Shown: one piece after another, positions 1-64,000 of the stretch | Layout of the letters: each line of letters begins with the position of its first letter | Numbering within the stretch: the first letter of the stretch is position 1 | DNA from: Chloropicon primus | Lineage: Eukaryota | NCBI GenBank assembly: GCA_023205875.1 | Contig: CP060758.1 | Coordinates: forward strand, 62,001-126,000 | Length of the DNA: 64,000 nucleotides | Direction of reading: 5' to 3' | Program-made: the position numbers and the translations under genes | Notes under the pieces: model-generated | Databases searched by the model: none | Told to the model about the DNA's origin: nothing | What the model saw: the letters and a program-made list of their open reading frames with translations, nothing else

Positions 1-847
1 GCAGGACGAACTCGGCCTCGACGGCGTCGATCTGCTTCCACTTGCTCCTCGAGTTCCCCGACAGCATCTCGGAGGAGAACACCAGCTTCTCGGCCGAGTG
101 GTCGCTGACGTACACCGCGGGGTACAGGTGCGGCGCCGTGTGGTGGAGCTTGAGGCTCGCCAGCCTGAGCCGCCGCCCCGCCCCCCCCACCTCCCCCGGG
201 GACTTGAGCAGGAGCTCGTAGTACCTGAGGTACCTCTGCTGGGACGCCAGGGTCAGGCCCTTGCCGTCGTGCGTCCTCCTGAGGTTGTAGTACGCCACGG
301 CCTCCTCCGCGGTGTCCGCGTAGCTCAAGTAGATCAGCAGGCAGCAGATCATCAGCCCCGTCCGGCTCTTCCCCGCCTTGCAGTGCACCACGACCACGTG
401 GCTCATGCTCTGCCTCAGCCACGACTTGGCGGACTCCACGAACGCCTGGATGAGCCGAAGGGGCGGGCAGTTGTGGTCGTCGAAGGGGAAGCTCGCCACC
501 TTCCCGTCGAAGAGCGCCGCGTCGTACGTCCGCTCAGAGCAAAGGTTGTAGATCTTGTACTTCCCCCCGGGGTGCTTCTCGTCCAAGAAAGACGTGACGT
601 GACCCATGTGGTTCCGGTACAAGCCCTCCACGTACCCGAGCACCCCGCTGCTCCGGTCCCCCGCCGGGAACCCCATCGCGATCACGTTCTCCGTGATGTA
701 AGACAAGTCCAAGTCGTACTCGCTGTCCTTGTACCGCCGCTTCTTCTGAGACACCAAAGACCGCGCGAAACGCGTCAGGGCGTTCCCCTTCGAGCGCCCG
801 GAACCACCTCGAGGGCGCGCCATCCGACTCCTCTCGCCATCCGCCAT
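1..847 (-). CDS. PTEN: PTEN-like lipid/protein phosphatase (runs off the window's left edge)
   Basis: Manual minus-strand translation from ATG 847 gives ...LVSQKKRRYKDSEYDLDLSYITENVIAMGFPA... and the catalytic loop VVVHCKAGKSRTG. Not in the ORF track because the stop lies outside the window. Confidence 0.9.
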   Translation of the reverse strand, partial: MADGERSRMARPRGGSGRSKGNALTRFARSLVSQKKRRYKDSEYDLDLSYITENVIAMGFPAGDRSSGVLGYVEGLYRNHMGHVTSFLDEKHPGGKYKIYNLCSERTYDAALFDGKVASFPFDDHNCPPLRLIQAFVESAKSWLRQSMSHVVVVHCKAGKSRTGLMICCLLIYLSYADTAEEAVAYYNLRRTHDGKGLTLASQQRYLRYYELLLKSPGEVGGAGRRLRLASLKLHHTAPHLYPAVYVSDHSAEKLVFSSEMLSGNSRSKWKQIDAVEAEFVL

Positions 848-1022
848 CTCTCCGACTTCTGGCGGCGGCGGGACGGCGGGACACCTCAACCTCGAGGTCG
901 AGACACCTCCGCCACAGCCTCGGCGTCGCTCTCGTCCTCCACAGTCCGCTGCTGCTCTCGCGCTCCACAGTCCGCTGGTGCTCTCGCGCTCCTCGGCGCT
1001 CCGGCTCCATCACACAGCGCTG

Positions 1023-1028
1023 TATAAA
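1023..1028 (+). promoter_or_regulatory. TATA box upstream of the permuted tRNA
   Basis: TATAAA about 25 nt before the leader (1051) that pairs with the tRNA trailer. Confidence 0.55.
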
Positions 1029-1066
1029 GACGAAAATGTGATATGATTCATGTGTACCTAATGGAC

Positions 1067-1246
1067 ATCTAAAGGTCGTGTGTTCGATCCACACTCATCG
1101 CAGTAAAGTCAGCATTTACTCCGCGCGAAACCTACTCACCGCGTGGCACTTGAGATGAACCAAACCCTAATCCAGACTTCCCTCTTACTCTGCCTCGTCG
1201 TACCGTTCGGCGATGATAGCTCAGTTGGGAGAGCGTTAGACTGAAG
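1067..1246 (+). tRNA. trnF-GAA: Circularly permuted tRNA-Phe(GAA): 3' half 1067-1102, 107-nt spacer, 5' half 1210-1246, junction at position 37/38
   Basis: 5' half GCGATGA-TA-GCTC-AGTTGGGA-GAGC-G-TTAGA-CT-GAA-G (37 nt) plus 3' half A-TCTAA-AGGTC-GTGTG-TTCGATC-CACAC-TCATCGC-A (36 nt) gives a cloverleaf with all four stems fully paired. Confidence 0.93.
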
Positions 1247-1703
1247 TTACGGTGCACACCCCAGGAGGAGGCGGCGAAACTACAGTCGCCTCTCCTCTTG
1301 CTCCGCGAGATAAGGGTTCGGTGAGAGACGTTAAATATACGAGCACAATAAGATCACAATAAGATCGTAACGGCGGAGGACGGCGAGGAGGACGAGAAGA
1401 CCGCGACCAGAGAGAGAGCGATGAGTTACCTCCTGGAATACTACAGCCGCGGGTTGCCGACGAAGAAGAGGAGACTGACGAATACTGGGACGTCATGTGA
1501 AGAAGGGGCTGGTGGCGCCACCCCGGCCGCGGTTCTCCAGGGGGATGGCGCCCAAGGATGGCGGGTGGCGCCCAAGGATTGTGGTGCCAATGTCTCTGTC
1601 TTCACCCACTTGCAGGGCAGCGGGCAGCCGTGCGGCAAGCCTGGACACCAACGCTTGCACAGTGGCCATGGCGACCTCCGCGGGACCTCATAGGGAGCGG
1701 GAG

Positions 1704-2585
1704 ATGGCCGCCATCGAGGAGAACGCGGATCCGACGACGCTTCTCAATGCGGATGGACTTCTTGCCTCTCTTCGCTTCGCAGACGAATTAGCTGGCGCGC
1801 CGCCCACCCTTGCACGCGAGGGTACACGGGCGGAGCGAACTCGCGAGCCTGAGGAGCTGACCCTGGTCCGCGTGGTCCGAGGCCGTGGCGGAGTCCACCT
1901 GGAGCGCGTTGCGGGCTTGAAAGAACTGACCCACTGCATCGTCTTCCTCCGCGAGTCCCTTGCGCGGGAGGGGCTTGGGAACAAGCTCGCTGGTCAGGCG
2001 GCCACGATCTCAAGCGCGTTGCTCGGCAAAGATCTTCCTAAACAGGTGAAAGCATTTCGTTTCGTGGAGCTTGGGACCGCCAGCCGCTCGCGATGCCTCA
2101 AGGACCGCAAAGTTCTTACGAAAGCTCTTGCCCTTGCGAAGGAGAAGGGCGAGCCTTGCGCGCTTCTTGTAGCTGCCTTGTCGCGATTGTCGAGACGGTC
2201 ACAAGCTGAAGAGGACCTCGACTACCTTGCTGAGCGCGCAGGGCAGGCCTCTATACTGGCGTGTATCCCGACGTCCCATGCAGCAGCTTTGATTGGGGAG
2301 GAAAAGAAAGAGGAGCTCAAAAAGTACATGAGCAAGGCTGCAAGCACCTCGGACGGGCACGCCGTGTACTCGGCGTCGCACTGCATGCTCAAGTCCGGCG
2401 CCACCCGTTGTTCTGTAGCATCGGGCCAACACACTTCTGAGGAACTTTGTCTCCTCGTCGAACACGTCGAGCACGTCCTGAGGCACAAGCTGGAGAATCT
2501 GGAGAAGCCGGGGGAGCAGAAGCACGGGAAACCCCTTCTCCTCGTATCTTCTTGGAAAGCGCTTTGTGGAGCAACGGGCGAGTGA
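1704..2585 (+). CDS. Serine recombinase/resolvase-like domain protein (ORF1 of putative mobile island)
   Basis: IVFLRES..EG....LAGQ (YxRxS..Q motif), FVELGTAS...DRKVL..AL and LLVAALSRLSR (V..LDRLSR motif) occur in resolvase order and spacing. Start at ATG 1704 is assumed. Confidence 0.65.
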   Translation: MAAIEENADPTTLLNADGLLASLRFADELAGAPPTLAREGTRAERTREPEELTLVRVVRGRGGVHLERVAGLKELTHCIVFLRESLAREGLGNKLAGQAATISSALLGKDLPKQVKAFRFVELGTASRSRCLKDRKVLTKALALAKEKGEPCALLVAALSRLSRRSQAEEDLDYLAERAGQASILACIPTSHAAALIGEEKKEELKKYMSKAASTSDGHAVYSASHCMLKSGATRCSVASGQHTSEELCLLVEHVEHVLRHKLENLEKPGEQKHGKPLLLVSSWKALCGATGE

Positions 2586-3858
2586 TCTCGTCCGCGCATG
2601 GAAGAACCAACCCACAGTTCGTGTGCTCGTCGCTGCTTGTTCCATCACGGAAGCGAACTACGACATCATTCTTCGCGAGGAGCACATGGAGTTCCTGGAG
2701 ACCTGCAGGCAATACTGCCACGTTCACTCCGTGAGGGACGAGTTGTTTGAAAACCGTGATGGACACGGCTTGGATGAAGACGCATTGAGCAGAGTCTTTG
2801 AGTACTTTGCGGATGCACTAAAGGGAGAACATGTCGATGTCGTGTTTGAGAATGAATGTTTCCCAGAAACCGCGATCTCTGTGACTCAAAAAGATTTCTT
2901 CAAATGCTCCTGCGCTGATAAATGCTCTCGCAAGTCGTCCAGGACAACAGGCACCGCGAACACCGCTCCAGCACATACTCGATGCCTTTGTGCTTGTGAC
3001 ATGTGCAAGAGGAGTCGTCCTTGCATTCTGGTGGACAGCGACGCCGAGGACGGCGGGGAGAGGGAGAGAGAGCTTCGGAAATTTGATGCCGCTGCATGTC
3101 CCTGTGAACGTTGCAGCAGCAGCCCCTTGAGCACTGGTACGACAAGGAAGACACAGGCCAAGACCAACACGAAAGGGAAGAGGAAGACCAAAGCAAGGGA
3201 GCCGATGAAGGAGTTTCCTCGACTTCCTACTACAGACGGTACTCAAACCCTGCGCTGCATCTGCTGTGATGCTTTTCGTCGCCCTGAGTGCCCCTTGGTC
3301 AAAACAGGAGCTCTGACACCGGTTCCGGGGGAGGAACGTGATCGAGGTGGGCACAATCCCACTTGCCTCCTCTCGAACTGGTGCTGGTACTGCCACCGCT
3401 TCATCTTCAAAAGTGAGTTTAACCACTGGTGCTCGTTCGACTGCTTCTCGAAAGCCACGAGGGTCGTGGACAAGGGGAAGCTTTGGGACAGGGGCATGGA
3501 AATTGGCATCGAACTGAAGAACACGATTGGTTTTTGGTTTTGTGATCCGTGTACAAAGAAATCGGAGTCCGAGAAAACCTTGATCCCAATCAAGAGTTCA
3601 TATGGCTTGAAGTGCTGGAGATGCAAATATGGACATGGCAAAATCGGCAAGGGGTGCGAGGAGAACGCAGGAGGAGGCGGCGTGAACATGCAGCGCGCAA
3701 ACATGCAGCGCGCAAAAATTGGTGAGAACAGAAAGGCCAAAGAGGTAGTGATCCGGCATCCAATGCTCGTCAAAATGATACTCATGATGCTTGAGAACAA
3801 TAGCGAGGTGAATACGGAGCAAGCGAAACCAGGGGAGGAGTCGGAGAAGGAGATCTAA
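2566..3858 (+). CDS. Cys-rich protein, probably the frameshifted continuation of the recombinase ORF
   Basis: 430-aa ORF with many CxC/CxxC clusters (CSCADKC, CLCACDMC, CPCERC, CICCD, CWYCH, CSFDC, CDPC, CWRC). It overlaps the ORF1 end in the +1 frame and begins with GTG rather than ATG. Confidence 0.55.
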   Translation: MEQRASDLVRAWKNQPTVRVLVAACSITEANYDIILREEHMEFLETCRQYCHVHSVRDELFENRDGHGLDEDALSRVFEYFADALKGEHVDVVFENECFPETAISVTQKDFFKCSCADKCSRKSSRTTGTANTAPAHTRCLCACDMCKRSRPCILVDSDAEDGGERERELRKFDAAACPCERCSSSPLSTGTTRKTQAKTNTKGKRKTKAREPMKEFPRLPTTDGTQTLRCICCDAFRRPECPLVKTGALTPVPGEERDRGGHNPTCLLSNWCWYCHRFIFKSEFNHWCSFDCFSKATRVVDKGKLWDRGMEIGIELKNTIGFWFCDPCTKKSESEKTLIPIKSSYGLKCWRCKYGHGKIGKGCEENAGGGGVNMQRANMQRAKIGENRKAKEVVIRHPMLVKMILMMLENNSEVNTEQAKPGEESEKEI

Positions 3859-4363
3859 AACTCAGTGGGCTCGAAGCCAGGGCCATTGGATATCTTTGCG
3901 GGAGGAATGGTTGGCGGAGCACGAACTTTTCGAGAAGGAAGATTATATCCCAAGCCGAAAAGCATTGAAGGCCAAGTACATGGCCGAGGTCAAGAAGAAG
4001 AAGCCGACGCCTGACACTACGTCACAGCTCGCGACCGGCAGCACCACCTCTGCCCTCCCTAACGCTGGTGTTGCTCGAGGGTCAGCAGGGCGGGAGCTGA
4101 CGTTCACCACCCAGCTACAGGGAGTGGGGCAGGGGCGTGGATCGGGGACACTGCGTGAGGTTCCTCTGCCTAAAACGGCTATCAAGGCCCTTGCAGCTAC
4201 GGCTTGGCCTCTACGAATCGCGGAGGTCAAGCTCATCAACAATTGCCTCGATGAGGAGTCGATGATTCTCGTCGCCGCGATGCTGTCTTCGGATGCAGGG
4301 GGAGGTGGGTCGCAGAAGGAGGCACCCGAGGGCCTTGGAACTCAGAATCGCCAGCGCGCACCC

Positions 4364-4436
4364 TCTCCCTCTCTCCTCCTCTCCTCTCCTCCTCTCCTCT
4401 CCTCTCTCCTCTCCTCTCCTCTCCTCTCCTCTCTTC
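4364..4436. repeat. (CTCCT)n pyrimidine microsatellite
   Basis: Visible CT/CTCCT run. Confidence 0.85.
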
Positions 4437-4859
4437 TTGTCCGTTGGTTCTTCCGTCTTAAAATCGATCCAAGACAGAACAGGAGACAAGAGACAAACAA
4501 ACACTAACACCAACACCAACACGAGCAACACCAACAACACAAGAGTCTCGTTCCTTACGATCGAGTTGTTCTTCGAGTCGCTCTCGGCGTTGCGTTGCCA
4601 AAGGTCCCGCCTTTGCACACCACACCATAGTGTTCTATTCGTCTATGTGTGTTTGTGATCCTCAACAACAACAACGAGCCAAAGGAGGATGAGGCTCAGC
4701 AGCGAGAACAAGAAGAACAAGACGACGACGACGAAGAAGAAGACGAGCAGCAGCAGCAGCACGAGCTGGTGAGGAAGGACGCGGGAACTGCATTTCTCAT
4801 TTCTCAGAAGAATCTGCTGCCTCGACCACCTCAAGCCACAGGTGGTCATCATCATCATC

Positions 4860-6683
4860 ATGGCCCTGACGTGCGCCACGACCGTCCTGCGGCCCCCATC
4901 CACCTGCTACGACGGCGACGACTGCGACGAGGAGCTCTCCCTCAGCAGCACGTTCTCCTCCTCCTCCCAGGAGTCCGTGTCCCAGTCCTTCAGCGAGGAG
5001 CCCCCGCTGCCGTCCAGGGACAGCAGCTGCTCCTCGCTGAGGTCCCTTTCCCTGTCAGTCTCGTCGTCGGAACCCAGCAGCAGCAACAACAGCAACAACA
5101 GCAGCACGCAGTACCTCGTGGAGCGCTCCAAGTTCGTGGGGACGCCCCCCACGGTGTTCTTCGGGACGGACGCCAACCCCCCCAGCGAGGAGGCCGCGGC
5201 ACTGCCTCAGGTCCTCCCCAAGGTGTTCCTCAAGTACACCGGGGTGAACTGCAACGTGGTCAAGCAAGCCTTCGCGAGGGCGGGGTTCAGGAACTGCCCC
5301 AAGGACAAGGACCACTTCAACGCGGTGTGGGCCTCGCCCATGAAGGTGAACCACTTCCAAAGCTTCAAGGCGTACCAGAAGGTGAACCACTTTCCGGGGA
5401 CGTGGGAGCTGGGGAGGAAGGACAGGCTGTACCGGAACATCTCCAAGATGAGGCGGCGGCACGGGGACAAGTACGACATCCTTCCCTTTGCGTTCGAGCT
5501 CCCCGGGGACTACGACGAGTTCCTCAAGGACTGGGAGAGGAGGCCCAACCAGTGGTACATCATCAAGCCCAGGTCGTCCTCCAGGGGCAGGGGGATCAAG
5601 CTGCTGAAGAAGCTGAGCGACGTGGAGAAGAAGAAGTCCGGCCCGAGGGAGTGCATCGTCCAGAGGTACATCAAGGACCCCCTGCTGATCGACGGGTACA
5701 AGTTCGACATGAGGGTGTACGTCCTGGTGACGTGCTTCGACCCCCTGAGGGTGTACGTCGCGAGGGAGGGCCTCGCGAGGTTCGCCACGGAGCCCTACTC
5801 GAGCGACTCGAGCAAGATGAAGTCCAGGAGGTGCCACCTGACGAACGTGAGCATCAACAGCAAGAGCAAGAAGTTCGTGGTGAACCAGGACGCGGCCAAG
5901 GACGGGGAGGGGAGCAAGTGGACGCTCTCCGCCCTGCGGAGGCACCTCGAGTCCAACGAGGAGTTCGGGGTGACCTCGTGGGAGGAGCAGATCTGGTCCC
6001 AGGTCAAGGACCTCGTCATCAAGGCGGTGATCTCCGTGGACGCCAAGGTCAACACCCTGGTCAAGATGCACGTGCCGGGGAACAACTGCTTCGAGCTGTA
6101 CGGCGCGGACGTAATGCTGGACTCCAAGCTCAAGGCCTGGCTCATCGAGTTCAACACCGGGCCCGCCCTGAACACCCCGACGCCCCTGGACAAGGCCGTC
6201 AAGTCCCGGGTGGTGACCGACATGTTCCACATCGTGGGCTTCGCCCCGGTGGACAAGAAGAAGCACGAGAGGGGCGTCCAGGCGTCCAGGCAGAACAGGC
6301 TGACCGGCATCGGGCTGCAGAAAATGAGCGCGACTCACAGGGACACGAACCAGGCGCAGACCATGGTCTTCGACGGGGTGAAGGAGAGCCACCTGCCCGA
6401 CGTGGTGAGGGAGACCGAGGCCGAGCACAGGAGGAGCGTCGACAGGGTCTTCGAGCGGGCCTTCCCCTGCTCGGCGAGACCCTCCGCGTACCACAGCCTC
6501 TTCGAGGTCCAGAGGTACAACAACATCGTGGTCAAGAGGTGGCTCATCTCCGAGAGGAGGAAGAGGATCCGGCTCGAGAGGGAGAGGGCGGAGCAGGAGG
6601 AGGAGGCGAAGAGGACAATGATGGAGTCGCCCAAGGTGGACGACGCCTTGCAAGCCACCGCCGCCGCCGTCGCGGCCACCTGA
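4860..6683 (+). CDS. TTLL4: Tubulin-tyrosine ligase-like polyglutamylase (TTLL4/5 type)
   Basis: Motifs QKVNHFPG, IIKP.SSSRGRGI, VQRYI..PLLIDGYKFDMRVYVLVT, GLARFAT, HLTN.SIN, CFELYGADVMLD, WLIEFN..P. Confidence 0.9.
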   Translation: MALTCATTVLRPPSTCYDGDDCDEELSLSSTFSSSSQESVSQSFSEEPPLPSRDSSCSSLRSLSLSVSSSEPSSSNNSNNSSTQYLVERSKFVGTPPTVFFGTDANPPSEEAAALPQVLPKVFLKYTGVNCNVVKQAFARAGFRNCPKDKDHFNAVWASPMKVNHFQSFKAYQKVNHFPGTWELGRKDRLYRNISKMRRRHGDKYDILPFAFELPGDYDEFLKDWERRPNQWYIIKPRSSSRGRGIKLLKKLSDVEKKKSGPRECIVQRYIKDPLLIDGYKFDMRVYVLVTCFDPLRVYVAREGLARFATEPYSSDSSKMKSRRCHLTNVSINSKSKKFVVNQDAAKDGEGSKWTLSALRRHLESNEEFGVTSWEEQIWSQVKDLVIKAVISVDAKVNTLVKMHVPGNNCFELYGADVMLDSKLKAWLIEFNTGPALNTPTPLDKAVKSRVVTDMFHIVGFAPVDKKKHERGVQASRQNRLTGIGLQKMSATHRDTNQAQTMVFDGVKESHLPDVVRETEAEHRRSVDRVFERAFPCSARPSAYHSLFEVQRYNNIVVKRWLISERRKRIRLERERAEQEEEAKRTMMESPKVDDALQATAAAVAAT

Positions 6684-6950
6684 AAAAAAAAATGAAAAAG
6701 AAAAAGGCACGTTCCTGTTGTCCAGCAAGCAAGCAAGCAAAGCAAGCAAAGCAAGCATCACCCACCCACCGGGTCCTTTTGCGTTCCATCCTTCTTCTTC
6801 TTATCATCCCATTGTTTTATTATAACTTGTACACTGGCCTTGAGTTTGAGTTCTCGACTGCAACGCCACGTTGGATTTCCAGCGGATAAGATAAGGAAAT
6901 CAGGAGGATGGCGGGAGGGCGAGGGCGAGGGGAACGAGGGTGACGCTGGG

Positions 6951-7570
6951 ATGACGGACGACGGAGGGGGAGGGTTCGCGACGGAAGCGGCGTCCGGTCG
7001 TGAGCCAGCGATGTGTGGTGGGCTTGGACCTGGACCGAGGAGGACCCACCAACACCATGATCGTCGTCATCGTCATCGTCGTCGTCGTCGTCGTCGTCAT
7101 GGTTGGAGGTCCGTCGTTGGCCTGATCCTCGTGGCGCAGGCGGCGCTCTGTGCGTTCGTGTCGCCCGCGGCGGCGAGGGGAATGGTGGCGGGGAAGAGCT
7201 CCGGAGGGTCTTGTCACAGGTACCACGTCCCCCAGAAGTCGCACAGGATCCCCATCGCGAGCATGAGGATAAAGCAGGGCTTCAACGTGGTGGACATGGC
7301 GTGCGTCGTGAGCGTGACCCACAGGAACGTGGAGAACCTGCGGATGACGCTGTCGTCGTACACGCCGAACAGCTTCGACGGCCTCGGCCAGGAGACGCGG
7401 ACCATTGTGCTGAAGGACTTCCAGGAGGAGGAGGAGTCGGCGGGCGCCGGGGGCGGCGTGAGCCACAACTTCACGGACGCCGTCTTCGCTGACTTTGGGG
7501 ACCAGCTTAAGATCGGCGAGCAGGAGGTGAGGTCTCGAGAGCACGCCCGTCTCGCGCCGAGGACATCGCC

Positions 7571-7606
<36 letters not shown>

Positions 7607-8267
7607 TTTCGTTTTCGTTTTCCTCTAGGCCCCGTACACGGGCGTCTGGATGCCGACCACGCCGTTCAAGAGCTTCATCAGGGGCTGGGGCAAGCGCACG
7701 TCGATCGGTGGCAGCAGGGGGATGTGGACTCTCGAGGTGGAGGCCGTCTCCTCGGCGGGGCGAGACCAGCTGGTGAGCATGTTCTCGGAAGAACTGCCGC
7801 ACCTCGAGAGCTGGACGGTCTACCTGTGCGCCGAGGGCGAGTCCCTGAGGAACACCCCGGAGGTTGACAAGATACTGAGGAGTCAGAGGGGGGGCGGCAT
7901 GGGGGGAGGAGGCGTGTACAGGGCCCGGTGGGGCAGCGAGGGGGGCGGGGGAGGGTCGAAAGCGCCGCTCGTGCGGGCGTTCTCCGGCGGGCCATCGCCG
8001 GGGCCCTCCCTTCCGCCCTCCGCGGGGTTGTGGGGCGCCCAAGGCCTGGGGGGGTTCTCCCTCGGAAGGGTGGCGAGGACCGCGCTGGGCTGGTCTCTGG
8101 GCGCCTGGATGTGGCGGGCGGCTTCCGAGGCCGCTCGCGCCGGCTCCTCCCCGCTCGCCGCGACGGCGGCGGGGAGTCATTTGGAGGTCCACAACCACGA
8201 TCCCGGTCACGCGAAAACGATCATCGAGCACTTTGATAAGGTCGCTCACAACGACGACGGCCCATGA
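6951..8267 (+). CDS. Secreted protein with proprotein-convertase P-domain-like module; intron 7527-7628
   Basis: Hydrophobic signal-like segment, VSVTH...NLRMTL, then after GT..CTAG splicing APYTGVWMPTTPFKSF...GMWTLEV...LESWTVYL. Start codon uncertain (6951 or 7011). Confidence 0.6.
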
Positions 8268-8959
8268 CTACTGCTTTTTTTTTGAGGGGGGTCGGGCAAA
8301 GTCGTTGTTGGGGACGGATGCTGCAAGACAAGCAAAAGAATCCATATTATCATTTCATTATACTATGTAACCTCCGCCTCACCGGATCACCGGATCACGC
8401 AATGCAGCGAGAGGGAGGAAGCAACGAGGGCGATTCGCCGGAGGCCGTTCCTCCCTCCTCCTACCAAAAAAAAAAAAAATTATTAATAATAGAAGAAGAA
8501 TCTCGGATGAAACCATCCTCCCCACTCTTCTCCCCTCCATCCATCATGCCCCCTCCCTAAAACCCAAATCAAATTATGGGAAGCCTTGCCTTCCTCCCTA
8601 GGGACCTACCCCAGATTGAAAACCTCCTCCTCCTCCTCCTCCCCCTCCTCCGTGAGTCCTCCTCCTCCTCCCCTCCTCCATGAGTCCTCTCCTCCGGCGT
8701 CCGGGGTCCCCCCCCCTTCCTCCTCCTCCTTTTCCAAATGTGGAGACGGAAACATGGCACGGTCTCCGCCCTCGTTCCTCGGCGGCGGCGCAAAGGCGGC
8801 TCCCCCCTAAGACCGATTTTCTACTCTCCCCCCTCCAAATTCTTCAGCCCCCCAAAAAACCAAAACGCGACGAGAAGCGAAGCGCACGACGCCGAGCAGA
8901 AGACGACCGCGCGACGACGAACACCAACACCACGCAGGACAACGCAACGGAGCGGAACC

Positions 8960-10170
8960 ATGTCGGGACAAGTTGTAAGTGAAACTTCTCCACGACCACA
9001 CCATCATCTTCCTTTTATTCCCATCGTTTCAGCGCCTTCACCCCACTCGACTCGACTCTCTCGACTCGAGGGAAGGAAGGAAGGAAGGCATCGATGCGTT
9101 GGGTTGGGTTGGGTTGGGATGGGATGGGATGGGGGTCTCGTCTCGTCCTTGCTCTTCGGTCCGACCGTGAAGAGCAAGGTTTTGTGTTCGGTTCTCAGGA
9201 AGGAGAAACGGAGGACTGACTTTTGTTTTTGTTTTTGTTCTTGTTCCTTTGATGGCAACCCAACTCCACTCCACTCGACGCTCGACGCGCGCACCACGAA
9301 AACCATCTCGACTCGACTGGGTGACTCGCGGCTTGGACGGACTGCAGAGTGAGAAGAAGGCGAAGAACCCCATGAGGGACATCCGCGTGGCGAAGATGAT
9401 CATCAACTGCTGCGTGGGTGAGTCTGGTGATAGACTGACGAAGGCCGCCAAGGTTTTGGAGCAGCTCACTGGCCAGACCCCAGTGTTCTCCAAGGCCAGG
9501 TACACTGTCAGAACCTTCTCCATCAGAAGGAACGAGAAGATCGCTTGCCACGTTACGATCCGCGGGGAGAAGGCCCTCCAGCTTCTCGAGTCTGGCTTGA
9601 AGGTCAAGGAGTACGAGCTCCACAGAGACAACTTCAGCGACACCGGTTGCTTCGGATTCGGCATTGACGAGCATATTGATTTGGGTATTAAGTACGATCC
9701 ATCCACTGGTATCTACGGTAAGTGAACACGAACGGAGGCCTGCTGTGCCCCCTGCTGGGTTGTGCACAGGTGTGCACCTTTAGAACTGATTGCTGGTCGG
9801 CTCAAAGTCCCTAGAAGACAATTTTGTGAACAGCATGAGCGAGGTGCAAGAGCGACATCTTTGCGGGCTTTCAAAGAGGGCATGCTCGTTTACAAGCATC
9901 TTTCTGCCACCGGTCTGCAAGAGACACCCACGAGCACGCAAACCTCTGCATCGAGCAAGCAAGCTGACACCGAACGCGTTTCTTTTTTTTCTTCTTCTTC
10001 TTCTCCGTCCAAAAGGTATGGATTTCTACCTCGTTCTCGAGAGGCCAGGAAAGAGAGTAGCAAGGAGGAAGAGGTGCCAGAACAAGGTGGGAACTTGTCA
10101 CCAAGTCACAAAGGAAGATGCCATGAAGTGGTTCCAACAGAAGTACGACGGAATTATCCTCACCAAGTAA
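8960..10170 (+). CDS. RPL11: 60S ribosomal protein L11 (uL5); exons 8960-8974, 9348-9717, 10016-10170
   Basis: [34 protein letters not shown]...[28 protein letters not shown] donors and AG acceptors are in consistent phase. Confidence 0.97.
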
Positions 10171-10443
10171 GGAGACCAACACATAGGCTTGCCGAACTCT
10201 GCGCGTTGAAGAAGAAGAAGAAGAAAAATTCGTCCCGCGTCCTTTGGAGGTGGGCATTCCCGGCACAACGAGGCGGCATAATATCCAACATGACTGTAAA
10301 TAGACAATATAATCTTTACTAAAGAGAGGACGACGTCGTCGAAACGAAGCGCCCCCCAACACGAACGATCACACCGGTCCGTCCGCGAGCAGAAGGATTG
10401 CCCGTGTCCAAAACTTTTCTTTTTCGCTTGCTTCTTGTGCCAT

Positions 10444-11263
10444 CTACGACGCGAGAACCCTCTCGATGTACTCCTCTAGCTCACCGGACTGGAAACTCTC
10501 GAGCAAAATGTCACACCCTCCGTAGAACTCCCCTTCGATGTAGACTTGGGGGAACGTGGGCCACTGCGAGTACTCCTTCATCCCCACCCGAATCCTCTCG
10601 TCCTCCAGCACGTTGATGTCCTCGAAGGGCGCGCCGAGCTGGTTGAAGATCTGGACGCAGGTGTTGGAGAAGCCGCACTGGGGGAACATTTTCGTGCCCT
10701 GCTCGTACACAAGAGCCAAGCGTCGTGAACACACGAGACGCACAAGGAGGAGGAGGAGGTGGTGGTGGTGGTGGCACAGGAGGACAAGCCAGTCAGTTCT
10801 GCTGCAGCTGAACGCAAAAGAGAGAGGAAAACCTGGCCCAAGAAGCGAGCCCTACCTTCATGAACAAAACAATCTTGTTCTCGCTGATGAGCCTGTCCAC
10901 GGCGTCCCTGCAAGAAGAAACACAAAACGACAGACAGCAGAGAGGACAAGCGAGCGAGTCAGAAGAAAGAAGCGCGAAACCAGGTCCACCCGAGGCGTCC
11001 CACCCTCGATCCCACCCTCACCTCAGCTCTGGCGTGAACCCCGACGGGGATTCCCCCTGCTGCGCCTCACACCTCCACGACCAAGTCCTCGCTCTCCCTT
11101 GTCCCCCGGTCCAGTTTCTGGCCGCGATTCTGTCTCTCCTCCCCACCCCTCTTCCCTCCCGCCTCCTCCCTTGGCCACCCGCTTCCCTCCTTCCGCAGGA
11201 ACACGCCACCCTCTTCCACCCCCCAACACCCGCCCTCGTCCTCGCCCTCACCCTCGCTTCCAT
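10444..11263 (-). CDS. Monothiol CGFS glutaredoxin with transit peptide (GRXS14-like), 3 exons
   Basis: Spliced ...FTPELR|DAVDRLISENKIVLFMK|GTKMFPQCGFSN...KEYSQWPTFPQVYIEGEFYGGCDI. Confidence 0.92.
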
Positions 11264-11782
11264 CGTATCGATCGTGATCGTCCCTCCTTCCGCTCCTTAT
11301 CCATTCCCTTCTCTCTCTGTCTCTGTCTCTCTGTCTCTGTCTCTCTGTCTCTGTCGGAAGCGGAGGAGTGGCGTGTCTTTGAGCGGCGAGCGAGGGTGGA
11401 GGGAACAGACAAAAAGGAGAACGAGAATACAGAACGAAAGAGCGTCTCACGAGCTTTCCCTGGACCCTTCACTCGATACGTTTGGACCTCGGGGTGGTTG
11501 AGAAAAGTCGCAGGGAAGTTGTTCCTCGGTGCCTTTTGGAGCGAGAAGAAGGGGGGGCATTGAGGAGAGCGTGAGCGGCGAGAGCGAGGAGTAAAGGTCT
11601 TCGGCGCGTTACTGAAGGACGCTACGTCTCACGAGCTTTCCATCGACCGTCGCACGGTCGTTTTGGGTGCCAGGGGTGGTGGAGGAAACTTGCGTGAGGG
11701 GGGAGCGCTCCAGCGACCGAGGGCGACCGGGGCCATGGAGACTTGACTTTGGTCTTGTCGGGCAGGAGTGGTGTTGTTGAGG

Positions 11783-13501
11783 ATGGACGCGGACGGGAAG
11801 ATGTTTCCAGATGCGGCGAGCAAGCCCCACCTTGGCTCTGCTCTGTTCGCGGCATCGAGCGGACTTCTCTTCGGGTATGACTTGGGCCTCGTCCAGGGAG
11901 CCATACACAGCATAAGGGAGCACCTGGAACTGAGCAACGCGATGATAGACGTGGTCGTCGCAGCGGCGAAGATTGGTGCGGTGTTCGGGCCGTTCATGGC
12001 GGGGTACCTGATGAGCAAGCTGGGGAGAAGGGCCGCGCTTGTCGGCGGGGCCTTCTTCTTCTTCCTCGGCCCGATCGTCATGGCGATGTCGCAAGTTGAA
12101 GCAAAGGGCTTAGACATGCTCGTAGGAAGGTTTTTGGTGGGGCTAGGGATAGGCCAGTGCTCTGTGGTGGTCCCAGCGTATCTCGGAGAGACGACGCCGG
12201 CGTCCTGCAGGGGTTTTGTCGTGGAGCTGTACGAGGTTTCTCTCGTGTTTGGCATGATCCTGTCTTCCGCGGTGGACTACCTCCTGAGCGGCATCCCGAG
12301 CGACTGGAGGTACATGGTGGGGGTGCCGGCAATCCCAGGGTTCCTGCTGATGATCGGCCCGTGGTTCCTGCCGGAGTCTCCGAGGTGGCTCGTTGCGCAA
12401 AACAGGGAGAAAGAGGCCCTGGAGGTGCTGCACAAGATCAGGCACGCCCCCGGCTCAGTGGTGGACGATCGATCCACGCCTGAAGTGGAGAACGAACTGC
12501 TGGAGATCTGGTCTGACGTCAAGAGGGTCGAGGCAAGCGAGGAGGAGGTCTCCAGGAAAAACACGGCGCGGTTCTCTTCTCGCTCCCTGGCGGGTGGTGC
12601 TTCCGCCGCCAGCGGTAGCACGCGCGCCGAGGATGAGGGGCAGGTGAACGAAATCGAGCCCACAACCAGCGGGGAGGGCTCAGGCTCAAGCGTGAAGGGG
12701 ATCGAGATTGAGCACGCAAATGGAGACCTGCGGGAGGAAAACGTGGGGTGCTGGGCCCAATGCAAGAATTGGTGTGCAGAGCTGATGCACGGCCCGGAGA
12801 AAAATGCTGTGCGGGCGGCGCTGGGGCTCGCCATTTTCAATCAATTCAGCGGCTCCACGGCTGTGACAAATTACGCTGTGGAGGTTCTCCGAGAGATCGG
12901 TTTGACGGATAACAAGAAGGGAATCTTGCTGTCGTCAGGGATATCGTTCGCAAAGCTTTTGGGGATCGTTGTATCTATGTTTCTTGTGGATGGGGTAGTG
13001 GGGAGGAGGCCGCTGCTTATTGGGGGAGGACTCGGGATGTCCTCCTGCATGGTGCTGCTGACAATCGGGATAGAGATGGCTTCGATTCCGCTCGTGATCA
13101 TCGCAGAGAGTCTGTACATGCTCTCGTTTGCCGTCAGCTGGGCAGGCATCTTTTGGGTTCTAATGAGCGAGATCTTCTCCATGAAAATCAAGGCCGTGGC
13201 AGTCTCTGTGGCCACTTCGGTGCTTTTTGCGGGTGGGGCCATTGCCAACATTCTATACCACGTCCTGCTAAAGAAGGGAGGGCCCTTGTTCGGGCTCTTC
13301 TTTGCTCTGGTTTCGCTCCTCTCCAGTGCCTTTGTCTACGTGTACGTTCCGGAGACAAAGGGAAAATCACTGAAGGAAGTGCAGAAGATGTTTCAGAGCT
13401 TGAGCCCTTACGGGGTCTTCAAAAAGGCGAACCTGTCACCGGCAGAGGGGCAAAGGCTGATTGACGACAGGACGCCGAAGAGCAGTAACGGGGCTTACTA
13501 A
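11783..13501 (+). CDS. MFS sugar porter (inositol/polyol-type transporter)
   Basis: GLLFGYDLG, LGRR, GRFLVGLGIG, LPESPRWL, NQFSG, VPETKGKSL motifs; about 12 hydrophobic segments. Confidence 0.92.
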   Translation: MDADGKMFPDAASKPHLGSALFAASSGLLFGYDLGLVQGAIHSIREHLELSNAMIDVVVAAAKIGAVFGPFMAGYLMSKLGRRAALVGGAFFFFLGPIVMAMSQVEAKGLDMLVGRFLVGLGIGQCSVVVPAYLGETTPASCRGFVVELYEVSLVFGMILSSAVDYLLSGIPSDWRYMVGVPAIPGFLLMIGPWFLPESPRWLVAQNREKEALEVLHKIRHAPGSVVDDRSTPEVENELLEIWSDVKRVEASEEEVSRKNTARFSSRSLAGGASAASGSTRAEDEGQVNEIEPTTSGEGSGSSVKGIEIEHANGDLREENVGCWAQCKNWCAELMHGPEKNAVRAALGLAIFNQFSGSTAVTNYAVEVLREIGLTDNKKGILLSSGISFAKLLGIVVSMFLVDGVVGRRPLLIGGGLGMSSCMVLLTIGIEMASIPLVIIAESLYMLSFAVSWAGIFWVLMSEIFSMKIKAVAVSVATSVLFAGGAIANILYHVLLKKGGPLFGLFFALVSLLSSAFVYVYVPETKGKSLKEVQKMFQSLSPYGVFKKANLSPAEGQRLIDDRTPKSSNGAY

Positions 13502-13592
13502 CAAATGAAAAATAGAAACACATGGTTGTTTGTTAATTGTACACACAGAATATTTGTAACCTCCGAAACAGCCTCGCTCTAACACTCTTGCC

Positions 13593-15869
13593 TCAGAAAA
13601 TTGGGGAGCCTCTTGGCTTTGCAAGGGATCTTATCCCGGTGCCCTCCTTCCTGTAGCTGCTGGTGCTGGTGCTGGGCCTCTCTGACCTGGTGGTGACCTT
13701 TGCGTCAAAGCCCGACAATTCTCTTGCTTTCTTGATGGCAGCGAGAGCAGTCTGAACGTCTGTCAGCACCTTGCTCCTGGCCTTTCTGGGCGATGCTGCG
13801 CTCCTCACCCCCTTTCTGGGGGAGCTCAGTTTCTTTTCATCCGCTCGTGCCAGGCTTTGGACCCCAGACCTGATTATAGCCCGCGGCCTTGGCTTCATCT
13901 TTACTTTTGTTGGGGACGCCACGGCTGCTTGCTTGCTCAGCTCCTTTTGCTCCTTCTTCACCGACAAGCACACAGATCTCAGAGCATGAGCGAATTTGCT
14001 TTCCAGGGTCTTGAGTGCCGCCGAGAAGTTCCCCTTCTCTTCCATGCCCCCAGTTTCCTCGCTCGCGCCCTCCGCCTCGGCTTGGTCTTTCCTCTCCTCG
14101 ATAGCAGAAAGAGCTTCCAGCCAAGACTTGCTGCTAAGCTTCACAGGCTCTCTCCCGACGAGCAGGGAGAGCCTGCCGTCCAGATCTGACAGAGAAGAGG
14201 ACGCCTCTTTCCAGGCCTCTTTCCTCCTTGTGTGCACAAGCTGCTCGGCGCTTTTGCAAGCGGCGGTCAGTTCCTCGAGTTGCCTCGATTGCGATTCTGA
14301 TTCCCGCTTCTTCTCAAACAAGGAGGCCTGCATAGTTGCGAGCTCCTCCTTTCTCGCATCCAACTGCGCTTCCAGCGACTTGGATTTCTGCTCCTCCTCC
14401 TGAACCTTTTGTCTCAGCTCGGCGGTGGTCTCGGCCATTTTCCTGACTTTCGTATCCGCTATGGCTTTATCCGTCTGAGCCCTCTCCACCACCTTTTGAA
14501 AGCCACTCAACTCGGATTGCAACTCAACCATTTTCTTGTCCTGCTTTTCCCTCTCTGCTTGGAGCTCCAACAGTCTTCTCTCGTGGGCCTCCTTTGACAC
14601 CCAGTTCCCACTTGTACTCATTTGCGCCCAGTGCTTGGTCCAGCTGTTCCGAACAGTCTCCGAAGCGGTGCATGCCTCGGACATGTCCTTGACGAACCCT
14701 CGAACAGTCGCAAGCGTTTCCTCCCTCAACCCCTCGACCTCTTCCTTGGCAGCCCTCAAGTAAGCTTCCCTCTCCTGAAGCAGGTCCTCGCATGGCGAGA
14801 GGACGCCCTCGAGGCCTTCGATCTCACGCTTCAAGTCTTCCTGCCCTTCCCTTGCGTCCTTGCACAGGGCCGAGTAGTCTCGCGCGATCGACTCTGCGCG
14901 GGACCTCTGCTGCTCGACCTGGAGGGCGATGAGCTCGCTCCTGCCCTCGTGCTCGGATATCATGGCCCTCGTCTGCTTCTGAATCTCTTCCACCTGCGTC
15001 GCCATCAGGTCTGTCGTGTCAGCCGCCCTCTTCTCGGCTCTCTGGGCCCTATCCACGGCCCTCCCCAGCTTGTCCTGGATCTTCTTCTCCCTCTCGGACG
15101 TCCCCTCCATCGCAGTCCGGAGCTCCCTGTCCTTCCTGCTGCACTCGAGCTGGGCGTTGTTCAGCTTCTTCTTCAGGGAATCGATCTGGCGCTTGGACTT
15201 GTACACCTCCTGGCTCAGGCCGTCCTGCTCCTGCTTCGAAGCCCTTTCGAGGTTTCGAAGCCTCTTCGTCGCGTTCTCCTCCGCCTTGGCCAAGGCCTTG
15301 AGCTTGTGCGCCCGCGCCTTGCCCTTCAAGTCCTCCACCGCGGCGCTCATGATCTCGTCAAACTTGTCCTGGACGAAGGAGACCACCGCCTGGATCTCAA
15401 TGTCGTACGTGAAGAGCGAGTTGCCCTTGTCGGCGTCTTCCTTCTGGCCACCACCACGCCCTTGCGCGCCCCTGTCCGCCCCCCTCGTGAGGGACACCGA
15501 CAAGGCATCCACCACCTCCTTCAGCAGCTTCCGCCTCTGGTTCGTGACGTCTGACTTGCGCGCGCTCGCCGAGTCCAGCCGGTGCGGCACCTGAACCACC
15601 TTGAGCGGGTTCTTCAGAGCGTTCTGGGCCGCCTTGAGCAGGTTCCTCCGCTCCGTCTTGGCCTCCTCGAGCTCCTGCCTGAGCTGCTTCAAGCTCGAGA
15701 GGCTCAGCATGTCTTTGGGCGACGACTCCGCGGCCCCCCAAGCCACCTGGCTCGCACCTGGCTCCCCAGGGACCTCCCAGTTCTCCTTGCTCTGCCTCTT
15801 GTCCATTCTCGCCCTCACCCTGGCGAGCTCCTCCGGCGAGCTGCTCTCCGACGACCACCCCTCCTCCAT
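13593..15869 (-). CDS. Long coiled-coil protein of unknown function
   Basis: 758-aa E/K/Q/A-rich ORF starting at ATG, host-like codon usage. Confidence 0.75.
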   Translation of the reverse strand: MEEGWSSESSSPEELARVRARMDKRQSKENWEVPGEPGASQVAWGAAESSPKDMLSLSSLKQLRQELEEAKTERRNLLKAAQNALKNPLKVVQVPHRLDSASARKSDVTNQRRKLLKEVVDALSVSLTRGADRGAQGRGGGQKEDADKGNSLFTYDIEIQAVVSFVQDKFDEIMSAAVEDLKGKARAHKLKALAKAEENATKRLRNLERASKQEQDGLSQEVYKSKRQIDSLKKKLNNAQLECSRKDRELRTAMEGTSEREKKIQDKLGRAVDRAQRAEKRAADTTDLMATQVEEIQKQTRAMISEHEGRSELIALQVEQQRSRAESIARDYSALCKDAREGQEDLKREIEGLEGVLSPCEDLLQEREAYLRAAKEEVEGLREETLATVRGFVKDMSEACTASETVRNSWTKHWAQMSTSGNWVSKEAHERRLLELQAEREKQDKKMVELQSELSGFQKVVERAQTDKAIADTKVRKMAETTAELRQKVQEEEQKSKSLEAQLDARKEELATMQASLFEKKRESESQSRQLEELTAACKSAEQLVHTRRKEAWKEASSSLSDLDGRLSLLVGREPVKLSSKSWLEALSAIEERKDQAEAEGASEETGGMEEKGNFSAALKTLESKFAHALRSVCLSVKKEQKELSKQAAVASPTKVKMKPRPRAIIRSGVQSLARADEKKLSSPRKGVRSAASPRKARSKVLTDVQTALAAIKKARELSGFDAKVTTRSERPSTSTSSYRKEGTGIRSLAKPRGSPIF

Positions 15870-16735
15870 ATCAAAACCAACCCGCTCCGCCCGGTTCTCA
15901 AACGAAACCCAAACGCCTCCTCCTTCCCATCATTCAACACGCGAGCCCCAACAAACACAGCAAACGAAAACAGAACCAAGGCAGACGAAACCAAAGACCT
16001 CTCTCGTTCCCTCCGCGCCGTGGAGGTGGAGGATTCCAAATCCCAATCCTTCGTGCGAGGGCTCCTCCGAAAGAGCACGAGACGATCTCCCGCACCAACC
16101 GACCTCCCTTCCCCTCTTCCTCCCCCGTGGACACACCTCCCTCGGCCAACCTCTCCCCTCTCCCCTCTCCGATCCTCTAATCTGTCCAAGGACAAGTTCA
16201 AAACCTTTCCTCCCTGGAAGCTCTCATGCTCGGCTGTTAATGAAGGAATGAAATCGTATAGGTACCATACACTCGTTTATACCATATGTGTACACTCTTC
16301 CGTGACCCCCGGGAATGCGGAAAAAAACGAGTGGCTGAGGGAGAAGGACGTGACTGCAGCGGAGGAGGAGAGCGTTACGGGGTGTTTGAGGACAAGTTAG
16401 AGGGCGAAGGACCTCGAGGAAGGTGAAGGCGAGTGGACAGGACGAAACTACGTCTCTTCCTCTTTCCAATCGATGGTTTGGTTGTAGGGTTTCATCCACG
16501 AACGCGACGGGAACGGGTCGAGAGCGAGGAGAGGGAGGAGGAGTAACGGAGGCAGAGGGGCGAAGCGTTGGGGTTTGAGCGAGGTTTCGAGGGGGAGGAG
16601 GAGAAGGTCGGACGAAAGGAGGGGCGTAGACCTAACGGAATATCGGAATATCGAAATATCGAACGAGGTGCCGCGGTTTGCCGAGGTTCGCTCAGGATTC
16701 GACCAGGTGAAGCGAGGGGACCTGTGCTGGACGGG

Positions 16736-19700
16736 ATGGTCGTGGACCGTTTTCCTGGAAGGGGGAGGCTGGTGGGGAGGAAGGCCGTGACGGAGGCGCG
16801 TCACTTTTGTGCGTCGAGGTCGCGTGCTGGATCGAGGGGCTCCGTGGTCCCGAGGTGCAACAAGGTGAGCCAAGTGAACAGCCAAAATATCACGGACAAG
16901 ATTGCCCGAGTGGAGGCGGAGAACGCCAAGTTGAAGGACAAGATCGCGCGCGTGAAGACCCAGGCGGGGAAGAAGGGCCAGAGCGACGACGAGGGCTCGG
17001 ACGAAGGTTCTTCCCTCTCCCGACAGGACCTCGAAACGGAAATCGAGCAGATCGAGCAGTTGAGGAAAGAGAACGAGGAGCTCCGGAGGCTCGCAGAGGA
17101 GAGGATCAGGATCTTGACCTCGAGGCAGGAGTCCGAAGTGGCGGCGGCGGCGGCGGCGGGGGAGGAGGGGGCTGAACCGGAACCGGAACCAGAACGGGAA
17201 CCAGAACCGGAACCAGAACCGGAACCGGAACCAGAACCGGAGCCGGAGCCGGTGGTGGCTACGGAGGACGCTCCGGAGGAGATCGAGGAAGAGGAGGGTG
17301 AGGTGGTGACTCTGGTCGCCGAAGAGGAGACCAGCCGGCCGGAGGCCGAATCCGCGGCTGAACCTGCTGCGCTCGACCTGGATTCCCTCGACACTGCCGA
17401 GCTGATCAAGCACAAGGCTCACTTTTTGTACTTCACCGTCCCGGAGAACCCCAAGTCCGGCGAGGACGCTCTGGTGTACATGAACAGGGCGTGCTCGTCG
17501 ATTCTCAGGGAGAGGCCGAGCATCAACATGGCCCTGAGCTTCAATGGCTGGGAGCTTGCTACCAAGACCTACTCGCTGAATCCGACGTCCACGACCAAGG
17601 ACGATTACAACGACTGGTGGAGTTGCAAGGTCAGCATCAAGGAGGATGCCTACGAGATGAACTTTGTGTTCCACGACAATGACGGGAACTTTGAGAACAA
17701 CAGCGGCCAGGACTTCTGCCAGGACGTCTTCGGGGGGATGACCAAGAGGGAGTGGAAAGAGAGCGCCGCAGACCGGGAGGCTCAGCTCGAGGAAGAGAGG
17801 CTCGAGGAAGAGAGGCTGGAGAAGGAAAGGGAAGGGCAGAGGAAGATCGCGATGATGGAAGAGGAGGACAGGACCCAGGCTCTGGCCATGGTCCACGAGA
17901 CTCGCGGGAAAATGGAGGAGCTCCAGGCCGGGGCGGGTGCCCAGGTTGAGAGGGGCGGCAGAATTGTCGTGGCCACCAAGCCAGCCATGGCAGTCGCGGG
18001 GGAGAAGTGCGTCGTCATCTACAACGCAAGTGACAGTGCGCTGCACGCCTCGAGTCAGATCAAGCTCCACCTCGGGCACAACGGCTGGAAGGCCTCCACG
18101 GTGACGGAAATGAAGAAGCAGTCGACTTTCGATGACGAGAACGTTTGGTTCGCAGAAGTCGACATTCCTTCTGATGCCGTCGTCCTGAACCTCGTCCTTT
18201 CGAACGAGCACAACACCTACGACAACAATGACAAGAATAACTTCAACTTGCTTGTGAAATTGCCTGGGGAAGCAGAGACGTACTGGGACGATCTGGCCCT
18301 GAAGTTGCAGGGGGAGATCAAGGCAAAGAGGCTGGAGGCGGAGGCGAAGGAGCTGGAGAGGCTGAGAAGGAGGGAGGAGAGGAAGCAGAAGGCAAGGGAT
18401 TACTCCACGGAGGTCGCGAGGAGGAAGATATCCCACGTGCTGTACACCGAGCCCTGTGAAATTGTTGCGGGAGAGAAGGTCAAGGTCTTTTACAACACAG
18501 CCAACACCGCGCTGAACGGGAGGGCGGAATCCACCTTCTTGCAGTACAGCTTCAACAGGTGGGCCCATCCGGACACCTTCTCCCCAGTCAAGATGGAACA
18601 ATCGGCTGCCAAGGCGCGAGGGGGCTCCTGGGTCAGCACGGAGATCCAAGTGCCGGAGGATGCTTACATGATGGACCTCGTGTTCTGTGACTCGGAGCAC
18701 GGAGAGGGGACGTTCGATAACAACCACGGCCTGGACTACCACTTGAGCGTGGCCAAGGGGCCGAAATCTCCCCCACTTTACATCTGTCACGTCGCGGTGG
18801 AGATGGCCCCGATCGCCAAGGTTGGGGGGCTCGGAGACGTCGTCACGGCGCTGTCCAGGGCAGTGCAGGAGCACGGCCACCACGCCGAGATCATCTTGCC
18901 GAGGTACGACTTCCTTCTCGCCAGCCCTTTGCTGCAGGGGACCACCTTTGAGACGGAAATGGATTGGGGCGGGTGCAAGAACTTCGTCACAACCTGCATT
19001 GTTGAGGGTGTCCGAGTTTTCTTCATCGAGCCCAGCAACGGGATGTTCAAGGTGGGCAGCGTCTACAGCACTCCCAGCGAAGATGAGGGCAAGTTCGAAT
19101 TTTTCTGCAAGAGCGCCCTAGAGTTCCTGCTGCAGACCGGGCGGCAGCCTGATATCATTCACTGCCACGACTGGTCCTCCGCCACCACGGCGAGGGCGTA
19201 CTGGCAGGACTACCACCACTATGGCTTGTGGAAGCCAAAGGTTGTGTTCACGATCCACAACTTGGAGTTTGGGGCCGGGGCGATCGGGGACGCGGCCATG
19301 AACGCACAAAAGTTCACAACCGTGTCGCCGTCTTACGCCGGTGAGGTTGGGGGGCACCCGTCTGTGAATCCCCACATCGGCAAGTTCAGCGGCATCATCA
19401 ACGGGATCGACACGGACATCTGGGACCCAATGGACGACCAGTTCCTTCCCATCCCCTACTGCTCTGAGAACACCGTGGAGGGCAAGGAAGCCGCGAGAAA
19501 TGCTTTGCGGGATCGCCTGGGTCTCAGGAAAGACAGGGATTGCCCAGTCATCGGAGTGGTCAGCCGCCTGACGAGTCAGAAGGGCATCCACCTCATCAAG
19601 CACGCCGCGTACAGGACGATTGACAGGGGCGGGCAGTTTGTGCTCCTCGGTTCCGCGCCTGACCCGAAGATCCAGGCCGACTTCAACGACCTGGCGCATC

Positions 19701-20161
19701 AGCTTGGCGGGGACATGGGCGCTTTCTTCTATGCGTACGACGAGCCCCTGAGCCACTTGATCTACGCCGGGTGCGACATGATTTTGGTCCCCTCCATGTT
19801 CGAGCCCTGCGGCTTGACTCAGATGATCGCGATGCGGTACGGAGCCGTGCCGGTCGTCAGGCAGACCGGAGGCCTGAGGGACACGGTGTTCGACGTGGAC
19901 CACGACAGGGAGAGGGCGGCTTGGGAGATCCACGGGAGTGACGACTACACGAAGGAGGGCATGGACGGCACCAACGGATTTTCTTTCGAGGGCACGGATG
20001 AAGGGTCCCTGGACTACGCCTTGAACCGCGCGATAGACTGCTGGTACAACGACAGGGAGTTCTTCCACAAGCTCCAGAGCAGGGTGATGACCCAAGACTG
20101 GTCGTGGAACAAGCCTTCTCTGGACTACATCGAGTTGTACTACTCTGCCATCAAGGGTTGA
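16736..20161 (+). CDS. SS3: Soluble starch synthase III (three CBM53 modules plus GT5 domain)
   Basis: Three DFVF/LNLV/DLVF...DNN modules, VEMAPIAKVGGLGDV, HCHDW, VPSMFEPCGLTQMIAMRYG. Transit-like N-terminus and (EP)n linker; start codon uncertain. Confidence 0.95.
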   Translation: MVVDRFPGRGRLVGRKAVTEARHFCASRSRAGSRGSVVPRCNKVSQVNSQNITDKIARVEAENAKLKDKIARVKTQAGKKGQSDDEGSDEGSSLSRQDLETEIEQIEQLRKENEELRRLAEERIRILTSRQESEVAAAAAAGEEGAEPEPEPEREPEPEPEPEPEPEPEPEPVVATEDAPEEIEEEEGEVVTLVAEEETSRPEAESAAEPAALDLDSLDTAELIKHKAHFLYFTVPENPKSGEDALVYMNRACSSILRERPSINMALSFNGWELATKTYSLNPTSTTKDDYNDWWSCKVSIKEDAYEMNFVFHDNDGNFENNSGQDFCQDVFGGMTKREWKESAADREAQLEEERLEEERLEKEREGQRKIAMMEEEDRTQALAMVHETRGKMEELQAGAGAQVERGGRIVVATKPAMAVAGEKCVVIYNASDSALHASSQIKLHLGHNGWKASTVTEMKKQSTFDDENVWFAEVDIPSDAVVLNLVLSNEHNTYDNNDKNNFNLLVKLPGEAETYWDDLALKLQGEIKAKRLEAEAKELERLRRREERKQKARDYSTEVARRKISHVLYTEPCEIVAGEKVKVFYNTANTALNGRAESTFLQYSFNRWAHPDTFSPVKMEQSAAKARGGSWVSTEIQVPEDAYMMDLVFCDSEHGEGTFDNNHGLDYHLSVAKGPKSPPLYICHVAVEMAPIAKVGGLGDVVTALSRAVQEHGHHAEIILPRYDFLLASPLLQGTTFETEMDWGGCKNFVTTCIVEGVRVFFIEPSNGMFKVGSVYSTPSEDEGKFEFFCKSALEFLLQTGRQPDIIHCHDWSSATTARAYWQDYHHYGLWKPKVVFTIHNLEFGAGAIGDAAMNAQKFTTVSPSYAGEVGGHPSVNPHIGKFSGIINGIDTDIWDPMDDQFLPIPYCSENTVEGKEAARNALRDRLGLRKDRDCPVIGVVSRLTSQKGIHLIKHAAYRTIDRGGQFVLLGSAPDPKIQADFNDLAHQLGGDMGAFFYAYDEPLSHLIYAGCDMILVPSMFEPCGLTQMIAMRYGAVPVVRQTGGLRDTVFDVDHDRERAAWEIHGSDDYTKEGMDGTNGFSFEGTDEGSLDYALNRAIDCWYNDREFFHKLQSRVMTQDWSWNKPSLDYIELYYSAIKG

Positions 20162-20210
20162 AACGAGCTGGGCAGGACAAGGAGGAGGTATCAAGAACGT
20201 TGTTATTATA

Positions 20211-20993
20211 CTAGGATTGATTTTTTGAACCCTCTTGGAAAAACTCGCGCTTCAACTGCTTCGACCACTCTTCCACTCGGTCCCCCACCATCTCTCCCTG
20301 GTTCTCAAAATCGAGGGGGAGGCCCACGAACACCCCCTGCTTCAGCGCCCTTGACCGCTTGAACTCGAAGCCCTTGTTCTCGACGGCCCCCACCATCTCC
20401 GCTCCCCTCAAGCTGAAGTGCTCCCACAGTATGCCGATCGCATCGCAAAAGTTCTTCGGATACTCCTTCTGGTCCCCCAGACCATAGATCGCGACCTTGG
20501 TCCCCACCAAGTCCTTGAAGTCGTCGAAGGGCGGCTCAATCGTGTCAAAGTCCAACGCGGACACCCGGTGCTTCTCCCACAAGTAACTCGGCGCACCCAA
20601 GATGATGGCCTCGTACCCCTCGAAGTCCTTCGCATTCGATGCCCCAATCGGCTGAGGCTCGTCCGCAAGATCCCCAAAGTGAACCTTCAGGGAGTTCGCA
20701 ACCCTCTTCGTGTTCCCCGTCCCCGTCGCTGCGTCCAGTCCATGTACAGCAAGCAAGTCAGAACAGAGCCTCCACCTCCTCAGGCAAAGTTTGGATTAAT
20801 TCCTTCCTTCCTCGAGCCCAGGCGTCACGTAGGTCACGGCCGAGTCCAGCCGAAGAGGTTCCTTACCATAGAATATCCCTAGGGTTGGTTTTGCTGCCCT
20901 TGCGACTAACGTCCTCGTCCCCGTCCTCGTCCTCGTCCTCGTCCTCCCCGTCAGGTTGCCTCCCCTCCCGCCCGCCCCGTGCGCCATGATCAT
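20211..20993 (-). CDS. Long-chain flavodoxin with transit peptide; intron 20729-20866
   Basis: Spliced GIFY|ATGTGNTKRVA, ILGAPS, VAIYGLGDQKEYPKNFCDA, FVGLPLD..NQ, RVEEW. Confidence 0.9.
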
Positions 20994-21021
20994 GATGGTT
21001 CTGGCAAGAGCGCGCGGCCAA

Positions 21022-21480
21022 GGACGACGAAGAAGAGAGGAGCGGCCGAGGAGAGAGGGAGCGGGGTGAAGGACGACGAAGAAGAGAGGAGCGGCCGAGG
21101 AGAGAGGGAGCGGGGTGAAGGAGGACGAAGAAGAGAGGAGCGGCCGAGGAGAGAGGGAGCGGGGTGAAGGAGGACGAAGAAGAGAGGAGCGGCCGAGGAG
21201 AGAGGGAGCGGGGTGAAGGACGACGAAGAAGAGAGGAGCGGCCGAGGAGAGAGGGAGCGGGGTGAAGGACGACGAAGAAGAGAGGAGCGGCCGAGGAGAG
21301 AGGGAGCGGGGTGAAGGAGGACGAAGAAGAGAGGAGCGGCCGAGGAGAGAGGGAGCGGGGTGAAGGAGGACGAAGAAGAGAGGAGCGGCCGAGGAGAGAG
21401 GGAGCGGGGTGAAGGAGGACGAAGGAGGGCCAAGGAGAGAGGGAGCGGGGTGAAGGAGGACGAAGGAGGGCGAAGGAGAG
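21022..21480. repeat. 49-bp purine-rich minisatellite, about 9 copies
   Basis: GGGGTGAAGG recurs at 21063, 21112, 21161, 21210, 21259, 21308, 21357 and 21406. Confidence 0.95.
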
Positions 21481-21537
21481 GGGAGGTTGTGTTTGTGTGT
21501 TTGTGTGTTGAGGTGTTGAGGTGGAAGAGGAAGGAAG

Positions 21538-23235
21538 ATGGCGTCGTCAAGCGGGACGAGGCATAAGAACAGGGAGGACTACCGGAGGGCGATGGAGTTG
21601 GAGGAGGCCCGTAAAGCGGGTCTAGCTCCCGCGGCGCTGGATGAGGACGGGAAGGAGATAAACCCGCACATCCCGCAGTTCATGACGACGGCGCCGTGGT
21701 ACATGCAGAGCGACGGGCCGACGCTCAAGCACCAGCGGTCGTGGAAGAAGGAGGTCCGGGAGTCGGAGAAGGCCAAGGAGAAAGCGGCTGGCACCAAGGA
21801 GTGGTACGAGAGGGGGAAGAAGACATTCCAGGCGACAAAGTACAGGAAGGGCGCTTGCAAGAACTGTGGGGCGATGACGCACAAGACGAAGGACTGCATG
21901 GAGAGGCCGAGGGCTCGGGGGGCCCGGTGGACCAACAAGGACATCGCCGCAGACGAGCACGTCGCGGAGGTGAAGCTCGGTTACGACGGCAAGCGCGACA
22001 GGTGGAACGGTTACGACGCTCGGGACTTTTCGAAAGTTCAGCAGAGGTACGAGAAGATCGAGAGCCTCAAGCAGGAGGAGGCCAAGAAGAAGGAGCTGGA
22101 GGAGAAGTTCAGCAAGGGCAAGGCCGAGGCCGAGGCGGGCGCCGGGGAGGGGGAGGGGGACTTCCTCCTGAAGGACGAGGAGGAGGCGGGCTTCTCCAAG
22201 GTCGAGAAGAGGGTGAGGACGACCGCGGGTGGAGCCACGGGGAGCGTCAGGAACCTCAGAATCCGCGAGGACACGGCCAAGTACCTTTTCAACCTGGACG
22301 TGAACTCCGCGCACTACGACCCCAAGAGCAGGTCGATGAGGGCAGACCCCAACCCGGACCTCCCCGACTCGGAGAAGAAGTTCAGGGGCGACGCCCACCT
22401 GCTGAAGGAGGGCGAGGTTCAGGCGTGGAACAGGCTCGTCCTCCACTCCCAGCTGGGCTCCACGAGTCAGGAGTCTCACATGCAGGCCCTGCCCTCCCAG
22501 GCCGAGGCCCTCTACAAGGAGTTCAAGGCCAAGAAGGAGAAGGTCGTGGCCAAGTCCAAGACGAACATCGAGGACGTGTACGGCAACGCGGCGAGCAAGG
22601 CCAAGGTCGACCAGAGGCTCCTGCGGGGGCAGACGGAGAGGTACGTGGAGTACAACCGGAGGGGCCAGGTGGTCAAGGGGGAGGAGGCCAAGGTGACCTC
22701 CCGGTACGAGGAGGACGTCTTCGTGAACAACCACAAGTCCGTCTGGGGATCCTGGTGGCAGGACGGCGTCTGGGGCTACGCGTGCTGCCGCCAGACCCTG
22801 AAGAACAGCTACTGCACGGGCCTAGCGGAGAGGAACGACGGGAACCACGGCCTGCAAGCCCGGGCCGAGGCCTCCGCGGTGGCGGGGGGACCCGAGGAGG
22901 CGGGGGGGGACGGCAGGAAGATGCTGCAGGCCAAGGGGAAGAGGGCGGCCTCCGGCGGCGGCGGCGGCTTCCAGGGAAAGACCGCCATCTGGGGGGGGGG
23001 GCAGGAGAAGGGCGTGGAGCTGGACCAGGAGAAGCTCAGGAGGGCCCTCGAGAAGGAGAGCGAGAGGGTCGCCTCCAAGGTGGAGTCCGACGACCGCAAG
23101 CGCGGGTACAACTCCCTCCGCGGCGAGAGCGGCTTGGACATGACCCCCGAGGAGATGGAGGCTTACAGGATGAAAAAGATGCGCCCGGACGACCCCATGC
23201 TCAGCTTCAGCAAGGACCACCCGGATGCCGTCTAA
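21538..23235 (+). CDS. SLU7: Pre-mRNA splicing factor SLU7
   Basis: INPHIPQF...APWY, zinc knuckle CKNCGAMTHKTKDC, YDGKRDRWNGYD, VRNLRIREDTAKYL, NHKSVWGSWW. Confidence 0.97.
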   Translation: MASSSGTRHKNREDYRRAMELEEARKAGLAPAALDEDGKEINPHIPQFMTTAPWYMQSDGPTLKHQRSWKKEVRESEKAKEKAAGTKEWYERGKKTFQATKYRKGACKNCGAMTHKTKDCMERPRARGARWTNKDIAADEHVAEVKLGYDGKRDRWNGYDARDFSKVQQRYEKIESLKQEEAKKKELEEKFSKGKAEAEAGAGEGEGDFLLKDEEEAGFSKVEKRVRTTAGGATGSVRNLRIREDTAKYLFNLDVNSAHYDPKSRSMRADPNPDLPDSEKKFRGDAHLLKEGEVQAWNRLVLHSQLGSTSQESHMQALPSQAEALYKEFKAKKEKVVAKSKTNIEDVYGNAASKAKVDQRLLRGQTERYVEYNRRGQVVKGEEAKVTSRYEEDVFVNNHKSVWGSWWQDGVWGYACCRQTLKNSYCTGLAERNDGNHGLQARAEASAVAGGPEEAGGDGRKMLQAKGKRAASGGGGGFQGKTAIWGGGQEKGVELDQEKLRRALEKESERVASKVESDDRKRGYNSLRGESGLDMTPEEMEAYRMKKMRPDDPMLSFSKDHPDAV

Positions 23236-23255
23236 TATTTTAATTGCATCTCGCA

Positions 23256-23450
23256 AAGCAAGTCAGAACATGAACCTCAGGCAAGTTTGGATTGAATTCC
23301 TCGAGCCAAGGTCACGACCTCGCGAAGGGAAAAAAAGCCAAAGAGAGTCCTTACCATAGAATATACCTACGGGCGAGTTGGATGCCCTCGCGACCACCGG
23401 ATCCGCCCTCCTCCCCGACACTCCCACCCCGCTGACGCCCTTTATCCATT
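23256..23450 (-). pseudogene. Relic duplicate of flavodoxin exon 1 and part of its intron
   Basis: Similar to 20751-20900 (aagcaagtcagaaca...caggcaa(a)gtttggatt...ccttaccatagaatat). Translates VVARASNSPVGIFY|GTAAG versus LVARAAKPTLGIFY|GTAAG. Confidence 0.75.
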
Positions 23451-23675
23451 TCGGGAGATCTGCGGAACCTGAGGCTGAGAAGCGAGCTCGAGGACAGGAG
23501 GTGAGTGCAGGGGCGAGGGCGTGGGACGCGGCGAGGGGGGCGGCGAGAGGGCGAAGAGGTCAGGTTCTCCGCGTTCTGCTCTTTCGTTCGAGCCCTCCGT
23601 TGGAAGGAATGACGTCGTGATGAGGATGCGAGAGACTGATGAAACGAGTTGCTCCTGCCAAGAGTAGGAAACATC

Positions 23676-24257
23676 ATGTCTGCTAGAGGGGAGACCAAGG
23701 TGGCGATGCTTCGCTACGCAATGCTGGTCTTAGCAGCGACCATGGCCTTCGTGATTGTAAGTCAGAGCTGCATCTTTCTCTGGTGGTGGTGGGCGGGAGG
23801 TGCTCGCGAAGCTGACTCTCTTGCTCTCTCTGCTCCTGATCACAAGGTTTATACCTGTACGACAGTTGGCACGCCGTTTAAAGCCGAGTACTTGACGGGC
23901 TGGATGCCAGCGACGCTCATCGACTTTTACGTGAACGTGCTTGTCTTGCTCTGCTGGGTCTGGTACAAGGAAGGTGAGTGCCACCCAACTCACTCAACCT
24001 CTCGAGAGTTGTTGTTTGTTGTCGTCACTCCTTGCGCCTGACACTCCTGCTGCGTTCCGTGCCCCTCCACAGAGTCCTGGCTTTCTAGGTTATTTTGGAC
24101 GGCGATGCTCGTGTGCTTGGGCAGCTTCGGGACAACGCTGTACGTGTTCTTGAAGCTCTCCGCCATGCCCAGGCCTCGCAGCATCCAGAAACTTTTGCTG
24201 AGGAGGGATGCCAGCCTCGGCTCGGCAGAGGCCTCAAACGATTTCCTCATCTCTTGA
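23676..24257 (+). CDS. Small multi-pass membrane protein, DUF1475-like, 2 introns
   Basis: Spliced VYTCTTVGTPF...WMPATLIDFYVNV...WVWYKE|SWLSRLFWTAMLVCLGS, matching my recollection of the plant DUF1475 pattern. Confidence 0.75.
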
Positions 24258-24371
24258 GAGGGAGAGATGGGGATGGGAAGGCGGCAACGGCACAGCAACA
24301 ACCGCAAGGGCTTGCTTGCTTGCTTTTTGTAACAATAAAAAATGAAGTGGATTTATAACATTATTTCTCAA

Positions 24372-25694
24372 TTAGCTAATAAACACCCAAAGCCAACCGG
24401 CCATCGCCCCCGAGGAGAGGCCAAACAGCAGGAAGAACACCATCATGGTCCCCGCGACCTCGGCCTTCTGGCCGTCGAACAGAGTCGGAGCAGTGGCCAT
24501 GGCGGCGGTCGTCAAATACCCGTTCGTCAGACCCAAGCTGACAGTTACAATGAAGAACGCGATGTCTTGAAGGCCCTCCTGCACGAAGACGGCATAGATG
24601 GGAACAAAGGCGATCCTCATGATGCTGAAGGCGAACAAGATGCCCCCGTCCTTCACCAGGTACCTCTGCGGGCACATCTTCCCGGTCATGTCCCCCAAGT
24701 TGAACACTGTGATCAAGAACAGCGAGTACCAAGACTTGAGGGTCGAGGACTTGAGGTTTTCCGCCAAGACGCCCGGGAAGATGGACAGGGTGACGAGGTA
24801 CCCGATGAAGACGGCCATGGCGTACATCCACAGCTCCTTGAAGATGGGCATCAGCTGCACCTCCCCGACCCCTTGAAGGCTCGTTTCCCCCTCGTCCTTC
24901 TGCTTCGAGACCGCTTCGATTGCAGTGGGGTGCTCCAGCGCGTTGTACTTCTCTGCGATTTCTATGTTCACGCTGCTGCCGTTACCGTTCTCGCTGCTGC
25001 TGTATCCCTTGAGCAGAGGCGTCCCGGAGCCCCTCCGGAGAGCCTCCTGCTTTCTTTGCCACTTTATGATGGGCAAGTGGGGCACCACCCTCTGGTGCAG
25101 GTACATACAGAACAGGGAGAAGACGCCGCCCGCTGCAAAGTAAACGTACACCCCCTTAACCAACCCGTTGGGGGAGTCCCCGAAAGCGATCTTGGTCCCG
25201 ATTCTCAGGACAGAGATGAAGACGCCCGAGACCGCCGTGCCCACGACGAGGGCACTGGTGTACTTGACCGGCAGCGGTCCGGTCAAGCCAAACAAGCTTC
25301 CCTGCACAAACCCATTCGCCACGGCGATCACCGCGACGAAGCAGAGCGTTATTATCATCGACAGCTGGTTCCCCCCCCCGTGCATGTCATCGTTGTGAGG
25401 GAACAACGCCCTGTCGGTCACCGGCACGCCCATCATGGAGACCGAGTACGCGGCGAACCCGAACAGGATTCTCGTGTTCAGGTCGATGCTCGAGCCAAAC
25501 TTCACGAGAAGTCCCGTCACGATCACATTGATTGTCATGTAAAGCACAGGTATCACCCTGTCCGGGTGGTACTGCGGGTAAAAGTGCTGGTAGTAGTCCA
25601 CTGCCGTCACAAAGGCGTTCCAAGGCAGCAGGGAGCCTATTCCAAGGCAAAGCATGCACAAGTACGCCAACCTATCTTTCGGAAGCTGGTCCAT
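24372..25694 (-). CDS. ENT: Equilibrative nucleoside transporter
   Basis: LGIGSLLPWNAFVTA.DY, VTLSIFPG, FNLGD..GK, LGLTNGY; about 11 TM segments. The 5' end is uncertain. Confidence 0.93.
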   Translation of the reverse strand: MDQLPKDRLAYLCMLCLGIGSLLPWNAFVTAVDYYQHFYPQYHPDRVIPVLYMTINVIVTGLLVKFGSSIDLNTRILFGFAAYSVSMMGVPVTDRALFPHNDDMHGGGNQLSMIITLCFVAVIAVANGFVQGSLFGLTGPLPVKYTSALVVGTAVSGVFISVLRIGTKIAFGDSPNGLVKGVYVYFAAGGVFSLFCMYLHQRVVPHLPIIKWQRKQEALRRGSGTPLLKGYSSSENGNGSSVNIEIAEKYNALEHPTAIEAVSKQKDEGETSLQGVGEVQLMPIFKELWMYAMAVFIGYLVTLSIFPGVLAENLKSSTLKSWYSLFLITVFNLGDMTGKMCPQRYLVKDGGILFAFSIMRIAFVPIYAVFVQEGLQDIAFFIVTVSLGLTNGYLTTAAMATAPTLFDGQKAEVAGTMMVFFLLFGLSSGAMAGWLWVFIS

Positions 25695-26389
25695 CTTTTT
25701 CACCAAGCCAAAACTGTGTCCCCTCTCTGATTCACTCTCCTCCTCCTCCTCCTCCTCAAAGCCAGCCTCGTTGCTGGTCCTCCTTCAAAGTGCTAGGTGG
25801 TCGTGCCTCAAAAACGACAACGACGTATACTCATATCCTCTCTCTTGTACACCGCCTCTGCCTTGCACACCGCCTCAGCCTTGCACACCGCCTCTGCCTT
25901 CGAACCAAGGGCGCTCTCGCCCCGGAGCACGATTCGCCGAGGCCCTCGCGTCTCTCCCTCTCCCTCTCGCCCCCCCCCTGCCCTTCCTTCCTCGCCGTCA
26001 CGAGGTCGCCAGCACAGCACCTACCAGGACGTCGCTCGTCGCCTGAGGCGTCAAAACCCTCAACAGAGGCACCTATCGAAAGCTCACGAGAAGAGCACCC
26101 CCGTCAATACGTCTCCTTCCCCTCTCGCCCGCCTCCTCGTCGCCTCGTCGCCTCCCTCGTTCTCGCCCGCGTCAAGGAAAGTGCCGCTGTTCTGGGGCGT
26201 GTTCTCGTCTCTCCGTCAGCACCCCGAAACCTTGAGAATCTTGTCCGCGGGACGAGTGTGCTAATTCCATCTTGAGCCGTTTGAATCCTGCTTTTTTGGC
26301 GCGGGTTGTATTGTGAATCAGTTTACAACTTCACAACGAGGGGAACGAGGGGGAGGAGGGAGGGGCCGAGGAGGAGGATGTGGACTCGT

Positions 26390-27265
26390 GGCGGGGAGTG
26401 GGAACCAGGAGGATGGATGACGAGGACGGACAACCGCACACACCAGCACGCCAGATAATCCAACACGAGGAGGAGAAGCAGCATGATCGTGATCGTCGGT
26501 CGTGATCGTGAGGAGGAGGTTGCGATGATGTGACCACGAGGCGGGGAGTGGGAACCAGGAGGATGGATGACGAGGACGGACAACCGCACACACCAGCACG
26601 CCAGATAATCCAACACGAGGAGGAGAAGCAGCATGATCGTGATCGTCGGTCGTGATCGTGAGGAGGAGGTTGCGATGATGTGACCACGAGGCGGGGAGTG
26701 GGAACCAGGAGGATGGATGACGAGGACGGACAACCGCACACACCAGCACGCCAGATAATCCAACACGAGGAGGAGAAGCAGCATGATCGTGATCGTCGGT
26801 CGTGATCACGAGGAGGAGGTTGCGATGATGTGACCACGAGGCGGGGAGTGGGAACCAGGAGGATGGATGACGAGGACGGACAACCGCACACACCAGCACG
26901 CCAGATAATCCAACACGAGGAGGAGAAGCAGCATGATCGTGATCGTCGGTCGTGATCGTGAGGAGGAGGTTGCGATGATGTGACCACGAGGCGGGGAGTG
27001 GGAACCAGGAGGATGGATGACGAGGACGGACAACCGCACACACCAGCACGCCAGATAATCCAACACGAGGAGGAGAAGCAGCATGATCGTGATCGTCGGT
27101 CGTGATCACGAGGAGGAGGTTGCGATGATGTGACCACGAGGCGGGGAGTGGGAACCAGGAGGATGGATGACGAGGACGGACAACCGCACACACCAGCACG
27201 CCAGATAATCCAACACGAGGAGGAGAAGCAGCATGATCGTGATCGTCGATCTTGATCGTGAGGAG
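26390..27265. repeat. 150-bp tandem repeat, about 5.8 near-identical copies
   Basis: GGAACCAGGAGGATGG at 26401, 26551, 26701, 26851, 27001 and 27151. Confidence 0.97.
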
Positions 27266-27490
27266 GGGAGGAGGGTGGATTGTGGAAAGCGGTCGTGCCC
27301 CTCTATCAGGAGGAGGGCGCGGGATCCACACCCGAACCCAGCAGGGACGGCACACTGGGACGTTTGCTATGATGAGAAAGAGTGATGATGGACTGAGTGG
27401 TGATGGATTTACTTTGGATTTACTCTGGACATTGTGATTCCCATGCGTCATCTCCCTTCGTTGCACAACAGCAAAAAACTTGGTTTCATC

Positions 27491-29161
27491 TCACGGCTTG
27501 ATAACGCTCGCCCTGTCGAGGGTCCCAGCGTGGACGCTCGGGTCCGTTCGGAGGACGTCCCGGGCCCGGGAGGGGAGGCACAGGTGCACGTACGCCGCGC
27601 CCTCGGCGTCGCCCAGGACGATCGCGGTCCAGGGGCACCGGGGAAACATCCCGGGGAAGACGCTCGCGGGGGGCTTGGCGAGCCCGAAATCGAGGTCCTG
27701 AAAGGGAAACTGCCAGCTCGTCACAAAACAGTCGTGGTAGCAAGGGAGGGAAGTCACCAGGGCCGGCAAAGTCTTGGCGATCGAGGTCTCCTGGCTCACC
27801 CCCCAGACCAGGTCCATGATGCCCTTGGACTTGCCCCCGCCGTCGAGGCCGGAGACGGCTCCCCGGACGGCGAGGGCGCACTCCGCGAGGGACATCTCCG
27901 GCTCGGCAGAAATCTCAACGGCAACCGCAGCGTTGCCAAAATAACGCTCGTTCAAGTTCTCCACCCTGTTCCTCGCCCTGAGATCGGCCGCGAAGAGCAT
28001 CCTGGACCGATTCTCTCGGTCGGTCCCCCTCAGGTGTCCCAACCTCTGCTGCAGCTTTCGCATCAGGATCCAGGCGTAGGCGACCGCGATGTCGTTCTTG
28101 GAGATCCTCTCCGCCCGGCCCTCGGCGCGGGCTTGGGCGGCCTGCCTCTCCTTGATCTCGCCCATCTGCTCCGGGCAGATCTTCACAACGACTGTAGCGA
28201 GCTTCCCGCCCTTCACGACCTCCCAGAGCAGCTTGAAGAGGTACCTGACGGATCCCCAGGTGCCAAGTGTCGTCGTCGACGACGACGACGGCGGTGGTGA
28301 CGATGGCGGGGCGCTCTCATGGCCTCCGCTCGGGGATCCCCCCTGGCCACCAAGAGGTCCTTGCGGGTGGACCCTCCTCCCCGATTGGAGCTTGCTCGTG
28401 GCGGCCGCGAGACTCGCTGCCGTCGACAGCTTTGCGTCCCTCAGCAGCGAGGACGGCAAACCGTCGTCGGCAGCGTCACCCCCCCCGCCGAGAGGAGCGT
28501 GAAAGGAATCGATCTCGTCCCTCGTGCATAGATCCGCGAGGGGCTGGTAGGTGAGCACCCTCCTGTCCGTGAACGGCTTGGCGTAGGGCTCTCCTTGGTA
28601 TTGGAGGGAGAGGGCCGCGAGGACCTGCGCCAAGGACCTGCCGTCGACAAGGGCGTGGGGCACCGTCACCCCCAGGACGGTTCCGCCGTCCAGCAAGTGC
28701 GTCAAGCGGAAGGAGAGGACGGGGTCCTTCCCCTTGTACACCCTCTTCAGGTCCATGGGGTTCACGTACGACGGCTTGGACGAGGCCTCCTCCGTTTCCA
28801 GGACCAGCGTGCCGCTCAACGCGCTCGACCTCCTCGTGCCCTTGCCGACGACCACACGGACGCCCGTGTTGTTGTGGCTCACGACATTGCCCGACGAGAA
28901 CCGGCCGGCGAGGACCGGGTAGTCCACCAGGACCGTCGCCAGGGCCTCCCTGAACCTCCCCTCGTCGATCCTGCTCTCGTACACGAACGCCCACGCGAGG
29001 ACCGCCTGCCTCGGCAAGGGATGCATGTCGATCGGCGTCAGCTCGGTCGCATCCTTGGCGGGACACGTCCCGAGAACCCCTCGACAGTACACCGTGAACT
29101 CCTCCGTCTTCCACCACTCCATCGTCCCGTCCCTTGCCGTCGCCATGCCGCGCTCCTCCAT
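27491..29161 (-). CDS. BAHD-family acyltransferase
   Basis: YPVLAGR, HALVDG (HxxxDG), YFGNA, DLDFGLAKP (DFGWG-like). Confidence 0.88.
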   Translation of the reverse strand: MEERGMATARDGTMEWWKTEEFTVYCRGVLGTCPAKDATELTPIDMHPLPRQAVLAWAFVYESRIDEGRFREALATVLVDYPVLAGRFSSGNVVSHNNTGVRVVVGKGTRRSSALSGTLVLETEEASSKPSYVNPMDLKRVYKGKDPVLSFRLTHLLDGGTVLGVTVPHALVDGRSLAQVLAALSLQYQGEPYAKPFTDRRVLTYQPLADLCTRDEIDSFHAPLGGGGDAADDGLPSSLLRDAKLSTAASLAAATSKLQSGRRVHPQGPLGGQGGSPSGGHESAPPSSPPPSSSSTTTLGTWGSVRYLFKLLWEVVKGGKLATVVVKICPEQMGEIKERQAAQARAEGRAERISKNDIAVAYAWILMRKLQQRLGHLRGTDRENRSRMLFAADLRARNRVENLNERYFGNAAVAVEISAEPEMSLAECALAVRGAVSGLDGGGKSKGIMDLVWGVSQETSIAKTLPALVTSLPCYHDCFVTSWQFPFQDLDFGLAKPPASVFPGMFPRCPWTAIVLGDAEGAAYVHLCLPSRARDVLRTDPSVHAGTLDRASVIKP

Positions 29162-29641
29162 TCTGAACGCACCGACCGTAACGGTCGAGGGTGCACTCGT
29201 CCCAAGGGCAGCATCCTCTCTCGCGCGCGTCGAGGAGCAAGGCAGCCGAGGAGTTTTGGGACGAGGACGAGGGCTCTCCCCTGTTGTGGTGGCAATGTGT
29301 GCGTGCGTGTTCGTGCCTTACTTCTTGTCCTCCTCCTCCTCCTCCTCCTCCTCTTCCTCCTTCTCCCCTGTCGTCCTTCAACGGTGGAGGGCAATGGACG
29401 TACGCCGTGGGCCGGCCGCGCTCGGGCCCCGGGGTCGTGCTCAACAAATGTTTTGTCTATAATACAAAATAGAGGAGACAAAGTGAAGCAAAGGGTGTGA
29501 TAGCCCGAAGCTAAAGCCACGCTCCCCGCTTTGACTCGGAGCCCCAATCCCGAGACCCGAGACCCAATCCCGAGACCCGAAGACGCCGGCCGCTTCCGCC
29601 GCCTCCGTCCTCGGTCCGCTCTTTCTTCTTTCTTTCTACAA

Positions 29642-31561
29642 TTACATGATCTTCGTGGGAGGAATCTGCAGGTCCTCGTTGATCTTGCTGTTCAGGTAGT
29701 TCTGCAGCAGCTTTTGAAGCTCGAGGTTCTCCTTCTGAAGGCTCTGCGTCTCGTTCAAGAGAGAGTTCCTCGACTGGAGCTCCTTGTAGTAGTCTTGCAG
29801 GTTGTTCTCCAAGGCGTTCCAGATGCGGAACATCTGGGGGCTGATCACGTTGGCCAGCCTTTCCCAGTAAATCTTGTCCTTGTCCACGTGCTGCCTCTGC
29901 CCGAGCCTGAACCCCTTGGCGCCCACCGAGGCGGCTGCCGATGCTGTGGCCGCGAGATTCGACTGGACGAAGAGCTTCAAGCGCTTCACGACCTCGCTGG
30001 CGTCCACGAGGGCCGAGCTCGTCTCGTCCTTCTGAAGGATCGCCATGAGAGCATCGAACCCGGGGCCGTCCGAAATCTCCAGGGCGTTCAGAATCTTTTT
30101 CGCGGCGTCCTCCTTGGACAGATCCTTCTGACTTGTCGGGGACCCGCCGCTCAAAAACTTTGACTCGCTGATAAGGAGCTCGAGCGTGGCCGTGAACTGA
30201 GGATCCCTCAGCTTCTCGTCGAGCTGCCTCGCCAAGGCATCCTCGTCCGAACTGCCCTTGTCGGACTCCTCCTCCTCCGCAATCTGCTCCTCCTTGGGGG
30301 ACTCGAAAAGCTCCTTGTCCGGGGCCACCCACTTCATGCCAAGCTGCTGCTCGTGAATGATCTTATCTGCTTGCAAGACCTTGTCCACGAACTTGGAGAC
30401 GATCTCCTGGTTCATGTTCCAGACCTCCTCGAACTTCCTCATGTCGGCCGCCTGGAAGTGCTTGTACTTGTTCTGAAGATCCTTGAACTGCTCCGTGATC
30501 CTCTTGTACTCCTCCGTGAGCTTCAGGTTCTCCTCCTGGAACTTCTTGTCGCTGTCCGCGTACCGGTTTTTCAGGTTCGAAAGCAAGTCCCTCTGCCTCG
30601 CAATCTTTCTCTTCTGCTGGTTGATAGTGCTCTGGTTCTCCTGGTCACGCTCCACCAGAACCCTGTAGTTGTACTCCAGCTTCTCCGTGTTCAGCTGGTA
30701 CGTCGCTCGCATCGCCTCCAGGTGCTGCTCCAAGTTCTGGATGTCCGTCTCCAGCCTGATCTTCAGAATGTTGTAGTCCTCGGCGTCAGCCTGCCTGAGC
30801 TTCTCGAGCTGCTGCTGGTACTGCTCCGCCCTCTCCTGCGCCGCCTCCATGTAGTGCTGCTCCATCTGGTTCCTCTTCTCGAACAAGTGAAGCATCTCGC
30901 CCTTGTGGTTCTCCACAATATCCTTCCTCTCCACCAGGAAGGCGTTCTCTATCTCCTCGAGCTCCTCCTGGTACGCCCTCTCCAGCTTCCTGAACTGCCC
31001 GCCCATGTTCGATATCAGCAGGTCAACATCCTCGGCGTACCGCTTCAGGGTCTTGGAATACTCGTCGTCCTTCTGCTTCAGCTCGGTCTTCAACTGGTCC
31101 AGGAGCTCGTCCTTGCTGTCGATCACGCTCTGCGTGGAGTCCTTCACCGCCTGAATCTCCTTGTACAGCTCCTGGGGGACGTTGAACTTGTAGAGCTCCC
31201 CCCAAGAAAGGGAGATGGAAGCATTCTCCCTCGCGCTCTTCTCCGCCTCGCGCAAGAGCTCCGCGCGAAGGGTCTGCCTCTGCTGCTCCTCATCGATTTG
31301 CCTCAGGTTCTCCCTGTTGTCGTTCACGACCCTAATGTCCGTCACCACGTCATTGCCGTCGAGCTTGAGCCTGTAGAGCCTCTTCCTGCTCTCCACTATC
31401 TGCTGCTTCCCTCTGCTCGTCTCCTTCTTCTCAATGTTTTCCTTCTTCGACACGCCTCCTTCTCCTTGGAGCTTGGCGTTGATACGCTCCTGGATGCGCC
31501 TCCGCCTGGCGAGGATGCGCTCCTCCCGCTCCGCTGCCGTTGATATGCGGTCGCCGTCCAT
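29642..31561 (-). CDS. DRC1: Dynein regulatory complex subunit 1 (CCDC164)
   Basis: REERILARRRRI N-terminus, LEQHLEAMRATYQLNTEKLEYNYRVL, ADKIIHEQQLG, LLQNYLNSKINEDLQIPPT. Confidence 0.9.
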   Translation of the reverse strand: MDGDRISTAAEREERILARRRRIQERINAKLQGEGGVSKKENIEKKETSRGKQQIVESRKRLYRLKLDGNDVVTDIRVVNDNRENLRQIDEEQQRQTLRAELLREAEKSARENASISLSWGELYKFNVPQELYKEIQAVKDSTQSVIDSKDELLDQLKTELKQKDDEYSKTLKRYAEDVDLLISNMGGQFRKLERAYQEELEEIENAFLVERKDIVENHKGEMLHLFEKRNQMEQHYMEAAQERAEQYQQQLEKLRQADAEDYNILKIRLETDIQNLEQHLEAMRATYQLNTEKLEYNYRVLVERDQENQSTINQQKRKIARQRDLLSNLKNRYADSDKKFQEENLKLTEEYKRITEQFKDLQNKYKHFQAADMRKFEEVWNMNQEIVSKFVDKVLQADKIIHEQQLGMKWVAPDKELFESPKEEQIAEEEESDKGSSDEDALARQLDEKLRDPQFTATLELLISESKFLSGGSPTSQKDLSKEDAAKKILNALEISDGPGFDALMAILQKDETSSALVDASEVVKRLKLFVQSNLAATASAAASVGAKGFRLGQRQHVDKDKIYWERLANVISPQMFRIWNALENNLQDYYKELQSRNSLLNETQSLQKENLELQKLLQNYLNSKINEDLQIPPTKIM

Positions 31562-32040
31562 CCTTCTTGACTTGGACTCCTCTCCCTTCTACACTCGTTT
31601 CTTTGCTCCTCTCTTGGACCAGCCTAGAGTCCCATCCCACGCGACACAAGATGTGATGTGATGTGATGTGTTGTCCCGGGTTCCAAGATGTCAATCTTTG
31701 GACAACCAAAAGACACTACTCGACTGAAGGCTCCACCACCTCGGTCCTTGACCTGTTGTGGATACAATGCACCGCCAAAGGTCGCGCCTTTGCCTTTGCC
31801 TTTGCCTCTGCAAAGCTTCTCGTGTGTCGTGCTTCTCGTGTCTCGTGTCGCTCGTCCAACGGCAAGGGCCTCTCCTCGTGATGGATGTAGATTTTCCATC
31901 TTGAGAGGAACCTTGGAAGAAATCAGTTTAGAGTCAAAGGAAAAAAAAAAGAAAAAGAGGTCTAATTCTAGTTCACATTTGAAGTGTTTTCCTTTTCCTC
32001 CTCCTCCAAGAGAGAAAGAGAAAGGGGCCGGCGTGAAGCG

Positions 32041-34161
32041 TTAGGTTAGGGATTCTGTGGACTCCTCGTTGGAGGAGGAGGACTCGAAGATGTCCACAGC
32101 GTCCTGGAACATCCTGGACTCGTCCTTCTCCGGGAACTTCCTCGGACCACCCCTTTGCTGGAGCCTCTTGTCCCTTCTCTTCTTGGGACGGACCTGGAAA
32201 GCGCTCTCCGTTTTCTTCATCATTTTATCAAAGTTGTCCATGTGCTCCTTGTCGCTCTTCTTGTAACCCAAGAGCTGCCTTATCCAGACGGCCTGCTCCC
32301 CGATCTTGGACAAGTCGACCTCGACGCTCTCCCCGTCGATGGAGAACTGGATGAGGGCGTCTTCGGGCAGGTCCGGCAAGAAGTCTTCCTCGCACTGCGG
32401 CTTGAAGGTCGCGTACTGGTCTCGCTCCACCACGGCCTCCGCGGTGTCCCCTCGGAGCAGGAAATCCAACATTGTCTCCTCCTCCGCGCCCCCGGCCTCC
32501 TCGTCCTCCCGCTTCACGATCATGTCCTCCACCCTCTCCACGCCCAAGGTTTCCTCCAACCTCGCCAGGTCCAGCCTCTCCTCCGCGGGGAGGCTCGCCT
32601 GGTCCTGCTTGAAGCTCAGGTTCCTCCTCAGGTGCTTCGCCAGCTGCACTCGGATGCTCCTGTCGCACAAAAACGCGATGGATTTCTCGAGGAGGTCCGC
32701 CTTGCGGTTGCTCTGCACCTGGAGCTCGTTGATCTCCTCGATGTCGACCTGCTTTGACTTGAGCTTCTTCTCGAGGTCGAACAAGACTTTGCTCATGATC
32801 ATGGGCTTGTACCTCGCGATGAAAGTCCCGGTCTCCTTGTAGTTCACAATCTCTATCCCGTCGACCTCGTCCTGGATCGCCCTCGCCATGTGGGCCAGGT
32901 AATTGCTCAGGACAAACTCGCTGTTGAACTGCTCCTTGAGGTACCAAGTGACCCGGGCCCTCTCCATGGACTGCTGCTCCTGGTCGTGGATCATCCGAAT
33001 GGTCGAGCTGAACATGGCCTTCTCGAGAATTCTCTGCTCGGCCGGCTTCAGCTCGGGAGGGTTCTCGTACTCGAGCCACTCGGCCCTGCCGCCGTCCTCC
33101 GCCGAGGGGCCCGCACTCGAGGAGCTTGAACCCACGCCGTCGCTTCCTGCTTCCCACTCCTCCGCATCCACGAGGGTGCTCTCGATCTCCTCTACCTCTA
33201 ACGAAGAAGGTCTCGCGCTCACCGAGTTTTTCCAAGGGTGGTCCTGCATGGCGTCGAGCCTCGCCCGGAGTTCCCTCGTCCTCTCGTCTCCCTCGACCTC
33301 CTCTTCCGTCCTCTCCATTTCGAAAAGGCTCGCCGTCTCATCGTCGATGACGAAACTCCCTCCCGAGGGCATGTCCAACCCCCCCTTCTCCTCCGCCACC
33401 CCCGCGTCCTCCTTCTCCTCCGCCCAGCCCAAGTTCTTCACCACGCCTTGGATGTTGGTCGGCTTCCCCCCCTTTGCGATGTAAGCGAACCCGCTCCTTT
33501 CGAGTTGCTGCTCTAAATTCCTCAGATTCTCTGGGCTCTCCAGGGAACTCGCGCCGAAGGCCTCGTCCAAGTCCCCCAGAGCCTCCAGGTCGCCCTCCCC
33601 CAGCTCGTCCGCGAAGAGGCTCCCCCCCTCCAAGTCCGGCAGGAGGTTCTGCAACCTTTTCAGCTCACGCGTCGCTTTCGAGTACTTGTGCCACGTCCGG
33701 CCCTTCTTCCTCGCGGCGGTTTCGCTTCCCTCGCTCCTCCACGACTCGCTTCGGGGCGCGCTGCCAGGCGACTCGCTCGAGTCCCCTTCCCCAGTCGTCT
33801 CGCCCTCCGACATGCTGATGCCCAGACCTTCCGCATCTTCAACGTTCCGCTCGACCTCCTGCTCACCCCACAGCCCCGCCACGTCGTCCAAGAAAAAGTC
33901 CTCACCCTCTCCGCTGTCGCCTTCGCGGCCGACCCCTTCCTCCGCCTCGCCCTCCCCCGACGACGACGACGACGCCCTGCACCCCCACGTGCCTCTCCTC
34001 CTCCAGCCACCTTCCCCCCTCGCGGTCCTCCGATCCTTGTCCGCCTGTCTCGCGCACTCCCTGCGCCTCGGCAGCGAAGCCTTCGCCGTCCTCTCGCTCG
34101 ACCCGCCGTGCCTCACCCCTCCGACAACCTTGGCGCCTCGTGCCCTCGCCGTGGTCCTCAT
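32041..34161 (-). CDS. Acidic protein of unknown function, likely organelle-targeted
   Basis: 706-aa ORF with an Arg/Ala/Ser-rich transit-like N-terminus (..WGCRA|SSSS). Confidence 0.7.
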   Translation of the reverse strand: MRTTARARGAKVVGGVRHGGSSERTAKASLPRRRECARQADKDRRTARGEGGWRRRGTWGCRASSSSSGEGEAEEGVGREGDSGEGEDFFLDDVAGLWGEQEVERNVEDAEGLGISMSEGETTGEGDSSESPGSAPRSESWRSEGSETAARKKGRTWHKYSKATRELKRLQNLLPDLEGGSLFADELGEGDLEALGDLDEAFGASSLESPENLRNLEQQLERSGFAYIAKGGKPTNIQGVVKNLGWAEEKEDAGVAEEKGGLDMPSGGSFVIDDETASLFEMERTEEEVEGDERTRELRARLDAMQDHPWKNSVSARPSSLEVEEIESTLVDAEEWEAGSDGVGSSSSSAGPSAEDGGRAEWLEYENPPELKPAEQRILEKAMFSSTIRMIHDQEQQSMERARVTWYLKEQFNSEFVLSNYLAHMARAIQDEVDGIEIVNYKETGTFIARYKPMIMSKVLFDLEKKLKSKQVDIEEINELQVQSNRKADLLEKSIAFLCDRSIRVQLAKHLRRNLSFKQDQASLPAEERLDLARLEETLGVERVEDMIVKREDEEAGGAEEETMLDFLLRGDTAEAVVERDQYATFKPQCEEDFLPDLPEDALIQFSIDGESVEVDLSKIGEQAVWIRQLLGYKKSDKEHMDNFDKMMKKTESAFQVRPKKRRDKRLQQRGGPRKFPEKDESRMFQDAVDIFESSSSNEESTESLT

Positions 34162-34683
34162 CCCGTTCGTTCACCCCAGCAGCAACGCAATGGTCTCGCC
34201 CTTCTTGCCAAGGCCTCCGGTCGCCAAACGGGCCAAGTGAATGGTCTATGGAAAGCCCTGGAGACGCAGCTTGACCTGGTTGCGCTTCTGACAAAATTCT
34301 TCCAGCGCTTCGTTCGGCGTTCCTCGCTGGTTCCTGGATCAGGTGCACTTTTTGCCCCTCCTTCTGCCGCCTTTCTGAGCCTCTAGAAATGGATGAGGCT
34401 AGGGAGCGAGAGAGCGAGGGGAGGAGAGGCCGGAGAGGAGAGGCCGTCACATCACGGGGCAGGGCAGGAGGACCGGACGGGGGGGGTGGATTGGGGGGGT
34501 GCAAGCCCGTGGAATTTGTTCCGAAGACGGGTTGGGTGGGGAGCGGAGAGGAAGGAGGACGGATTGGATGTGGATGCAAGCCCGTGGAAGAGGAGAAAGA
34601 GGAGCGTGGTCTTGGTTTGGTGGACAATCGATTCCGAATCTTGTGCCTCCGTTGTGCTGCTATGGTATTACAAAGCCGAGTTC

Positions 34684-35832
34684 TCAATTGCTGTAGCTCA
34701 AGAGCTTGTGAAGGTTGGAGAGGGTGAAGTGCGGCGCAACCCCAAAGGCGTCCAGTCCGTGGGCGTTCAGTATCTGTTCGATGTCCTTGTTCAATAAAAA
34801 TACAGCGTAGGCAAACCTCGTCCTCTCCCTCTCCACACCCACGTGGTCAATGTACAATGGAAACTTGATGGTTTCCGCCACCGAGGGGGCGCCCCCCTTT
34901 CCGCCTCCCTGCTTGGAGGAGCCGCCCCCCCCCGCGCCGCCCCCGAGCCCCTTGGAGGGGACCACGTCGCAGATGTAGCTCCTGGAGTTCACAGGCTTCA
35001 CTGGGTACCGCAGGGGGATGTCAAAGTACGCCGAGAGGAGCTGCAGGATGTGCGCAACGTACCCCAGGGCCGTTGCGAGCTTCTCCGCGTGGTTCCCGTT
35101 CTCCTGGTCGAGCATAGCCTCCTTATTCTTTTTGATCACGCTGGAGTCCAGCTCCAGCCCGCAGATGCTGATGTTCCTCTGCCGCCTCATGTCGCTGCCC
35201 GGGCTCTGGTACCCCCCTCCGCCGTTCAAGTCGCTGGCCCCCCTGTGGTACGAGCTCGTCGAGGCCCCGCCCTCCCTCGCCGGCGAGGCTGGCGGGCTCC
35301 TGAGGGCATCAATCGTGGAAAGGGAGAAGATGTGTGCCACGCCCTGAGCCAGCTCCCAGCGCCGGAAGGTGAGGTTCTGCTGAATTATGCTGAGTCGATT
35401 GAAAGTCGTGTTGTACATGACGTCCGTGGCCTCAGCGAGGCGGACCCTCGCCGTCTCGATGCCTTCCATGGCCCTGAGAACCTTCGCTTTCTTCGCCGCG
35501 AGCTCGGCCCTCTGCTGCGACACCTTCCGCCTCCCCTCCACCAGCTTCAGCTCCACCACACGCCTCGCCGCAGTCGCTTCCAGCAGCCTCTTCTTCGCCG
35601 CGTCCACCTCCACTGCATTACCCCTGCTGGACGACGACGAATACTCCGCCGTCTCCTCGGGCGGCAAGGTCTCTGCAAGCTTGGCAAATATTCCAGCCTT
35701 CCTGGCGCTGCAGTCGTCATAAAGCGCCAGCTGGTCCCTGATCCCATTCAAGCGATCGACCGTCTCCCTCCGCGCGGCAGTCCACTCGCTCTCCACGGAC
35801 GGCGACGAGATCACGCCTCTGTCTGTGTTCAT
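34684..35832 (-). CDS. UVRAG/VPS38/ATG14-family coiled-coil plus BARA-like protein
   Basis: Coiled coil, then SICGL.L, ATALGYVAH...LSAYFDIPLRYP, FPLY, RFAYAVFLLNKDIEQ. Start may be further upstream. Confidence 0.82.
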   Translation of the reverse strand: MNTDRGVISSPSVESEWTAARRETVDRLNGIRDQLALYDDCSARKAGIFAKLAETLPPEETAEYSSSSSRGNAVEVDAAKKRLLEATAARRVVELKLVEGRRKVSQQRAELAAKKAKVLRAMEGIETARVRLAEATDVMYNTTFNRLSIIQQNLTFRRWELAQGVAHIFSLSTIDALRSPPASPAREGGASTSSYHRGASDLNGGGGYQSPGSDMRRQRNISICGLELDSSVIKKNKEAMLDQENGNHAEKLATALGYVAHILQLLSAYFDIPLRYPVKPVNSRSYICDVVPSKGLGGGAGGGGSSKQGGGKGGAPSVAETIKFPLYIDHVGVERERTRFAYAVFLLNKDIEQILNAHGLDAFGVAPHFTLSNLHKLLSYSN

Positions 35833-36721
35833 GGTCTCTCCCTCTTCCAAGGAGAGGAGTCGGTCGTCTTCCGCTGTCCCCTCTCTTCCGTTCTGGGCAA
35901 CAGAACGCGGCGGGCGTTGCTCGGCCTCGCAATGGATTCCCTCGTGCCCCCCAACCCCCTCCTCGCGCGCCTCGTCCTCTCCCTCCCTCCTCCGCCCGAT
36001 GCGAACCCTTCCTCCTCCTTCCTCCTTCACCTCCCCCGCTCGGGCTTTCCCATCTCAATCCCAGGAACGAGGGCGAGGAGAGGCAAGGTGATGGATGGAT
36101 GGTTGGGGAGGGGAGGACAGGGCAGGGGAGGGCAGGGAAGTGATCTCTCTCTCTCTCTCTCTTTCATTCACACACACACTATGTGGATCCCTATCCCTCA
36201 GCCTTGCCGTGCTCAAGGTTTTGATCAAGAGGAGGGAGGGAGGGCTTGGCTTCCCTGGAGAAGGAGGGAAGCAGACGGTCCCCGTGCTCAGCAACGCAGG
36301 GAGAGGGGGATCACGTCCCTCTCCATGTATGTGTGTGTGTGTGTGTGCGCGTGCGTGCGTGTGGAGAATGGTGAAGGGCCAACACTGATGGTGATGGTGA
36401 TGGTGAAGAGGAATCGGGCAAGTCTCACCAGACTGGTCGGACTCGAGCAACAAGACAACCTCCTGGTTTTGTTCTCTTGTCCACCTGATCCTGCCTCCTT
36501 GCATGAAGAGCGGAAACAACACGTTCCATAAGCCGGTAAAAAGAAGAAGAAGTGGATAGGTAGGTAGGTAGGCATAAACCACCACACATTACCACTCCTC
36601 TCCCCAACCATCATGCCCCCTCCCTCCTCATCCATCATGCCTCCTCCTCATCCATCATGATTGAGCGCCAGGTGGATTCCGATTTTCACTTTTTGGATAG
36701 AGTCGCTCTCGCCTCTCCGCG

Positions 36722-37943
36722 ATGAGGGTTAGCAGGACAACCTTGAGGCCTCGAGGGGTGAAGCAGAGCGCGCGAGCGAGCGCATCCTCCTCCTCCTCCT
36801 CCTCCTCCTCCTCCCCCTCGGCTCCTCCTCCCCTCCACCGCGTCGAGCGGAGGAAAGGCTTGCGACTGCAAGCGACGGAAAGAGCTGGTGATGGCGTTGT
36901 TGATGCTGATGGCACCAGGACGAGGAGGGGTACCTCGCTCGAGGTGAGCGGGGGGGAAGAATCGGCGATGTTCGAATGGAGTGAGGAGAGTCCGCGGAGC
37001 TGGTTCGCGTTCTTCTCGCTCCTCGCGGTGGTCTTCGCCGGCCTCTACGTGGCTTGGATAGATCCGGACTCTGGTATGGGGACGCCTTTCGTGGATGCAG
37101 TGGAGAGCATCTCAAGCAATCACGAGGTGAGTCGTCTCGGGTTCTCGGTATTGTTCGACATGGGACTGACGATGCTTTACTTGGCTCCTCTCGTGTCCTC
37201 CCAGCTTGTGATGATGATCTTGCTCGTGATCTTTGGAGTGGCACACAGCGGCCTCGCTGCGCTGAGGCCTGCGGGAGAGAAGCTGGTTGGGGAGCGGGCC
37301 TACAGGGTGGGGTTTGCCCTCGTCAGTCTGCCTCTGGCCTTGACGACGGTGATGTACTTCATAAATCATCGGTACTCCGGGATTCCGTTGTACGACCTGA
37401 GGGACGTTCCTGGCGTCCACGAGACGGTCTGGTTGCTTTCGTTCGCCTCCTTCTTCTTCCTTTATCCATCCACCTTTAACATTCTTGAAGTGGCCGCGGT
37501 GGACGTGCCCAAGGTTCACTTGTGGGAGACCGGCGTCATTCGAATCACGAGGCACCCTCAGGTAGGATGATCCCGCATTGCGCGAGGACTCTTCGTCCGC
37601 GCCGCTTTCGCTCCAGGCACTGATGAACGTTTTTTTGCTCCTCTCTAACGTTTCGCAGATGGTGGGGCAGGTTTTATGGTCTCTGGCGCATTGCCTCTGG
37701 ATGGGGAACTCGTTTGCGTGGGTCACCTCGTTTGGACTGTGCGCCTACCACCTGTTTGGCTGCTGGCACGGAGACCGGAGACTCCAAAGCAAGTTCGGGC
37801 CTCGTGCTTCTGTCGCGACTGGGCTCGAGGCATTGCATCGGCAATTGAATCACAATCCATTGGGATGGACATGCATGTGCGTTGTGTCTCTCGAAGAGGG
37901 AGGTCAACTTTCCTTCGCAATCATCAGAAATTTCAAAACATGA
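36722..37943 (+). CDS. Z-ISO: 15-cis-zeta-carotene isomerase (NnrU family); introns 37127-37204 and 37561-37658; C-terminus appears replaced after about 37800
   Basis: HSGLAALR..GEKLVGERAYRV, YFINHRY, FLYPSTFN.LEVAAVD.PKVHLWETG..RITRHPQ|MVGQ..W.LAH...HLFGCWHGDRRL. Confidence 0.9.
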
Positions 37944-38391
37944 TCACGTGCTCCCTCGGCCCTGGAGCTTGTTCATTGTTGTACAATGATGATCCCATTG
38001 ATGGGATGAGAGTCAAGAAAAGGAACAAGGAACCCAGGAACCCAAACCAATCTATAATATTTGTCCCTCCAGGATCCTGATAGGACATCTCCTTCTCGTT
38101 CTCGTTCTCGTTCTCGTTCTCGTTCTCGTTCTCCTTGATTCTCCCTCGCTGTTGTGGGGGGTTGATCCCAAGGACATTTTCTTGGACTTTGTGCAGGATT
38201 AGGCGAGACGCGTGGCCCAGAGGAGAGACAGAGACGAGAACAGGAACGAAAGAGAAGCAAGCGAGGAAGACCAAGCAAGCGAAGGGATCCAGGAGCACGA
38301 GGGGGATCGGACCTTGTGGACCAAGACACGGCCAAGAGGCCCAGCAACCCACCTTTGCGTCCCTTCCCTCGAAACACGAGGTCGAGGTATC

Positions 38392-40576
38392 ATGGAAAGG
38401 GAGAGGAGAAGGTTCAGTGTGAAGCCCTGTGGGGGAGTCGTTTTTATGTAAGTAGACGAAACCGAGGAACGCGACAAGGGATGCGGGTATGGAGCGAGGG
38501 TATGCAGAGGGGTTTGGGGAGTACGCTAGGGGTTCTCTTCGAATCAAGATGCCCATCTTTGGACCGAGAACCAAACTTTTTTCCGTCTCTATCTTGGGTT
38601 GTGGTGGATACCTTGGCCGTGGGAAGCTTTTCCTTTCGTTAGCGCGCTGGACTCCCTTGACTTCACCCTCTGATACAAATGTTCGCTTCGCTCTGCTTTT
38701 CTTTTCATCACAGAATCGACACGTCCGCGTCCATGCTGAATGGGGACTTTGGGCCATCGCGATGGGTGGCACAGAAGGTGAGTCTCGCGCGATGAAAACC
38801 GCGTCAAGGAAGAAGAAGAAAGACCAACGAAAAAAACCAAGAGACCAAGGACTGACAATCACCTCGCGTGCTCTTAAAGACTCTGGTGCAGAACATCTGC
38901 GACTCGATATTGTCCGGGTCGCCTGAGAAGCAGCTGTCGAGCTTCTTCGGCCTGGTTCACTCCAACACCAGCAAGACGGCCTTGGGAGTCCTCCCGTGCA
39001 AAGGGAATTATCTCTCCCTGATGGAATCGCTCGAGAGCTTGACGTACAACGCGGAAGAAGACAACTCGATCGACTTGTCCAAGTCTTTGAGACTCCTCAA
39101 GGTATGCTGGTCCCACTCCATCGCCCTGTTCTTGCTTGAGCCAAGCGGCACTAACGTCGGCAAATCGCGACTCCTCAGCTCTCTCTCAAACAAGAAGGAA
39201 GGGCTCCACCGAGGGTGGTCATCCTCACCTCAAGCGTCCCCTCTTGCGAGGAGCCACTCGTCAAGATCTCTGACAAGGTTGGCAGAGTGGACTGCATTTA
39301 CTTGAGAGGTGCGAACGAGAACGCAGAAGAGGAGGCGGACATGCGCGAGTACTGCGCTCAGCATTTTGGGAAGCTTTTGTGTTTGGATCCATTTGACGCA
39401 TACGGGCAGGAGACCTGGGAGTGGCAGGAGGACTTGCTTTGTCAGCTCGCCCTATCCCACAAGGAGCGCTCCTGTCCGTTCGATTTCAATGCCGAGGAGG
39501 GGAGCACGAGGTTCTCCCACCAACGGGGCTTGCGGTTTCCCGATCCCCATGGAAAGTCCAGGTCGACAATGAAAATGGTGGACTCTTGCCGAGGGGAGAG
39601 CCTGGACAGCTACCAGCACTTGAGCTCGGACGGGTTTGCGCATTCGTGGCTGCCATCGTACAGCAACCTGGCTAAGAAGTACGAAGAGAAGGTGCTGCCT
39701 GGTGCCTGGTACCTGGTGATCATGGACTCTCTGTGCAAGTGGCAGACCGTTTTCTCCTGCAAGGCTGGACGGATGGTTTCCAAGGCCAGCAGACATGAGC
39801 CCGGCAAGAGAGTCCTGGAGCCCAGGCCGAGGAGAGGCCTCCTGAAGCTGCTTTACTCTGCCGACATCGACTCGTGGTGCATGCAGTGGAAGCAGGATGA
39901 CGAGTCTGAGGTGGTGCAGGGTCTGCCGCCATTGGTGGCGAGGGAAAGGGAGCCCGAGGACGAGCTCTCGATCAGGTTCACGGGTCCATCGAAGATCAAA
40001 TTGGAGGCCGTGCCCTGCGAAACGGGTGAGGTCATAGGAGCTCACTTAGTTTCGACCCCGTACAAGAGGCAGCACGTCTTCTTTTGGCTGCAGGAGGAGT
40101 TCACCTCGGAGCACGGGGGAGGGGCCAAGGGCCTGGTGAGAAAGCTAGAGGATGCGATTCGGAAGGAGGGTCAGGAGCACACCAGCTCGAGCAGGAACCC
40201 ACTCCTCACGATAGGTTCGGAGAAGATACAGTTTGAGAGTGTCCTCTTGAATCTCATGTCGTCCTGCAACAGCAAGACGCAGCAGGCTCGTTGTCCGATC
40301 TCCGGAAAGAGGGGAGATGGGGGAATGCTGAACGCCAAGGAGAGCAACGAGTCTGAAATGGGCGCGATGGAGGAAGAGGATGACCTAGACAAGGGCTTCT
40401 ATAGCTGGACAGCAAAACTTGACGCGGACCTGACAGATGTTGAGAGGAAGCTTGGCTCAGAATCTAACTTGGCTCAGATGCAGACCTCTCACAAGGCGCC
40501 TCCCACGGCTGCTGGCGTCCCCCCAGGAACAGAGGTGAACGAGGAGGACTCCTCCATGCTATTCGAGTTGGACTGA
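38392..40576 (+). CDS. RPN10-like vWA domain fused to RPN13-like Pru domain; introns 38448-38713, 38778-38879, 39102-39178
   Basis: Spliced VVFIIDTSASMLNGDFGPSRWVAQK|TLVQNIC...PE...|LSLKQ...RVVILTSS, and later FSCKAGRM...RVLEPRPRRGLLKL...CMQWK...FFWLQE. Confidence 0.72.
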
Positions 40577-40672
40577 TTACTGTAAAGCCCCTTGTATTTT
40601 TAATCTCTCTATATATATTATTAACGGACATGTCGTTGGAAAGCCATATCTTACAACGATGTTGATAAAGGT

Positions 40673-42274
40673 TCACACGTCGGCAGGAGATTCCCACTCG
40701 TCGATTTCCGACTCAGCAGGGTCTTCTACCGGGTTGCGGCGCGTTGACATCTGCCGCTTTCGCCTAGGCGCGCGAGAAGTCTGCTCGTCCCTCTTCCTCT
40801 TCGCATCCTCCTCTCGCTTCTGATTCAGCTTCCTTTGTTTATCTCGTTCCGCTCGTCCTCGCTCCCGTTCCAACCTTTTCTTCTGAGATTCGAGGGCCGT
40901 GGTTACCTTCTTGAGCCTCTTGGTCAGTCCATCTGTATTGGGCCAATCATCATCTGCCTTGGACTCTTCCACTGGTTCTTTTCCCTCCGCAGACCCATTC
41001 TTCGCATCTTGCTCCTCCTTCTCGCGCTTCTTTCGAGTGTGGACGCAAGACACGCATTGGCAGCCCTCTTTGTGCCTAAACTGCTCCCTCTTCTTCAAGT
41101 TGGCCTCCACGTTGGTCTCATCACGGGTAAAAGCCTCTGCGTACTCGGGGTCGTTCCTGATCTTATCGAACGCCCCGTAGCCGTGCTTGTAGACGCCAAA
41201 GAGCAAGGCCTTGTCCGCTGCCGTGGACCACCATTCAATTGGAGGCGAGCTGTCCGCCATGGTGGCCATCAGGTCTTCGAACTGTTCGATTTTGGACTCA
41301 TCCATACCCATCAGAGCAGCTTCATTGATCAAATCCATAAGCCTCAGCTTTCTCAGCCACGACAACCCAAGCTTGTCTATTTTCGGCCAAGGGTTCGAGA
41401 GCTCCGGGATCGCTATGGCGCCTTCCTCCTTGTACTCACTAATCTTGCGGATAGCGAAGGCGTCCTCCTTAGGCACGGGGCCGGGGCGAGCTGCTCCTGC
41501 GCCCTTCTTCCCCTCCCCCGTCGCCCCCTCCCCGTCTTCCCCCTCCTTCTCTTGCTTCTCCTTCTCCTTTTTCAACTTGGCCTCCCTCAGCTGATCCTGA
41601 GACTCCTTGAGAGCCACGAGCAAGGTGTAGGTCAAGTTGCGTATGTCGTGCACGCCGTGAACCAGCTGCGTGTGCTCCTCCAGGAGCTGCTTCTGGATCC
41701 TCCCCCACTCTCCCATCCCGTACGTCAGGAGGATCTTCCTCAGCTTGTCCTGCTCGTACTTCCTCCACTCCTTGCCAGTGCTCTCCGGAATGTCCTTCTG
41801 CAAAGACCAGCCCACCTTCTTGTTGCAGGGCCTGTTCTTCGTCCCCAGCTCCACCCCGTGCCCACTGGTGCCGTTAGGATACAAGTTCTTCGCCTTGGCC
41901 TCCTTCTTCGCCATCCTTTGCCTCTGCCTGCTCCTCCTCTTCAAATCATCACGCCACTTCCGCTGGTCCACTTGAATCCTCTCCAGCTTGCTCTTCGTTT
42001 GCCTCTCCAGCAGTTCCGCCCACAACTCGATCCCACGTTTCCGTCGCGAAGGGTCACTCCCCAACCCACGCGAAGAAGACAAAACCCTTTCGTAGACATC
42101 TTCCAGCTTCTCCGTCTCTATGGCGGACACGGACACGCCCTCCGTTCCGTCCACCTCCTCCCACAGCCCCTCCGTCATCCTCCCTCCCCTCAAGAAGCTT
42201 CGGCTTCGCTTCAACGACGACCGCCACACCCCAACGCCTCGACTCCCTTCCGCTTCCTCCAAATCCCCATCCAT
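40673..42274 (-). CDS. CHD-remodeler C-terminal (SANT/SLIDE-like) region without ATPase
   Basis: W..YEQDKLRKILLTYGMGEWGRI, WWSTAADKALLFGVYKHGYGAFDKIRNDP, WPNTDGLTKRLKK resemble CHD6-9-type C-terminal motifs. Start uncertain. Confidence 0.7.
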   Translation of the reverse strand: MDGDLEEAEGSRGVGVWRSSLKRSRSFLRGGRMTEGLWEEVDGTEGVSVSAIETEKLEDVYERVLSSSRGLGSDPSRRKRGIELWAELLERQTKSKLERIQVDQRKWRDDLKRRSRQRQRMAKKEAKAKNLYPNGTSGHGVELGTKNRPCNKKVGWSLQKDIPESTGKEWRKYEQDKLRKILLTYGMGEWGRIQKQLLEEHTQLVHGVHDIRNLTYTLLVALKESQDQLREAKLKKEKEKQEKEGEDGEGATGEGKKGAGAARPGPVPKEDAFAIRKISEYKEEGAIAIPELSNPWPKIDKLGLSWLRKLRLMDLINEAALMGMDESKIEQFEDLMATMADSSPPIEWWSTAADKALLFGVYKHGYGAFDKIRNDPEYAEAFTRDETNVEANLKKREQFRHKEGCQCVSCVHTRKKREKEEQDAKNGSAEGKEPVEESKADDDWPNTDGLTKRLKKVTTALESQKKRLERERGRAERDKQRKLNQKREEDAKRKRDEQTSRAPRRKRQMSTRRNPVEDPAESEIDEWESPADV

Positions 42275-42294
42275 CAGTGGAGGAGGCCAGGCAT

Positions 42295-42325
<31 letters not shown>

Positions 42326-42677
42326 TGTGTCAGAGTGTGAGAGGGTGAGGGTGGTGGAGGACAATACAATGTCTGCATCCTTCACCACCATTCATCATGA
42401 CTACGCTTCCGCTTCCTCCAAATCCCCATCCCCATCGAGGATCAGAGGAGGATGAGGCATCATCCATCATCAGTGGAGGAGGCCAGGCATGAGAGAGAGA
42501 AAGAGAGAGAGAGACTGTGTGTCAGAGTGTGAGAGGATGAGGGTGGTGGAGGACAATACAATGTCTGCATCCTTCACCACCATTCATCATGACTACGCTT
42601 CCGCTTCCTCCAAATCCCCATCCCCATCGAGGATCAGAGGAGGATGAGGCATCATCCATCAGTGGAGGAGGCCAGGC

Positions 42678-42713
<36 letters not shown>

Positions 42714-42860
42714 GTGTCAGAGTGTGAGAGGGTGAGGGTGGTGGAGGACAATACAATGTCTGCATCCTTCACCACCATTCATCATGACTACGCTTCCGCT
42801 TCCTCCAAATCCTCATCCCCATCGAGGATCAGATCAGCATCATCCATCATCAGTGGATGA
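42247..42860. repeat. ~190-bp tandem repeat (about 3.2 copies) with embedded (GA)n of variable length
   Basis: ACAATACAATGTCTGCATCC at about 42361, 42553 and 42749. Confidence 0.92.
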
Positions 42861-43467
42861 GAGTGCGTGCGTGTGTCATGTGGGGCGATGGGAAGAGGGT
42901 TTGCCTCGTCTTTACCTCGTCTTTGCCTCGCTGGCAGGGATTTCATACAATACAAATACATTACCAGTACAAGTGGTGTGCCCATGGACTGAAAACTAGA
43001 AAACAAGTGCTCCACTTGCTTTGACGATCAGGTGGCCTGCGATTCGGACTCTGCTTCCGTCGGGAGAGATCTGGTCCTCGGTGATACGGTCACGGTCAGC
43101 GGATAATCCCCAGCCTCACTCTTACCCCTCCCTGCCGCAGCCTAGGGCACCAAAGCCACCAAAGCCACCAGTGGCCTCCAAAGTCTGTGGAGCCAGCAGC
43201 GAATTTGATCTCAAAGGCCAAAACCTAAAAGCGGGGATCGTCCACCACGGAGTGTAGCAAGGTGAGTTGCGGATGGCATGTGGAGGGCGAGGGGGGGGAG
43301 AGGAGACGCGATCGTCGATGGATGGAATCGTCGTCTCGCGCTCGTTCTAACGAGCCCTCGCTCGAAGGAGTTGACGACGTGGGGAAGATTTTAGAAACTG
43401 AACAACTTTCTTCTCTCTGCTTTGCATTGATCGGCGTCAGAGTGAGAGAGAGAGCGAGCGAGGAGAG

Positions 43468-44269
43468 ATGACTGACTTCGAGTCCGTAGGCAAGGTCAGT
43501 GAGTGATCGGCGTGGAGGAGGCCTCCGCCGAGATCGAAGGAACGCGACTGGCGCGACGAGGATGCCGTCATCGTGCGGGAAGTTTTGGGAAAGAGAAACG
43601 GAAGGCCTTCACGACGGTTGGAAGGAGATGGCCGTGCCCTCGTCGGAGGGTGGTGACAGGGGAGGTGTCCCAGCCTTCTCTTTGCCCTCCGATGGTTTTT
43701 GCCAAGCCATCCCTCCACCGTTCGGGACGAGAGGACTTGCTTGCTTTCCAACACCACCCGAATGTTTCTCTGGGCACTGCTAGTTTGATCTTGTCGAGTG
43801 TGTGTGTGTGTGTTGAGTGGTATCTGGAGCCGCCTTCGCTTCGATCTTGCGTCCCGACGTTCTCCCTTTGCAGTGGCTGACCCCGCTCCTTGATGTCTCG
43901 TTTTGACCACGACAGGCTTTCGTTGGGCACTACTACAAGACCTTTGATGCCCCAGGAGGCAGGGCGCAGCTTGGGAGCTTGTATCAGGACACCTCCATGT
44001 TGACGTGGGAGGGCCAGCAGATGCAAGGCGCGCAGGCCATTGTTCAGAAGCTGAGTTCGCTGCCCTTCCAGTCGTGCACGCACCACGTGTCCACTATGGA
44101 CTGCCAACCTTCTGGGCAAACGGGTGGCATCATCGTGTCAGTTACGGGCCAGCTTCTGGTCGAAGGGGAGCAGCACCCCCTCAAGTTCTCCCAAGTCTTC
44201 CAGCTGATGCCTTCCACCCCTGGTAACTACTTCGTACTCAACGACATCTTCAGGCTGAATTATGCTTGA
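43468..44269 (+). CDS. NTF2: Nuclear transport factor 2; intron 43495-43915
   Basis: MTDFESVGK|AFVGHYYKTFD...LYQDTSMLTWEG...DCQPS...KFSQVFQL...NDIFRLNYA. Confidence 0.96.
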
Positions 44270-44590
44270 GGCCAAAACAAACTCTGTGCCAAGGGAGAGC
44301 TCGAGCGCTTTTTATCTATGATTGTTCCCAAGCACCCGTTCCCCCCTGCCACAATCACCCGCGAGGAGGGAGGACCATGACAGAGACGGATGGGAGCGAC
44401 AGATGCGTCACTGGCACCCTCCACAGCCTCCACTCCATCGCTTCCCCACCGCCCGTTGCATTGCCTCGCATTGCCCCCGACCCTCGCTCCTCCTCCCTCC
44501 TCCAAAATATCTCTCATGCTTCGCGCTCGAGGGAGAGGAGGAGGCGAGGGTGTTCGTCCAGGGAAAGCGAGGGAGTGCGCATCAAAGGTG

Positions 44591-45525
44591 ATGAAGATGC
44601 CGACGATGTCCCTTTGGATGCGCGGGACGTCCACCCTTGTGGCAGCATACGTCATACTTTATCTATTCGATTGGTCCCTCTTCAGTTGGCACCCACTGTG
44701 CATGACGCTCGGGTATGCCGTGCTCATGGGCGAGGCCGTGCGCATCGCCATCGACTTCAGGTCTACGGAAGGGCAAGAGAGGGTCAAGAGGATCACGAGG
44801 CATATGCTGGTTAACCTCGGAACTCTCGCTCTGATTACTGTTGGGTTTGCTTCGATATACAAGAACAAGGCAAGTGTGTGGTTGGATGTCAGAATAATCG
44901 AGTTGTGTGCTCGCTTTGTTTGTTTTAAGCAGGGGAAGGAGCCTCTATTGATTGCAGCCCCAACACCGACAGTGGTGTGGAAACTGACGCGGGAGTTCTC
45001 TCTCTCCCTCCCTCCCTCCCCCTCCTCTCTGCCCGCCCGTGCCCCGCTTGAAACTGAAACGGAGAGCAGATTAGGCTGGGCAAGGACCATTACAAGTCTT
45101 ACCATGCAAAGTTGGGCCTCTTCGTGTTCATCATGACCGTGTTTGTGGTAGCCGGAGGTCTGCTGAGCTTCAAGAAGCTAGGGCTAATCAATATCTTCCC
45201 CGAAAAACACCATGGGCTGGTGAAGACGCTGCATAGGTTGGGCGGTGGGACGACCTTCTTCCTCTCTTTGGTCGTTATGGAGTTGGGCTGCATGACTGGG
45301 GCAGTCAAGAAGCATGGAGTATTCGTACAAAGCATGCTGCAGATCTCTATTGCTGCCATCTTTGTTATGATGCTGGTATTCAGTGCCAAAGGGTCGGGTA
45401 CTGGGAACCCGTCGGGGTCCTATTCCCAAGTCAACAACTCGAGGAATACTAGGGAAGAGGATCACTATGAGATCTCGATGGAGAAGTTGCCTGTATCATC
45501 ATCAAGTTTCGAAAGCAGTCGCTAA
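44591..45525 (+). CDS. Cytochrome b561 domain protein (CYB561D-like); GC-AG intron 44870-45069
   Basis: LFSWHPLCM, TRHM, NK|IRLGKDHYKSYHAKLG, KTLHRLGG supply the four heme-ligand His. Start uncertain. Confidence 0.85.
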
Positions 45526-45565
45526 TATTTGTAAAACATGCATTTTAGTGCCCACGACCACAAGT

Positions 45566-48500
45566 TTAGCTTCCACTGACCCAGTTCCACAAATTAGCGC
45601 CCGCTGTCTTCAGTGCCTCGTCAATCTGCACATCCTCTCCGTCTTCATCGGAGTCTTCCACTGCTTCGGCCGCCATCTTATCGAACAGCGAGCCGATATC
45701 CTTGGGACCTTCTTTTTGAGACTTCTCCTCGATGGACGGTCTTCTTGCTGGTTTCTCACTGATCTCCCACCCCTCCTCGGCGCCGCTGTTCCACGAATCA
45801 TCCAGAATCACGGCAGCTTCAGCAGCAGTATCTGGTGGACCGGAAATCGTTGGAGCACTCTGCACGCCGCCCAAGAGCTTCTTCTTCGCTTCTTCCAATT
45901 CCATTGACAATTTTGAATTCTCGTGCTTTGAAAGTGAGAGCTCCTTCTCTTTTGCTTCCAGCTTCTCCTGGATGTTCTTGCCTTTCACTACTGCTGCCTT
46001 CAGCTTGTGCATGGTGTCTTTTTGCTTCTGTTGCAACTTTGAATAGTCCTCGCCCGGCTCTGCTGACGCGGGTGGAGGACTTTGCTGGGAGAGCTCTTCG
46101 ATCTGTTGTTCTTTCTCCTTCAAAGTGGCGGCTGCCTTATCAAATTCTTCCTGGATTGCGCCAAGCCTGGTTTCCAGTTCTTCTGTGTGCAAGAGCTTCT
46201 CCTTCATGCCTTCCTCCAACTTCAAGAATTCATCTTGCATCTCTTGAGCTTTCAGATTATCTTCCTTTTCCTTGTGCAGGTTTGTTTCCAGTTGCGATAT
46301 GTATTCCTTCTGCAAGCCCATCTCCTGCTTCAGCTCCCTCAGTTCAGATGAAGTCTGCGAGTCATTCTTTGCTCCGTTCGCCTGCAAGTCGTTGATTTGC
46401 TCTTGCTTCACATTAATCTCTCGCATCAGCTGTTCCATCTCACTTTGAAGCATTCTTTCCGAGTTCAGCTTGTTCTGTTGTGCCTCTTCCACCTTGGTCT
46501 GAAGCTTACTTATGTCACCGTCCTTCGAAGCAACCGCACTTTGCAACAGCTCTATTTCGTGTGCTTTCTCCTCCAGCTCAGACCTCGCTCCCTCATTCTG
46601 GTCTGCTCTTTCCCTTTCAATATGGAGTCTGCTCTCGAGCTCCGCAATCAATTGCTGTTGCTCAACGGCCTCATCCTCTGCGATCAATTCCCGTTGCTCT
46701 TTCATCTCGAGCGCGACGAGCTTCTCCTTCAGCTCAGCCCCAGCAGCCTCGCTCTGGTTCGCCCGTTCCCTCTCCTCCTCGAGCTTGCCCTGCAGATCAG
46801 CTATCATTTGGCCTTGCTCAGAAGCATCATCCGCCTCAGCATTCGCTCGCTCGCTCAACTGTTGCTCCAGCTCCGCAACCTTGGCACGCAGACCCTCCGC
46901 GTCGGAAGAAGAAGCGCTCCTCATGTTCTCAACCTCGGCGGCCAAGCTCTCTACTTGCTGGGCGAGATCGACCTCTCTCTGCTCCAGCGATGACACCTTG
47001 GCCTCAGCCTCGTCTCTCTGGCTCAAGGACAACGCAGATGCGGCTTCCAGCTTCGTGTTCTCGTCCTCCATCTCGCTTATCTGCTCCTGCAGTGCAGCCA
47101 GCTCGCTGAGCTTCTCCTTCAGCTCAGCCCCAGCAGCCTCGCTCTGGTTCGCCCGTTCCCTCTCCCCCTCGAGCTTGCCCTGCAGATCAGCTATCATTTG
47201 GCCTTGCTCAGAAGCATCATCCGCCTCAGCATTCGCTCGCTCGCTCAACTGTTGCTCCAGCTCCGCAACCTTGGCACGCAGACCCTCCGCGTCGGAAGAA
47301 GAAGCGCTCCTCATGTTCTCAACCTCGGCGGCCAAGCTCTCTACTTGCTGGGCGAGATCGACCTCTCTCTGCTCCAGCGATGACACCTTGGCCTCAGCCT
47401 CGTCTCTCTGGCTCAAGGACAACGCAGATGCGGCTTCCAGCTTCGTGTTCTCGTCCTCCATCTCGCTTATCTGCTCCTGCAGTGCAGCCAGCTCGCTGAG
47501 CGTCTCCTTCAGCTCAGCCCCAGCAGCCTCGCTCTGGTTCGCCCGTTCCCTCTCCTCCTCGAGCTTGCCCTGCAGATCAGCTATCATTTGGCCTTGCTCA
47601 GAAGCATCATCCGCCTCAGCATTCGCTCGCTCGCTCAACTGTTGCTCCAGCTCCGCAACCTTGGCACGCAGACCCTCCGCGTCGGAAGAAGAAGCGCTCC
47701 TCATGTTCTCAACCTCGGCGGCCAAGCTCTCTACTTGCTGGGCGAGATCGACCTCTCTCTGCTCCAGCGATGACACCTTGGCCTCAGCCTCGTCTCTCTG
47801 GCTCAAGGACAACGCAGATGCGGCTTCCAGCTTCGTGTTCTCGTCCTCCATCTCGCTTATCTGCTCCTGCAGTGCAGCCAGCTCGCTGAGCGTCTCCTTC
47901 AGCTCAGCCCCAGCAGCCTCGCTCTGGTTCGCCCGTTCCCTCTCCTCCTCGAGCTTGCCCTGCAGATCAGCTATCATTTGGCTCTGTTCGGCGGCATTGG
48001 ACTCTGCAGCATCGTCATCAACGGCACCTCCTTTCTCTTCATACCCCTTCAACCTTTTCTGGGCTTCTTGGAACTGCTGTTCAATGGCCTTTCCCTTCTT
48101 CACGGCAGCCCTCAGCTTCGTCATTGTTCCAGATTCTTTGCTTTTCAAAGCTTTGATTTCCTCCTCCAACTCTTCCAGCACCTTTGCGTCTGCCCCTGAC
48201 CCCTTTCCTTCCTCCTTCTCTTCCTCCAAAGATTTGATGAGGTTGGCCTTCTCCTCGATCTCACAGGCTTGGCTCGCGATCTCACTGTGCAGCGCCTCCT
48301 TCTCCTCTTCCGTCTTCTTCCCAATTTGCTCCATCCGCTTCTTGAGCACCTGGACCTGCTTCTCTGCCTTCCTCTTTTGAAGCTCGGCCGTTCTCACCTT
48401 CTTGCTCGCGTTCCCTGCCTCTTCCTCGCTCGCGTTCCTTGCAAGGATAACAGCCTGCAGCTGCTCGGACTGCAAAGTCTCCCTCCCCTTCATCTCCTCG

Positions 48501-49273
48501 ATCTCGTTCTCTGCGCTCTGCAAACTGTGCATGCTGGCGACAAGCTTCTCCTCCAGGGTTCGCACCTGCTGGAACATCACTTCTGACTCTTGCTTTTGTT
48601 GCATCATAAGGTGCTGCATGTGCGACGCTTTGTCTCTCAGGCCCTCCTGCTCCTCCATCAAATCGCTGCTGACGTCCTGAATCTTCTGCTTCTCTTCCTT
48701 GAGCTTCCTCAGACTCGACTCGTAGTCCCTCTCCGACCTCTTCCAAGTGTCCCTCTCCTCCTCGTGGTCGGCCTCGACAGTCTTCAGGTGGTTCGCGTTC
48801 TCGTGAATCAAGCTCGACAAGTCGCTGCTCTCGTCCTTCAGGGTGTCCACTCGACCCTGGAGCTCCTCGATCCGCTCCCTCGCCCTCTCGAGCTCGACCT
48901 CTCGCCGAAACCGTAACGGAAGCAGATTCACCCACTCCTCGTGATCGCGAGCCTTGCCGCTCTCGTCGAAAAACCTGCTGACGTTTTCGCTCCCCTCCAC
49001 CGGCCTCCCCGAGATCGACTCGAGCCTCTTCCTTCGCGACTCGAGCGCCAGCGCATTCGTCAACCTCGCCACCTCCTCTGCGCCGCACACCTCCTCCACC
49101 TTCCTCTCCAACGCCCCGCTCAAAGCTATTTGCTCGTCCAGCTTCTCGTAGCAGTTCGCCGCTTCCTCTTCCAGCTTGTAAAGCTCCGTCAACTCCTTCA
49201 CCATCCACCCTTGCACCTCCTCCCCTCCCGGCGAGGAAGCCGACCTCGCCATCATCGCCTTTCCCTCCTCCAT
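45566..49273 (-). CDS. Large golgin-like coiled-coil protein with internal 130-aa repeats (TNO1-like motif)
   Basis: E/K/Q-rich; KLRAAVKKGK and KLKAAVVKGK resemble the KLxxAVxKGK motif of plant TNO1-type proteins. Start uncertain. Confidence 0.7.
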   Translation of the reverse strand: MEEGKAMMARSASSPGGEEVQGWMVKELTELYKLEEEAANCYEKLDEQIALSGALERKVEEVCGAEEVARLTNALALESRRKRLESISGRPVEGSENVSRFFDESGKARDHEEWVNLLPLRFRREVELERARERIEELQGRVDTLKDESSDLSSLIHENANHLKTVEADHEEERDTWKRSERDYESSLRKLKEEKQKIQDVSSDLMEEQEGLRDKASHMQHLMMQQKQESEVMFQQVRTLEEKLVASMHSLQSAENEIEEMKGRETLQSEQLQAVILARNASEEEAGNASKKVRTAELQKRKAEKQVQVLKKRMEQIGKKTEEEKEALHSEIASQACEIEEKANLIKSLEEEKEEGKGSGADAKVLEELEEEIKALKSKESGTMTKLRAAVKKGKAIEQQFQEAQKRLKGYEEKGGAVDDDAAESNAAEQSQMIADLQGKLEEERERANQSEAAGAELKETLSELAALQEQISEMEDENTKLEAASALSLSQRDEAEAKVSSLEQREVDLAQQVESLAAEVENMRSASSSDAEGLRAKVAELEQQLSERANAEADDASEQGQMIADLQGKLEEERERANQSEAAGAELKETLSELAALQEQISEMEDENTKLEAASALSLSQRDEAEAKVSSLEQREVDLAQQVESLAAEVENMRSASSSDAEGLRAKVAELEQQLSERANAEADDASEQGQMIADLQGKLEGERERANQSEAAGAELKEKLSELAALQEQISEMEDENTKLEAASALSLSQRDEAEAKVSSLEQREVDLAQQVESLAAEVENMRSASSSDAEGLRAKVAELEQQLSERANAEADDASEQGQMIADLQGKLEEERERANQSEAAGAELKEKLVALEMKEQRELIAEDEAVEQQQLIAELESRLHIERERADQNEGARSELEEKAHEIELLQSAVASKDGDISKLQTKVEEAQQNKLNSERMLQSEMEQLMREINVKQEQINDLQANGAKNDSQTSSELRELKQEMGLQKEYISQLETNLHKEKEDNLKAQEMQDEFLKLEEGMKEKLLHTEELETRLGAIQEEFDKAAATLKEKEQQIEELSQQSPPPASAEPGEDYSKLQQKQKDTMHKLKAAVVKGKNIQEKLEAKEKELSLSKHENSKLSMELEEAKKKLLGGVQSAPTISGPPDTAAEAAVILDDSWNSGAEEGWEISEKPARRPSIEEKSQKEGPKDIGSLFDKMAAEAVEDSDEDGEDVQIDEALKTAGANLWNWVSGS
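46718..47992. repeat. 390-bp intragenic tandem repeat, about 3.3 copies
   Basis: GAGCTTGCCCTGCAGATCAG at 46781, 47171, 47561 and 47951. Confidence 0.97.
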
Positions 49274-49651
49274 CCCCTCCACCAAACACACGTCCTCCTC
49301 TCGGCCACGAAACCGGTCAAGCAACCTATCGATCGAAAGCCCGTGAGAAGCTCTTTCGTATCCTGCACCTTCCCTCCCCTTGGTCTCCTCCCCTCCTCCC
49401 CTTGCCTCACGCAACCGCACACTCGCTCCTCGCCTCCTTGCCCCAATCGATCGATCACTTTTGGAGCTGCGTACCTCTCCAGCGATCGCCTTCCTTCCTT
49501 CGGAGGAGGAGAGGGGACGAAGGGAGCGGGGCGGAGAGAGAGGGGGGGAGGGGATAGGCGGAAGAAGGATCTCGCGCTCTTTCGATCGTGCGGTCGCTCT
49601 AAGGTAACGGCGTTCTGGTGAGGAATTGGCCGTCACGTCACGTCACGTCAT

Positions 49652-51367
49652 ATGGCGTCCATCGAGGGAGTGCTCCAACGGCGGAGGCAGCACCTCACGA
49701 GAACAGGGGAGGACCTTGCGCACGTCAAGGAGGTTCTCAAGACTTTGCTGAGGCACGAGGTGTGTCCGAGGTGCGCGCTGAGGTTCGTGGGGTGCAACGT
49801 CGAGGACTTGGTGAAGCCCATAAGCGTGCGGGAGGTCCAGAGGTGGTGCTCGGCGGGGAAGGAGGAGGAGGAGGGGGAGGAGGAGGGGACGTCTTGGGGT
49901 GGTGATGGGTTCGTGTGCGCCCTCTGCTTCGGTCTGCTTCAGCTCGATACGGGGAGCAGTTTTGATGCGATTGCGTGCAAAGTGTCACGGTCGTCCCACA
50001 AGCTGGGAGCGCTGGACTCGCAGGACCTGAGCGTGGATTGCACCAGCGCCGGCGACTCTTACGAGCGGTTGTTGTCGAGTGCAATTGCTGCGGTGGAGGA
50101 GACCGGATTCAAGTGCCAGGCCACAGACTTCACTTTGAAATTCTCGATCCCGATGACGATGCTGCTGAGGGACATCTCCCTCGTGCGCTGGCTCGCCGAG
50201 AAATACAGGGAGGACAACTTGAGCTTTGACCACTTGATCTCCACGGACTACTACACTCTGAAAAGGGTGTGCAAGGCACTGCTGACCCAAAAGGTTGGGC
50301 TGGCCTTGGGGTCCAAGGCGGCCCAGGATGCGGACCCGGGCAGCGGAGACCTGGGCTTGGAGCTGCAGCTGGGTGCCCCGGAGGTGGAGGGGGAGGAGAA
50401 GGAGAGTCAGCAGAGGATGGTGGCCCTCGCGTTGAAAGATGGATACTCGAAGAAGAGGAAGAGGGGGGTTCGCAAGGAGGACTATGGTCTTTCGAGCCCG
50501 ACGGCGGTGTTCAAGTCGGCAGTCGCTCTCGCGGCGGGTGAATTTCGGCAAGCTTTCACGGTAACCCCCGACTCCGAGGCCTGGCGCGTCACGAAACCCG
50601 GGTCCATCCAACTGAATTACTTTCGACACCCGATCTACGTGGCGGGGCGTTACATCAAGAAGGCGAGGGACCTGAGCCAGTCGGCCTGGATTGTCACAGG
50701 CAACGTCAGGGTGGGCGAATCATCCGTCGAGGAGGTCATTCAGAATCTTTTGGGGGCGCTGGCGAAGGCGGACGAGTGGAAGATGATCGCCGCCGGAAGG
50801 GAAGACATGGACGTGCGAATGCTGGGAAACGGCAGGCCTTTCGTGATGGAGATCAAGAACTGCGTGGCAAAGTCGCTCCGACTCGAAAAGGTCCTGGACG
50901 AGGAGTTCTCCTCCCCTTTCCTCAGGGGCAAGGTGGAGCTCCGTGACGTTTGCTCCACCACCAAAAGGGCTCTGAAACTCCTTCACGAAGGGGCAGAGGA
51001 GAAGCGCAAAACGTACTCCGCGTTGGTGTGGTCGGCGAGGGCTCTGCGCGCCCCAGACTTTGACAAGGTCAACGGCCTCGTCGACGTGGTGGCCAAGCAG
51101 AAGACCCCGCTTCGAGTCATGCACAGGAGGGCCGGGATGGTGCGAGACAAGACCGTGTACAAGATGAGAATGGAGGCCATACCCGGAAACGATCACTTTG
51201 CCATGCTCGAGCTCACAACCCAGGCCGGGACGTACATCAAGGAGTTCGTGACGGGTGATATGGGCAGGACGACCCCGAGCTTGGCCACCATCTTGGGCTG
51301 GCAGACGGACATCTTGTCCCTCGATGTCATGGGCGTGGAGATGGCCTTTGACGTGCCCAAACTGTAA
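49652..51367 (+). CDS. PUS10: tRNA pseudouridine synthase Pus10
   Basis: CPRCALRF, CALCFG, AGRYIK..RDLSQS.W, AAGREDMDVRMLGNGRPFV, QKTPLRVMHRR, TQAGTYIKEFV.GD.GRT.PSL. Confidence 0.96.
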   Translation: MASIEGVLQRRRQHLTRTGEDLAHVKEVLKTLLRHEVCPRCALRFVGCNVEDLVKPISVREVQRWCSAGKEEEEGEEEGTSWGGDGFVCALCFGLLQLDTGSSFDAIACKVSRSSHKLGALDSQDLSVDCTSAGDSYERLLSSAIAAVEETGFKCQATDFTLKFSIPMTMLLRDISLVRWLAEKYREDNLSFDHLISTDYYTLKRVCKALLTQKVGLALGSKAAQDADPGSGDLGLELQLGAPEVEGEEKESQQRMVALALKDGYSKKRKRGVRKEDYGLSSPTAVFKSAVALAAGEFRQAFTVTPDSEAWRVTKPGSIQLNYFRHPIYVAGRYIKKARDLSQSAWIVTGNVRVGESSVEEVIQNLLGALAKADEWKMIAAGREDMDVRMLGNGRPFVMEIKNCVAKSLRLEKVLDEEFSSPFLRGKVELRDVCSTTKRALKLLHEGAEEKRKTYSALVWSARALRAPDFDKVNGLVDVVAKQKTPLRVMHRRAGMVRDKTVYKMRMEAIPGNDHFAMLELTTQAGTYIKEFVTGDMGRTTPSLATILGWQTDILSLDVMGVEMAFDVPKL

Positions 51368-51524
51368 CAAAGAGCCTTGTAACAAGTCACGATTCATTCC
51401 CCCTTCCCTTCCCCCTTCCCCCTTTCTCTCCTCCGGGCGTTATCGTTATCGTTATCGTTATCGTTATCGTTTTCTCTCAGTTGTCCTTGTCCCTCTGCTG
51501 CTGCTGGAGCAAACCAAGAACGCC

Positions 51525-51821
51525 ATGGCGGAAGGAGGCCAGAGTATCCGACTGAGGAACTATCTGCCAGAGGACGGGAAAGGGTTCAAGCATACGCGAG
51601 TGGAGGCGGCCAAGGTTCCCGAGACAGGTGCGCCGGGGGAGGAGGAGGAGCAAGCGCACGAGGAGGCGGCCGTGGTCGACGTCGCGCCGAAGAAAGCCAA
51701 CTGGGACTTGAAGAGAGACGTCGAGAAGAAGCTCAAGAAGCTGGAGCGCAGAACGCAGAACGCTATGGTTGAACTGATGCGAGAGGAGGAAGCGGCGAGG
51801 CAGAAGATAGTTTCCGAGTAA
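51525..51821 (+). CDS. CCDC12: Splicing factor Cwf18/CCDC12
   Basis: LRNYLPED...APKKANWDLKRDVEKKLKKLERRTQNAMVEL. Confidence 0.88.
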   Translation: MAEGGQSIRLRNYLPEDGKGFKHTRVEAAKVPETGAPGEEEEQAHEEAAVVDVAPKKANWDLKRDVEKKLKKLERRTQNAMVELMREEEAARQKIVSE

Positions 51822-52207
51822 TGCGCGCGGGGGATTTGGGAAAACGTTTGGCCTCCGCAGGGCATCCTGCCTTGAAGCGAGGGGAGAGGGGCAGAACGAG
51901 ATCGAGTCTGAGCACTCGGGTCCGTGCCTCGGCCTCCGATGGCAAGGTCGTCGTTCCCTCCCTTTGCTTCGTGGCGACAGCGGGACTGGTTGACGCCGCC
52001 TTCAGCGGGGACTGGAGCCGCATAGGTGCCATCTCCACGGGCACCGAGGATCAACTCAAGCTTCTTTGCGGTGCTCTTTTGCTGGAGAGGTTGGCCCTCG
52101 TGGCGTGGCTGGGCAAGGCCGAGACCCAGCCGCTCGTATTGGCAAAGGCCTTCTTCGGCGGCACGCTGAGTGTCCTGAACGAGCTCAAAACGAGGGAGGG
52201 AAAATAG
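51821..52207 (+). CDS. Small likely plastid membrane protein of unknown function
   Basis: Transit-like N-terminus (..TRVRA|S); GLVDAAFSGDWSRIGAIS motif recalled from green-lineage unknown proteins; hydrophobic helices. Confidence 0.7.
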   Translation: MRAGDLGKRLASAGHPALKRGERGRTRSSLSTRVRASASDGKVVVPSLCFVATAGLVDAAFSGDWSRIGAISTGTEDQLKLLCGALLLERLALVAWLGKAETQPLVLAKAFFGGTLSVLNELKTREGK

Positions 52208-52235
52208 TTCTTGAAGAGTAATGAGTAGTTTACAG

Positions 52236-53090
52236 TTACACACGTCGTCGTTGCTCACGCCTGGTGAAGCTGGGGATGGCCTCGCCCCTCCTCTTCCTCT
52301 CCGCCAAAAGGATTGCCTGCGCAGCCTTGAGCATCTGGTCGCTGCGCTCAAGGTCGCTGGTCTGGACGTGAGAGAGCTCCTCGAAAACGATTTCCTTCAG
52401 CTCCGGCAGAGATGCTGCTTCCAGGTTAGCTGCCTTGGAAGCGACCTGAGACTGAATTCTCGATCCCGTCAGTGACTCCCTGTCGTAAGGAACGCAGTGG
52501 GCAATCACAGCCCTCACGCAACTCTTGATCTGAGACAAGACTTCTGCAGGAATCTTGCTTCCTTCTTCCTTCATGCTGATGTTCACACCAGAGCACACGG
52601 CGTCCACGTCAGCGGAGAAGCTGGTCTTGATCAGCAGCTTCGCCCAAGATTCCGCAATGTGGGTGTGGTGGTGCCTGTGCTGCTGGCGTTGCTTGGCCCT
52701 CTCCTTCTTTCCTCGCCCGAGGCCATCGCCTCGCCTCAGGCGTCTCGCCACCGATGCATAGGAAGGGGACTTCTTGTACCTGGTTGGAGACCAGTCCTCC
52801 TCCAGTGCGATGGGTGGGGTCTCCATCGGTGGTGGAGGCTTGCTCTCTTCGACTGCAACCCCCTGGTCATCGTTCTTTGCAACATCTCCACCAACTTGTG
52901 CCGCCTCACTGTTCTGAGAGCCAGGAACAACGTTTGAACCCGGATTGCCCACGACCCGAACCTCGAAGTGGATGGGGTGGTTGTACAAAAAGTTGAAGGC
53001 CACAAGAGCGAAGCATGACGTGACAAGGAGGGCGAAGATCCGCTTCAGACTCAGCAATCTCCGAACCCCCGTCCTGGCTCGGCTCGGCAT
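52236..53090 (-). CDS. Type II membrane protein of unknown function
   Basis: Basic N-terminus, single TM segment (IFALLVTSCFALVAFNFLY), Pro-rich stem, helical C-terminus. Confidence 0.6.
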   Translation of the reverse strand: MPSRARTGVRRLLSLKRIFALLVTSCFALVAFNFLYNHPIHFEVRVVGNPGSNVVPGSQNSEAAQVGGDVAKNDDQGVAVEESKPPPPMETPPIALEEDWSPTRYKKSPSYASVARRLRRGDGLGRGKKERAKQRQQHRHHHTHIAESWAKLLIKTSFSADVDAVCSGVNISMKEEGSKIPAEVLSQIKSCVRAVIAHCVPYDRESLTGSRIQSQVASKAANLEAASLPELKEIVFEELSHVQTSDLERSDQMLKAAQAILLAERKRRGEAIPSFTRREQRRRV

Positions 53091-53240
53091 GAGAAGCGCA
53101 CTCAAGCCCCTCCCCAAGGGGCTAACTCCTCCAGCTCCTCGTCTCGTTCCCTCGTCATCCCTGCTGGCTTTCCCTCCGAAGCGGCAACGAGAAGGACAAG
53201 AAGAGGAAGAGGAAGAGGGAGAGGGCGGAAGGCCTCTGTG

Positions 53241-53582
53241 ATGATGGTTTCCTTGCGTTCCCCGTGCGCACTGCCCTCGTCCTTGTTCCCGGCACACTCC
53301 GAGTACTCGGTTCCAAGATTTCGTACAAAGCAGAGCAGCAGCAGGTTCGTCGTCCTCGACTGCAAGTCCCCGGAGAAGAAGAGAGAGATTGAGGACTACA
53401 ACGAGGCGTTGAGGGTAATGTTTGCGGAGGCATCTCTTAAGCTGAGCGACAAGGAACAATGCATTGTGAAGAGAGAGTACCTCGAGGAGGTCGGGCTCTG
53501 CAAAGCTCCTCGTCCTCCGTCGTCGAAGAGAACACGAAGCAAGACGGCCCCTTCCATCGTCAAGGTCAAGCAGGAAGAGTGA
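53241..53582 (+). CDS. Small hypothetical protein with transit-peptide-like N-terminus
   Basis: Ser/Arg-rich N-terminus followed by a charged domain; fits the gap between neighbours. Confidence 0.45.
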   Translation: MMVSLRSPCALPSSLFPAHSEYSVPRFRTKQSSSRFVVLDCKSPEKKREIEDYNEALRVMFAEASLKLSDKEQCIVKREYLEEVGLCKAPRPPSSKRTRSKTAPSIVKVKQEE

Positions 53583-53723
53583 GGAGGGAGAGTTTAGGCG
53601 AGCAAGCAAGCTGTATAAGCAAAATGTAGTTACAAATATCATCACTCTTTAGTCTCCCCGTGTGCCATGTTTTGCCTTCTCTCATTATTATCCTTGGGTC
53701 TGGTAGAATCCTTGCATTCTACT

Positions 53724-55121
53724 TTAGTTGGGTCTCATGTTGAGGGCCTTGACGACAGCGTTGCTGAAGTTTTGCCTGATGGCGTGAATTCCAGAGCCTT
53801 GGTCGGTCGGGTAGACCCTGTTCGTGAGCAGCACCAAGTAAACTCCGTTGATGGGATCGCCGCAGACCATCGTGCCCGTGTAACCCAGGTGCATGAAGGT
53901 CTTGGAGGAGAAATTCCCGCAAGAAAGATTCCAACCCTCGTCGTGGACTGTCGGATCATTCGTGTTCCATCCCAGGGCTCTGCTTGAGATTGCGTTGTCT
54001 CTCTCTGTCGTGAAGGTCTCGATGGTCGTCTTATTGAGGAAGACGTAGGGCGAAGGCAAACCGCTCATGTTGATTCCAGGAAACAGGAGCGTGTGCATCA
54101 AAGCAGCGAGGTCGCTTGCAGTCGCGAAGGTACCCGCGTGGCCAGAAATTCCACCGAGCATCTCAGCATTGCCATCCTCCACCCTGCCTTGGAGCGTTAC
54201 GTTAAGGCCTTCCGCAGCCGGGATCACCGTTGGCGCTGTGTGAGACCTTGCGTTCACAGGAGGCCTGTACGCAGGGAAGGACATCGCTTGGCCGCTCGCT
54301 CGCTCTACCTGAGGCAAAATCACAGTCCTGAGGAAGCCTTCGAATTCGCACTGCAACTTCACCGGGTAGATTCCGTCCATCTCCATGCACTCTCGCATCA
54401 AGTTGTCGCCCTCGACCAAGTGGTTGTCGTGTATCACTTTGCCTGCCACGAACATCATCGTGATCATGCTCAAGTCGCTGTACACGTACCGAGTCCCCGG
54501 CGGAGCATCCACAGTTTGAGTCATGAGAGAATCAAAAATTCTGTGGGTGCAGGCGAACGACTGCTCCAGTGGAAGAGGCGCGCCATCGCAGCCGAACTTT
54601 GGGTCCCAGTAACAGGGCGATGGGTCTGGCGGGAACCCGGCCTGGTGGAGCATGCAATCCTCCACCGTGATGTTTCCCTTCCCTCCCTGAGCGAACTCCG
54701 GCCCGAGGAGGTCCGGGCTGGACACAAGGGTGTCCAAACTCAGCAGGCCCTTCTCGTACAGCCAGGCCACCACCGAGGTCGTTCCCACGACTTTCGTCAG
54801 GCTCGCGAGGTCAAACAAGGTGTGGCTCCCGATTTCTTCGTTCGTGTGCGAGTACGGAGGAACCTTTCCGTACGTCATCCGGCCGACGTAGTGCTCGAAA
54901 ACTATGCCACCGTACCCCTTCTCGCTTCTCGTGCCCACAACGGCAGCCGCTCCCGGATACACCCGAGACTCCACACCCCCCTCCAGCACCCTAATTGCCT
55001 CTTCCCAAGTGTCGTCGCGGTCTCGCCGCGCCTCCCTCGCCCCTGCACTTGGGCCCCATAGTGCCCCTAGCACCACCACGACCAGCAACCACCCCGAGCA
55101 CACCCGTCCACCCCGTTTCAT
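53724..55121 (-). CDS. Secreted beta-lactamase-family serine hydrolase
   Basis: Signal peptide; FDLASLTK (SxxK), YVYSD (Y motif), GHAG.F, HLGYTGT, LLTNRVYP. Confidence 0.9.
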   Translation of the reverse strand: MKRGGRVCSGWLLVVVVLGALWGPSAGAREARRDRDDTWEEAIRVLEGGVESRVYPGAAAVVGTRSEKGYGGIVFEHYVGRMTYGKVPPYSHTNEEIGSHTLFDLASLTKVVGTTSVVAWLYEKGLLSLDTLVSSPDLLGPEFAQGGKGNITVEDCMLHQAGFPPDPSPCYWDPKFGCDGAPLPLEQSFACTHRIFDSLMTQTVDAPPGTRYVYSDLSMITMMFVAGKVIHDNHLVEGDNLMRECMEMDGIYPVKLQCEFEGFLRTVILPQVERASGQAMSFPAYRPPVNARSHTAPTVIPAAEGLNVTLQGRVEDGNAEMLGGISGHAGTFATASDLAALMHTLLFPGINMSGLPSPYVFLNKTTIETFTTERDNAISSRALGWNTNDPTVHDEGWNLSCGNFSSKTFMHLGYTGTMVCGDPINGVYLVLLTNRVYPTDQGSGIHAIRQNFSNAVVKALNMRPN

Positions 55122-55545
55122 GTTTACGCCAAGCCAACAACTAGCGAGGCCTGCTTCTTCCCAAACCAGCAATCACCCAATCGCACCGGCACTCACCTTC
55201 CTTCCGGTACAACCCAAGGACGGTGGACCCAGGCAAGTCTATCCACCCTTGTTCCCCTTGCCTTGCTCGGGACCAACGCCACCACCCCAGCAAAGTCAAA
55301 GCAGTGAAGCACTTGTCCCTGAAACCCGATGGAATGACGATACCGAATCGAAGGCCTCCCCCGCTTGCCCTCTGCGATACCTTCCCTTCCCTGCCTCTGC
55401 AACCTGCAACCGCCTTGGTTTTGGACTCCTCTGGCTTGCCTCCCTCCCTTGTCCTTGGGATGAACGCACTTTTTTGGAACTTCAAAATCGCGCGGTCGGA
55501 AGCGGAGGAGGGCGAGGAGAGGAGAGGAGAGGAGAGGAGAGGAGG

Positions 55546-56763
55546 ATGTGGTTAGCGATACTTGCCGCGGTGGTGTCCTCAGGGGCAAGCAGCGTAGGGA
55601 AAGGTAAGGAGACGTCATCGTCACATCACATCACATCACACGAACGAAAGGAGGAAAGGACGAAACCTCCTGGCTTGGCGATTGCGTTTGGAAAGGGTGG
55701 CTGCCCGAGTGGTTGGTCAGTGGGACTGACTCTCTCTGTCTCTGTCTCTCTCTCTCTGTCCGTCTGTTTGTGGATCTGCCTGCTTCATCGTGTTCTACCG
55801 ACAGCGCTGCAGAGGAAGGGGACGAAGACGTTGCCACAATTCTCGGCGGACCTTCAAACGATACGAAAGTACTTGGTGAATAAGACTTGGGTGCTGGGAT
55901 TGTTGGCGGACGTGTCTGGGTCGTTTTTCATGGTCTCGGCGCTGGCGAATGCTCCGGTGTCCGTCATACAGCCCGTCTCCGGGGGAGGCCTCGTCTTCCT
56001 TTCGCTGCTTAGCCACTTCTTTTTCAATGAGAAGCTCAAGTTTGGCGAGTGGTTGGCTGTGGGCCTGTGCTTTTGTGGGATAGTGGGCGTTGGGATCGCC
56101 ACCTCTGGGATAAATCCGGAGGGACAGACGACTAATATAGCAAGACTCATCTGCACCCTCGTCGCCTTCTTTGCTGTGCTCATATTCGGGCTCCGCAAGG
56201 TGAGGCAGATGAACAAGGGGAAGGCCGCAAAGCCACGCTTTTTCGCGCCCACTTGTGGCCTGTTCGCCGGGTGCTTCTTCTCACTCTCTGCAACGACGAC
56301 GAGGAGCGGATTCGTGGTGGGGGAGCTTGTAGGCCAGCGCCTGTTTTTCGGCCTCCTTGGGATCGGTTGCAGCCTCATGAACACGAGTATTGGTTTCGTG
56401 TACCAAACCCTCGGCTTGAGGGAGGGAAACGCTGTGATGATAAGCACGATAACGACCGTGACAGCGATAATGGTTGGAATGTTCCTGGGGATAGTGGCGC
56501 TAGGAGAGACGCTGCCCGCGACGAGGCCCACGTTTACGCTCCACGTGCTCAGCTGTGCCACAATAACTACAGGGAGTTTAGCGCTGGGCAACGGGGGCTG
56601 GGGCATAAATGCAGACCTGAGCTTTTTGGACAAGGCTCTGAAGTCGAAGGCGGTGTCAAGCGTGCTGCCCAACCAAATTCGATTCTTTTTGCAGCGCTAC
56701 GTGAGCTCCGCCTCCAAGCTTCCCTTGTACAATCCTAACGTGGACAGCAAGAGTGCGAACTGA
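55546..56763 (+). CDS. DMT-superfamily/NIPA-like membrane transporter; intron 55604-55804
   Basis: MWLAILAAVVSS...GK|ALQRKG, W..GLLAD..G, ALANAPVSVIQP; about 9 TM segments. Confidence 0.82.
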   Translation: MWLAILAAVVSSGASSVGKGKETSSSHHITSHERKEERTKPPGLAIAFGKGGCPSGWSVGLTLSVSVSLSLSVCLWICLLHRVLPTALQRKGTKTLPQFSADLQTIRKYLVNKTWVLGLLADVSGSFFMVSALANAPVSVIQPVSGGGLVFLSLLSHFFFNEKLKFGEWLAVGLCFCGIVGVGIATSGINPEGQTTNIARLICTLVAFFAVLIFGLRKVRQMNKGKAAKPRFFAPTCGLFAGCFFSLSATTTRSGFVVGELVGQRLFFGLLGIGCSLMNTSIGFVYQTLGLREGNAVMISTITTVTAIMVGMFLGIVALGETLPATRPTFTLHVLSCATITTGSLALGNGGWGINADLSFLDKALKSKAVSSVLPNQIRFFLQRYVSSASKLPLYNPNVDSKSAN

Positions 56764-57116
56764 TGGTCGGATCCTCGAGGCTGTAATGTAAAGCGGTACT
56801 TGGTGCAACAGTAAGAATATGAACACTTCCGTTAAGCGTGGCGGAGACAAACGAATGGTGATGATGATGCTACTGAACAAGTGCTTGAGAGAATATATTA
56901 TACAAGCTTTTATTTGCTTCAATGGATCATACAAGATGAAGCAAAACATGCAACATGCAACATGCAGAGGGGAACAAGAATCAGGGGGGGTGGGGAGAGA
57001 ACATGCAGAGGCCAAGGTGTACGTTGGTGTCCACCTTGACCCAAAGAAAAATCAAAGCGAGAGCTCAGAAAGCACAAAGAATGCAAGCAGGCAGGCGATC
57101 AAAGTCTTTCTTTGCC

Positions 57117-58325
57117 TCACTTTCCAGGTCCAGGGAAGGCAATATCCACTGCGGTGAGTGGCAAGGCGCCACCTCCCAATCCTCGAAGAGCATCCTGCAC
57201 GCCGAACAGGGCGGGCTCCTTGCTGCTTCTTCCGGCTCCAATGCCAGCGCTGGCGCCAACAAAGGTAGGGGTGGAAAGAGCCACGTCGTTACCGGCGGCA
57301 ACGCGGAAAGGCCTCGACTCGCTGATCGTAGCTCCATCAAAGTAAGAGTTGGCGGTTCCGACAGGCTCGTAGTGGAGGTTGGTCATGTGGCCCTCCGTGG
57401 CAGACTCCGCAAAAGTCTGCTTGGGGCTGCTTTGCCTCACGCCAGTCCTCGCCTGAGTTCCAGAGTTGCCGCTGGCCTTGCCGAACAATCCCGAGGACGC
57501 CCAGGTGGCGGACTTGGTCAGAGACCAGTCCGTGCCATTCCCCCCTCTCTGCCTGAACCCAATGGCACCGTTGGCGGAGGTGATCTCGGCATGTGGTCCC
57601 TTGGCCTCGATGTGAGATCCACCAGTAGCACTGGCAAACCTCCTGCTTCTTGTCTCCTCCTCCTCGCCCACATCAAGGAGTCTCCTTCCGTGTCCAGGGA
57701 AGGCGACATCCACTGCGGCGAGTGGCAAGACTCCACCTCCAAAGGCTCGAAGAGCATCCTGCGTGCCGAACAGGGCGGGCTCCGTCAGCGCCACTCCGGC
57801 TCCAATGCCAGCACTGGCGCCAGCGAAGAGAGGGGTCGCAAGGGCAACGTCGTTACCGGCGGCAACATCGAGAGGCCTTTCCAAGCTCGATCCAGATCCA
57901 TCAAAGTAAGAGTTGGCCGTGCTGTGAGGCTCGTAGTGGAAGTTGCTCATGTGAGCGTCGGTGGCAGACTCTCCGTGGGTGCTGATGTCGTCACCCTTGC
58001 CGGTGTCCGCGTACGTTCCTGAGTTACCATTGGCCTCGCCGTACAATCCGGAGGACACATAGGTGGCGGACTTAGTCAGAGACCAATCGGTCTTGTCCTT
58101 CTCTCTGTACGCGATGGCTGCGTTTCCGGAAGAGACGTGGGCATTGGGCCCCTTGGAAGAGACGTGGGATCCACCAGTAGCCCTGGCGAACTGTCTCGAG
58201 GGTGGGATGCCGGTTCCCTCGTTGTAGAACGAGTTGCTGCAAGCCGCGGAGCTGACCGCGAGTGCGGCCAATGCAAGGTACATGGCCTTCTTGCTCATAT
58301 TGTTGTTGTTGTTGTTCGAGTTCAT
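57117..58325 (-). CDS. Secreted two-domain polyprotein, copy 1
   Basis: MNSN..MSKKAMYLALAALAVSSAAC signal, two homologous ~165-aa G/A/S/T-rich domains, linker GHGRRLLDVGEEEETRSRR, terminal PGK. Confidence 0.8.
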   Translation of the reverse strand: MNSNNNNNNMSKKAMYLALAALAVSSAACSNSFYNEGTGIPPSRQFARATGGSHVSSKGPNAHVSSGNAAIAYREKDKTDWSLTKSATYVSSGLYGEANGNSGTYADTGKGDDISTHGESATDAHMSNFHYEPHSTANSYFDGSGSSLERPLDVAAGNDVALATPLFAGASAGIGAGVALTEPALFGTQDALRAFGGGVLPLAAVDVAFPGHGRRLLDVGEEEETRSRRFASATGGSHIEAKGPHAEITSANGAIGFRQRGGNGTDWSLTKSATWASSGLFGKASGNSGTQARTGVRQSSPKQTFAESATEGHMTNLHYEPVGTANSYFDGATISESRPFRVAAGNDVALSTPTFVGASAGIGAGRSSKEPALFGVQDALRGLGGGALPLTAVDIAFPGPGK

Positions 58326-58417
58326 GGTTGACTGGTGAGTGATCGTGGGTGTTGCTGGAAGCAAGCAGTTGGCGACAGCCTGATCAAAAATGTGATCCCG
58401 TTTTGGGCCGAAGGCCC

Positions 58418-58425
58418 TATTTATA
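58418..58425 (-). promoter_or_regulatory. TATA box (TATAAATA) of array genes; also at 60401, 61820 and 63802
   Basis: About 93 bp upstream of the ATG in every unit. Confidence 0.7.
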
Positions 58426-59099
58426 GGTCGGCCGGGCCGGAGCGGAGGGAGGCGAAAACCGGTTTGCCCCGTGGCAATCGAGTGGACGGCGCTGTCCTCT
58501 CCGTTTTGTCCACCCCTTTTGCCGTTGGGATCGGCGTCATTGCCACACTTTGGTCGCCAGGCGGCCATTTTTGCCAGAGCTCGAGGCAAAATCCTCGTGT
58601 TTTTGCCGTTATTTATCCATGGACGCGTACACTAAAAATGAGATGTGAGAGATCGGGCGCTTGGAGGAGGACGGGACCGTGCGTGGTTTTGCTCCCAGGG
58701 CTTGACCAAGACGGCAACCCCTCACGATGGCGATCCCCTTGTCCCTCACGGGTAGGATCTCCCTCCCCTTTGGTGCGATGCTTGCCCCTTTCAAGCTAGA
58801 ATTTCCGGACACCAAGCAAGCAGGAGGAAAGAAAGTGGACGAGGGAGAGAGCAGTGGAGGCAAAAGGTAATTGAAATATATTGTACAAGCTTTTATTTGC
58901 TTCAATGGATCATACAAGATGAAGCAAAACATGCAACATGCAACATGCAGAGGGGAGCAAGAATCAGGGGGGGTGCGGAGAGAACATGCAGAGGCCAAGG
59001 TGTACGTTGGTGTCCACCTTGACCCAAAGAAAAATCAAAGCGAGAGCTCAGAAAGCACAAAGAATGCAAGCAGGCAGGCGATCAAAGTCTTTCTTTGCC

Positions 59100-60308
59100 T
59101 CACTTTCCAGGTCCAGGGAAGGCAATATCCACTGCGGTGAGTGGCAAGGCGCCACCTCCCAATCCTCGAAGAGCATCCTGCACGCCGAACAGGGCGGGCT
59201 CCTTGCTGCTTCTTCCGGCTCCAATGCCAGCGCTGGCGCCAACAAAGGTAGGGGTGGAAAGAGCCACGTCGTTACCGGCGGCAACGCGGAAAGGCCTCGA
59301 CTCGCTGATCGTAGCTCCATCAAAGTAAGAGTTGGCGGTTCCGACAGGCTCGTAGTGGAGGTTGGTCATGTGGCCCTCCGTGGCAGACTCCGCAAAAGTC
59401 TGCTTGGGGCTGCTTTGCCTCACGCCAGTCCTCGCCTGAGTTCCAGAGTTGCCGCTGGCCTTGCCGAACAATCCCGAGGACGCCCAGGTGGCGGACTTGG
59501 TCAGAGACCAGTCCGTGCCATTCCCCCCTCTCTGCCTGAACCCAATGGCACCGTTGGCGGAGGTGATCTCGGCATGTGGTCCCTTGGCCTCGATGTGAGA
59601 TCCACCAGTAGCACTGGCAAACCTCCTGCTTCTTGTCTCCTCCTCCTCGCCCACATCAAGGAGTCTCCTTCCGTGTCCAGGGAAGGCGACATCCACTGCG
59701 GCGAGTGGCAAGACTCCACCTCCAAAGGCTCGAAGAGCATCCTGCGTGCCGAACAGGGCGGGCTCCGTCAGCGCCACTCCGGCTCCAATGCCAGCACTGG
59801 CGCCAGCGAAGAGAGGGGTCGCAAGGGCAACGTCGTTACCGGCGGCAACATCGAGAGGCCTTTCCAAGCTCGATCCAGATCCATCAAAGTAAGAGTTGGC
59901 CGTGCTGTGAGGCTCGTAGTGGAAGTTGCTCATGTGAGCGTCGGTGGCAGACTCTCCGTGGGTGCTGATGTCGTCACCCTTGCCGGTGTCCGCGTACGTT
60001 CCTGAGTTACCATTGGCCTCGCCGTACAATCCGGAGGACACATAGGTGGCGGACTTAGCCAGAGACCAATCGGTCTTGTCCTTCTCTCTGTACGCGATGG
60101 CTGCGTTTCCGGAAGAGACGTGGGCATTGGGCCCCTTGGAAGAGACGTGGGATCCACCAGTAGCCCTGGCGAACTGTCTCGAGGGTGGGATGCCGGTTCC
60201 CTCGTTGTAGAACGAGTTGCTGCAAGCCGCGGAGCTGACCGCGAGTGCGGCCAATGCAAGGTACATGGCCTTCTTGCTCATATTGTTGTTGTTGTTGTTC
60301 GAGTTCAT
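59100..60308 (-). CDS. Secreted two-domain polyprotein, copy 2
   Basis: Same as copy 1 except WSLAKS for WSLTKS. Confidence 0.8.
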   Translation of the reverse strand: MNSNNNNNNMSKKAMYLALAALAVSSAACSNSFYNEGTGIPPSRQFARATGGSHVSSKGPNAHVSSGNAAIAYREKDKTDWSLAKSATYVSSGLYGEANGNSGTYADTGKGDDISTHGESATDAHMSNFHYEPHSTANSYFDGSGSSLERPLDVAAGNDVALATPLFAGASAGIGAGVALTEPALFGTQDALRAFGGGVLPLAAVDVAFPGHGRRLLDVGEEEETRSRRFASATGGSHIEAKGPHAEITSANGAIGFRQRGGNGTDWSLTKSATWASSGLFGKASGNSGTQARTGVRQSSPKQTFAESATEGHMTNLHYEPVGTANSYFDGATISESRPFRVAAGNDVALSTPTFVGASAGIGAGRSSKEPALFGVQDALRGLGGGALPLTAVDIAFPGPGK

Positions 60309-61082
60309 GGTTGACTGGTGAGTGATCGTGGGTGTTGCTGGAAGCAAGCAGTTGGCGACAGCCTGATCAAAAATGTGATCCCGTTTTGGGCCGAAGGCCC
60401 TATTTATAGGTCGGCCGGGCCGGAGCGGAGGGAGGCGAAAACCGGTTTGCCCCGTGGCAATCGAGTGGACGGCGCTGTCCTCTCCGTTTTGTCCACCCCT
60501 TTTGCCGTTGGGATCGGCGTCATTGCCACACTTTGGTCGCCAGGCGGCCATTTTTGCCAGAGCTCGAGGCAAAATCCTCGTGTTTTTGCCGTTATTTATC
60601 CATGGACGCGTACACTAAAAATGAGATGTGAGAGATCGGGCGCTTGGAGGAGGACGGGACCGTGCGTGGTTTTGCTCCCAGGGCTTGACCAAGACGGCAA
60701 CCCCTCACGATGGCGATCCCCTTGTCCCTCACGGGTAGGATCTCCCTCCCCTTTGGTGCGATGCTTGCCCCTTTCAAGCTAGAATTTCCCGACACCAAGC
60801 AAGCAGGAGGAAAGAAAGTGGACGAGGGAGAGAGCAGTGGAGGCAAAAGGTAATTGAAATATATTGTACAAGCTTTTATTTGCTTCAATGGATCATACAA
60901 GATGAAGCAAAACATGCAACATGCAACATGCAGAGGGGAACAAGAATCAGGGGGGGTGCGGAGAGAACATGCAGAGGCCAAGGTGTACGTTGGTGTCCAC
61001 CTTGACCCAAAGAAAAATCAAAGCGAGAGCTCAGAAAGCACAAAGACTGCAAGCAGGCAGGCGATCAAAATCTTTCTTTGCC

Positions 61083-61727
61083 TCACTTTCCAGGTCCAGG
61101 GAAGGCGACATCCACTGCGGCGAGTGGCAAGACTCCACCTCCAAAGGCTCGAAGAGCATCCTGCGTGCCGAACAGGGCAGGCTCCGTCAGCGCCACTCCG
61201 GCTCCAATGCCAGCACTGGCGCCAGCGAAGAGAGGGGTCGCAAGGGCAACGTCGTTACCGGCGGCAACATCGAGAGGCCTTTCCAAGCTCGATCCAGATC
61301 CATCAAAGTAAGAGTTGGCCGTGCTGTGAGGCTCGTAGTGGAAGTTGCTCATGTGAGCGTCGGTGGCAGACTCTCCGTGGGTGCTGATGTCGTCACCCTT
61401 GCCGGTGTCCGCGTACGTTCCTGAGTTACCATTGGCCTCGCCGTACAATCCGGAGGACGTCCAGGTGGCGGACTTGGTCAGAGACCAATCGGTCTTGTCC
61501 TTCTCTCTGTACGCGATGGCTGCGTTTCCGGAAGAGACGTGGGCATTGGGCCCCTTGGAAGAGACGTGGGATCCACCAGTAGCCCTGCCGAACTGTCTCA
61601 AGGGTGGGATGCCGGTTCCCTCGTTGTAGAACGAGTTGCTGCAAGCCGCGGAGCTGACCGCGAGTGCGGCCAATGCAAGGTACATGGCCTTCTTGCTCAT
61701 ATTGTTGTTGTTGTTGTTCGAGTTCAT
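61083..61727 (-). CDS. Single-domain chimeric variant of the polyprotein, copy 3
   Basis: Domain A body ending directly in domain B's FPGPGK*; 564 bp shorter than the other copies. Confidence 0.78.
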   Translation of the reverse strand: MNSNNNNNNMSKKAMYLALAALAVSSAACSNSFYNEGTGIPPLRQFGRATGGSHVSSKGPNAHVSSGNAAIAYREKDKTDWSLTKSATWTSSGLYGEANGNSGTYADTGKGDDISTHGESATDAHMSNFHYEPHSTANSYFDGSGSSLERPLDVAAGNDVALATPLFAGASAGIGAGVALTEPALFGTQDALRAFGGGVLPLAAVDVAFPGPGK

Positions 61728-62501
61728 GGTTGACTGGTGAGTGATCGTGGGTGTTGCTGGAAGCAAGCAGTTGGCGACAGCCTGATCAAAAATGTGATCC
61801 CGTTTTGGGCCGAAGGCCCTATTTATAGGTCGGCCGGGCCGGAGCGGAGGGAGGCGAAAACCGGTTTGCCCCGTGGCAATCGAGTGGACGGCGCTGTCCT
61901 CTCCGTTTTGTCCACCCCTTTTGCCGTTGGGATCGGCGTCATTGCCACACTTTGGTCGCCAGGCGGCCATTTTTGCCAGAGCTCGAGGCAAAATCCTCGT
62001 GTTTTTGCCGTTATTTATCCATGGACGCGTACACTAAAAATGAGATGTGAGAGATCGGGCGCTTGGAGGAGGACGGGACCGTGCGTGGTTTTGCTCCCAG
62101 GGCTTGACCAAGACGGCAACCCCTCACGATGGCGATCCCCTTGTCCCTCACGGGTAGGATCTCCCTCCCCTTTGGTGCGATGCTTGCCCCTTTCAAGCTA
62201 GAATTTCCGGACACCAAGCAAGCAGGAGGAAAGAAAGTGGACGAGGGAGAGAGCAGTGGAGGCAAAAGGTAATTGAAATATATTGTACAAGCTTTTATTT
62301 GCTTCAATGGATCATACAAGATGAAGCAAAACATGCAACATGCAACATGCAGAGGGGAGCAAGAATCAGGGGGGGTGCGGAGAGAACATGCAGAGGCCAA
62401 GGTGTACGTTGGTGTCCACCTTGACCCAAAGAAAAATCAAAGCGAGAGCTCAGAAAGCACAAAGAATGCAAGCAGGCAGGCGATCAAAGTCTTTCTTTGC
62501 C

Positions 62502-63709
62502 TCACTTTCCAGGTCCAGGGAAGGCAATATCCACTGCGGTGAGTGGCAAGGCGCCACCTCCCAATCCTCGAAGAGCATCCTGCACGCCGAACAGGGCGGG
62601 CTCCTTGCTGCTTCTTCCGGCTCCAATGCCAGCGCTGGCGCCAACAAAGGTAGGGGTGGAAAGAGCCACGTCGTTACCGGCGGCAACGCGGAAAGGCCTC
62701 GACTCGCTGATCGTAGCTCCATCAAAGTAAGAGTTGGCGGTTCCGACAGGCTCGTAGTGGAGGTTGGTCATGTGGCCCTCCGTGGCAGACTCCGCAAAAG
62801 TCTGCTTGGGGCTGCTTTGCCTCACGCCAGTCCTCGCCTGAGTTCCAGAGTTGCCGCTGGCCTTGCCGAACAATCCCGAGGACGCCCAGGTGGCGGACTT
62901 GGTCAGAGACCAGTCCGTGCCATTCCCCCTCTCTGCCTGAACCCAATGGCACCGTTGGCGGAGGTGATCTCGGCATGTGGTCCCTTGGCCTCGATGTGAG
63001 ATCCACCAGTAGCACTGGCAAACCTCCTGCTTCTTGTCTCCTCCTCCTCGCCCACATCAAGGAGTCTCCTTCCGTGTCCAGGGAAGGCGACATCCACTGC
63101 GGCGAGTGGCAAGACTCCACCTCCAAAGGCTCGAAGAGCATCCTGCGTGCCGAACAGGGCGGGCTCCGTCAGCGCCACTCCGGCTCCAATGCCAGCACTG
63201 GCGCCAGCGAAGAGAGGGGTCGCAAGGGCAACGTCGTTACCGGCGGCAACATCGAGAGGCCTTTCCAAGCTCGATCCAGATCCATCAAAGTAAGAGTTGG
63301 CCGTGCTGTGAGGCTCGTAGTGGAAGTTGCTCATGTGAGCGTCGGTGGCAGACTCTCCGTGGGTGCTGATGTCGTCACCCTTGCCGGTGTCCGCGTACGT
63401 TCCTGAGTTACCATTGGCCTCGCCGTACAATCCGGAGGACACATAGGTGGCGGACTTAGCCAGAGACCAATCGGTCTTGTCCTTCTCTCTGTACGCGATG
63501 GCTGCGTTTCCGGAAGAGACGTGGGCATTGGGCCCCTTGGAAGAGACGTGGGATCCACCAGTAGCCCTGGCGAACTGTCTCGAGGGTGGGATGCCGGTTC
63601 CCTCGTTGTAGAACGAGTTGCTGCAAGCCGCGGAGCTGACCGCGAGTGCGGCCAATGCAAGGTACATGGCCTTCTTGCTCATATTGTTGTTGTTGTTGTT
63701 CGAGTTCAT
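62502..63709 (-). pseudogene. Polyprotein copy 4 with a 1-bp frameshift in domain B (or homopolymer sequencing error)
   Basis: The C-run at about 62925 has 5 C against 6 C in copies 1 and 2, splitting the ORF. Confidence 0.6.
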
Positions 63710-64000
63710 GGTTGACTGGTGAGTGATCGTGGGTGTTGCTGGAAGCAAGCAGTTGGCGACAGCCTGATCAAAAATGTGATCCCGTTTTGGGCCGAAGGCC
63801 CTATTTATAGGTCGGCCGGGCCGGAGCGGAGGGAGGCGAAAACCGGTTTGCCCCGTGGCAATCGAGTGGACGGCGCTGTCCTCTCCGTTTTGTCCACCCC
63901 TTTGCCGTTGGGATCGGCGTCATTGCCACACTTTGGTCGCCAGGCGGCCATTTTTGCCAGAGCTCGAGGCAAAATCCTCGTGTTTTTGCCGTTATTTATC

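Follow-up and report, generated by a model that had tools for sequence, protein, structure and literature searches.

A probable circularly permuted nuclear gene for tRNA-Phe(GAA) in the alga Chloropicon primus

Introduction

Can a tRNA be produced from a locus in which its 3′ half lies upstream of its 5′ half? The question is raised by a locus of Chloropicon primus near the beginning of a 64,000-nucleotide stretch of DNA (contig CP060758.1 of assembly GCA_023205875.1, positions 62,001–126,000, forward strand), which is referred to as the window and within which all positions are given. Chloropicon is a minute green alga of the sea. Permuted tRNA genes are rare and patchily distributed, and it is debated whether they are ancient or arose repeatedly. 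The mechanism of their maturation has itself been known since 2007. Based on the analogy to permuted tRNA genes of other algae, we propose that the locus is a Chloropicon nuclear tRNA-Phe(GAA) gene, whose single transcript likely passes through a circular intermediate on its way to a working tRNA. We estimate the probability of this reading at about 0.85.

The two halves form a complete tRNA-Phe

The tRNA's 3′ half (positions 38–73, 36 nt) occupies nucleotides 1067–1102 of the + strand, and the 5′ half (positions 1–37, 37 nt) nucleotides 1210–1246, as identified from the sequence, by ARAGORN, and by a permuted-tRNA scanner. The two halves are separated by 107 nt. An earlier note on this DNA had described the boundaries of the halves, the gap, and the swapped order, and re-reading of the sequence showed all of them to be correct. 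The 3′ half contains the 3′ strand of the anticodon stem, the variable loop, the T arm with the B box, and the 3′ strand of the acceptor stem, and it ends in the discriminator base A73; CCA is not encoded. The 5′ half contains the 5′ strand of the acceptor stem, the D arm with the A box and G20, the 5′ strand of the anticodon stem, the anticodon GAA, and G37. When the halves were joined by their coordinates, ARAGORN identified a tRNA-Phe(gaa) of 73 nt with all 21 of 21 stem pairs of the Watson-Crick type, which bears out the earlier claim that joining at 37/38 yields a perfect cloverleaf. Insertion of the trailer and leader between the halves resulted in the identical tRNA with an intron at 37–38. 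The junction between G37 (nucleotide 1246) and A38 (nucleotide 1067) is unambiguous, with no base repeated across it.

The joined tRNA-Phe contains the consensus bases U8, A14, G15:C48, G18G19, G20, A21, U33, G37, A73, and the 53–61 T-loop. G20, G34-A35-A36, and A73 presumably constitute the eukaryotic PheRS identity set, and we take G37, G20, and the absence of an encoded CCA to be marks of a cytosolic eukaryotic tRNA. An organellar origin of the tRNA-Phe was considered and rejected on the basis of G20, G37, the missing CCA, and the position of the locus between nuclear genes.

ARAGORN found no tRNA gene in the 64-kb window as it stands, and Rfam searches of nucleotides 1–5000 and 1000–1420 returned no tRNA match. 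Therefore, standard scanners miss the permuted tRNA-Phe, as the earlier note had anticipated. A generic scanner for permuted tRNAs identified a single locus in the 64-kb window, with 21 of 21 pairs; a second line of its output referred to this locus again, read with an extended variable loop. The same scanner applied to both strands of 200 dinucleotide-shuffled windows produced two matches, both in one shuffle, the better of which had 18 of 21 pairs. The observation of a tRNA with swapped halves is real and far beyond chance. Neither remnants of outer exons nor a second copy of the tRNA-Phe were found in the 64-kb window.

The putative leader and trailer resemble the ends of an intron

The 3′ half is preceded by a leader (1051–1066, + strand; sequence, fold, and register analysis) and the 5′ half is followed by a trailer (1247–1258, + strand; sequence and fold). 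Nucleotides 1051–1058 of the leader and 1251–1258 of the trailer form an outer helix of eight base pairs, including one G-U, which was present in all three folds computed. In the fold of nucleotides 1045–1265, the pair probability is 1.0 for seven of the eight pairs and 0.76 for the terminal one. Three inner base pairs connect nucleotides 1059–1061 with 1247–1249 around the bulged C1250. The pairing of eight plus three base pairs that had been claimed for the leader and trailer was thus reproduced. By chance, eight contiguous base pairs were reached by 5.3% of random window pairs and by 2.9% of shuffled leaders (20,000 each), and a duplex energy equal to or better than that of the native pair by 12.9% and 1.1%, respectively. 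Taken alone, the outer helix is only modestly above chance (1–13%, depending on the null model).

The remaining part of the leader would form the 3′ cut site. G1064, position −3 relative to the cut, can pair with C32 in an anticodon-intron pair, and A1065 and C1066 (−2 and −1) together with A38 would constitute a three-nucleotide bulge, with the predicted cut after its second base. Additional central pairs are possible between U33 and G(−4) and between G34 and U(−5), with A35 facing A(−6). At the 5′ site, the alternatives are a bulge of A36, G37, and U(+1), which corresponds to the BHB register, or the inner three-base-pair helix. The central helix is weak, with three pairs (one G-C and two G-U) and an A-A mismatch, and a four-base-pair helix is absent. 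According to the energy model, formation of the central helix costs 3.0 kcal/mol (−26.0 to −27.9 kcal/mol with the helix versus −29.0 kcal/mol without it), and the inner three base pairs alone give −29.9 kcal/mol. The modelled junction fits the relaxed bulge-helix (hBH) motif and not the strict BHB. Both the relaxed motif and the anticodon-intron pair have been described for type II genes of green algae, in the accessible part of PMC3978253.

The predicted minimum-energy fold of the whole precursor is not a cloverleaf. The 3′ part of the spacer pairs with the 5′ half in a structure that is 5.9 kcal/mol lower in energy than the cloverleaf form. Since 19% of 300 shuffled spacers misfolded as badly, this misfold is not special; it provides no support for the gene either.

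Transcription signals and proposed maturation

The sequence TATAAA at 1023–1028, which the earlier note had placed upstream of the halves, was found there and is a likely promoter element, a function inferred from its position. No other TATAAA is present on the + strand of the 64-kb window, compared to seven on the − strand. From the end of the element to the 3′ half the distance is 39 nt, which falls within the 50 bp that are described for permuted genes in the literature. It could also serve the divergent gene of a PTEN-like phosphatase located upstream. Two 26-nt direct repeats (88% identical) are present at 928–979, between the start of the PTEN gene and the TATA box. The distance to the TATA box places the putative start of the transcript at A1050.

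A maturation route can be proposed by analogy to the pathway described for Cyanidioschyzon merolae and for the Mamiellophyceae and other green algae (PMC3978253, in the sections available). Polymerase III would be recruited through the upstream TATA box, because the A and B boxes stand in reverse order. Pairing of the leader with the trailer would make the ends of the precursor resemble an intron at 37/38. The tRNA splicing endonuclease would make one cut at the C1066/A38 boundary and another where G37 meets the trailer, and a tRNA ligase would join G37 to A38, resulting in a circle of 180 nt. RNase P and tRNase Z may then remove the 107-nt spacer (1103–1209, + strand, delimited by joining the halves by coordinates) before CCA is added. 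The mature tRNA-Phe would read the codons UUC and UUU. The locus probably goes back to an intron-containing tRNA-Phe gene that was duplicated in tandem and then lost its outer exons. The leader and trailer would then be the two ends of the former intron, and their intron-like pairing agrees with such an origin.

The downstream side of the locus is less typical. No T-run terminator of polymerase III was found within about 2 kb downstream; the first TTT is at 2055 (approximately 800 nt away) and the first TTTT at 3273. This absence, which the earlier note had not mentioned, weighs against the proposed gene, as do the weak central helix and the competing fold of the spacer. A G+C-rich hairpin predicted by folding (1262–1300, + strand) directly follows the trailer, where a T-run would be expected. 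The segment 1259–1310 folds at −24.3 kcal/mol (z −2.69), and two of 200 dinucleotide shuffles folded as well; the region was picked post hoc. Most permuted genes of C. merolae have a downstream T-stretch, and for green algae only an AT-rich upstream region is named in the accessible part of PMC3978253. Furthermore, downstream T residues are reported to be fewer in algal tRNA genes than in those of angiosperms (PMC13578239, seen in part). A T-run terminator is a typical rather than a defining feature of type II permuted genes. Farther downstream, a tandem 11-nt repeat (1346–1367, + strand) is located just past an AT-rich TATA-like stretch (1331–1339) and upstream of the next open reading frame.

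The missing terminator also speaks for the possibility that the locus is a silent relic, in which the inner halves originated from a recent tandem duplication or rearrangement of a normal tRNA-Phe gene and remain unprocessed, while a conventional tRNA-Phe encoded elsewhere does the work. The lineage-specific open reading frame with a weak resolvase match just downstream might mark such a rearrangement. However, the outer exons left no trace in the window, yet the inner halves are free of defects in all their pairs. Moreover, the break is exactly at 37/38, the leader and trailer pair, and the TATA box is at the expected distance. We consider a relic improbable.

The length of the spacer and a TTT within it, 12 nt past the discriminator, might instead indicate a split tRNA, assembled by trans-splicing of two transcripts, or a tRNA look-alike that does not decode. 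Nevertheless, there is no TATAAA or TATA[AT]A between the two halves. The junction is at the canonical splice site of the anticodon loop rather than in the D loop, joining the halves yields an intact anticodon arm, and the split tRNAs in the literature found, part of which was accessible, are archaeal. These explanations are very improbable. An assembly artefact that swapped the halves is the least credible alternative, since a faulty join would not fall precisely at 37/38, nor would it supply unique flanks that complement each other together with a 107-nt spacer that is itself unique, and no repeat is present at the junctions.

We also considered whether the spacer contains a hidden small RNA, which received no support, since there was no Rfam match at E ≤ 10 and the spacer folded no better than its shuffles (z −0.33). 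The spacer contains the motif AAACCCTA at 1162–1169, which is its sole copy on the + strand of the window and which we take to resemble the telo-box promoter motif of plants. The sequence AAACCTA is also present in the spacer, at 1128.

Relation to known permuted tRNA genes

The anatomy of the C. primus locus, which we interpret as a permuted gene with a single transcript, matches that of the type II (37/38) circularly permuted tRNA genes defined in the accessible part of Soma 2014 (PMC3978253), and this supports the interpretation as a permuted tRNA gene given in the earlier note. The table of that paper lists 34 permuted genes with spacers of 1–74 nt, among which neither Phe nor the Chloropicophyceae appear. 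The closest counterparts are the type II genes of Mamiellophyceae (Ostreococcus and Micromonas) and of the nucleomorph of Bigelowiella natans (Maruyama et al. 2010, listed in the table of PMC3978253). They share with the C. primus locus the 3′ half in first place, the 37/38 junction, a relaxed bulge-helix motif of the kind predicted for C. primus, an AT-rich or TATA element upstream, the lack of an encoded CCA, and a compact green-algal nuclear genome. Their spacers are 5–64 nt long, whereas that of C. primus is 107 nt, and the green-algal isotypes in the table are Ser, Cys, Leu, iMet, Arg, and Asn, in contrast to Phe here. The nucleomorph of Amorphochlora contains two permuted Ser genes, according to the part of PMC4494063 that was available.

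The permuted genes of C. merolae (Soma et al. 2007, 2013, as reviewed in PMC3978253) are the source of the circular-intermediate pathway. Six of the eleven are of type II. As in C. primus, a TATA-like box is located at most 50 bp upstream. However, their spacers are 7–74 nt long, Phe is not among their isotypes, and a T-stretch follows most of them, unlike the C. primus locus with its 107-nt spacer, Phe isotype, and lack of a T-run. The permuted genes of Auxenochlorella UTEX 250-A (Trebouxiophyceae) escaped tRNAscan-SE and were identified manually, and in its trnP-UGG the split coincides with the exon boundary in the intron-containing Chlamydomonas gene (PMC12636532, in part). Auxenochlorella belongs to a different class from Chloropicon, and the comparison rests on the Pro example shown in the available parts of PMC12633428 and PMC12636532.

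Neither the Phe isotype nor a host from the Chloropicophyceae, about which the earlier note had been uncertain, occurs among the reports found. The literature searched, including the re-annotation of O. tauri and the PlantRNA 2.0 paper, mentions no permuted tRNA in Chloropicophyceae and no permuted nuclear tRNA-Phe in the parts accessible. A 2026 review does not mention Chloropicon in the part accessible, and the main text of a paper on plant anticodon tables does not tabulate it. The two Chloropicon genome papers relied on tRNAscan-SE alone, with 46 tRNA genes reported for C. primus and 39–42 for C. roscoffensis (PMC6731263, PMC12301720). The string "permut" is absent from their main texts and from the supplements available (20 of 20 files for PMC6731263 and one file for PMC12301720), which fits the earlier suggestion that the gene is probably unannotated. 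As tRNAscan-SE counts only 39–46 genes in Chloropicon, there is room for hidden tRNA genes, and the published account of Auxenochlorella, as far as available, shows the same pattern. Relative to the literature found in full or in part, the locus is new in its host class, Chloropicophyceae, in its Phe isotype, and in the length of its spacer, which exceeds all those catalogued in 2014.

According to the accessible Chloropicon genome literature, the Chloropicophyceae are closer to core chlorophytes than the Mamiellophyceae are. A permuted Phe gene in this class fills a gap between the cases from Mamiellophyceae and the 2025 case of Auxenochlorella. The new isotype speaks for permuted genes having arisen repeatedly, from intron-containing genes of lineages with permissive promoters and splicing enzymes. 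A further implication is that annotation by tRNAscan-SE leaves gaps in the tRNA sets of Chloropicon. With its 107-nt spacer and without a T-run, the locus allows a direct test of the spacer length that the pathway can tolerate and of how such precursors end. We can only speculate about the strongest version of the proposal, in which the locus is the sole tRNA-Phe gene of the alga, so that every Phe codon depends on a permuted gene. In this version, no permuted tRNA known before would decode Phe or come from Chloropicophyceae, no recorded spacer would be longer, and there would be no T-run terminator, the 3′ end being set by the downstream hairpin or by a splicing-endonuclease cut of a long read-through transcript. 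That all these statements hold together is rather doubtful.

Genomic surroundings of the locus

The gene upstream of the locus (2–844, − strand) is divergent, runs off the window, and encodes a PTEN-like phosphatase with matches to Pfam PTEN2_C2 and DSPc. Its closest named relative is a tensin phosphatase of C. roscoffensis (79%). This neighbour with its Chloropicon relative shows that the locus lies in the Chloropicon nuclear genome. Homologous loci were sought with an alignment of PTEN in metagenomes, where the best 80 of 265 relatives were taken as 79 loci. None of the 79 contained a permuted tRNA, and the two closest stop short of the upstream DNA. These two, L001 (77%) and L002 (84%), are the only Chloropicon-like loci among the 79, and they contain 44 nt and 2 nt, respectively, upstream of the PTEN match, which is too short to reach the tRNA. 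ARAGORN made one unrelated call in the 79 loci, a tRNA-Arg(CCG) whose 27-nt intron would be at the unusual position 31 on the metagenome contig of L060 (c2804-2921), which may be false. A scan of prokaryote genomes with PTEN gave no relatives.

Downstream of the tRNA-Phe locus are two overlapping, lineage-specific open reading frames, 1704–2585 and 2566–3858 (+ strand), with GC3 values of 0.66 and 0.62, respectively, versus 0.95–0.97 in the PTEN gene and in a TTL (tubulin-tyrosine ligase-like) gene. The first has a weak, sub-threshold match to Resolvase (E 0.0035) and two relatives in total. The downstream open reading frame is nearly identical, except for a gap, to a hypothetical protein of C. 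primus, in agreement with C. primus as the likely host. A second resolvase-like stretch, identified by eye, seems to cross a frame change into the cysteine-rich open reading frame 2566–3858. An Atlas search with the latter gave no match, and a scan of viral contigs with the downstream open reading frame gave no relatives. The two frames are possibly a degenerate gene of mobile or viral origin. A search for a mobile element beside the tRNA gene gave no convincing terminal repeats, and the Resolvase match is below the threshold. The TTL gene is located at 4842–6683 (+ strand; E 4.5e-84), and Chloropicon is described as lacking flagella in the part of its genome literature that was available.

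What the first reader, a model, noticed from the sequence alone, without database searches (positions are those of the whole stretch)
1704..2585. Serine-recombinase-like gene in an algal nuclear genome, directly beside a tRNA gene
Seen: HCIVFLRES (putative catalytic Ser codon 1956-1958), LAGQ, FVELGTAS, DRKVL..AL and LLVAALSRLSR are in the order and spacing of resolvase/invertase catalytic domains. The ORF is intronless and less GC3-biased than the flanking PTEN and TTLL genes. Known: serine recombinases are typical of prokaryotic and viral mobile elements and are rare in eukaryotes (IS607-like and giant-virus-derived cases); tRNA genes are common integration targets. Inference: candidate for an undescribed eukaryotic mobile element family combining a recombinase with a Cys-rich domain, possibly tRNA-targeted. 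The DRL-to-SRL change may indicate divergence or inactivity.
Basis: partly seen in the sequence, partly recalled or inferred. Interest (0 to 1): 0.8.

Follow-up and report, generated by a model that had tools for sequence, protein, structure and literature searches.

The report
Double-recombinase algal element following tRNA genes
This is a broken copy of a repeated DNA element in a tiny green alga whose intact copies encode one protein with two serine-recombinase-like domains; it likely moves itself and likely lands just after tRNA genes, which would make it a second kind of serine-recombinase transposon in eukaryotes.

Summary
The motifs are real, but the ORF is only a fragment. It belongs to a dispersed Chloropicon primus family with 9 and 11 annotated loci in two strains. 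Intact copies encode one ~950-aa protein with two tandem Resolvase-type domains and a Cys-rich tail (Pfam E 2.5e-10, two stretches). The canonical domain 2 (IARTS…DRLTR) is removed here by a 440-bp deletion that other copies share. The D-to-S change in domain 1 is family-wide, not decay. Relatives of 1106-1178 aa (~27% identity) from unnamed metagenomic contigs keep both active-site motifs. The neighbouring tRNA is a circularly permuted tRNA-Phe that ARAGORN and Rfam miss. Two other copies also start 5-11 nt after tRNA-like 3' ends (one clear, one weaker). Best reading: a serine-recombinase DNA transposon, unlike IS607 (no TnpB or N-terminal HTH detected), that inserts downstream of tRNA genes. 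Ends, empty sites, circles and activity were not shown.

The parts
2..847 (-). Host PTEN-like gene (left flank, runs off the window)
   Evidence: Pfam PTEN2_C2 E 6.5e-9; run X1 depth ~98-141
1023..1028 (+). TATAAA box, likely upstream promoter of the permuted tRNA
   Evidence: Only TATA[AT]A match in 900-1100; position fits PMC3978253; function inferred
1051..1066 (+). Leader that pairs with the trailer (BHB-like junction helix)
   Evidence: Leader/trailer co-fold -17.5 kcal/mol; approximate limits; no shuffle control
1067..1102 (+). 3' half of circularly permuted tRNA-Phe(GAA)
   Evidence: Joined halves called tRNA-Phe(gaa), 73 nt, by ARAGORN; holds the only perfect T-arm in 128,000 positions
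1103..1209 (+). 107-nt intervening sequence of the permuted tRNA
   Evidence: Sequence; longest in the 2014 review was 74 nt
1210..1246 (+). [quoted passage not shown]
1247..1261 (+). Trailer; no run of 4 or more T follows on this strand until 3273
1262..1300 (.). Left-end zone of the element: imperfect inverted repeat (9+5 bp) where multicopy depth begins; two other copies join at 1298 and 1299
   Evidence: Depth 98 to 2435 between bins 1224-1245 and 1268-1289, loose ends at 1298/1299; hairpin z -2.54, 4 of 200 shuffles, on a window chosen after seeing it
1301..1420 (+). Variable 5' non-coding region, with duplications and skips among copies (possible subterminal binding repeats)
   Evidence: Joints 1333>1391 and 1395>1352, several loose ends; role inferred
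1421..1636 (+). N-terminal piece of the gene (P0016 1-72); a 17-nt deletion after 1635 shifts the frame
   Evidence: tblastn 93%; 17 letters put in behind 1635 in X4, X5, X7
1545..2585 (+).
1932..2375 (+). Serine-recombinase-like domain 1 (R 1950-1952, S 1956-1958, SRLSR 2181-2195, TSDG helix)
   Evidence: Pfam E 3.8e-4; AF2 pLDDT 62.5; 12 of the top 50 VIA rows are serine recombinases, Z 4.9-6.3; motifs conserved in relatives
2529..2546 (+). First strand of domain 2 and breakpoint of a 440-bp deletion (3-nt microhomology at 2544-2546) that removes P0016 383-528, including IARTS and TRADRLTR
   Evidence: X5 record 19 and X1 loose ends at 2544/2546; tblastn gap; alignment
2545..3858 (+). C-terminal piece (P0016 529-947): conserved post-catalytic block and Cys motifs (CxCxxC near 2983, CWxCH…CxxxC near 3382-3444), likely Zn-binding and DNA- or factor-binding
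   Evidence: tblastn 85%; motifs shared with P0055/56/48; no Pfam hit
3859..4005 (.). 3' non-coding part shared by many copies; right end not resolved
   Evidence: Depth 1013 in bin 3745-3978; a new unitig starts at 3976; 4005 inferred from the 31-letter word length
4006..4348 (.). Low-copy sequence (about twice flank depth), element or older neighbour; holds an ORF with no family match
4349..4445 (.). (CTCCT)n microsatellite at the right boundary
4860..6683 (+). Host TTLL4-like gene (right flank)
   Evidence: Pfam TTL E 4.3e-84; cluster named TTLL4 [Chloropicon primus]

Best explanation
The window holds an internally deleted copy of a multicopy Chloropicon primus element whose intact gene encodes two tandem serine-recombinase-like domains and a Cys-rich tail, and which likely transposes by its own serine recombinase into the spacer just downstream of tRNA genes. 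Shown: the multicopy dispersed family, the two-domain protein, conserved R-x-S and (S/D)R-x-x-R motifs in two lineages, the shared 440-bp deletion, and tRNA ends beside 3 of 3 visible left junctions. Inferred: (i) the two domains supply two of the four active sites of a serine-recombinase synapse, so a protein dimer would do what a tetramer normally does; (ii) the element excises, probably as a circle, and re-inserts without needing sequence identity to the target; (iii) the C-terminal module binds the element end or Pol III-associated DNA or protein, placing insertions 5-52 nt after the tRNA, in the same orientation; (iv) deleted copies such as this one are moved in trans by intact ones. At this permuted tRNA the insertion follows the end of the transcription unit, not the B-box about 170-200 nt upstream. 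That hints that the Pol III termination zone is the cue (one case only).
For: Copies: 7 longer Chloropicon proteins at 90-97% identity and an 11-member cluster on several chromosomes. X1 depth is 900-2700 over 1171-3978 against 76-141 in the flanks (summed depth, not a copy number). Orthogroups OG0000040/45, listed as specific to C. primus, give 9 and 11 loci; 8 pair up by gene number and 1+3 do not. Catalysis: Pfam Resolvase 41 bits, E 2.5e-10, 2 stretches, in 6 of 16 proteins scanned, and P0007 with domain 2 alone passes the cut-off. PHROG DNA invertase E 1.3e-4. ESM Atlas gives 28 of 30 hits Resolvase, top score 0.92. A serine integrase is the top Foldseek row for both models, E 3.8e-3 and 9.9e-3. 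Selection: LRxS, ALSRxxR, I[AG]RTSP and TRADR[LV]TR are kept at ~27% identity in P0041/48/55/56. Mobilisation in trans: four proteins end in the same deletion-derived tail (P0001, P0010, P0011, P0013), and P0011 is also on a different, 1,154,373-nt contig. Targeting: the flank at 1298 has a full T-arm, acceptor strand and T-run; the flank at 1299 has a partial T-loop, acceptor-length strand and 11 nt. A perfect T-arm occurs 1 time in 128,000 window positions.
Against: Neither end is fixed, and no target duplication, att core, empty site or circle junction was seen. Local alignment of the two ends was not clearly above shuffles (scores 23 and 26, 95th percentiles 22-23, maximum 32). Only 2 other left junctions were displayed, and 7 loose-end rows were hidden. 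The second flank's motif occurs 140 times in 128,000 positions, so it is weak alone. Domain 1 is below the Pfam cut-off. VIA Z is under 8, with two HflX GTPases ranked above the recombinases. The 950-aa model is poor (pLDDT 35.8). None of the distant relatives scanned matches Pfam Resolvase. Domain 1 and domain 2 profiles do not align to each other (probability 0.1). Strain-specific loci rest on gene lists, not DNA. A table of heterozygous indels showed no element-end motif (cells cut at 400 letters). 8 of the loci are shared by both strains, so most copies are not new.
Confidence: 0.68

Rival explanations
1. The gene is a passenger. Its RNA or DNA is copied by another element (for example a tRNA-targeting retrotransposon or a DDE transposase acting in trans), and the recombinase has another role.
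For: Left ends differ between copies (1262-1268 against 1298/1299). The right end is ragged and ends near a microsatellite. Insertion 8-300 bp after tRNA genes is known for TRE3 and Skipper-2 retroelements (PMC5006619). Guessed-RNA runs hold the element at depth.
Against: No reverse transcriptase or DDE match in the frames scanned in 1391-4345 or in the intact proteins. No terminal inverted repeat between the ends. Both active-site motifs are kept in a distant lineage, where broken and near-identical copies also occur.
Confidence: 0.15
2. The element is a remnant of an integrated virus or virophage, the recombinase being its integrase.
For: Low GC3. The AP2-like tail of P0041 matches the tail of phage HNH endonucleases (E 1.9e-8). 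tRNA genes are common viral integration sites (recalled).
Against: The unit is only ~2.7-3.1 kb here with one gene. There was no relative in IMG/VR in 4 scans, in phage or plasmid records, or in GTDB genomes by peptide pattern. The pattern scans are insensitive.
Confidence: 0.07
3. The element is a mobile serine-recombinase element without active tRNA targeting; copies beside tRNAs survive because these spacers are safe in a compact genome.
For: Only 3 junctions seen. Fragments are also fused into gene models of ferrochelatase and an FAD oxidoreductase (P0008, P0009), whose tRNA context is unknown.
Against: With 46 annotated tRNA genes (PMC12301720), a 60-nt same-strand window after them is roughly 3 in 10,000 of non-coding space (my estimate). 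Distances of 5-11 nt are tighter than survival alone would give.
Confidence: 0.07
4. The family is a domesticated host gene family expanded by segmental duplication.
For: Several copies have intact 900-950-aa frames, and the locus beside TTLL4 is annotated in both strains.
Against: Sharp multicopy boundary with unrelated flanks. Many split or truncated copies. The orthogroups are listed as specific to C. primus, with no orthologue row in 13 other algae for the 4 genes found.
Confidence: 0.03

Closest known systems
IS607 / IS607EU (TnpA serine transposase + TnpB/Fanzor2)
   Same: Serine-recombinase chemistry in a eukaryotic mobile element; no terminal inverted repeats seen; possible subterminal repeats and an imperfect inverted repeat near an end. 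PMC13565253 calls IS607EU the only known eukaryotic DNA transposon with a serine recombinase (passage).
   Different: Two catalytic domains in a 950-1180-aa protein; no N-terminal HTH and no TnpB detected; putative DNA-binding modules are C-terminal; lies after tRNA genes, not at GG dinucleotides.
Large serine recombinases/transposases (TnpX of Tn4451, Bxb1-type integrases)
   Same: Catalytic domain followed by a long C-terminal part with Cys motifs; TnpX, Bxb1 and TP901-1 catalytic domains are among the VIA rows.
   Different: No Pfam Recombinase or zinc-ribbon match; duplicated catalytic domain; flanks of three copies share no att-like sequence.
TRE3 and Skipper-2 retrotransposons of dictyostelids
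   Same: Position just downstream of tRNA genes in a gene-dense genome (PMC5006619 passages).
   Different: They are retroelements with reverse transcriptase; none is detected here.
Dada DNA transposons
   Same: Eukaryotic DNA transposons tied to tRNA genes, with internally deleted derivatives (PMC3706591 passages).
   Different: Dada uses a DDE transposase, inserts inside the RNA gene and makes 6-7-bp duplications; this element leaves the tRNA whole.
Crypton (tyrosine-recombinase DNA transposons)
   Same: Eukaryotic DNA transposon moved by a site-specific-recombinase-type enzyme, with a circle expected.
   Different: Tyrosine, not serine, chemistry.
Type II permuted tRNA genes of prasinophytes and C. 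merolae
   Same: 3' half first, junction 37/38, paired leader and trailer, upstream TATA (PMC3978253 passages).
   Different: 107-nt intervening sequence; no downstream T-run, perhaps displaced by the element.

Membership tests
Serine recombinase superfamily | Resolvase catalytic domain above the Pfam cut-off | tested here: met
   Intact copies 40-43.5 bits against 23.3; domain 2 alone 26 bits. Domain 1 alone 18-21 bits, below the cut-off.
Serine recombinase superfamily | R-x-S nucleophile motif and D-R-x-x-R motif (gamma-delta R8, S10, D67, R68, R71; numbering recalled) | tested here: met
   Domain 2: R386, S388, D475, R476, R479 of P0016. Domain 1: R184, S186, R262, R265, with S or N in place of D in all 9 proteins that cover the motif.
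Serine recombinase superfamily | Resolvase fold for the window's domain 1 | tested here: inconclusive
   12 of 50 VIA rows are serine recombinases aligned from their first residues, best Z 6.3, rmsd 4.3, 108 aligned, tied with unrelated folds; Foldseek E 9.9e-3.
Serine recombinase superfamily | Phosphoserine-linked DNA cleavage and strand exchange | not testable with these tools
   Needs biochemistry.
IS607 / IS607EU | N-terminal winged-helix DNA-binding domain on a short TnpA | tested here: not met
   No HTH or IS607 model hit at E up to 1 in Pfam or NCBIfam; protein is 950 aa with two catalytic domains.
IS607 / IS607EU | Linked TnpB/Fanzor2 gene | tested here: not met
   No such match in the frames scanned across this copy or in the intact proteins; DNA of other copies not seen.
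IS607 / IS607EU | Ends and target at GG, no duplication | tested here: inconclusive
   Left junctions at 1298/1299 follow T-rich or A-ending flanks, not GG; right end unknown.
Large serine recombinases | Recombinase (PF07508) and zinc-ribbon domains after one catalytic domain | tested here: not met
   No such Pfam hit at E up to 1; remote homology not excluded.
Transposable element (general) | Dispersed copies with unrelated flanks | tested here: met
Transposable element (general) | Defined termini and empty sites | tested here: inconclusive
   Left end 1262-1299, right end at or beyond ~4005; three metagenome runs did not cover the junction; no genome held.
Dada | DDE transposase, insertion inside the RNA gene | tested here: not met
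   No DDE match; tRNA halves intact and element outside them.
Permuted tRNA type II | Inverted halves, junction 37/38, paired termini, upstream TATA | tested here: met
   processing to mature tRNA not tested

The most novel reading that the evidence does not exclude
A new superfamily of eukaryotic DNA transposons, present in at least two marine lineages, whose transposase fuses two serine-recombinase domains into one chain and is aimed at the termination zone of Pol III genes, including permuted tRNA genes.
Probability: 0.5. Interest if true: 0.92.

Novelty: categorically new. Interest (0 to 1): 0.82.

Why it matters
A 2026 review names IS607EU as the only eukaryotic transposon with a serine recombinase (PMC13565253); this would be a second, differently built group. 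A chain with two catalytic domains poses a direct test of the subunit-rotation model: the linker must join either the two subunits that rotate together or the two that cut one site. It could also allow asymmetric sites, which engineered serine recombinases lack. Targeting after tRNA genes is documented for retroelements; here it would be reached by a recombinase-based DNA element, which suggests a compact safe-harbour integration tool. The permuted tRNA-Phe also suggests that Chloropicon tRNA sets, annotated with tRNAscan-SE, are incomplete.

Tried and rejected
No whole genome is held for the window, so copies could not be aligned as DNA. No DNA of relatives was obtained: IMG/VR 4 scans, JGI metagenomes 2 scans (598 pattern matches each, none confirmed), GTDB 1 scan, phages and plasmids by tblastn. 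These scans rest on short patterns and missed proteins known to come from JGI, so they do not show absence. PDB sequence searches gave no recombinase. The full-length AF2 model is unreliable. Domain 1 versus domain 2 profile alignment failed. The complex predictor was not available, so pairing of the two domains is untested. A second ESM Atlas search, for P0041, did not complete. Metagenome runs X8, X9 and X11 covered only tRNA-like words and short bits, so no empty site. Programmed frameshifting between ORF1 and ORF2 was considered and rejected: other copies carry 440 more bases there. The intron in gene model P0001 is not seen in contigs crossing 1802-2546. Repeat search found no terminal repeat or target duplication. 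The heterozygous-indel table of PMC6731263 held none of 12 short end motifs (80, 120; I read part 1 of 5, and long cells are cut). Earlier scan findings: three look-ups, nothing returned. Literature searches for a prior description: 27, 28, 32, 84, 85, 101, 126, 130; listings showed none, and five phrases for tandem serine-recombinase domains gave 0 papers. Subscription journals and Repbase were not searchable, and bioRxiv supplements were closed.

Full report
Observation. The ORF and its motifs are present as described. Pfam Resolvase matches 1935-2270 weakly (E 3.8e-4, 21 bits, cut-off 23.3). GC3 is 0.66 against 0.95 and 0.97 in the PTEN and TTLL neighbours, though within the low end of other ORFs in the window. 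Named homologues at 90-97% identity place the window in Chloropicon primus.

The tRNA. ARAGORN and Rfam find no tRNA in the window. The halves are in reverse order: 3' half at 1067-1102, 5' half at 1210-1246. Joined, they give a 73-nt tRNA-Phe(GAA), and leader and trailer pair. A TATAAA lies at 1023. This matches type II permuted tRNA genes of green algae (PMC3978253, passages seen). The expected T-run after the 5' half is missing; the first run of four T is at 3273. Permuted tRNAs are a known kind. The two Chloropicon genome papers do not report them in the passages I searched (PMC6731263: 'permut' 0; one search listed two other papers).

The gene is a broken piece of a larger one. Other copies encode single proteins of 892-950 aa. 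P0016 maps to the window in three pieces: 1-72 at 1421-1636, 49-382 at 1545-2546 and 529-947 at 2545-3783. Laid contigs show why. Seventeen letters are missing after 1635, and 440 are missing at a 3-nt microhomology at 2544-2546 (length from X5 record 19). The lost residues 383-528 hold IARTS and TRADRLTR, a fully canonical serine-recombinase site. Intact proteins score 40-43.5 bits with two Resolvase stretches in 6 of 16 proteins scanned, and P0007, which keeps only domain 2, passes the cut-off.

Multicopy and dispersed. In DNA run X1, summed depth is 900-2700 over 1171-3978 and 76-141 in the flanks. File S1 of PMC12301720 (part 1 of 24 read) lists the family as hypothetical proteins in two orthogroups specific to C. 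primus: 9 loci in one strain, 11 in the other. Eight pair up by gene number; A3770_02p16300 and HOP50_03g27050, 14g72430 and 16g76820 do not. I confirmed family membership by sequence for 17 of the 28 listed models, not for 14g72430. Four proteins share the deletion-derived tail, and one identical to the window's product is also on another contig. The deleted form has thus itself been copied.

Junctions. Multicopy depth starts at about 1262-1268, at the edge of an imperfect inverted repeat (1262-1300; z -2.54, chosen post hoc). Two other copies join at 1298 and 1299 with unique flanks of 255 letters or more. The first flank ends GTAGG-TTCGAAT-CCTGC, seven acceptor letters, a G and a T-run: a complete tRNA 3' end with terminator. 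The second shows TCGATCC, the right spacing for T-stem and acceptor, and 11 more letters. A perfect T-arm occurs once in 128,000 window positions; the partial motif occurs 140 times. So 3 of 3 visible left junctions follow tRNA ends, two strongly and one weakly, at 5-52 nt and on the same strand; 7 loose-end rows were hidden. The right end is unresolved: many copies share sequence to about 4005, about two to 4348, then comes a microsatellite. No terminal repeat or duplication was found.

A second lineage. phmmer of P0016 against 1.84 billion representatives gave 8 hits. A profile search gave 9, and cluster look-ups added full-length members of 1106-1178 aa. At 26-27% identity they keep LRxS, K[FY]ADQ, ELxSA and ALSRATR in domain 1, I[AG]RTSP and TRADR[LV]TR in domain 2, a block after domain 2, and CxCxxC and CWxCH…C motifs. 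P0041 ends instead in an AP2-like module (Pfam E 0.0018; PHROG E 1.9e-8). Near-identical and broken members share long contigs. Their host is unknown and I could not read their DNA. None matches Pfam Resolvase on its own. The D-to-S change is common to the family.

Structure. The AF2 model of window 1866-2402 (pLDDT 62.5, pTM 0.63) has the strand-helix order of a resolvase catalytic domain. Foldseek's top row is a serine integrase (E 9.9e-3). VIA lists 12 serine recombinases among 50 rows (best Z 6.3, rmsd 4.3, 108 aligned), tied with unrelated alpha/beta folds. This agrees with the profile result but does not prove it. The ESM Atlas gives 28 of 30 Resolvase hits for P0016 165-630.

Mechanism (inferred). 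Serine recombinases act as tetramers that cut four strands and swap them by rotation (recalled; PMC6188088 passages discuss rotation and the IS607 exception). Two conserved active sites per chain suggest that a dimer forms the synapse. I favour excision as a circle and insertion guided by tethering rather than by an att sequence, because the three targets differ in sequence and distance. At the permuted gene the element follows the end of the transcription unit rather than the B-box, which points to the termination zone. Confidence in a self-mobile serine-recombinase element with tRNA-downstream preference is 0.68. The passenger, viral-remnant, survival-only and host-family readings share the rest.

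Comparison. It works like a serine-recombinase transposon but fails IS607 membership (no N-terminal HTH or TnpB detected) and shows no large-recombinase domains. PMC13565253 (passages) states that IS607EU is the only known eukaryotic case. The Fanzor2 elements of C. primus in 10.1101/2023.08.09.552727 (passages) are a different family with terminal repeats and 5-nt duplications. Targeting resembles TRE3 and Skipper-2 (PMC5006619 passages) more than Dada (PMC3706591 passages). The main texts of both genome papers hold 'recombinase' and 'resolvase' 0 times, while UniRef labels some copies as resolvase-domain proteins. Eight searches found no description of the element; Repbase and subscription journals were not covered.

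Verdict. The feature is real and larger than reported: a probable new group of eukaryotic mobile elements with a double serine recombinase, seen here as a deleted copy behind a permuted tRNA. Interest 0.82.

Noticed in passing
window 1023-1261: Permuted tRNA-Phe(GAA) with a 107-nt intervening sequence, missed by ARAGORN and Rfam; other Chloropicon tRNAs may be permuted too.
   Followed up: yes
window 1213-1391: Contigs of two guessed-RNA runs (X4 from 1236, X5 from 1213) run from the tRNA 5' half into the element; possible Pol III read-through for lack of a terminator, or DNA in the run.
   Followed up: no
window 56892-64000: Tandem array with a period near 1983 bp and longer near-identical blocks (95-99.6%), holding a 483-aa ORF on the minus strand with no Pfam match.
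   Followed up: partly
window 26374-27266, 42267-42861, 46718-47982: Minisatellite arrays with periods of about 150, 197 and 390 bp.
   Followed up: no
P0008, P0009: Gene models of ferrochelatase and an FAD oxidoreductase begin with about 200 aa of this element; either annotation fusions or insertions at gene starts.
   Followed up: no
P0002: A metagenomic relative (69% identity over 44% of the ORF) has a long different N-terminus with a Myb-like W-x-x-x-W stretch (resemblance recalled, no Pfam match).
   Followed up: no
window 4499-4536: A short motif upstream of TTLL is shared by several unrelated contigs in runs X5 and X7; possible promoter element.
   Followed up: no
PMC12301720 file S1: Other C. 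primus-specific multicopy orthogroups of hypothetical proteins (OG0000003, OG0000020, OG0000026) may be further unannotated mobile elements.
   Followed up: no

What the first reader, a model, noticed from the sequence alone, without database searches (positions are those of the whole stretch)
38392..40576. Fusion of domains from two proteasomal ubiquitin receptors: RPN10-like vWA plus RPN13-like Pru
Seen: three canonical, phase-consistent introns assemble an N-terminal IIDTSASMLNGDFGPSRWVAQ...LSLKQ..RVVILTSS, hidden from the ORF track. It parallels RPN10 (CIDNSEWMRNGDY.PSR..AQ...LALKHR...RIIVF.GS). The last exon holds FSCKAGRM...PRPRRGLLKL...QWK...FFWLQE, which parallels the RPN13 Pru domain (F.AGKM...PD.RKGL...W...FFWMQE). 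No UIMs or DEUBAD domain are evident. Known: RPN10 and RPN13 are normally separate 19S subunits. Inference: a divergent hybrid receptor in which Pru may replace the UIMs. I do not know of a characterised example.
Basis: partly seen in the sequence, partly recalled or inferred. Interest (0 to 1): 0.7.

Follow-up and report, generated by a model that had tools for sequence, protein, structure and literature searches.

The report
Green algal RPN10-RPN13 chimeric protein family
This green-algal gene joins the docking domains of two normally separate proteasome ubiquitin receptors in one protein, is kept across green algae beside the ordinary receptors, has lost the known ubiquitin-gripping parts, and likely works as an uncharacterised proteasome adaptor rather than as a ubiquitin receptor.

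Summary
Observation confirmed. Four exons (38392-40576) give a 579-aa protein identical to Chloropicon primus A3770_05p35910. All three introns recur, same place and phase, in a C. roscoffensis-like locus. Pfam VWA_2 and Rpn13 Pru pass their cut-offs. A family profile hits only RPN10 (E 6e-20) and RPN13 Pru (E about 9e-4) in the PDB.

The gene belongs to an undescribed family, named in 15 chlorophyte species of three classes, including Chlamydomonas reinhardtii Cre10.g431500. Its layout: vWA, a new conserved 35-residue motif, Pru, and a C-terminal LF[DE]LD tail. One annotated transcriptome ORF spans the whole chain.

Canonical RPN10 and RPN13 genes are both still present. No UIM or DEUBAD is found, the Pru ubiquitin-binding residues (L56, F76, D79, F98) are replaced, and the Chlamydomonas gene is not co-regulated with 19S genes. 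So Pru probably does not replace the UIMs.

Best reading (0.40, inferred): a ubiquitin-blind, sub-stoichiometric adaptor that docks on the 19S particle and brings its own partners. Binding is untested.

The parts
38392..38447 (+). Exon 1 (start codon; first strand of the vWA begins here)
   Evidence: homologous exon in L001 3743-3783
38448..38713 (+). Intron 1, 266 nt, GT-AG, phase 2
   Evidence: same position and phase in L001
38714..38777 (+). Exon 2; holds D21 (38718-38720), the equivalent of RPN10 D11, and the RPN10-like NGD-x-x-P-x-R loop
38778..38879 (+). Intron 2, 102 nt, GT-AG, phase 0
38880..39101 (+). Exon 3 (middle of the vWA)
39102..39178 (+). Intron 3, 77 nt, GT-AG, phase 0
39179..40576 (+). 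Exon 4: end of the vWA, signature motif, Pru, tail and stop; part of the vWA and the whole Pru lie in this one exon
38431..39451 (+). RPN10-derived vWA domain, residues about 14-205 (interrupted by the three introns)
   Evidence: Pfam VWA_2 46 bits; family profile against RPN10 E 6e-20; VIA-align Z 18.3, rmsd 2.9, 182 aligned to Arabidopsis RPN10 vWA
39578..39685 (+). Family signature motif, residues 248-283 (CRxESLDxxxHLSxDGxxxxWxPxYxN); no Pfam or PDB match
   Evidence: 30-34 of 36 identical in five relatives; 12 invariant columns in 16 rows; no library match
39737..40174 (+). RPN13-derived Pru domain, residues 301-446, with insertions and without the FPDD ubiquitin-binding loop
   Evidence: Pfam 29.1 bits; PDB alignment to human RPN13; model pLDDT mostly 76-97 by block; Foldseek 5v1y E 1.3e-6
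40223..40267 (+). Conserved predicted helix after the Pru (residues 463-477); no DEUBAD match
   Evidence: possible descent from the RPN13 segment before DEUBAD is recalled, not tested
40559..40573 (+). C-terminal LFELD tail ending in a free aspartate
   Evidence: 19 of 24 representatives end in [LM][FY][ED]xD

Best explanation
The gene encodes one protein made of an RPN10-derived vWA domain and an RPN13-derived Pru domain, kept across green algae beside canonical RPN10 and RPN13, and it likely acts as a ubiquitin-blind, sub-stoichiometric adaptor on the 19S particle. Shown: gene structure, origin of both domains, family range, coexistence with the canonical genes, no UIM or DEUBAD match, replaced Pru ubiquitin-binding residues, conserved new motif and tail. 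Inferred step 1: copies of RPN10 and RPN13 fused once, no later than the common ancestor of Chloropicophyceae and core chlorophytes. Inferred step 2: the vWA would take the RPN10 seat at RPN8/RPN9, and the Pru may also touch the RPN2 tail through a long flexible linker. Inferred step 3: having no known ubiquitin or UCH37 site, it would bring partners of its own through the 35-residue motif and the tail; the tail is predicted to bind a TPR carboxylate clamp, as the DMSLD end of human RPN13 binds SGTA. It would thus re-tool or position a subset of proteasomes.
For: Both domains trace only to 19S subunits: profile A5 (30 rows) matched 16 PDB sequences at E<=10, 9 RPN10 and 7 RPN13, nothing else. 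D11, needed for RPN10 assembly into the 26S in Arabidopsis (PMC11546751), is kept in 18 of 18 rows with a readable first strand (21 non-gap rows, 3 set aside as misaligned fragments). The human RPN2-contact residues M31, C88 and E111 map to M313, C394 and E420 of P0001; across 32 rows M 22 of 28, C 9 of 19, E or Q 22 of 25 non-gap cells. Ubiquitin side: F76/D78/D79 align to consensus s/t/r and F98 to l; L56 is L in 2 of 28 rows; 22 of 23 rows with a whole Pru lack any FP[DE] and the one hit lies in an insert. Tail conserved in 19 of 24; SGTA-DMSLD clamp from PMC5101480; C. primus has HOP- and CHIP-annotated TPR genes. Purifying selection against L001: dN 0.51, dS 1.37 overall, dN 0.16 in the motif (near saturation). 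Tree groups follow algal classes. The C. reinhardtii gene is transcribed at all six stages, 6-15 RPKM.
Against: No binding is shown. In Arabidopsis RPN13, F67 and F88 (human F76, F98) are needed for RPN2 binding too, while M22 and E101 (M31, E111) are not; both phenylalanines are lost here, which weakens the Pru-RPN2 step. D11 also stabilises the fold, so keeping it does not prove lid docking. The RPN10 KHR stretch is not kept in the family consensus. Cre10.g431500 peaks in the dark (phase 16) while RPN3, RPN8 and RPT3 peak in the light (phase 7.5-8); in 7-day zygotes it is back at its vegetative level while RPN10 and RPN13 have risen about 4- to 7-fold. It is not listed in a proteome table that lists RPN10 and RPN13. 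One C. viridis model (P0149) has vWA, motif and tail but no Pru. No SGTA-annotated gene was found in the part of the C. primus table that is held.
Confidence: 0.4

Rival explanations
1. The chimera has left the proteasome and is a scaffold in another complex, as related vWA domains serve in TFIIH (p44), Integrator (INTS14) and BRCA1-A; the new motif and tail are its main working surfaces.
For: Not co-regulated with 19S genes. The most conserved part is the new motif, not either proteasome-derived domain. F76 and F98 equivalents lost. p44 and INTS14 vWA domains score within about 1.5 Z of RPN10 against the model.
Against: Both folded domains come from the same machine and have been kept together in 14 of 15 named species. 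RPN10- and RPN13-specific sequence signals persist.
Confidence: 0.3
2. It is a free decoy or assembly factor: it binds lid or RPN2 intermediates, or competes with RPN10 and RPN13 for their seats, and is absent from working 26S. The tail may fold back into its own Pru as a mimic of the RPN2 end.
For: Docking folds kept, receptor sites lost. Expression runs opposite to 19S genes over the day. The tail F-E-L resembles human RPN2 F948-E949-Y950-I951, the Pru-binding segment (PMC4605517).
Against: The better model leaves the tail at pLDDT under 50, so fold-back is not predicted. An assembly factor would be expected to rise with the subunits.
Confidence: 0.15
3. One reading: a hybrid ubiquitin receptor seated through the vWA, with the Pru catching ubiquitin in place of the UIMs.
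For: Correct Pru fold. Yeast RPN13 binds ubiquitin weakly with a diverged loop (recalled, not checked). The RPN10 vWA itself carries a weak ubiquitin patch (PMC5059453), which I did not map onto this family.
Against: L56, F76, D79 and F98 are replaced, D79 often by R or K. Canonical RPN10 and RPN13 are retained.
Confidence: 0.12
4. Gene-model artefact: two neighbouring genes joined by a predictor.
For: No spliced read or contig across the three introns was obtained for this organism. The published depth of 3.59 could come from the convergent neighbour's transcript, which covers the last 183 coding bases.
Against: The second half of the vWA and the whole Pru lie in one stop-free exon. Same introns in L001. 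The MMETSP transcript ORF of Chlamydomonas leiostraca (P0065) runs from the first vWA strand to the tail. Same order in 14 named species.
Confidence: 0.02

Closest known systems
RPN10 / PSMD4 / S5a (19S lid-associated ubiquitin receptor)
   Same: N-terminal vWA alignable over its full length (human residues 7-179, E about 1e-19); D11 kept; core chlorophyte members begin with C-x-D-N-S-E/D like RPN10; best structural match.
   Different: No UIM match; KHR stretch not kept; followed by a new motif and a Pru; a canonical RPN10 gene exists beside it.
RPN13 / ADRM1 (RPN2-bound ubiquitin receptor)
   Same: Pru fold with AGRM, PDxRxG, W and FFW[LM]Q landmarks; ends in hydrophobic-x-L-D with a free aspartate, like human DMSLD.
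   Different: Pru is internal and carries insertions, up to hundreds of residues in some algae; L56, F76, D79, F98 replaced; no RPN13_C/DEUBAD match; a canonical RPN13 gene exists beside it.
Non-proteasomal vWA relatives (TFIIH p44/Ssl1, INTS14, BRCA1-A vWA subunit)
   Same: Same fold; Z 16.6-17.2 for p44 and INTS14; Pfam Ssl1 19.7 bits, under its cut-off of 27.
   Different: None matched the family profile at E<=10; none is known to me to carry a Pru (recalled).

Membership tests
RPN10/PSMD4 | N-terminal RPN10-type vWA domain with D11 | tested here: met
RPN10/PSMD4 | C-terminal UIMs | tested here: not met
   No Pfam UIM in P0001 and 6 relatives at E<=10, 9 more at E<=1, 32 hits at E<=0.01; a pattern scan without a positive control found none in P0001
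RPN10/PSMD4 | Incorporation into the 19S at RPN8/RPN9 | not testable with these tools
RPN10/PSMD4 | Is the genome's RPN10 orthologue | tested here: not met
   A3770_05p40180 is the K03029 gene with green-algal hits at E 1e-56 to 1e-110; 05p35910 has none at 1e-10
RPN13/ADRM1 | Pru domain | tested here: met
   Pfam over cut-off in P0001, P0002, P0003, P0023 and under it in P0036, P0005, P0037
RPN13/ADRM1 | Ubiquitin-binding residues L56, F76, D79, F98 | tested here: not met
   Residues from PMC11546751; mapping; sequence test only
RPN13/ADRM1 | RPN2-binding surface | tested here: inconclusive
   Human contacts M31, C88, E111 kept in P0001 and partly in the family; plant-critical F76 and F98 equivalents lost
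RPN13/ADRM1 | DEUBAD (RPN13_C) domain for UCH37 | tested here: not met
   No RPN13_C match; region mostly pLDDT under 50 in the model
RPN13/ADRM1 | C-terminal carboxylate-clamp pentapeptide | tested here: inconclusive
   Tail conserved and similar in form to DMSLD; homology and binding untested
TFIIH p44/Ssl1 | Ssl1-type vWA with C-terminal zinc-finger domains | tested here: not met
   Ssl1 under cut-off and no zinc-finger family matched; no p44 hit to profile A5

The most novel reading that the evidence does not exclude
Green algae have a dedicated alternative 19S subunit that takes the RPN10 seat (and perhaps the RPN13 seat) and turns a subset of proteasomes into ubiquitin-independent or position-anchored machines. 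At its boldest, it is one of the unidentified densities that tether Chlamydomonas proteasomes to nuclear pores at RPN9, the neighbour of RPN10 (PMC5748218).
Probability: 0.12. Interest if true: 0.88.

Novelty: new variant of a known kind. Interest (0 to 1): 0.66.

Why it matters
RPN10 and RPN13 are treated as separate subunits across eukaryotes. A chimera of the two, held under purifying selection in three classes of green algae beside the intact originals, points to an unrecognised proteasome-related function in this lineage. It has dropped the known ubiquitin and UCH37 sites and gained a strongly conserved motif with no library match, so it is a natural test of what these docking domains do without ubiquitin binding. 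The C. reinhardtii orthologue Cre10.g431500 makes it testable in a genetic model where proteasome-tethering factors near RPN9 remain unidentified.

Tried and rejected
RNA support in this organism: three runs were offered. X1 shows spliced joints in nearby genes, but no contig was laid on 38392-40393 in X1, X2 or X3; contigs show presence only, so this is not taken as absence, and the introns were not confirmed by reads.

Complex prediction of vWA (10-212) with motif plus Pru (240-480): no answer, score 0.00, alignment not used; not evidence either way.

Stage-specific (sexual) expression, suggested by the low C. primus depth: rejected for C. reinhardtii, where the gene is expressed at all six stages, with a rise of about 1.5- to 2.5-fold in gametes.

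Lineage-restricted Chloropicon oddity: rejected. The published table's 'no homologue' at E 1e-10 misses Cre10.g431500, so its blanks for Mamiellophyceae and Klebsormidium prove nothing.

Metal-binding MIDAS site: P0001 has DxSxS, but L001 has DxSxN, most members lack the second serine, and the strand-4 aspartate is absent; rejected.

Canonical algal RPN10/RPN13 sequences could not be retrieved: the three homologue searches and the representative search returned none, so no tree with outgroups was built. Narrow profiles A2 and A3 found no RPN10 or RPN13 in the PDB. Viral contigs: 19 pattern matches, 0 relatives. The prokaryotic genome collection was not scanned, and no whole genome is held for this window. 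P0066, 1 of the 33 hits, has none of the family's parts and was dropped. Atlas feature scores were all under 0.9, leads only. Clathrin-box and TOS-like readings of the tail are recalled resemblances, untested.

Full report
Observation. Four exons (38392-38447, 38714-38777, 38880-39101, 39179-40576) and three GT-AG introns (266, 102, 77 nt; phases 2, 0, 0) give 579 aa, identical to the deposited Chloropicon primus protein P0001, locus A3770_05p35910, labelled hypothetical or 'VWFA domain-containing'. Locus L001 from a metagenome, about 98% identical in protein to the C. roscoffensis entry P0036, has the same three introns at the same codons and phases, with intron lengths 216, 88 and 76, and the same upstream UVRAG/ATG14-like neighbour. 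L002 is 99.7% identical to L001 and is not independent. Against L001, dN is 0.51 and dS 1.37 (NG86, near saturation). I could not confirm the junctions with reads.

Origin of the domains. P0001 passes the Pfam cut-offs for VWA_2 (46.0 bits) and Rpn13 Pru (29.1 bits); no UIM or RPN13_C appears in 7 of 7 proteins. Alone, P0001 hits RPN10 weakly (best E 0.0011; 6 of 9 hits). A 30-row family profile matched 16 PDB sequences at E<=10: 9 RPN10 (E 6e-20 to 2e-14) and 7 RPN13 Pru (E about 9e-4), nothing else. The model from that alignment (mean pLDDT 66, pTM 0.45) has a vWA whose best VIA-align match is Arabidopsis RPN10 (Z 18.3, rmsd 2.9, 182 aligned), with p44 close behind (Z 17.2), and a well-predicted Pru (Foldseek 5v1y, E 1.3e-6). 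The fold alone does not separate RPN10 from p44; the sequence profile does.

A family, not an oddity. A search of 1.84 billion representatives gave 33 hits, of which 1 (P0066) was dropped as chance. A profile of the most conserved stretch gave 48 hits among 7,994 scored candidates. Named members come from 15 species: Chloropicon primus and roscoffensis; Coccomyxa elongata, viridis and sp. Obi, Myrmecia bisecta, Micractinium tetrahymenae and Botryococcus braunii (name read from the label Botrbrau1); Chlamydomonas reinhardtii, eustigma, leiostraca and UWO 241, Volvox africanus and reticuliferus, Monoraphidium neglectum. In 14 of the 15, local profiles find vWA, motif and Pru in that order; the Monoraphidium model ends after the motif. 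The profiles were built from A5, which holds most of these; held-out P0060, P0100, P0103 and P0142 also show all three parts. A second C. viridis model (P0149) lacks the Pru. An unrooted-data tree of 32 rows and 372 columns, drawn from the midpoint, groups Chloropicon, Trebouxiophyceae and Chlorophyceae separately with modest support, which fits vertical descent from one fusion; no outgroup was available. No named streptophyte or Mamiellophyceae member turned up, but the searches were capped and P0070 and P0160 are of unknown taxon.

One chain. The second half of the vWA and the whole Pru lie in one exon. An MMETSP transcript ORF of C. leiostraca (P0065, 776 aa) runs from the first vWA strand to the tail, and one of C. 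roscoffensis (P0037) covers the end of the vWA to the tail.

An extra gene. Supplementary Data 2 of the C. primus genome paper lists separate RPN10 (A3770_05p40180) and RPN13 (A3770_05p39780) genes with clear green-algal orthologues, including Cre16.g663500 and Cre11.g469450. Average RNA-seq depth is 3.59 for the chimera, against 60.05 and 44.83 for these two and 28-49 for six other 19S genes (the paper mentions normalised cDNA libraries). A contig of run X1 covers 40394-41520, continuous with the convergent CHD7-like gene and overlapping the last 183 coding bases; that overlap alone could give a mean depth of this size. In C. reinhardtii, Cre10.g431500 runs at 3.5-7.3 over the day with phase 16, while RPN3, RPN8 and RPT3 peak in the light at phase 7.5-8; it is not in the proteome table, where RPN10 and RPN13 are. 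Across the life cycle it has 6-15 RPKM, higher than RPN13 in vegetative cells, and does not follow the zygotic rise of RPN10 and RPN13.

Anatomy. D11, required for RPN10 assembly in Arabidopsis, is kept in 18 of 18 rows with a readable first strand. Four Pru residues are reported as critical for ubiquitin binding: L56, F76, D79, F98. In the alignment to human RPN13, F76/D78/D79 face consensus s/t/r and F98 faces l; L56 is L in 2 of 28 rows; 22 of 23 rows with a whole Pru have no FP[DE], and the exception is in an insert. The human RPN2 contacts M31, C88 and E111 are kept in P0001, less so family-wide, but in Arabidopsis these are dispensable and F76 and F98 equivalents are needed for RPN2 binding, so Pru docking is open. 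Two features are new: a 35-residue motif, the best-conserved part, with no Pfam or PDB match, and a C-terminal [LM][FY][ED]xD in 19 of 24 representatives. Human RPN13 ends in DMSLD, which binds the SGTA TPR clamp through its terminal aspartate; the human RPN2 segment that binds Pru is F948-E949-Y950-I951. The tail resembles both; neither reading is tested.

Mechanism. I commit to a ubiquitin-blind adaptor that docks on a subset of 19S particles, most plausibly through the vWA, and brings partners through the motif and tail (0.40). Rivals: a scaffold outside the proteasome (0.30), a decoy or assembly factor (0.15), a true hybrid ubiquitin receptor (0.12), an artefact (0.02). All functional steps are inferred. 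It is built from RPN10 and RPN13 parts but is a member of neither family, since defining features of each were tested and not met.

Novelty. Both domains are visible in automatic annotation. I found no paper describing the chimera: searches for Chloropicon with proteasome, RPN10, RPN13, Pru, vWA and fusion, Chlamydomonas with RPN10 and RPN13, Cre10.g431500 (0 papers), and RPN13, paralog, RPN10, green algae (1 paper, in which 'fusion' does not occur). For most listed papers I saw titles and abstract starts only, and subscription journals are mostly not held. Earlier scan findings: none.

What I saw of each paper. PMC11546751: passages and section 2.6. PMC6731263: passages, file list, rows of supplements 1 and 16 (file 16 is cut at 6,460 rows of 8,639 genes; files 13-15 and 17-20 not searched). 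PMC12301720: passages and one supplement, no hit. PMC5101480, PMC5059453, PMC5748218, PMC4605517, PMC4453063: passages. PMC6369806: passages and supplement rows (Dataset S1 is cut, so RPN10 and RPN13 mRNA rows were not seen). PMC10787120: passages and supplement rows. PMC11808170: abstract and outline, not used. Unseen supplement parts may hold further RPN10- or RPN13-like or SGTA genes.

Verdict. Real, conserved and apparently undescribed; a new architecture made from known parts, with an untested function and a ready model organism. Interest 0.66.

Noticed in passing
window 36701-37943 (+): NnrU-family reading frame (Pfam 62.7 bits, profile 1-105 of 188) with a second exon from 37659 whose likeness seems to stop near 37800. 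The 2019 table has no locus tag between 05p35900 and 05p35910, and L001 shows no match at the syntenic place. Possibly an unannotated, truncated zeta-carotene isomerase-like gene (label recalled).
   Followed up: partly
window 40394-42391 (-): Convergent CHD7-like gene (05p35920) matches only C-terminal CHD pieces in Pfam; an X1 contig continuous with it overlaps the last 183 coding bases of the chimera.
   Followed up: partly
C. primus A3770_11p63160 (outside the window): Another hypothetical protein with a secondary RPN10 KEGG label, RNA depth 50.02 and no listed homologue. Secondary labels are weak; sequence not seen.
   Followed up: no
C. primus chromosome 5 (outside the window): The chimera (05p35910), UCH37 (05p39740), RPN13 (05p39780) and RPN10 (05p40180) all carry chromosome 5 locus tags; UCH37 and RPN13 are four loci apart.
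   Followed up: no
L001 3743-3783: The deposited C. roscoffensis protein P0036 starts at an internal methionine and lacks the first vWA strand with D11; L001 shows an upstream exon that supplies it.
   Followed up: yes
P0070, P0079, P0160: Unnamed family members that form their own branch outside the core chlorophyte groups; taxon unknown, so the family may reach further than the named species.
   Followed up: partly
window 38088-38134 and about 42250-42860: A GTTCTC hexamer run upstream of the gene, and several near-identical repeats of roughly 190 nt upstream of the CHD7-like gene.
   Followed up: no
P0001 residues 516-537 (window 40382-40447): A further conserved segment (20 of 22 identical with L001) seen only in the Chloropicon-like group and P0057, partly helical in the model.
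   Followed up: no

Follow-up and report, generated by a model that had tools for sequence, protein, structure and literature searches.

Near the end of the window, the stretch of 64,000 nucleotides of Chloropicon primus DNA that was analysed, lies a tandem array of four units, all on the (-) strand. Copies 1 and 2 repeat with a period of 1,983 bp and mismatch at 5 of the 1,983 letters, copy 3 is a single-domain form and copy 4 is frameshifted, and thus only two of the four units in the window (copies 1 and 2) encode intact two-domain precursors. The preliminary description had counted at least four tandem copies, which is right for the units but not for equivalent precursors; it had also claimed an upstream TATA box, and a TATAAATA box is indeed found ~93-100 nt upstream of the ATG in every one of the four units. 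The features are the following.

57117..58325, (-): copy 1 coding sequence, 402-aa two-domain precursor (P0001)
58236..58325, (-): copy 1 N-terminus (aa 1-30) with poly-Asn, KK and a hydrophobic stretch; likely signal peptide, from hydropathy and relatives' matching N-termini
57687..58190, (-): copy 1 domain A (aa 46-213), last residue Gly213
57675..57686, (-): copy 1 RRLL (aa 214-217), S1P-type motif
57651..57674, (-): copy 1 acidic spacer DVGEEEET, which varies among relatives
57639..57650, (-): copy 1 RSRR, furin-type motif (aa 226-229)
57120..57638, (-): copy 1 domain B (aa 230-402), ending in Gly-Lys-stop
58418..58425, (-): TATAAATA box, copy 1
59100..60308, (-): copy 2 coding sequence, 402 aa (P0003), a single residue apart from copy 1
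60401..60408, (-): TATAAATA box, copy 2
61083..61727, (-): copy 3 coding sequence, 214-aa single-domain form (P0002)
61820..61827, (-): TATAAATA box, copy 3
62502..63709, (-): copy 4, frame lost early in domain B
63802..63809, (-): TATAAATA box, copy 4

Copy 3 joins the body of domain A to the end of domain B through a 564-nt deletion, and a short B-like patch occurs in it at ~61459-61476. In copy 4 the C-run at 62925-62929 is one base shorter than in copies 1 and 2, and domain A and the linker are intact; a gap-free contig of run X2 crosses this C-run, though simple variants were collapsed there, and the frameshift may be either a real mutation or an assembly error. The public model P0004 equals copy 4 minus a 119-nt GT..AG piece (62937-63055), a similar model is not derivable from copies 1 and 2, and we read P0004 as a gene model that skirts the frameshift. 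Both the 268-aa product of copy 4 and a 483-aa product from an in-frame upstream ATG (58568) were absent from the protein collection searched; this ATG lies upstream of the TATA box. The repeated spacer upstream of the copy 4 box continues to the end of the window.

Precursor layout and protein family

In copies 1 and 2 a hydrophobic stretch is followed by domain A, RRLL, a spacer, RSRR and domain B, with domain A ending in AFPGH-G-RRLL and domain B in AFPGP-G-K-stop, and the two-domain layout first described is thereby confirmed in both. The domains are 64% identical to each other (110/172), Cys-free and composed of 14-16% Gly, the interdomain linker measures 16 aa and the whole precursor ~40 kDa; no internal repeat above the shuffled level was found within the domain. 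The earlier claim of a signal peptide holds on the basis of hydropathy, as the stretch at ~aa 14-30 reaches a Kyte-Doolittle peak of 2.29 behind a basic n-region and is echoed by similar N-termini in P0005, P0015, P0017, P0021 and P0027; the public model P0014 is without one. A second ATG occurs in copy 1 at 58296-58298. As a control, the mature protein was shuffled 20,000 times: G[KR] appeared at the terminus in 1.5% of the shuffles, G[KR][KR]LL in 0.13% and RX[KR]R in 5.8%.

Sequence comparison marks the ~170-aa domain as an undescribed family. A profile search returned 18 matches at E<=0.001, all within a family without a name, and relatives range in identity from 87% through ~45% down to ~25%; single-sequence searches gave only the 87-100% relatives, profiles being required for the remoter ones. 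Pfam held no family for P0001 or P0002 and returned a single weak row (E 0.06) for four aligned members, the best E among PDB sequences was 0.085 for profile A3, with no match at E<=10 for profile A6, the ESM Atlas queried with copy 3 gave no usable match, and metagenome and viral contigs yielded no confirmed locus of the family. A published table lists no BLAST match at 1e-10 in Chlamydomonas, Gonium or Volvox, and in the comparison with C. roscoffensis the orthogroup is given for C. primus alone. The domain tree (n=20; P0022, P0023, P0024, P0026, P0030 and P0028's N-terminal part, being fragments, were excluded) was mostly unresolved; the two domains of P0001/P0005 cluster with each other (93/93), as do those of P0015 (84/74), neither grouping being starred. 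In P0019, P0020 and P0024 the domain caps Cys-rich ephrin-like stalks, a pattern that a co-assembling module could show.

Probable cleavage and C-terminal amidation

Cleavage between the domains is likely, judging from a motif kept at the junction. R[RK]LL stands there in 7/7 two-domain members, directly preceded by G in six and taking the form GRR-N-RKLL in the seventh, and it recurs after the signal peptide of P0021 and P0027, nine family members in total. Plant RALF and pectin-methylesterase pro-regions are site-1 protease substrates. According to PMC8310232, the motif of this protease (SKI-1/S1P, MBTPS1) is R-X-aliphatic-Z, with RRLL optimal and the cut placed after LL. The family resembles S1P substrates in carrying R[RK]LL at a pro-region or domain boundary; it differs from them in that its motif sits right behind Gly at six of the seven junctions, in a host that also has PAM. 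S1P is annotated in the species (A3770_04p31680, best Chlamydomonas match Cre14.g628800; published annotation label only); RRLL had been taken for an S1P-type site from the start. Cleavage of the furin or kexin type, also proposed at first, does not generalise: RX[KR]R occurs in only 2/7 two-domain members (P0001 and P0005), P0014 carries KAKR, and the motif is absent from P0015, P0025, P0028 and P0031. A check for kexin-like proteases found no furin/VLE1-type best match (VLE1, Cre04.g213400 or Cre16.g685250) among the 6,460 gene-table rows listed, which include one weak secondary PCSK5 label.

Across the family, the C-terminal endings strongly support amidation of the predicted products. Three of the 18 matches (P0022, P0024 and P0026) stop before the second half of the domain and were set aside; 12 of the 15 that reach its end terminate in G, GK, GR or GRK (12/18 counting the set-aside rows as misses, 9/12 without the three query members), and the terminal Gly signal is in this sense conserved in homologues, while the other three lack it and end in GP, GGD and HP. 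As background, 73 of 771 Chlamydomonas secreted proteins (~9.5%; PMC6313938 set) and 5 of the 42 other long ORFs of the window (8/45 overall, three being family members) end likewise. Binomial values for the enrichment run from 1e-7 to 1e-10 and overstate the case because they ignore shared descent. Between the last conserved strand and the Gly lies a tail of 4 to 13 residues, so that the Gly follows the processing point rather than the core. That relatives keep a Gly tag at the end of each part suggests probable secretion of the parts, their separation by cleavage and capping of each with an amide. The enzymes are present in the published annotation, by label only: PAM (A3770_19p83380), for which a check had been proposed, and a carboxypeptidase D-like protein (A3770_01p06200, best match CPZ3).

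The two amidated products originally claimed for each precursor are not equally secure: that of domain B is supported by the terminal Gly(-Lys), and that of domain A is less sure, since S1P cuts after LL and would not by itself expose the domain A Gly. In the literature searched, no case of S1P cleavage feeding amidation was found. In P0021 the G-RKLL follows the signal peptide, which leaves hardly anything that could be amidated, and the internal G may therefore be one element of a general motif for cleavage. Sites of the form G-basic-basic are frequent, occurring in 331 of 771 Chlamydomonas secreted proteins and in 28% of shuffles. The residue that would be amidated is His, Pro or Glu within one species and Gln, Asp or Val in close relatives, with a conserved core, and this variation speaks against a hormone-like short peptide. 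The pheromone once suggested, if taken as a short amidated peptide, finds no backing in products of ~170 aa that differ in tail length and last residue.

Mass spectrometry has identified a handful of PAM substrates in Chlamydomonas, and these are the ones known from algae. Large folded proteins are among those amidated there, namely proGATI domain 3 and VLE1 (PMC9351486). Together with Cre12.g487700 and Cre17.g722300, proGATI (Cre03.g204500) and VLE1 are likewise secreted green-algal proproteins, and proGATI-type substrates share with the family the release of a folded domain at basic sites, a C-terminal Gly-basic signal and gene clusters (PMC6919629, PMC9351486). On the same sources, proGATI consists of three unlike domains with Pro-rich linkers, whereas the family precursor has two homologous Cys-free domains; the proGATI-type cut is furin-type, in contrast to the conserved S1P-type R[RK]LL; and amidation is shown by mass spectrometry for the former and predicted for the Chloropicon family. 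No similarity to proGATI-type proteins was found in the published table at 1e-10.

Predicted fold and proposed mechanism

The AlphaFold model of the domain (pLDDT 78.3, pTM 0.75; pLDDT 28.6 with only 4 alignment rows) features long β-strands together with a Gly/Ala hairpin and one helix, and its tail is taken as free because residues 156-173 lie below pLDDT 50. Strand breaks at 18-21, 51-54 and 89-90 align in antiparallel register, and most indels lie at 34-37, 67-75 and 102-110; an indel at the 18-21 break in 4 of 14 alignment rows runs counter to a reading as long strands. From DSSP, the indels and weak structural alignments, we infer a domain of three long kinked strands, the Gly/Ala hairpin and the helix. 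An outer-membrane barrel was considered and rejected, as the strands have small G/A/S faces and no hydrophobic one. The Foldseek comparison that had been recommended for the predicted domain revealed no known fold, with no match at E<=0.001 in PDB and BFVD.

Our preferred reading, to which we give about an even chance, is that the array encodes a likely secreted precursor with one or two copies of the domain that would be cut at R[RK]LL by site-1 protease, yielding domains that PAM would amidate and that would assemble with other subunits into an extracellular structure through their predicted long β-strands. Entry of the precursor into the secretory pathway is very likely. The interdomain cut is likely to fall at or next to R[RK]LL, with RSRR trimming the spacer in this sub-lineage only, and it is just as likely that a carboxypeptidase would strip the last Lys and PAM amidate the Gly on domain B and on single-domain forms. 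For domain A the scales are level: it could be amidated too, by a dibasic cut between GRR and LL or by trimming of Leu-Leu-Arg-Arg after the S1P cut. The folded domain is probably the working unit, with the amide capping the flexible tail against exopeptidases or removing a charge. Tentatively, at slightly under even chances, the modelled domain may oligomerise to form part of a fibre, tube or coat that cells would produce chiefly when they are not growing vegetatively. Under vegetative growth, published RNA-seq depth was 4.3, 3.2 and 9.9 for the three genes and 2.0 for the paralogue, though reads may be split among near-identical copies; the high dosage first supposed finds no support in a depth of 3-10, and such low expression fits a cryptic-stage protein and equally a minor or stress-induced one. 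Flagellar, meiosis and scale-type genes are present but silent in the species (PMC6731263 section 9).

Paramecium trichocyst matrix precursors give two products each, and the proteins are helical and acidic. They too are multigene secreted precursors proteolysed into small assembling proteins (PMC2119969), but the likeness is one of design only, the Chloropicon domain being predicted as all-β. PMC6529398 describes as open the question of which PAM substrates matter. From another class of green algae, the family adds comparative evidence that selection acts on the amidation of a large folded domain. It also makes it possible to test directly if amidation can be fed by a G-R[RK]LL site of the S1P type, contributes a predicted fold unmatched in the libraries searched, and may serve as a marker in looking for the life stage not yet seen in this abundant oceanic picoalga. 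Should amidation fail, it would be an ordinary lineage-specific secreted family.

Alternative readings

It is unlikely that the domains, once matured and amidated, serve in defence by attacking membranes, as a new kind of small β-pore-former that would insert its Gly/Ala hairpin (111-138) or long strands after cleavage, with grazers, bacteria or competitors as targets. The top VIA-align row was the pore-state gasdermin RCD-1 (Z 5.0, rmsd 2.9, 74 aligned), followed by complement C5b8 (4.8), a Trichoplax gasdermin (4.5) and PlyB (4.2); hairpin 111-138 alternates on its first strand, one face of which is 57% large hydrophobic; the strains differ in copy number (two published assemblies list 5 vs 3 genes); and toxic peptides are commonly amidated (PMC6529398). 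However, a Z of 5 falls short of the 7-8 that VIA-align typically gives as best for unmatched models and reflects long flat strands only, the Foldseek result is empty, the faces of the long strands are small and the second strand of the hairpin, which does not alternate, is mostly Gly/Ala/Ser. The flat antiparallel strands do superpose on gasdermin/MACPF pore-state β-hairpins (8jyz, 8jyw, 8b0f, 9do6; 73-76 residues, rmsd 2.2-3.0), but Z is at most 5.0, identity 7-12%, and the family model is without the globular core of gasdermins or MACPF proteins. Judged from the model, the likeness is a common arrangement and does not imply homology.

A mating or chemotactic signal like proGATI, in which cilia or ectosomes of a gamete stage not yet seen would release the amidated C-terminus as ligand, is rather improbable. 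It shares the proGATI logic set out above (PMC6919629 and PMC9351486), C. primus keeps meiosis and flagellar genes, and an orthogroup exclusive to one species is what a species-specific signal might show. Against it, domains and paralogues of one species do not share the residue that would be amidated or the tail, while the core is conserved, the published table has no match at 1e-10 in Chlamydomonas, Gonium or Volvox, and some members sit behind long Cys-rich stalks.

Two further readings are improbable to a like degree. R[RK]LL may be cut with amidation incidental or limited, the Gly being structural or a relic in an ordinary lineage-specific wall or matrix protein, as the three signal-less endings, the Gly-rich composition and the P0021 site would allow; yet the endings switch among exactly the forms that carboxypeptidase and PAM make equivalent, and they follow variable tails that are unstructured in the model. 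The other would have self-assembling β-ribbons, released by S1P and amidated by a non-canonical route (an S1P cut after RRLL, trimming of Leu-Leu-Arg-Arg, then PAM), build giant β-barrel tubes or pores for an unseen flagellate or gamete stage of Chloropicon, with the Cys-rich stalk fusions co-assembling as display subunits.

Misassembly of the array, or its origin as recent duplicates that have no function, as copies >99% identical, the lost frame of copy 4 and low expression might suggest, is very improbable and largely refuted by a contig of another study's run X6 that spans the copy-3 deletion joint exactly, with copy-3 letters, by the genes listed in both published assemblies and by intact relatives at all the identities given above; the head-to-tail joint is present in DNA run X2 as well, which may be the source DNA and so is not independent support. 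The depth of X2 over the repeat unit is ~2.4-4.4x that of the flanks, which fits several copies and gives no copy number. Contigs of runs X1 and X6 (presumed RNA) cover the gene and the spacer upstream of the TATA box and end at 58806, a point not read as a transcript start because it adjoins a copy-specific letter; 53824-55403 is not covered by them and is covered by DNA run X2.

Organisation of the array

The window consists of eukaryotic DNA with densely packed genes, and sequence comparison resolves a tandem array within it, in each of whose four units a TATAAATA box is separately present.

Features of the array (aa, residues of the product)
57117-63709, minus strand: tandem array of four head-to-tail units
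aa 46-213 of copies 1 and 2: domain A, followed in order by RRLL, DVGEEEET and RSRR
aa 230-402 of copies 1 and 2: domain B, terminating in Gly-Lys-stop

Copies 1 and 2 repeat with a period of 1,983 bp, differ from each other at 5 positions and encode a 402-aa product, in which an N-terminal poly-Asn tract and a hydrophobic stretch precede domain A, and identity between the two domains is 64%. Copy 3, with a single domain and 214 aa, arose when 564 nt were deleted between the corresponding ends of domains A and B, while copy 4, in the assembled sequence, apparently loses its frame at a C-run of reduced length. The two-domain precursor of the preliminary description thus holds for copies 1 and 2, but not as a set of four equal precursors, since copy 3 is single-domain and copy 4 out of frame. 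Additionally, a short patch in domain A of copy 3 (61459-61476) agrees with domain B as present in copies other than copy 3 and is likely, from the sequence, a gene-conversion tract. The edge of the repeat unit (about 56892 and 58875) lies ~220 nt past the stop codon; next to this edge are TGTA(T/C) words, which we take to resemble a polyadenylation signal.

In published tables, the orthogroup that includes the named C. primus match, OG0000176, has 5 members in one strain and 3 in a second strain (PMC12301720), and the supplement lists it as exclusive to C. primus in comparison with C. roscoffensis. Its neighbours in the published table, a β-lactamase and a NIPA transporter, are those found in the window.

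Predicted processing signals in the protein family

Single-sequence searches recovered only a relative at 87% (P0005-P0013). A profile search with the domain added the C. primus paralogue P0014 and a relative at about 45% identity (P0015), and a further profile search, against 1.84 billion representatives, yielded 18 matches at E<=0.001. The Pfam search returned no family covering the domain, and the sequence search of PDB sequences no match to it. Family members are single-domain secreted proteins, two-domain proteins, or proteins in which the domain forms the end of a Cys-rich, ephrin-like stalk. The annotated N-terminus of P0014 (HOP50_08g53440 / A3770_08p53140) has no hydrophobic stretch, and this gene model may be missing its first exon.

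R[RK]LL is present at the interdomain junction in all 7 two-domain members, with Gly directly ahead of it in 6 and GRR-N-RKLL in the seventh, and it also stands right behind the signal peptide in two single-domain members, once as Q-GRKLL. RRLL is described as the optimal site-1 protease (S1P) site, cut behind the second Leu (PMC8310232), and the cleavage signal common to the whole family is, judged by motif, S1P-type. The furin site proposed in the preliminary description lost ground, as RX[KR]R occurs in 2/7 two-domain members against 7/7 for R[RK]LL; among the 6,460 gene-table rows listed for C. primus, none had a furin/VLE1-type best match. Given the position of the S1P cut, amidation of domain A would need a dibasic cut or extra trimming, and whether it takes place could go either way.

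Three of the 18 matches terminate ahead of the second half of the domain and were excluded from the count of endings. The remainder terminate in G, GK, GR or GRK in 12 of 15 cases, the exceptions being GP, GGD and HP; the count is 9/12 without the three query members and 10/13 after merging near-duplicates. Among secreted proteins of Chlamydomonas, 73 of 771 have amidation-type endings (PMC6313938, section 3.1), as do 5 of 42 long ORFs of the window outside the family, and binomial values for the family overstate the case because its rows share kinship. Even so, the tail ahead of the terminal Gly spans 4 to 13 residues and has no final residue in common across the family, and the ending switches only among forms that are equivalent for carboxypeptidase plus the amidating enzyme PAM. 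C. primus tables name PAM (A3770_19p83380), S1P and carboxypeptidase D-like genes, as labels only (PMC6731263 supplements). The earlier proposal, that an alga with PAM amidates a secreted proprotein at its C-terminus, has gained real comparative support as a prediction. The predicted processing works like that of the amidated Chlamydomonas proprotein proGATI, but the C. primus protein does not belong to the proGATI family.

Literature searches, with subscription journals mostly outside their coverage, found nothing in print on Chloropicon with amidation or on peptidylglycine with prasinophyte and amidation, and no paper by title on S1P-linked amidation. Among the matches listed for GRRLL or GRKLL, none concerned algal secreted proteins by title.

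Domain model, proposed mechanism and expression

The domain is about 17 kDa, lacks Cys and is about 30% Gly plus Ala. Its AlphaFold model (20 aligned rows, pLDDT 78.3, pTM 0.75) has strands up to residue 138 and a single helix, and its Gly-bearing tail is unstructured; strand breaks are in register, and indels are mostly confined to three loops. We read the model as three long kinked strands with a Gly/Ala hairpin. The faces of the long strands are made of small residues and would need partners, from which we infer that the domain may self-assemble. In the best mechanism, to which we give an even chance, S1P-type cleavage of the precursor would be followed by amidation by PAM, and the long-β domain would then assemble extracellularly.

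A pore-forming role is unlikely: VIA-align places pore-state strands of gasdermin and MACPF proteins at the top, but their Z of 4.2-5.0 is below the usual background and hence reflects geometry only, and Foldseek with the domain model returned nothing at E<=0.001. A signalling role is less probable again; the variable length of the tail and the lack of a common final residue weaken the pheromone option raised earlier. That amidation is incidental, with the GP, GGD and HP termini on its side and the restricted switching of endings against it, has a small chance. An artefactual array is very improbable, the deletion joint of copy 3 being spanned exactly, with copy-3 letters, by a contig in another study's run.

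Published average RNA-seq depths during vegetative growth are 4.3, 3.2 and 9.9 for three family genes and 2.0 for the paralogue, while the NIPA neighbour reaches 12.6 and eIF3A 79 (PMC6731263). The high dosage suggested in the preliminary description is thus unsupported for vegetative cells (3.2-9.9 against 79 in these published values). According to the same source, meiosis and scale-type genes are silent and the set of flagellar genes is almost complete, which makes a stage-specific role of the family plausible.

Other features of the window

Features outside the array
1545-2585, plus strand: ORF with a weak resolvase N-terminal match (E 0.003, fails the cut-off)
2686-3858, plus strand: adjoining Cys-rich 390-aa ORF, no Pfam match
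4860-6683, plus strand: tubulin-tyrosine-ligase-family gene
21020-21465: tandem repeat, 49 bp x 9.3
26390-27266: tandem repeat, 150 bp x 5.8
29642-31561, minus strand: NYD-SP28 (DRC1-type) flagellar protein
42268-42833: tandem repeat, 192 bp x 2.9
46718-47982: tandem repeat, 390 bp x 3.2, within a coiled-coil gene
53724-55121, minus strand: β-lactamase-family (PF00144) gene, likely signal peptide

The first two ORFs could, we presume, be an IS607-type transposase pair. IS605-type transposases appear in published C. primus tables (PMC12301720). At 53357-53600, which overlaps a 113-aa ORF with no Pfam match, contig depth reaches thousands with many loose ends in runs X1 and X6 (presumably RNA) and DNA run X2, and this is likely the end of a dispersed multi-copy element. 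For the β-lactamase-family gene, a published table gives Klebsormidium as the sole match among 13 algae. The NYD-SP28 and tubulin-tyrosine-ligase-family genes occur although known C. primus cells are without flagella, and are consistent with the published flagellar set.
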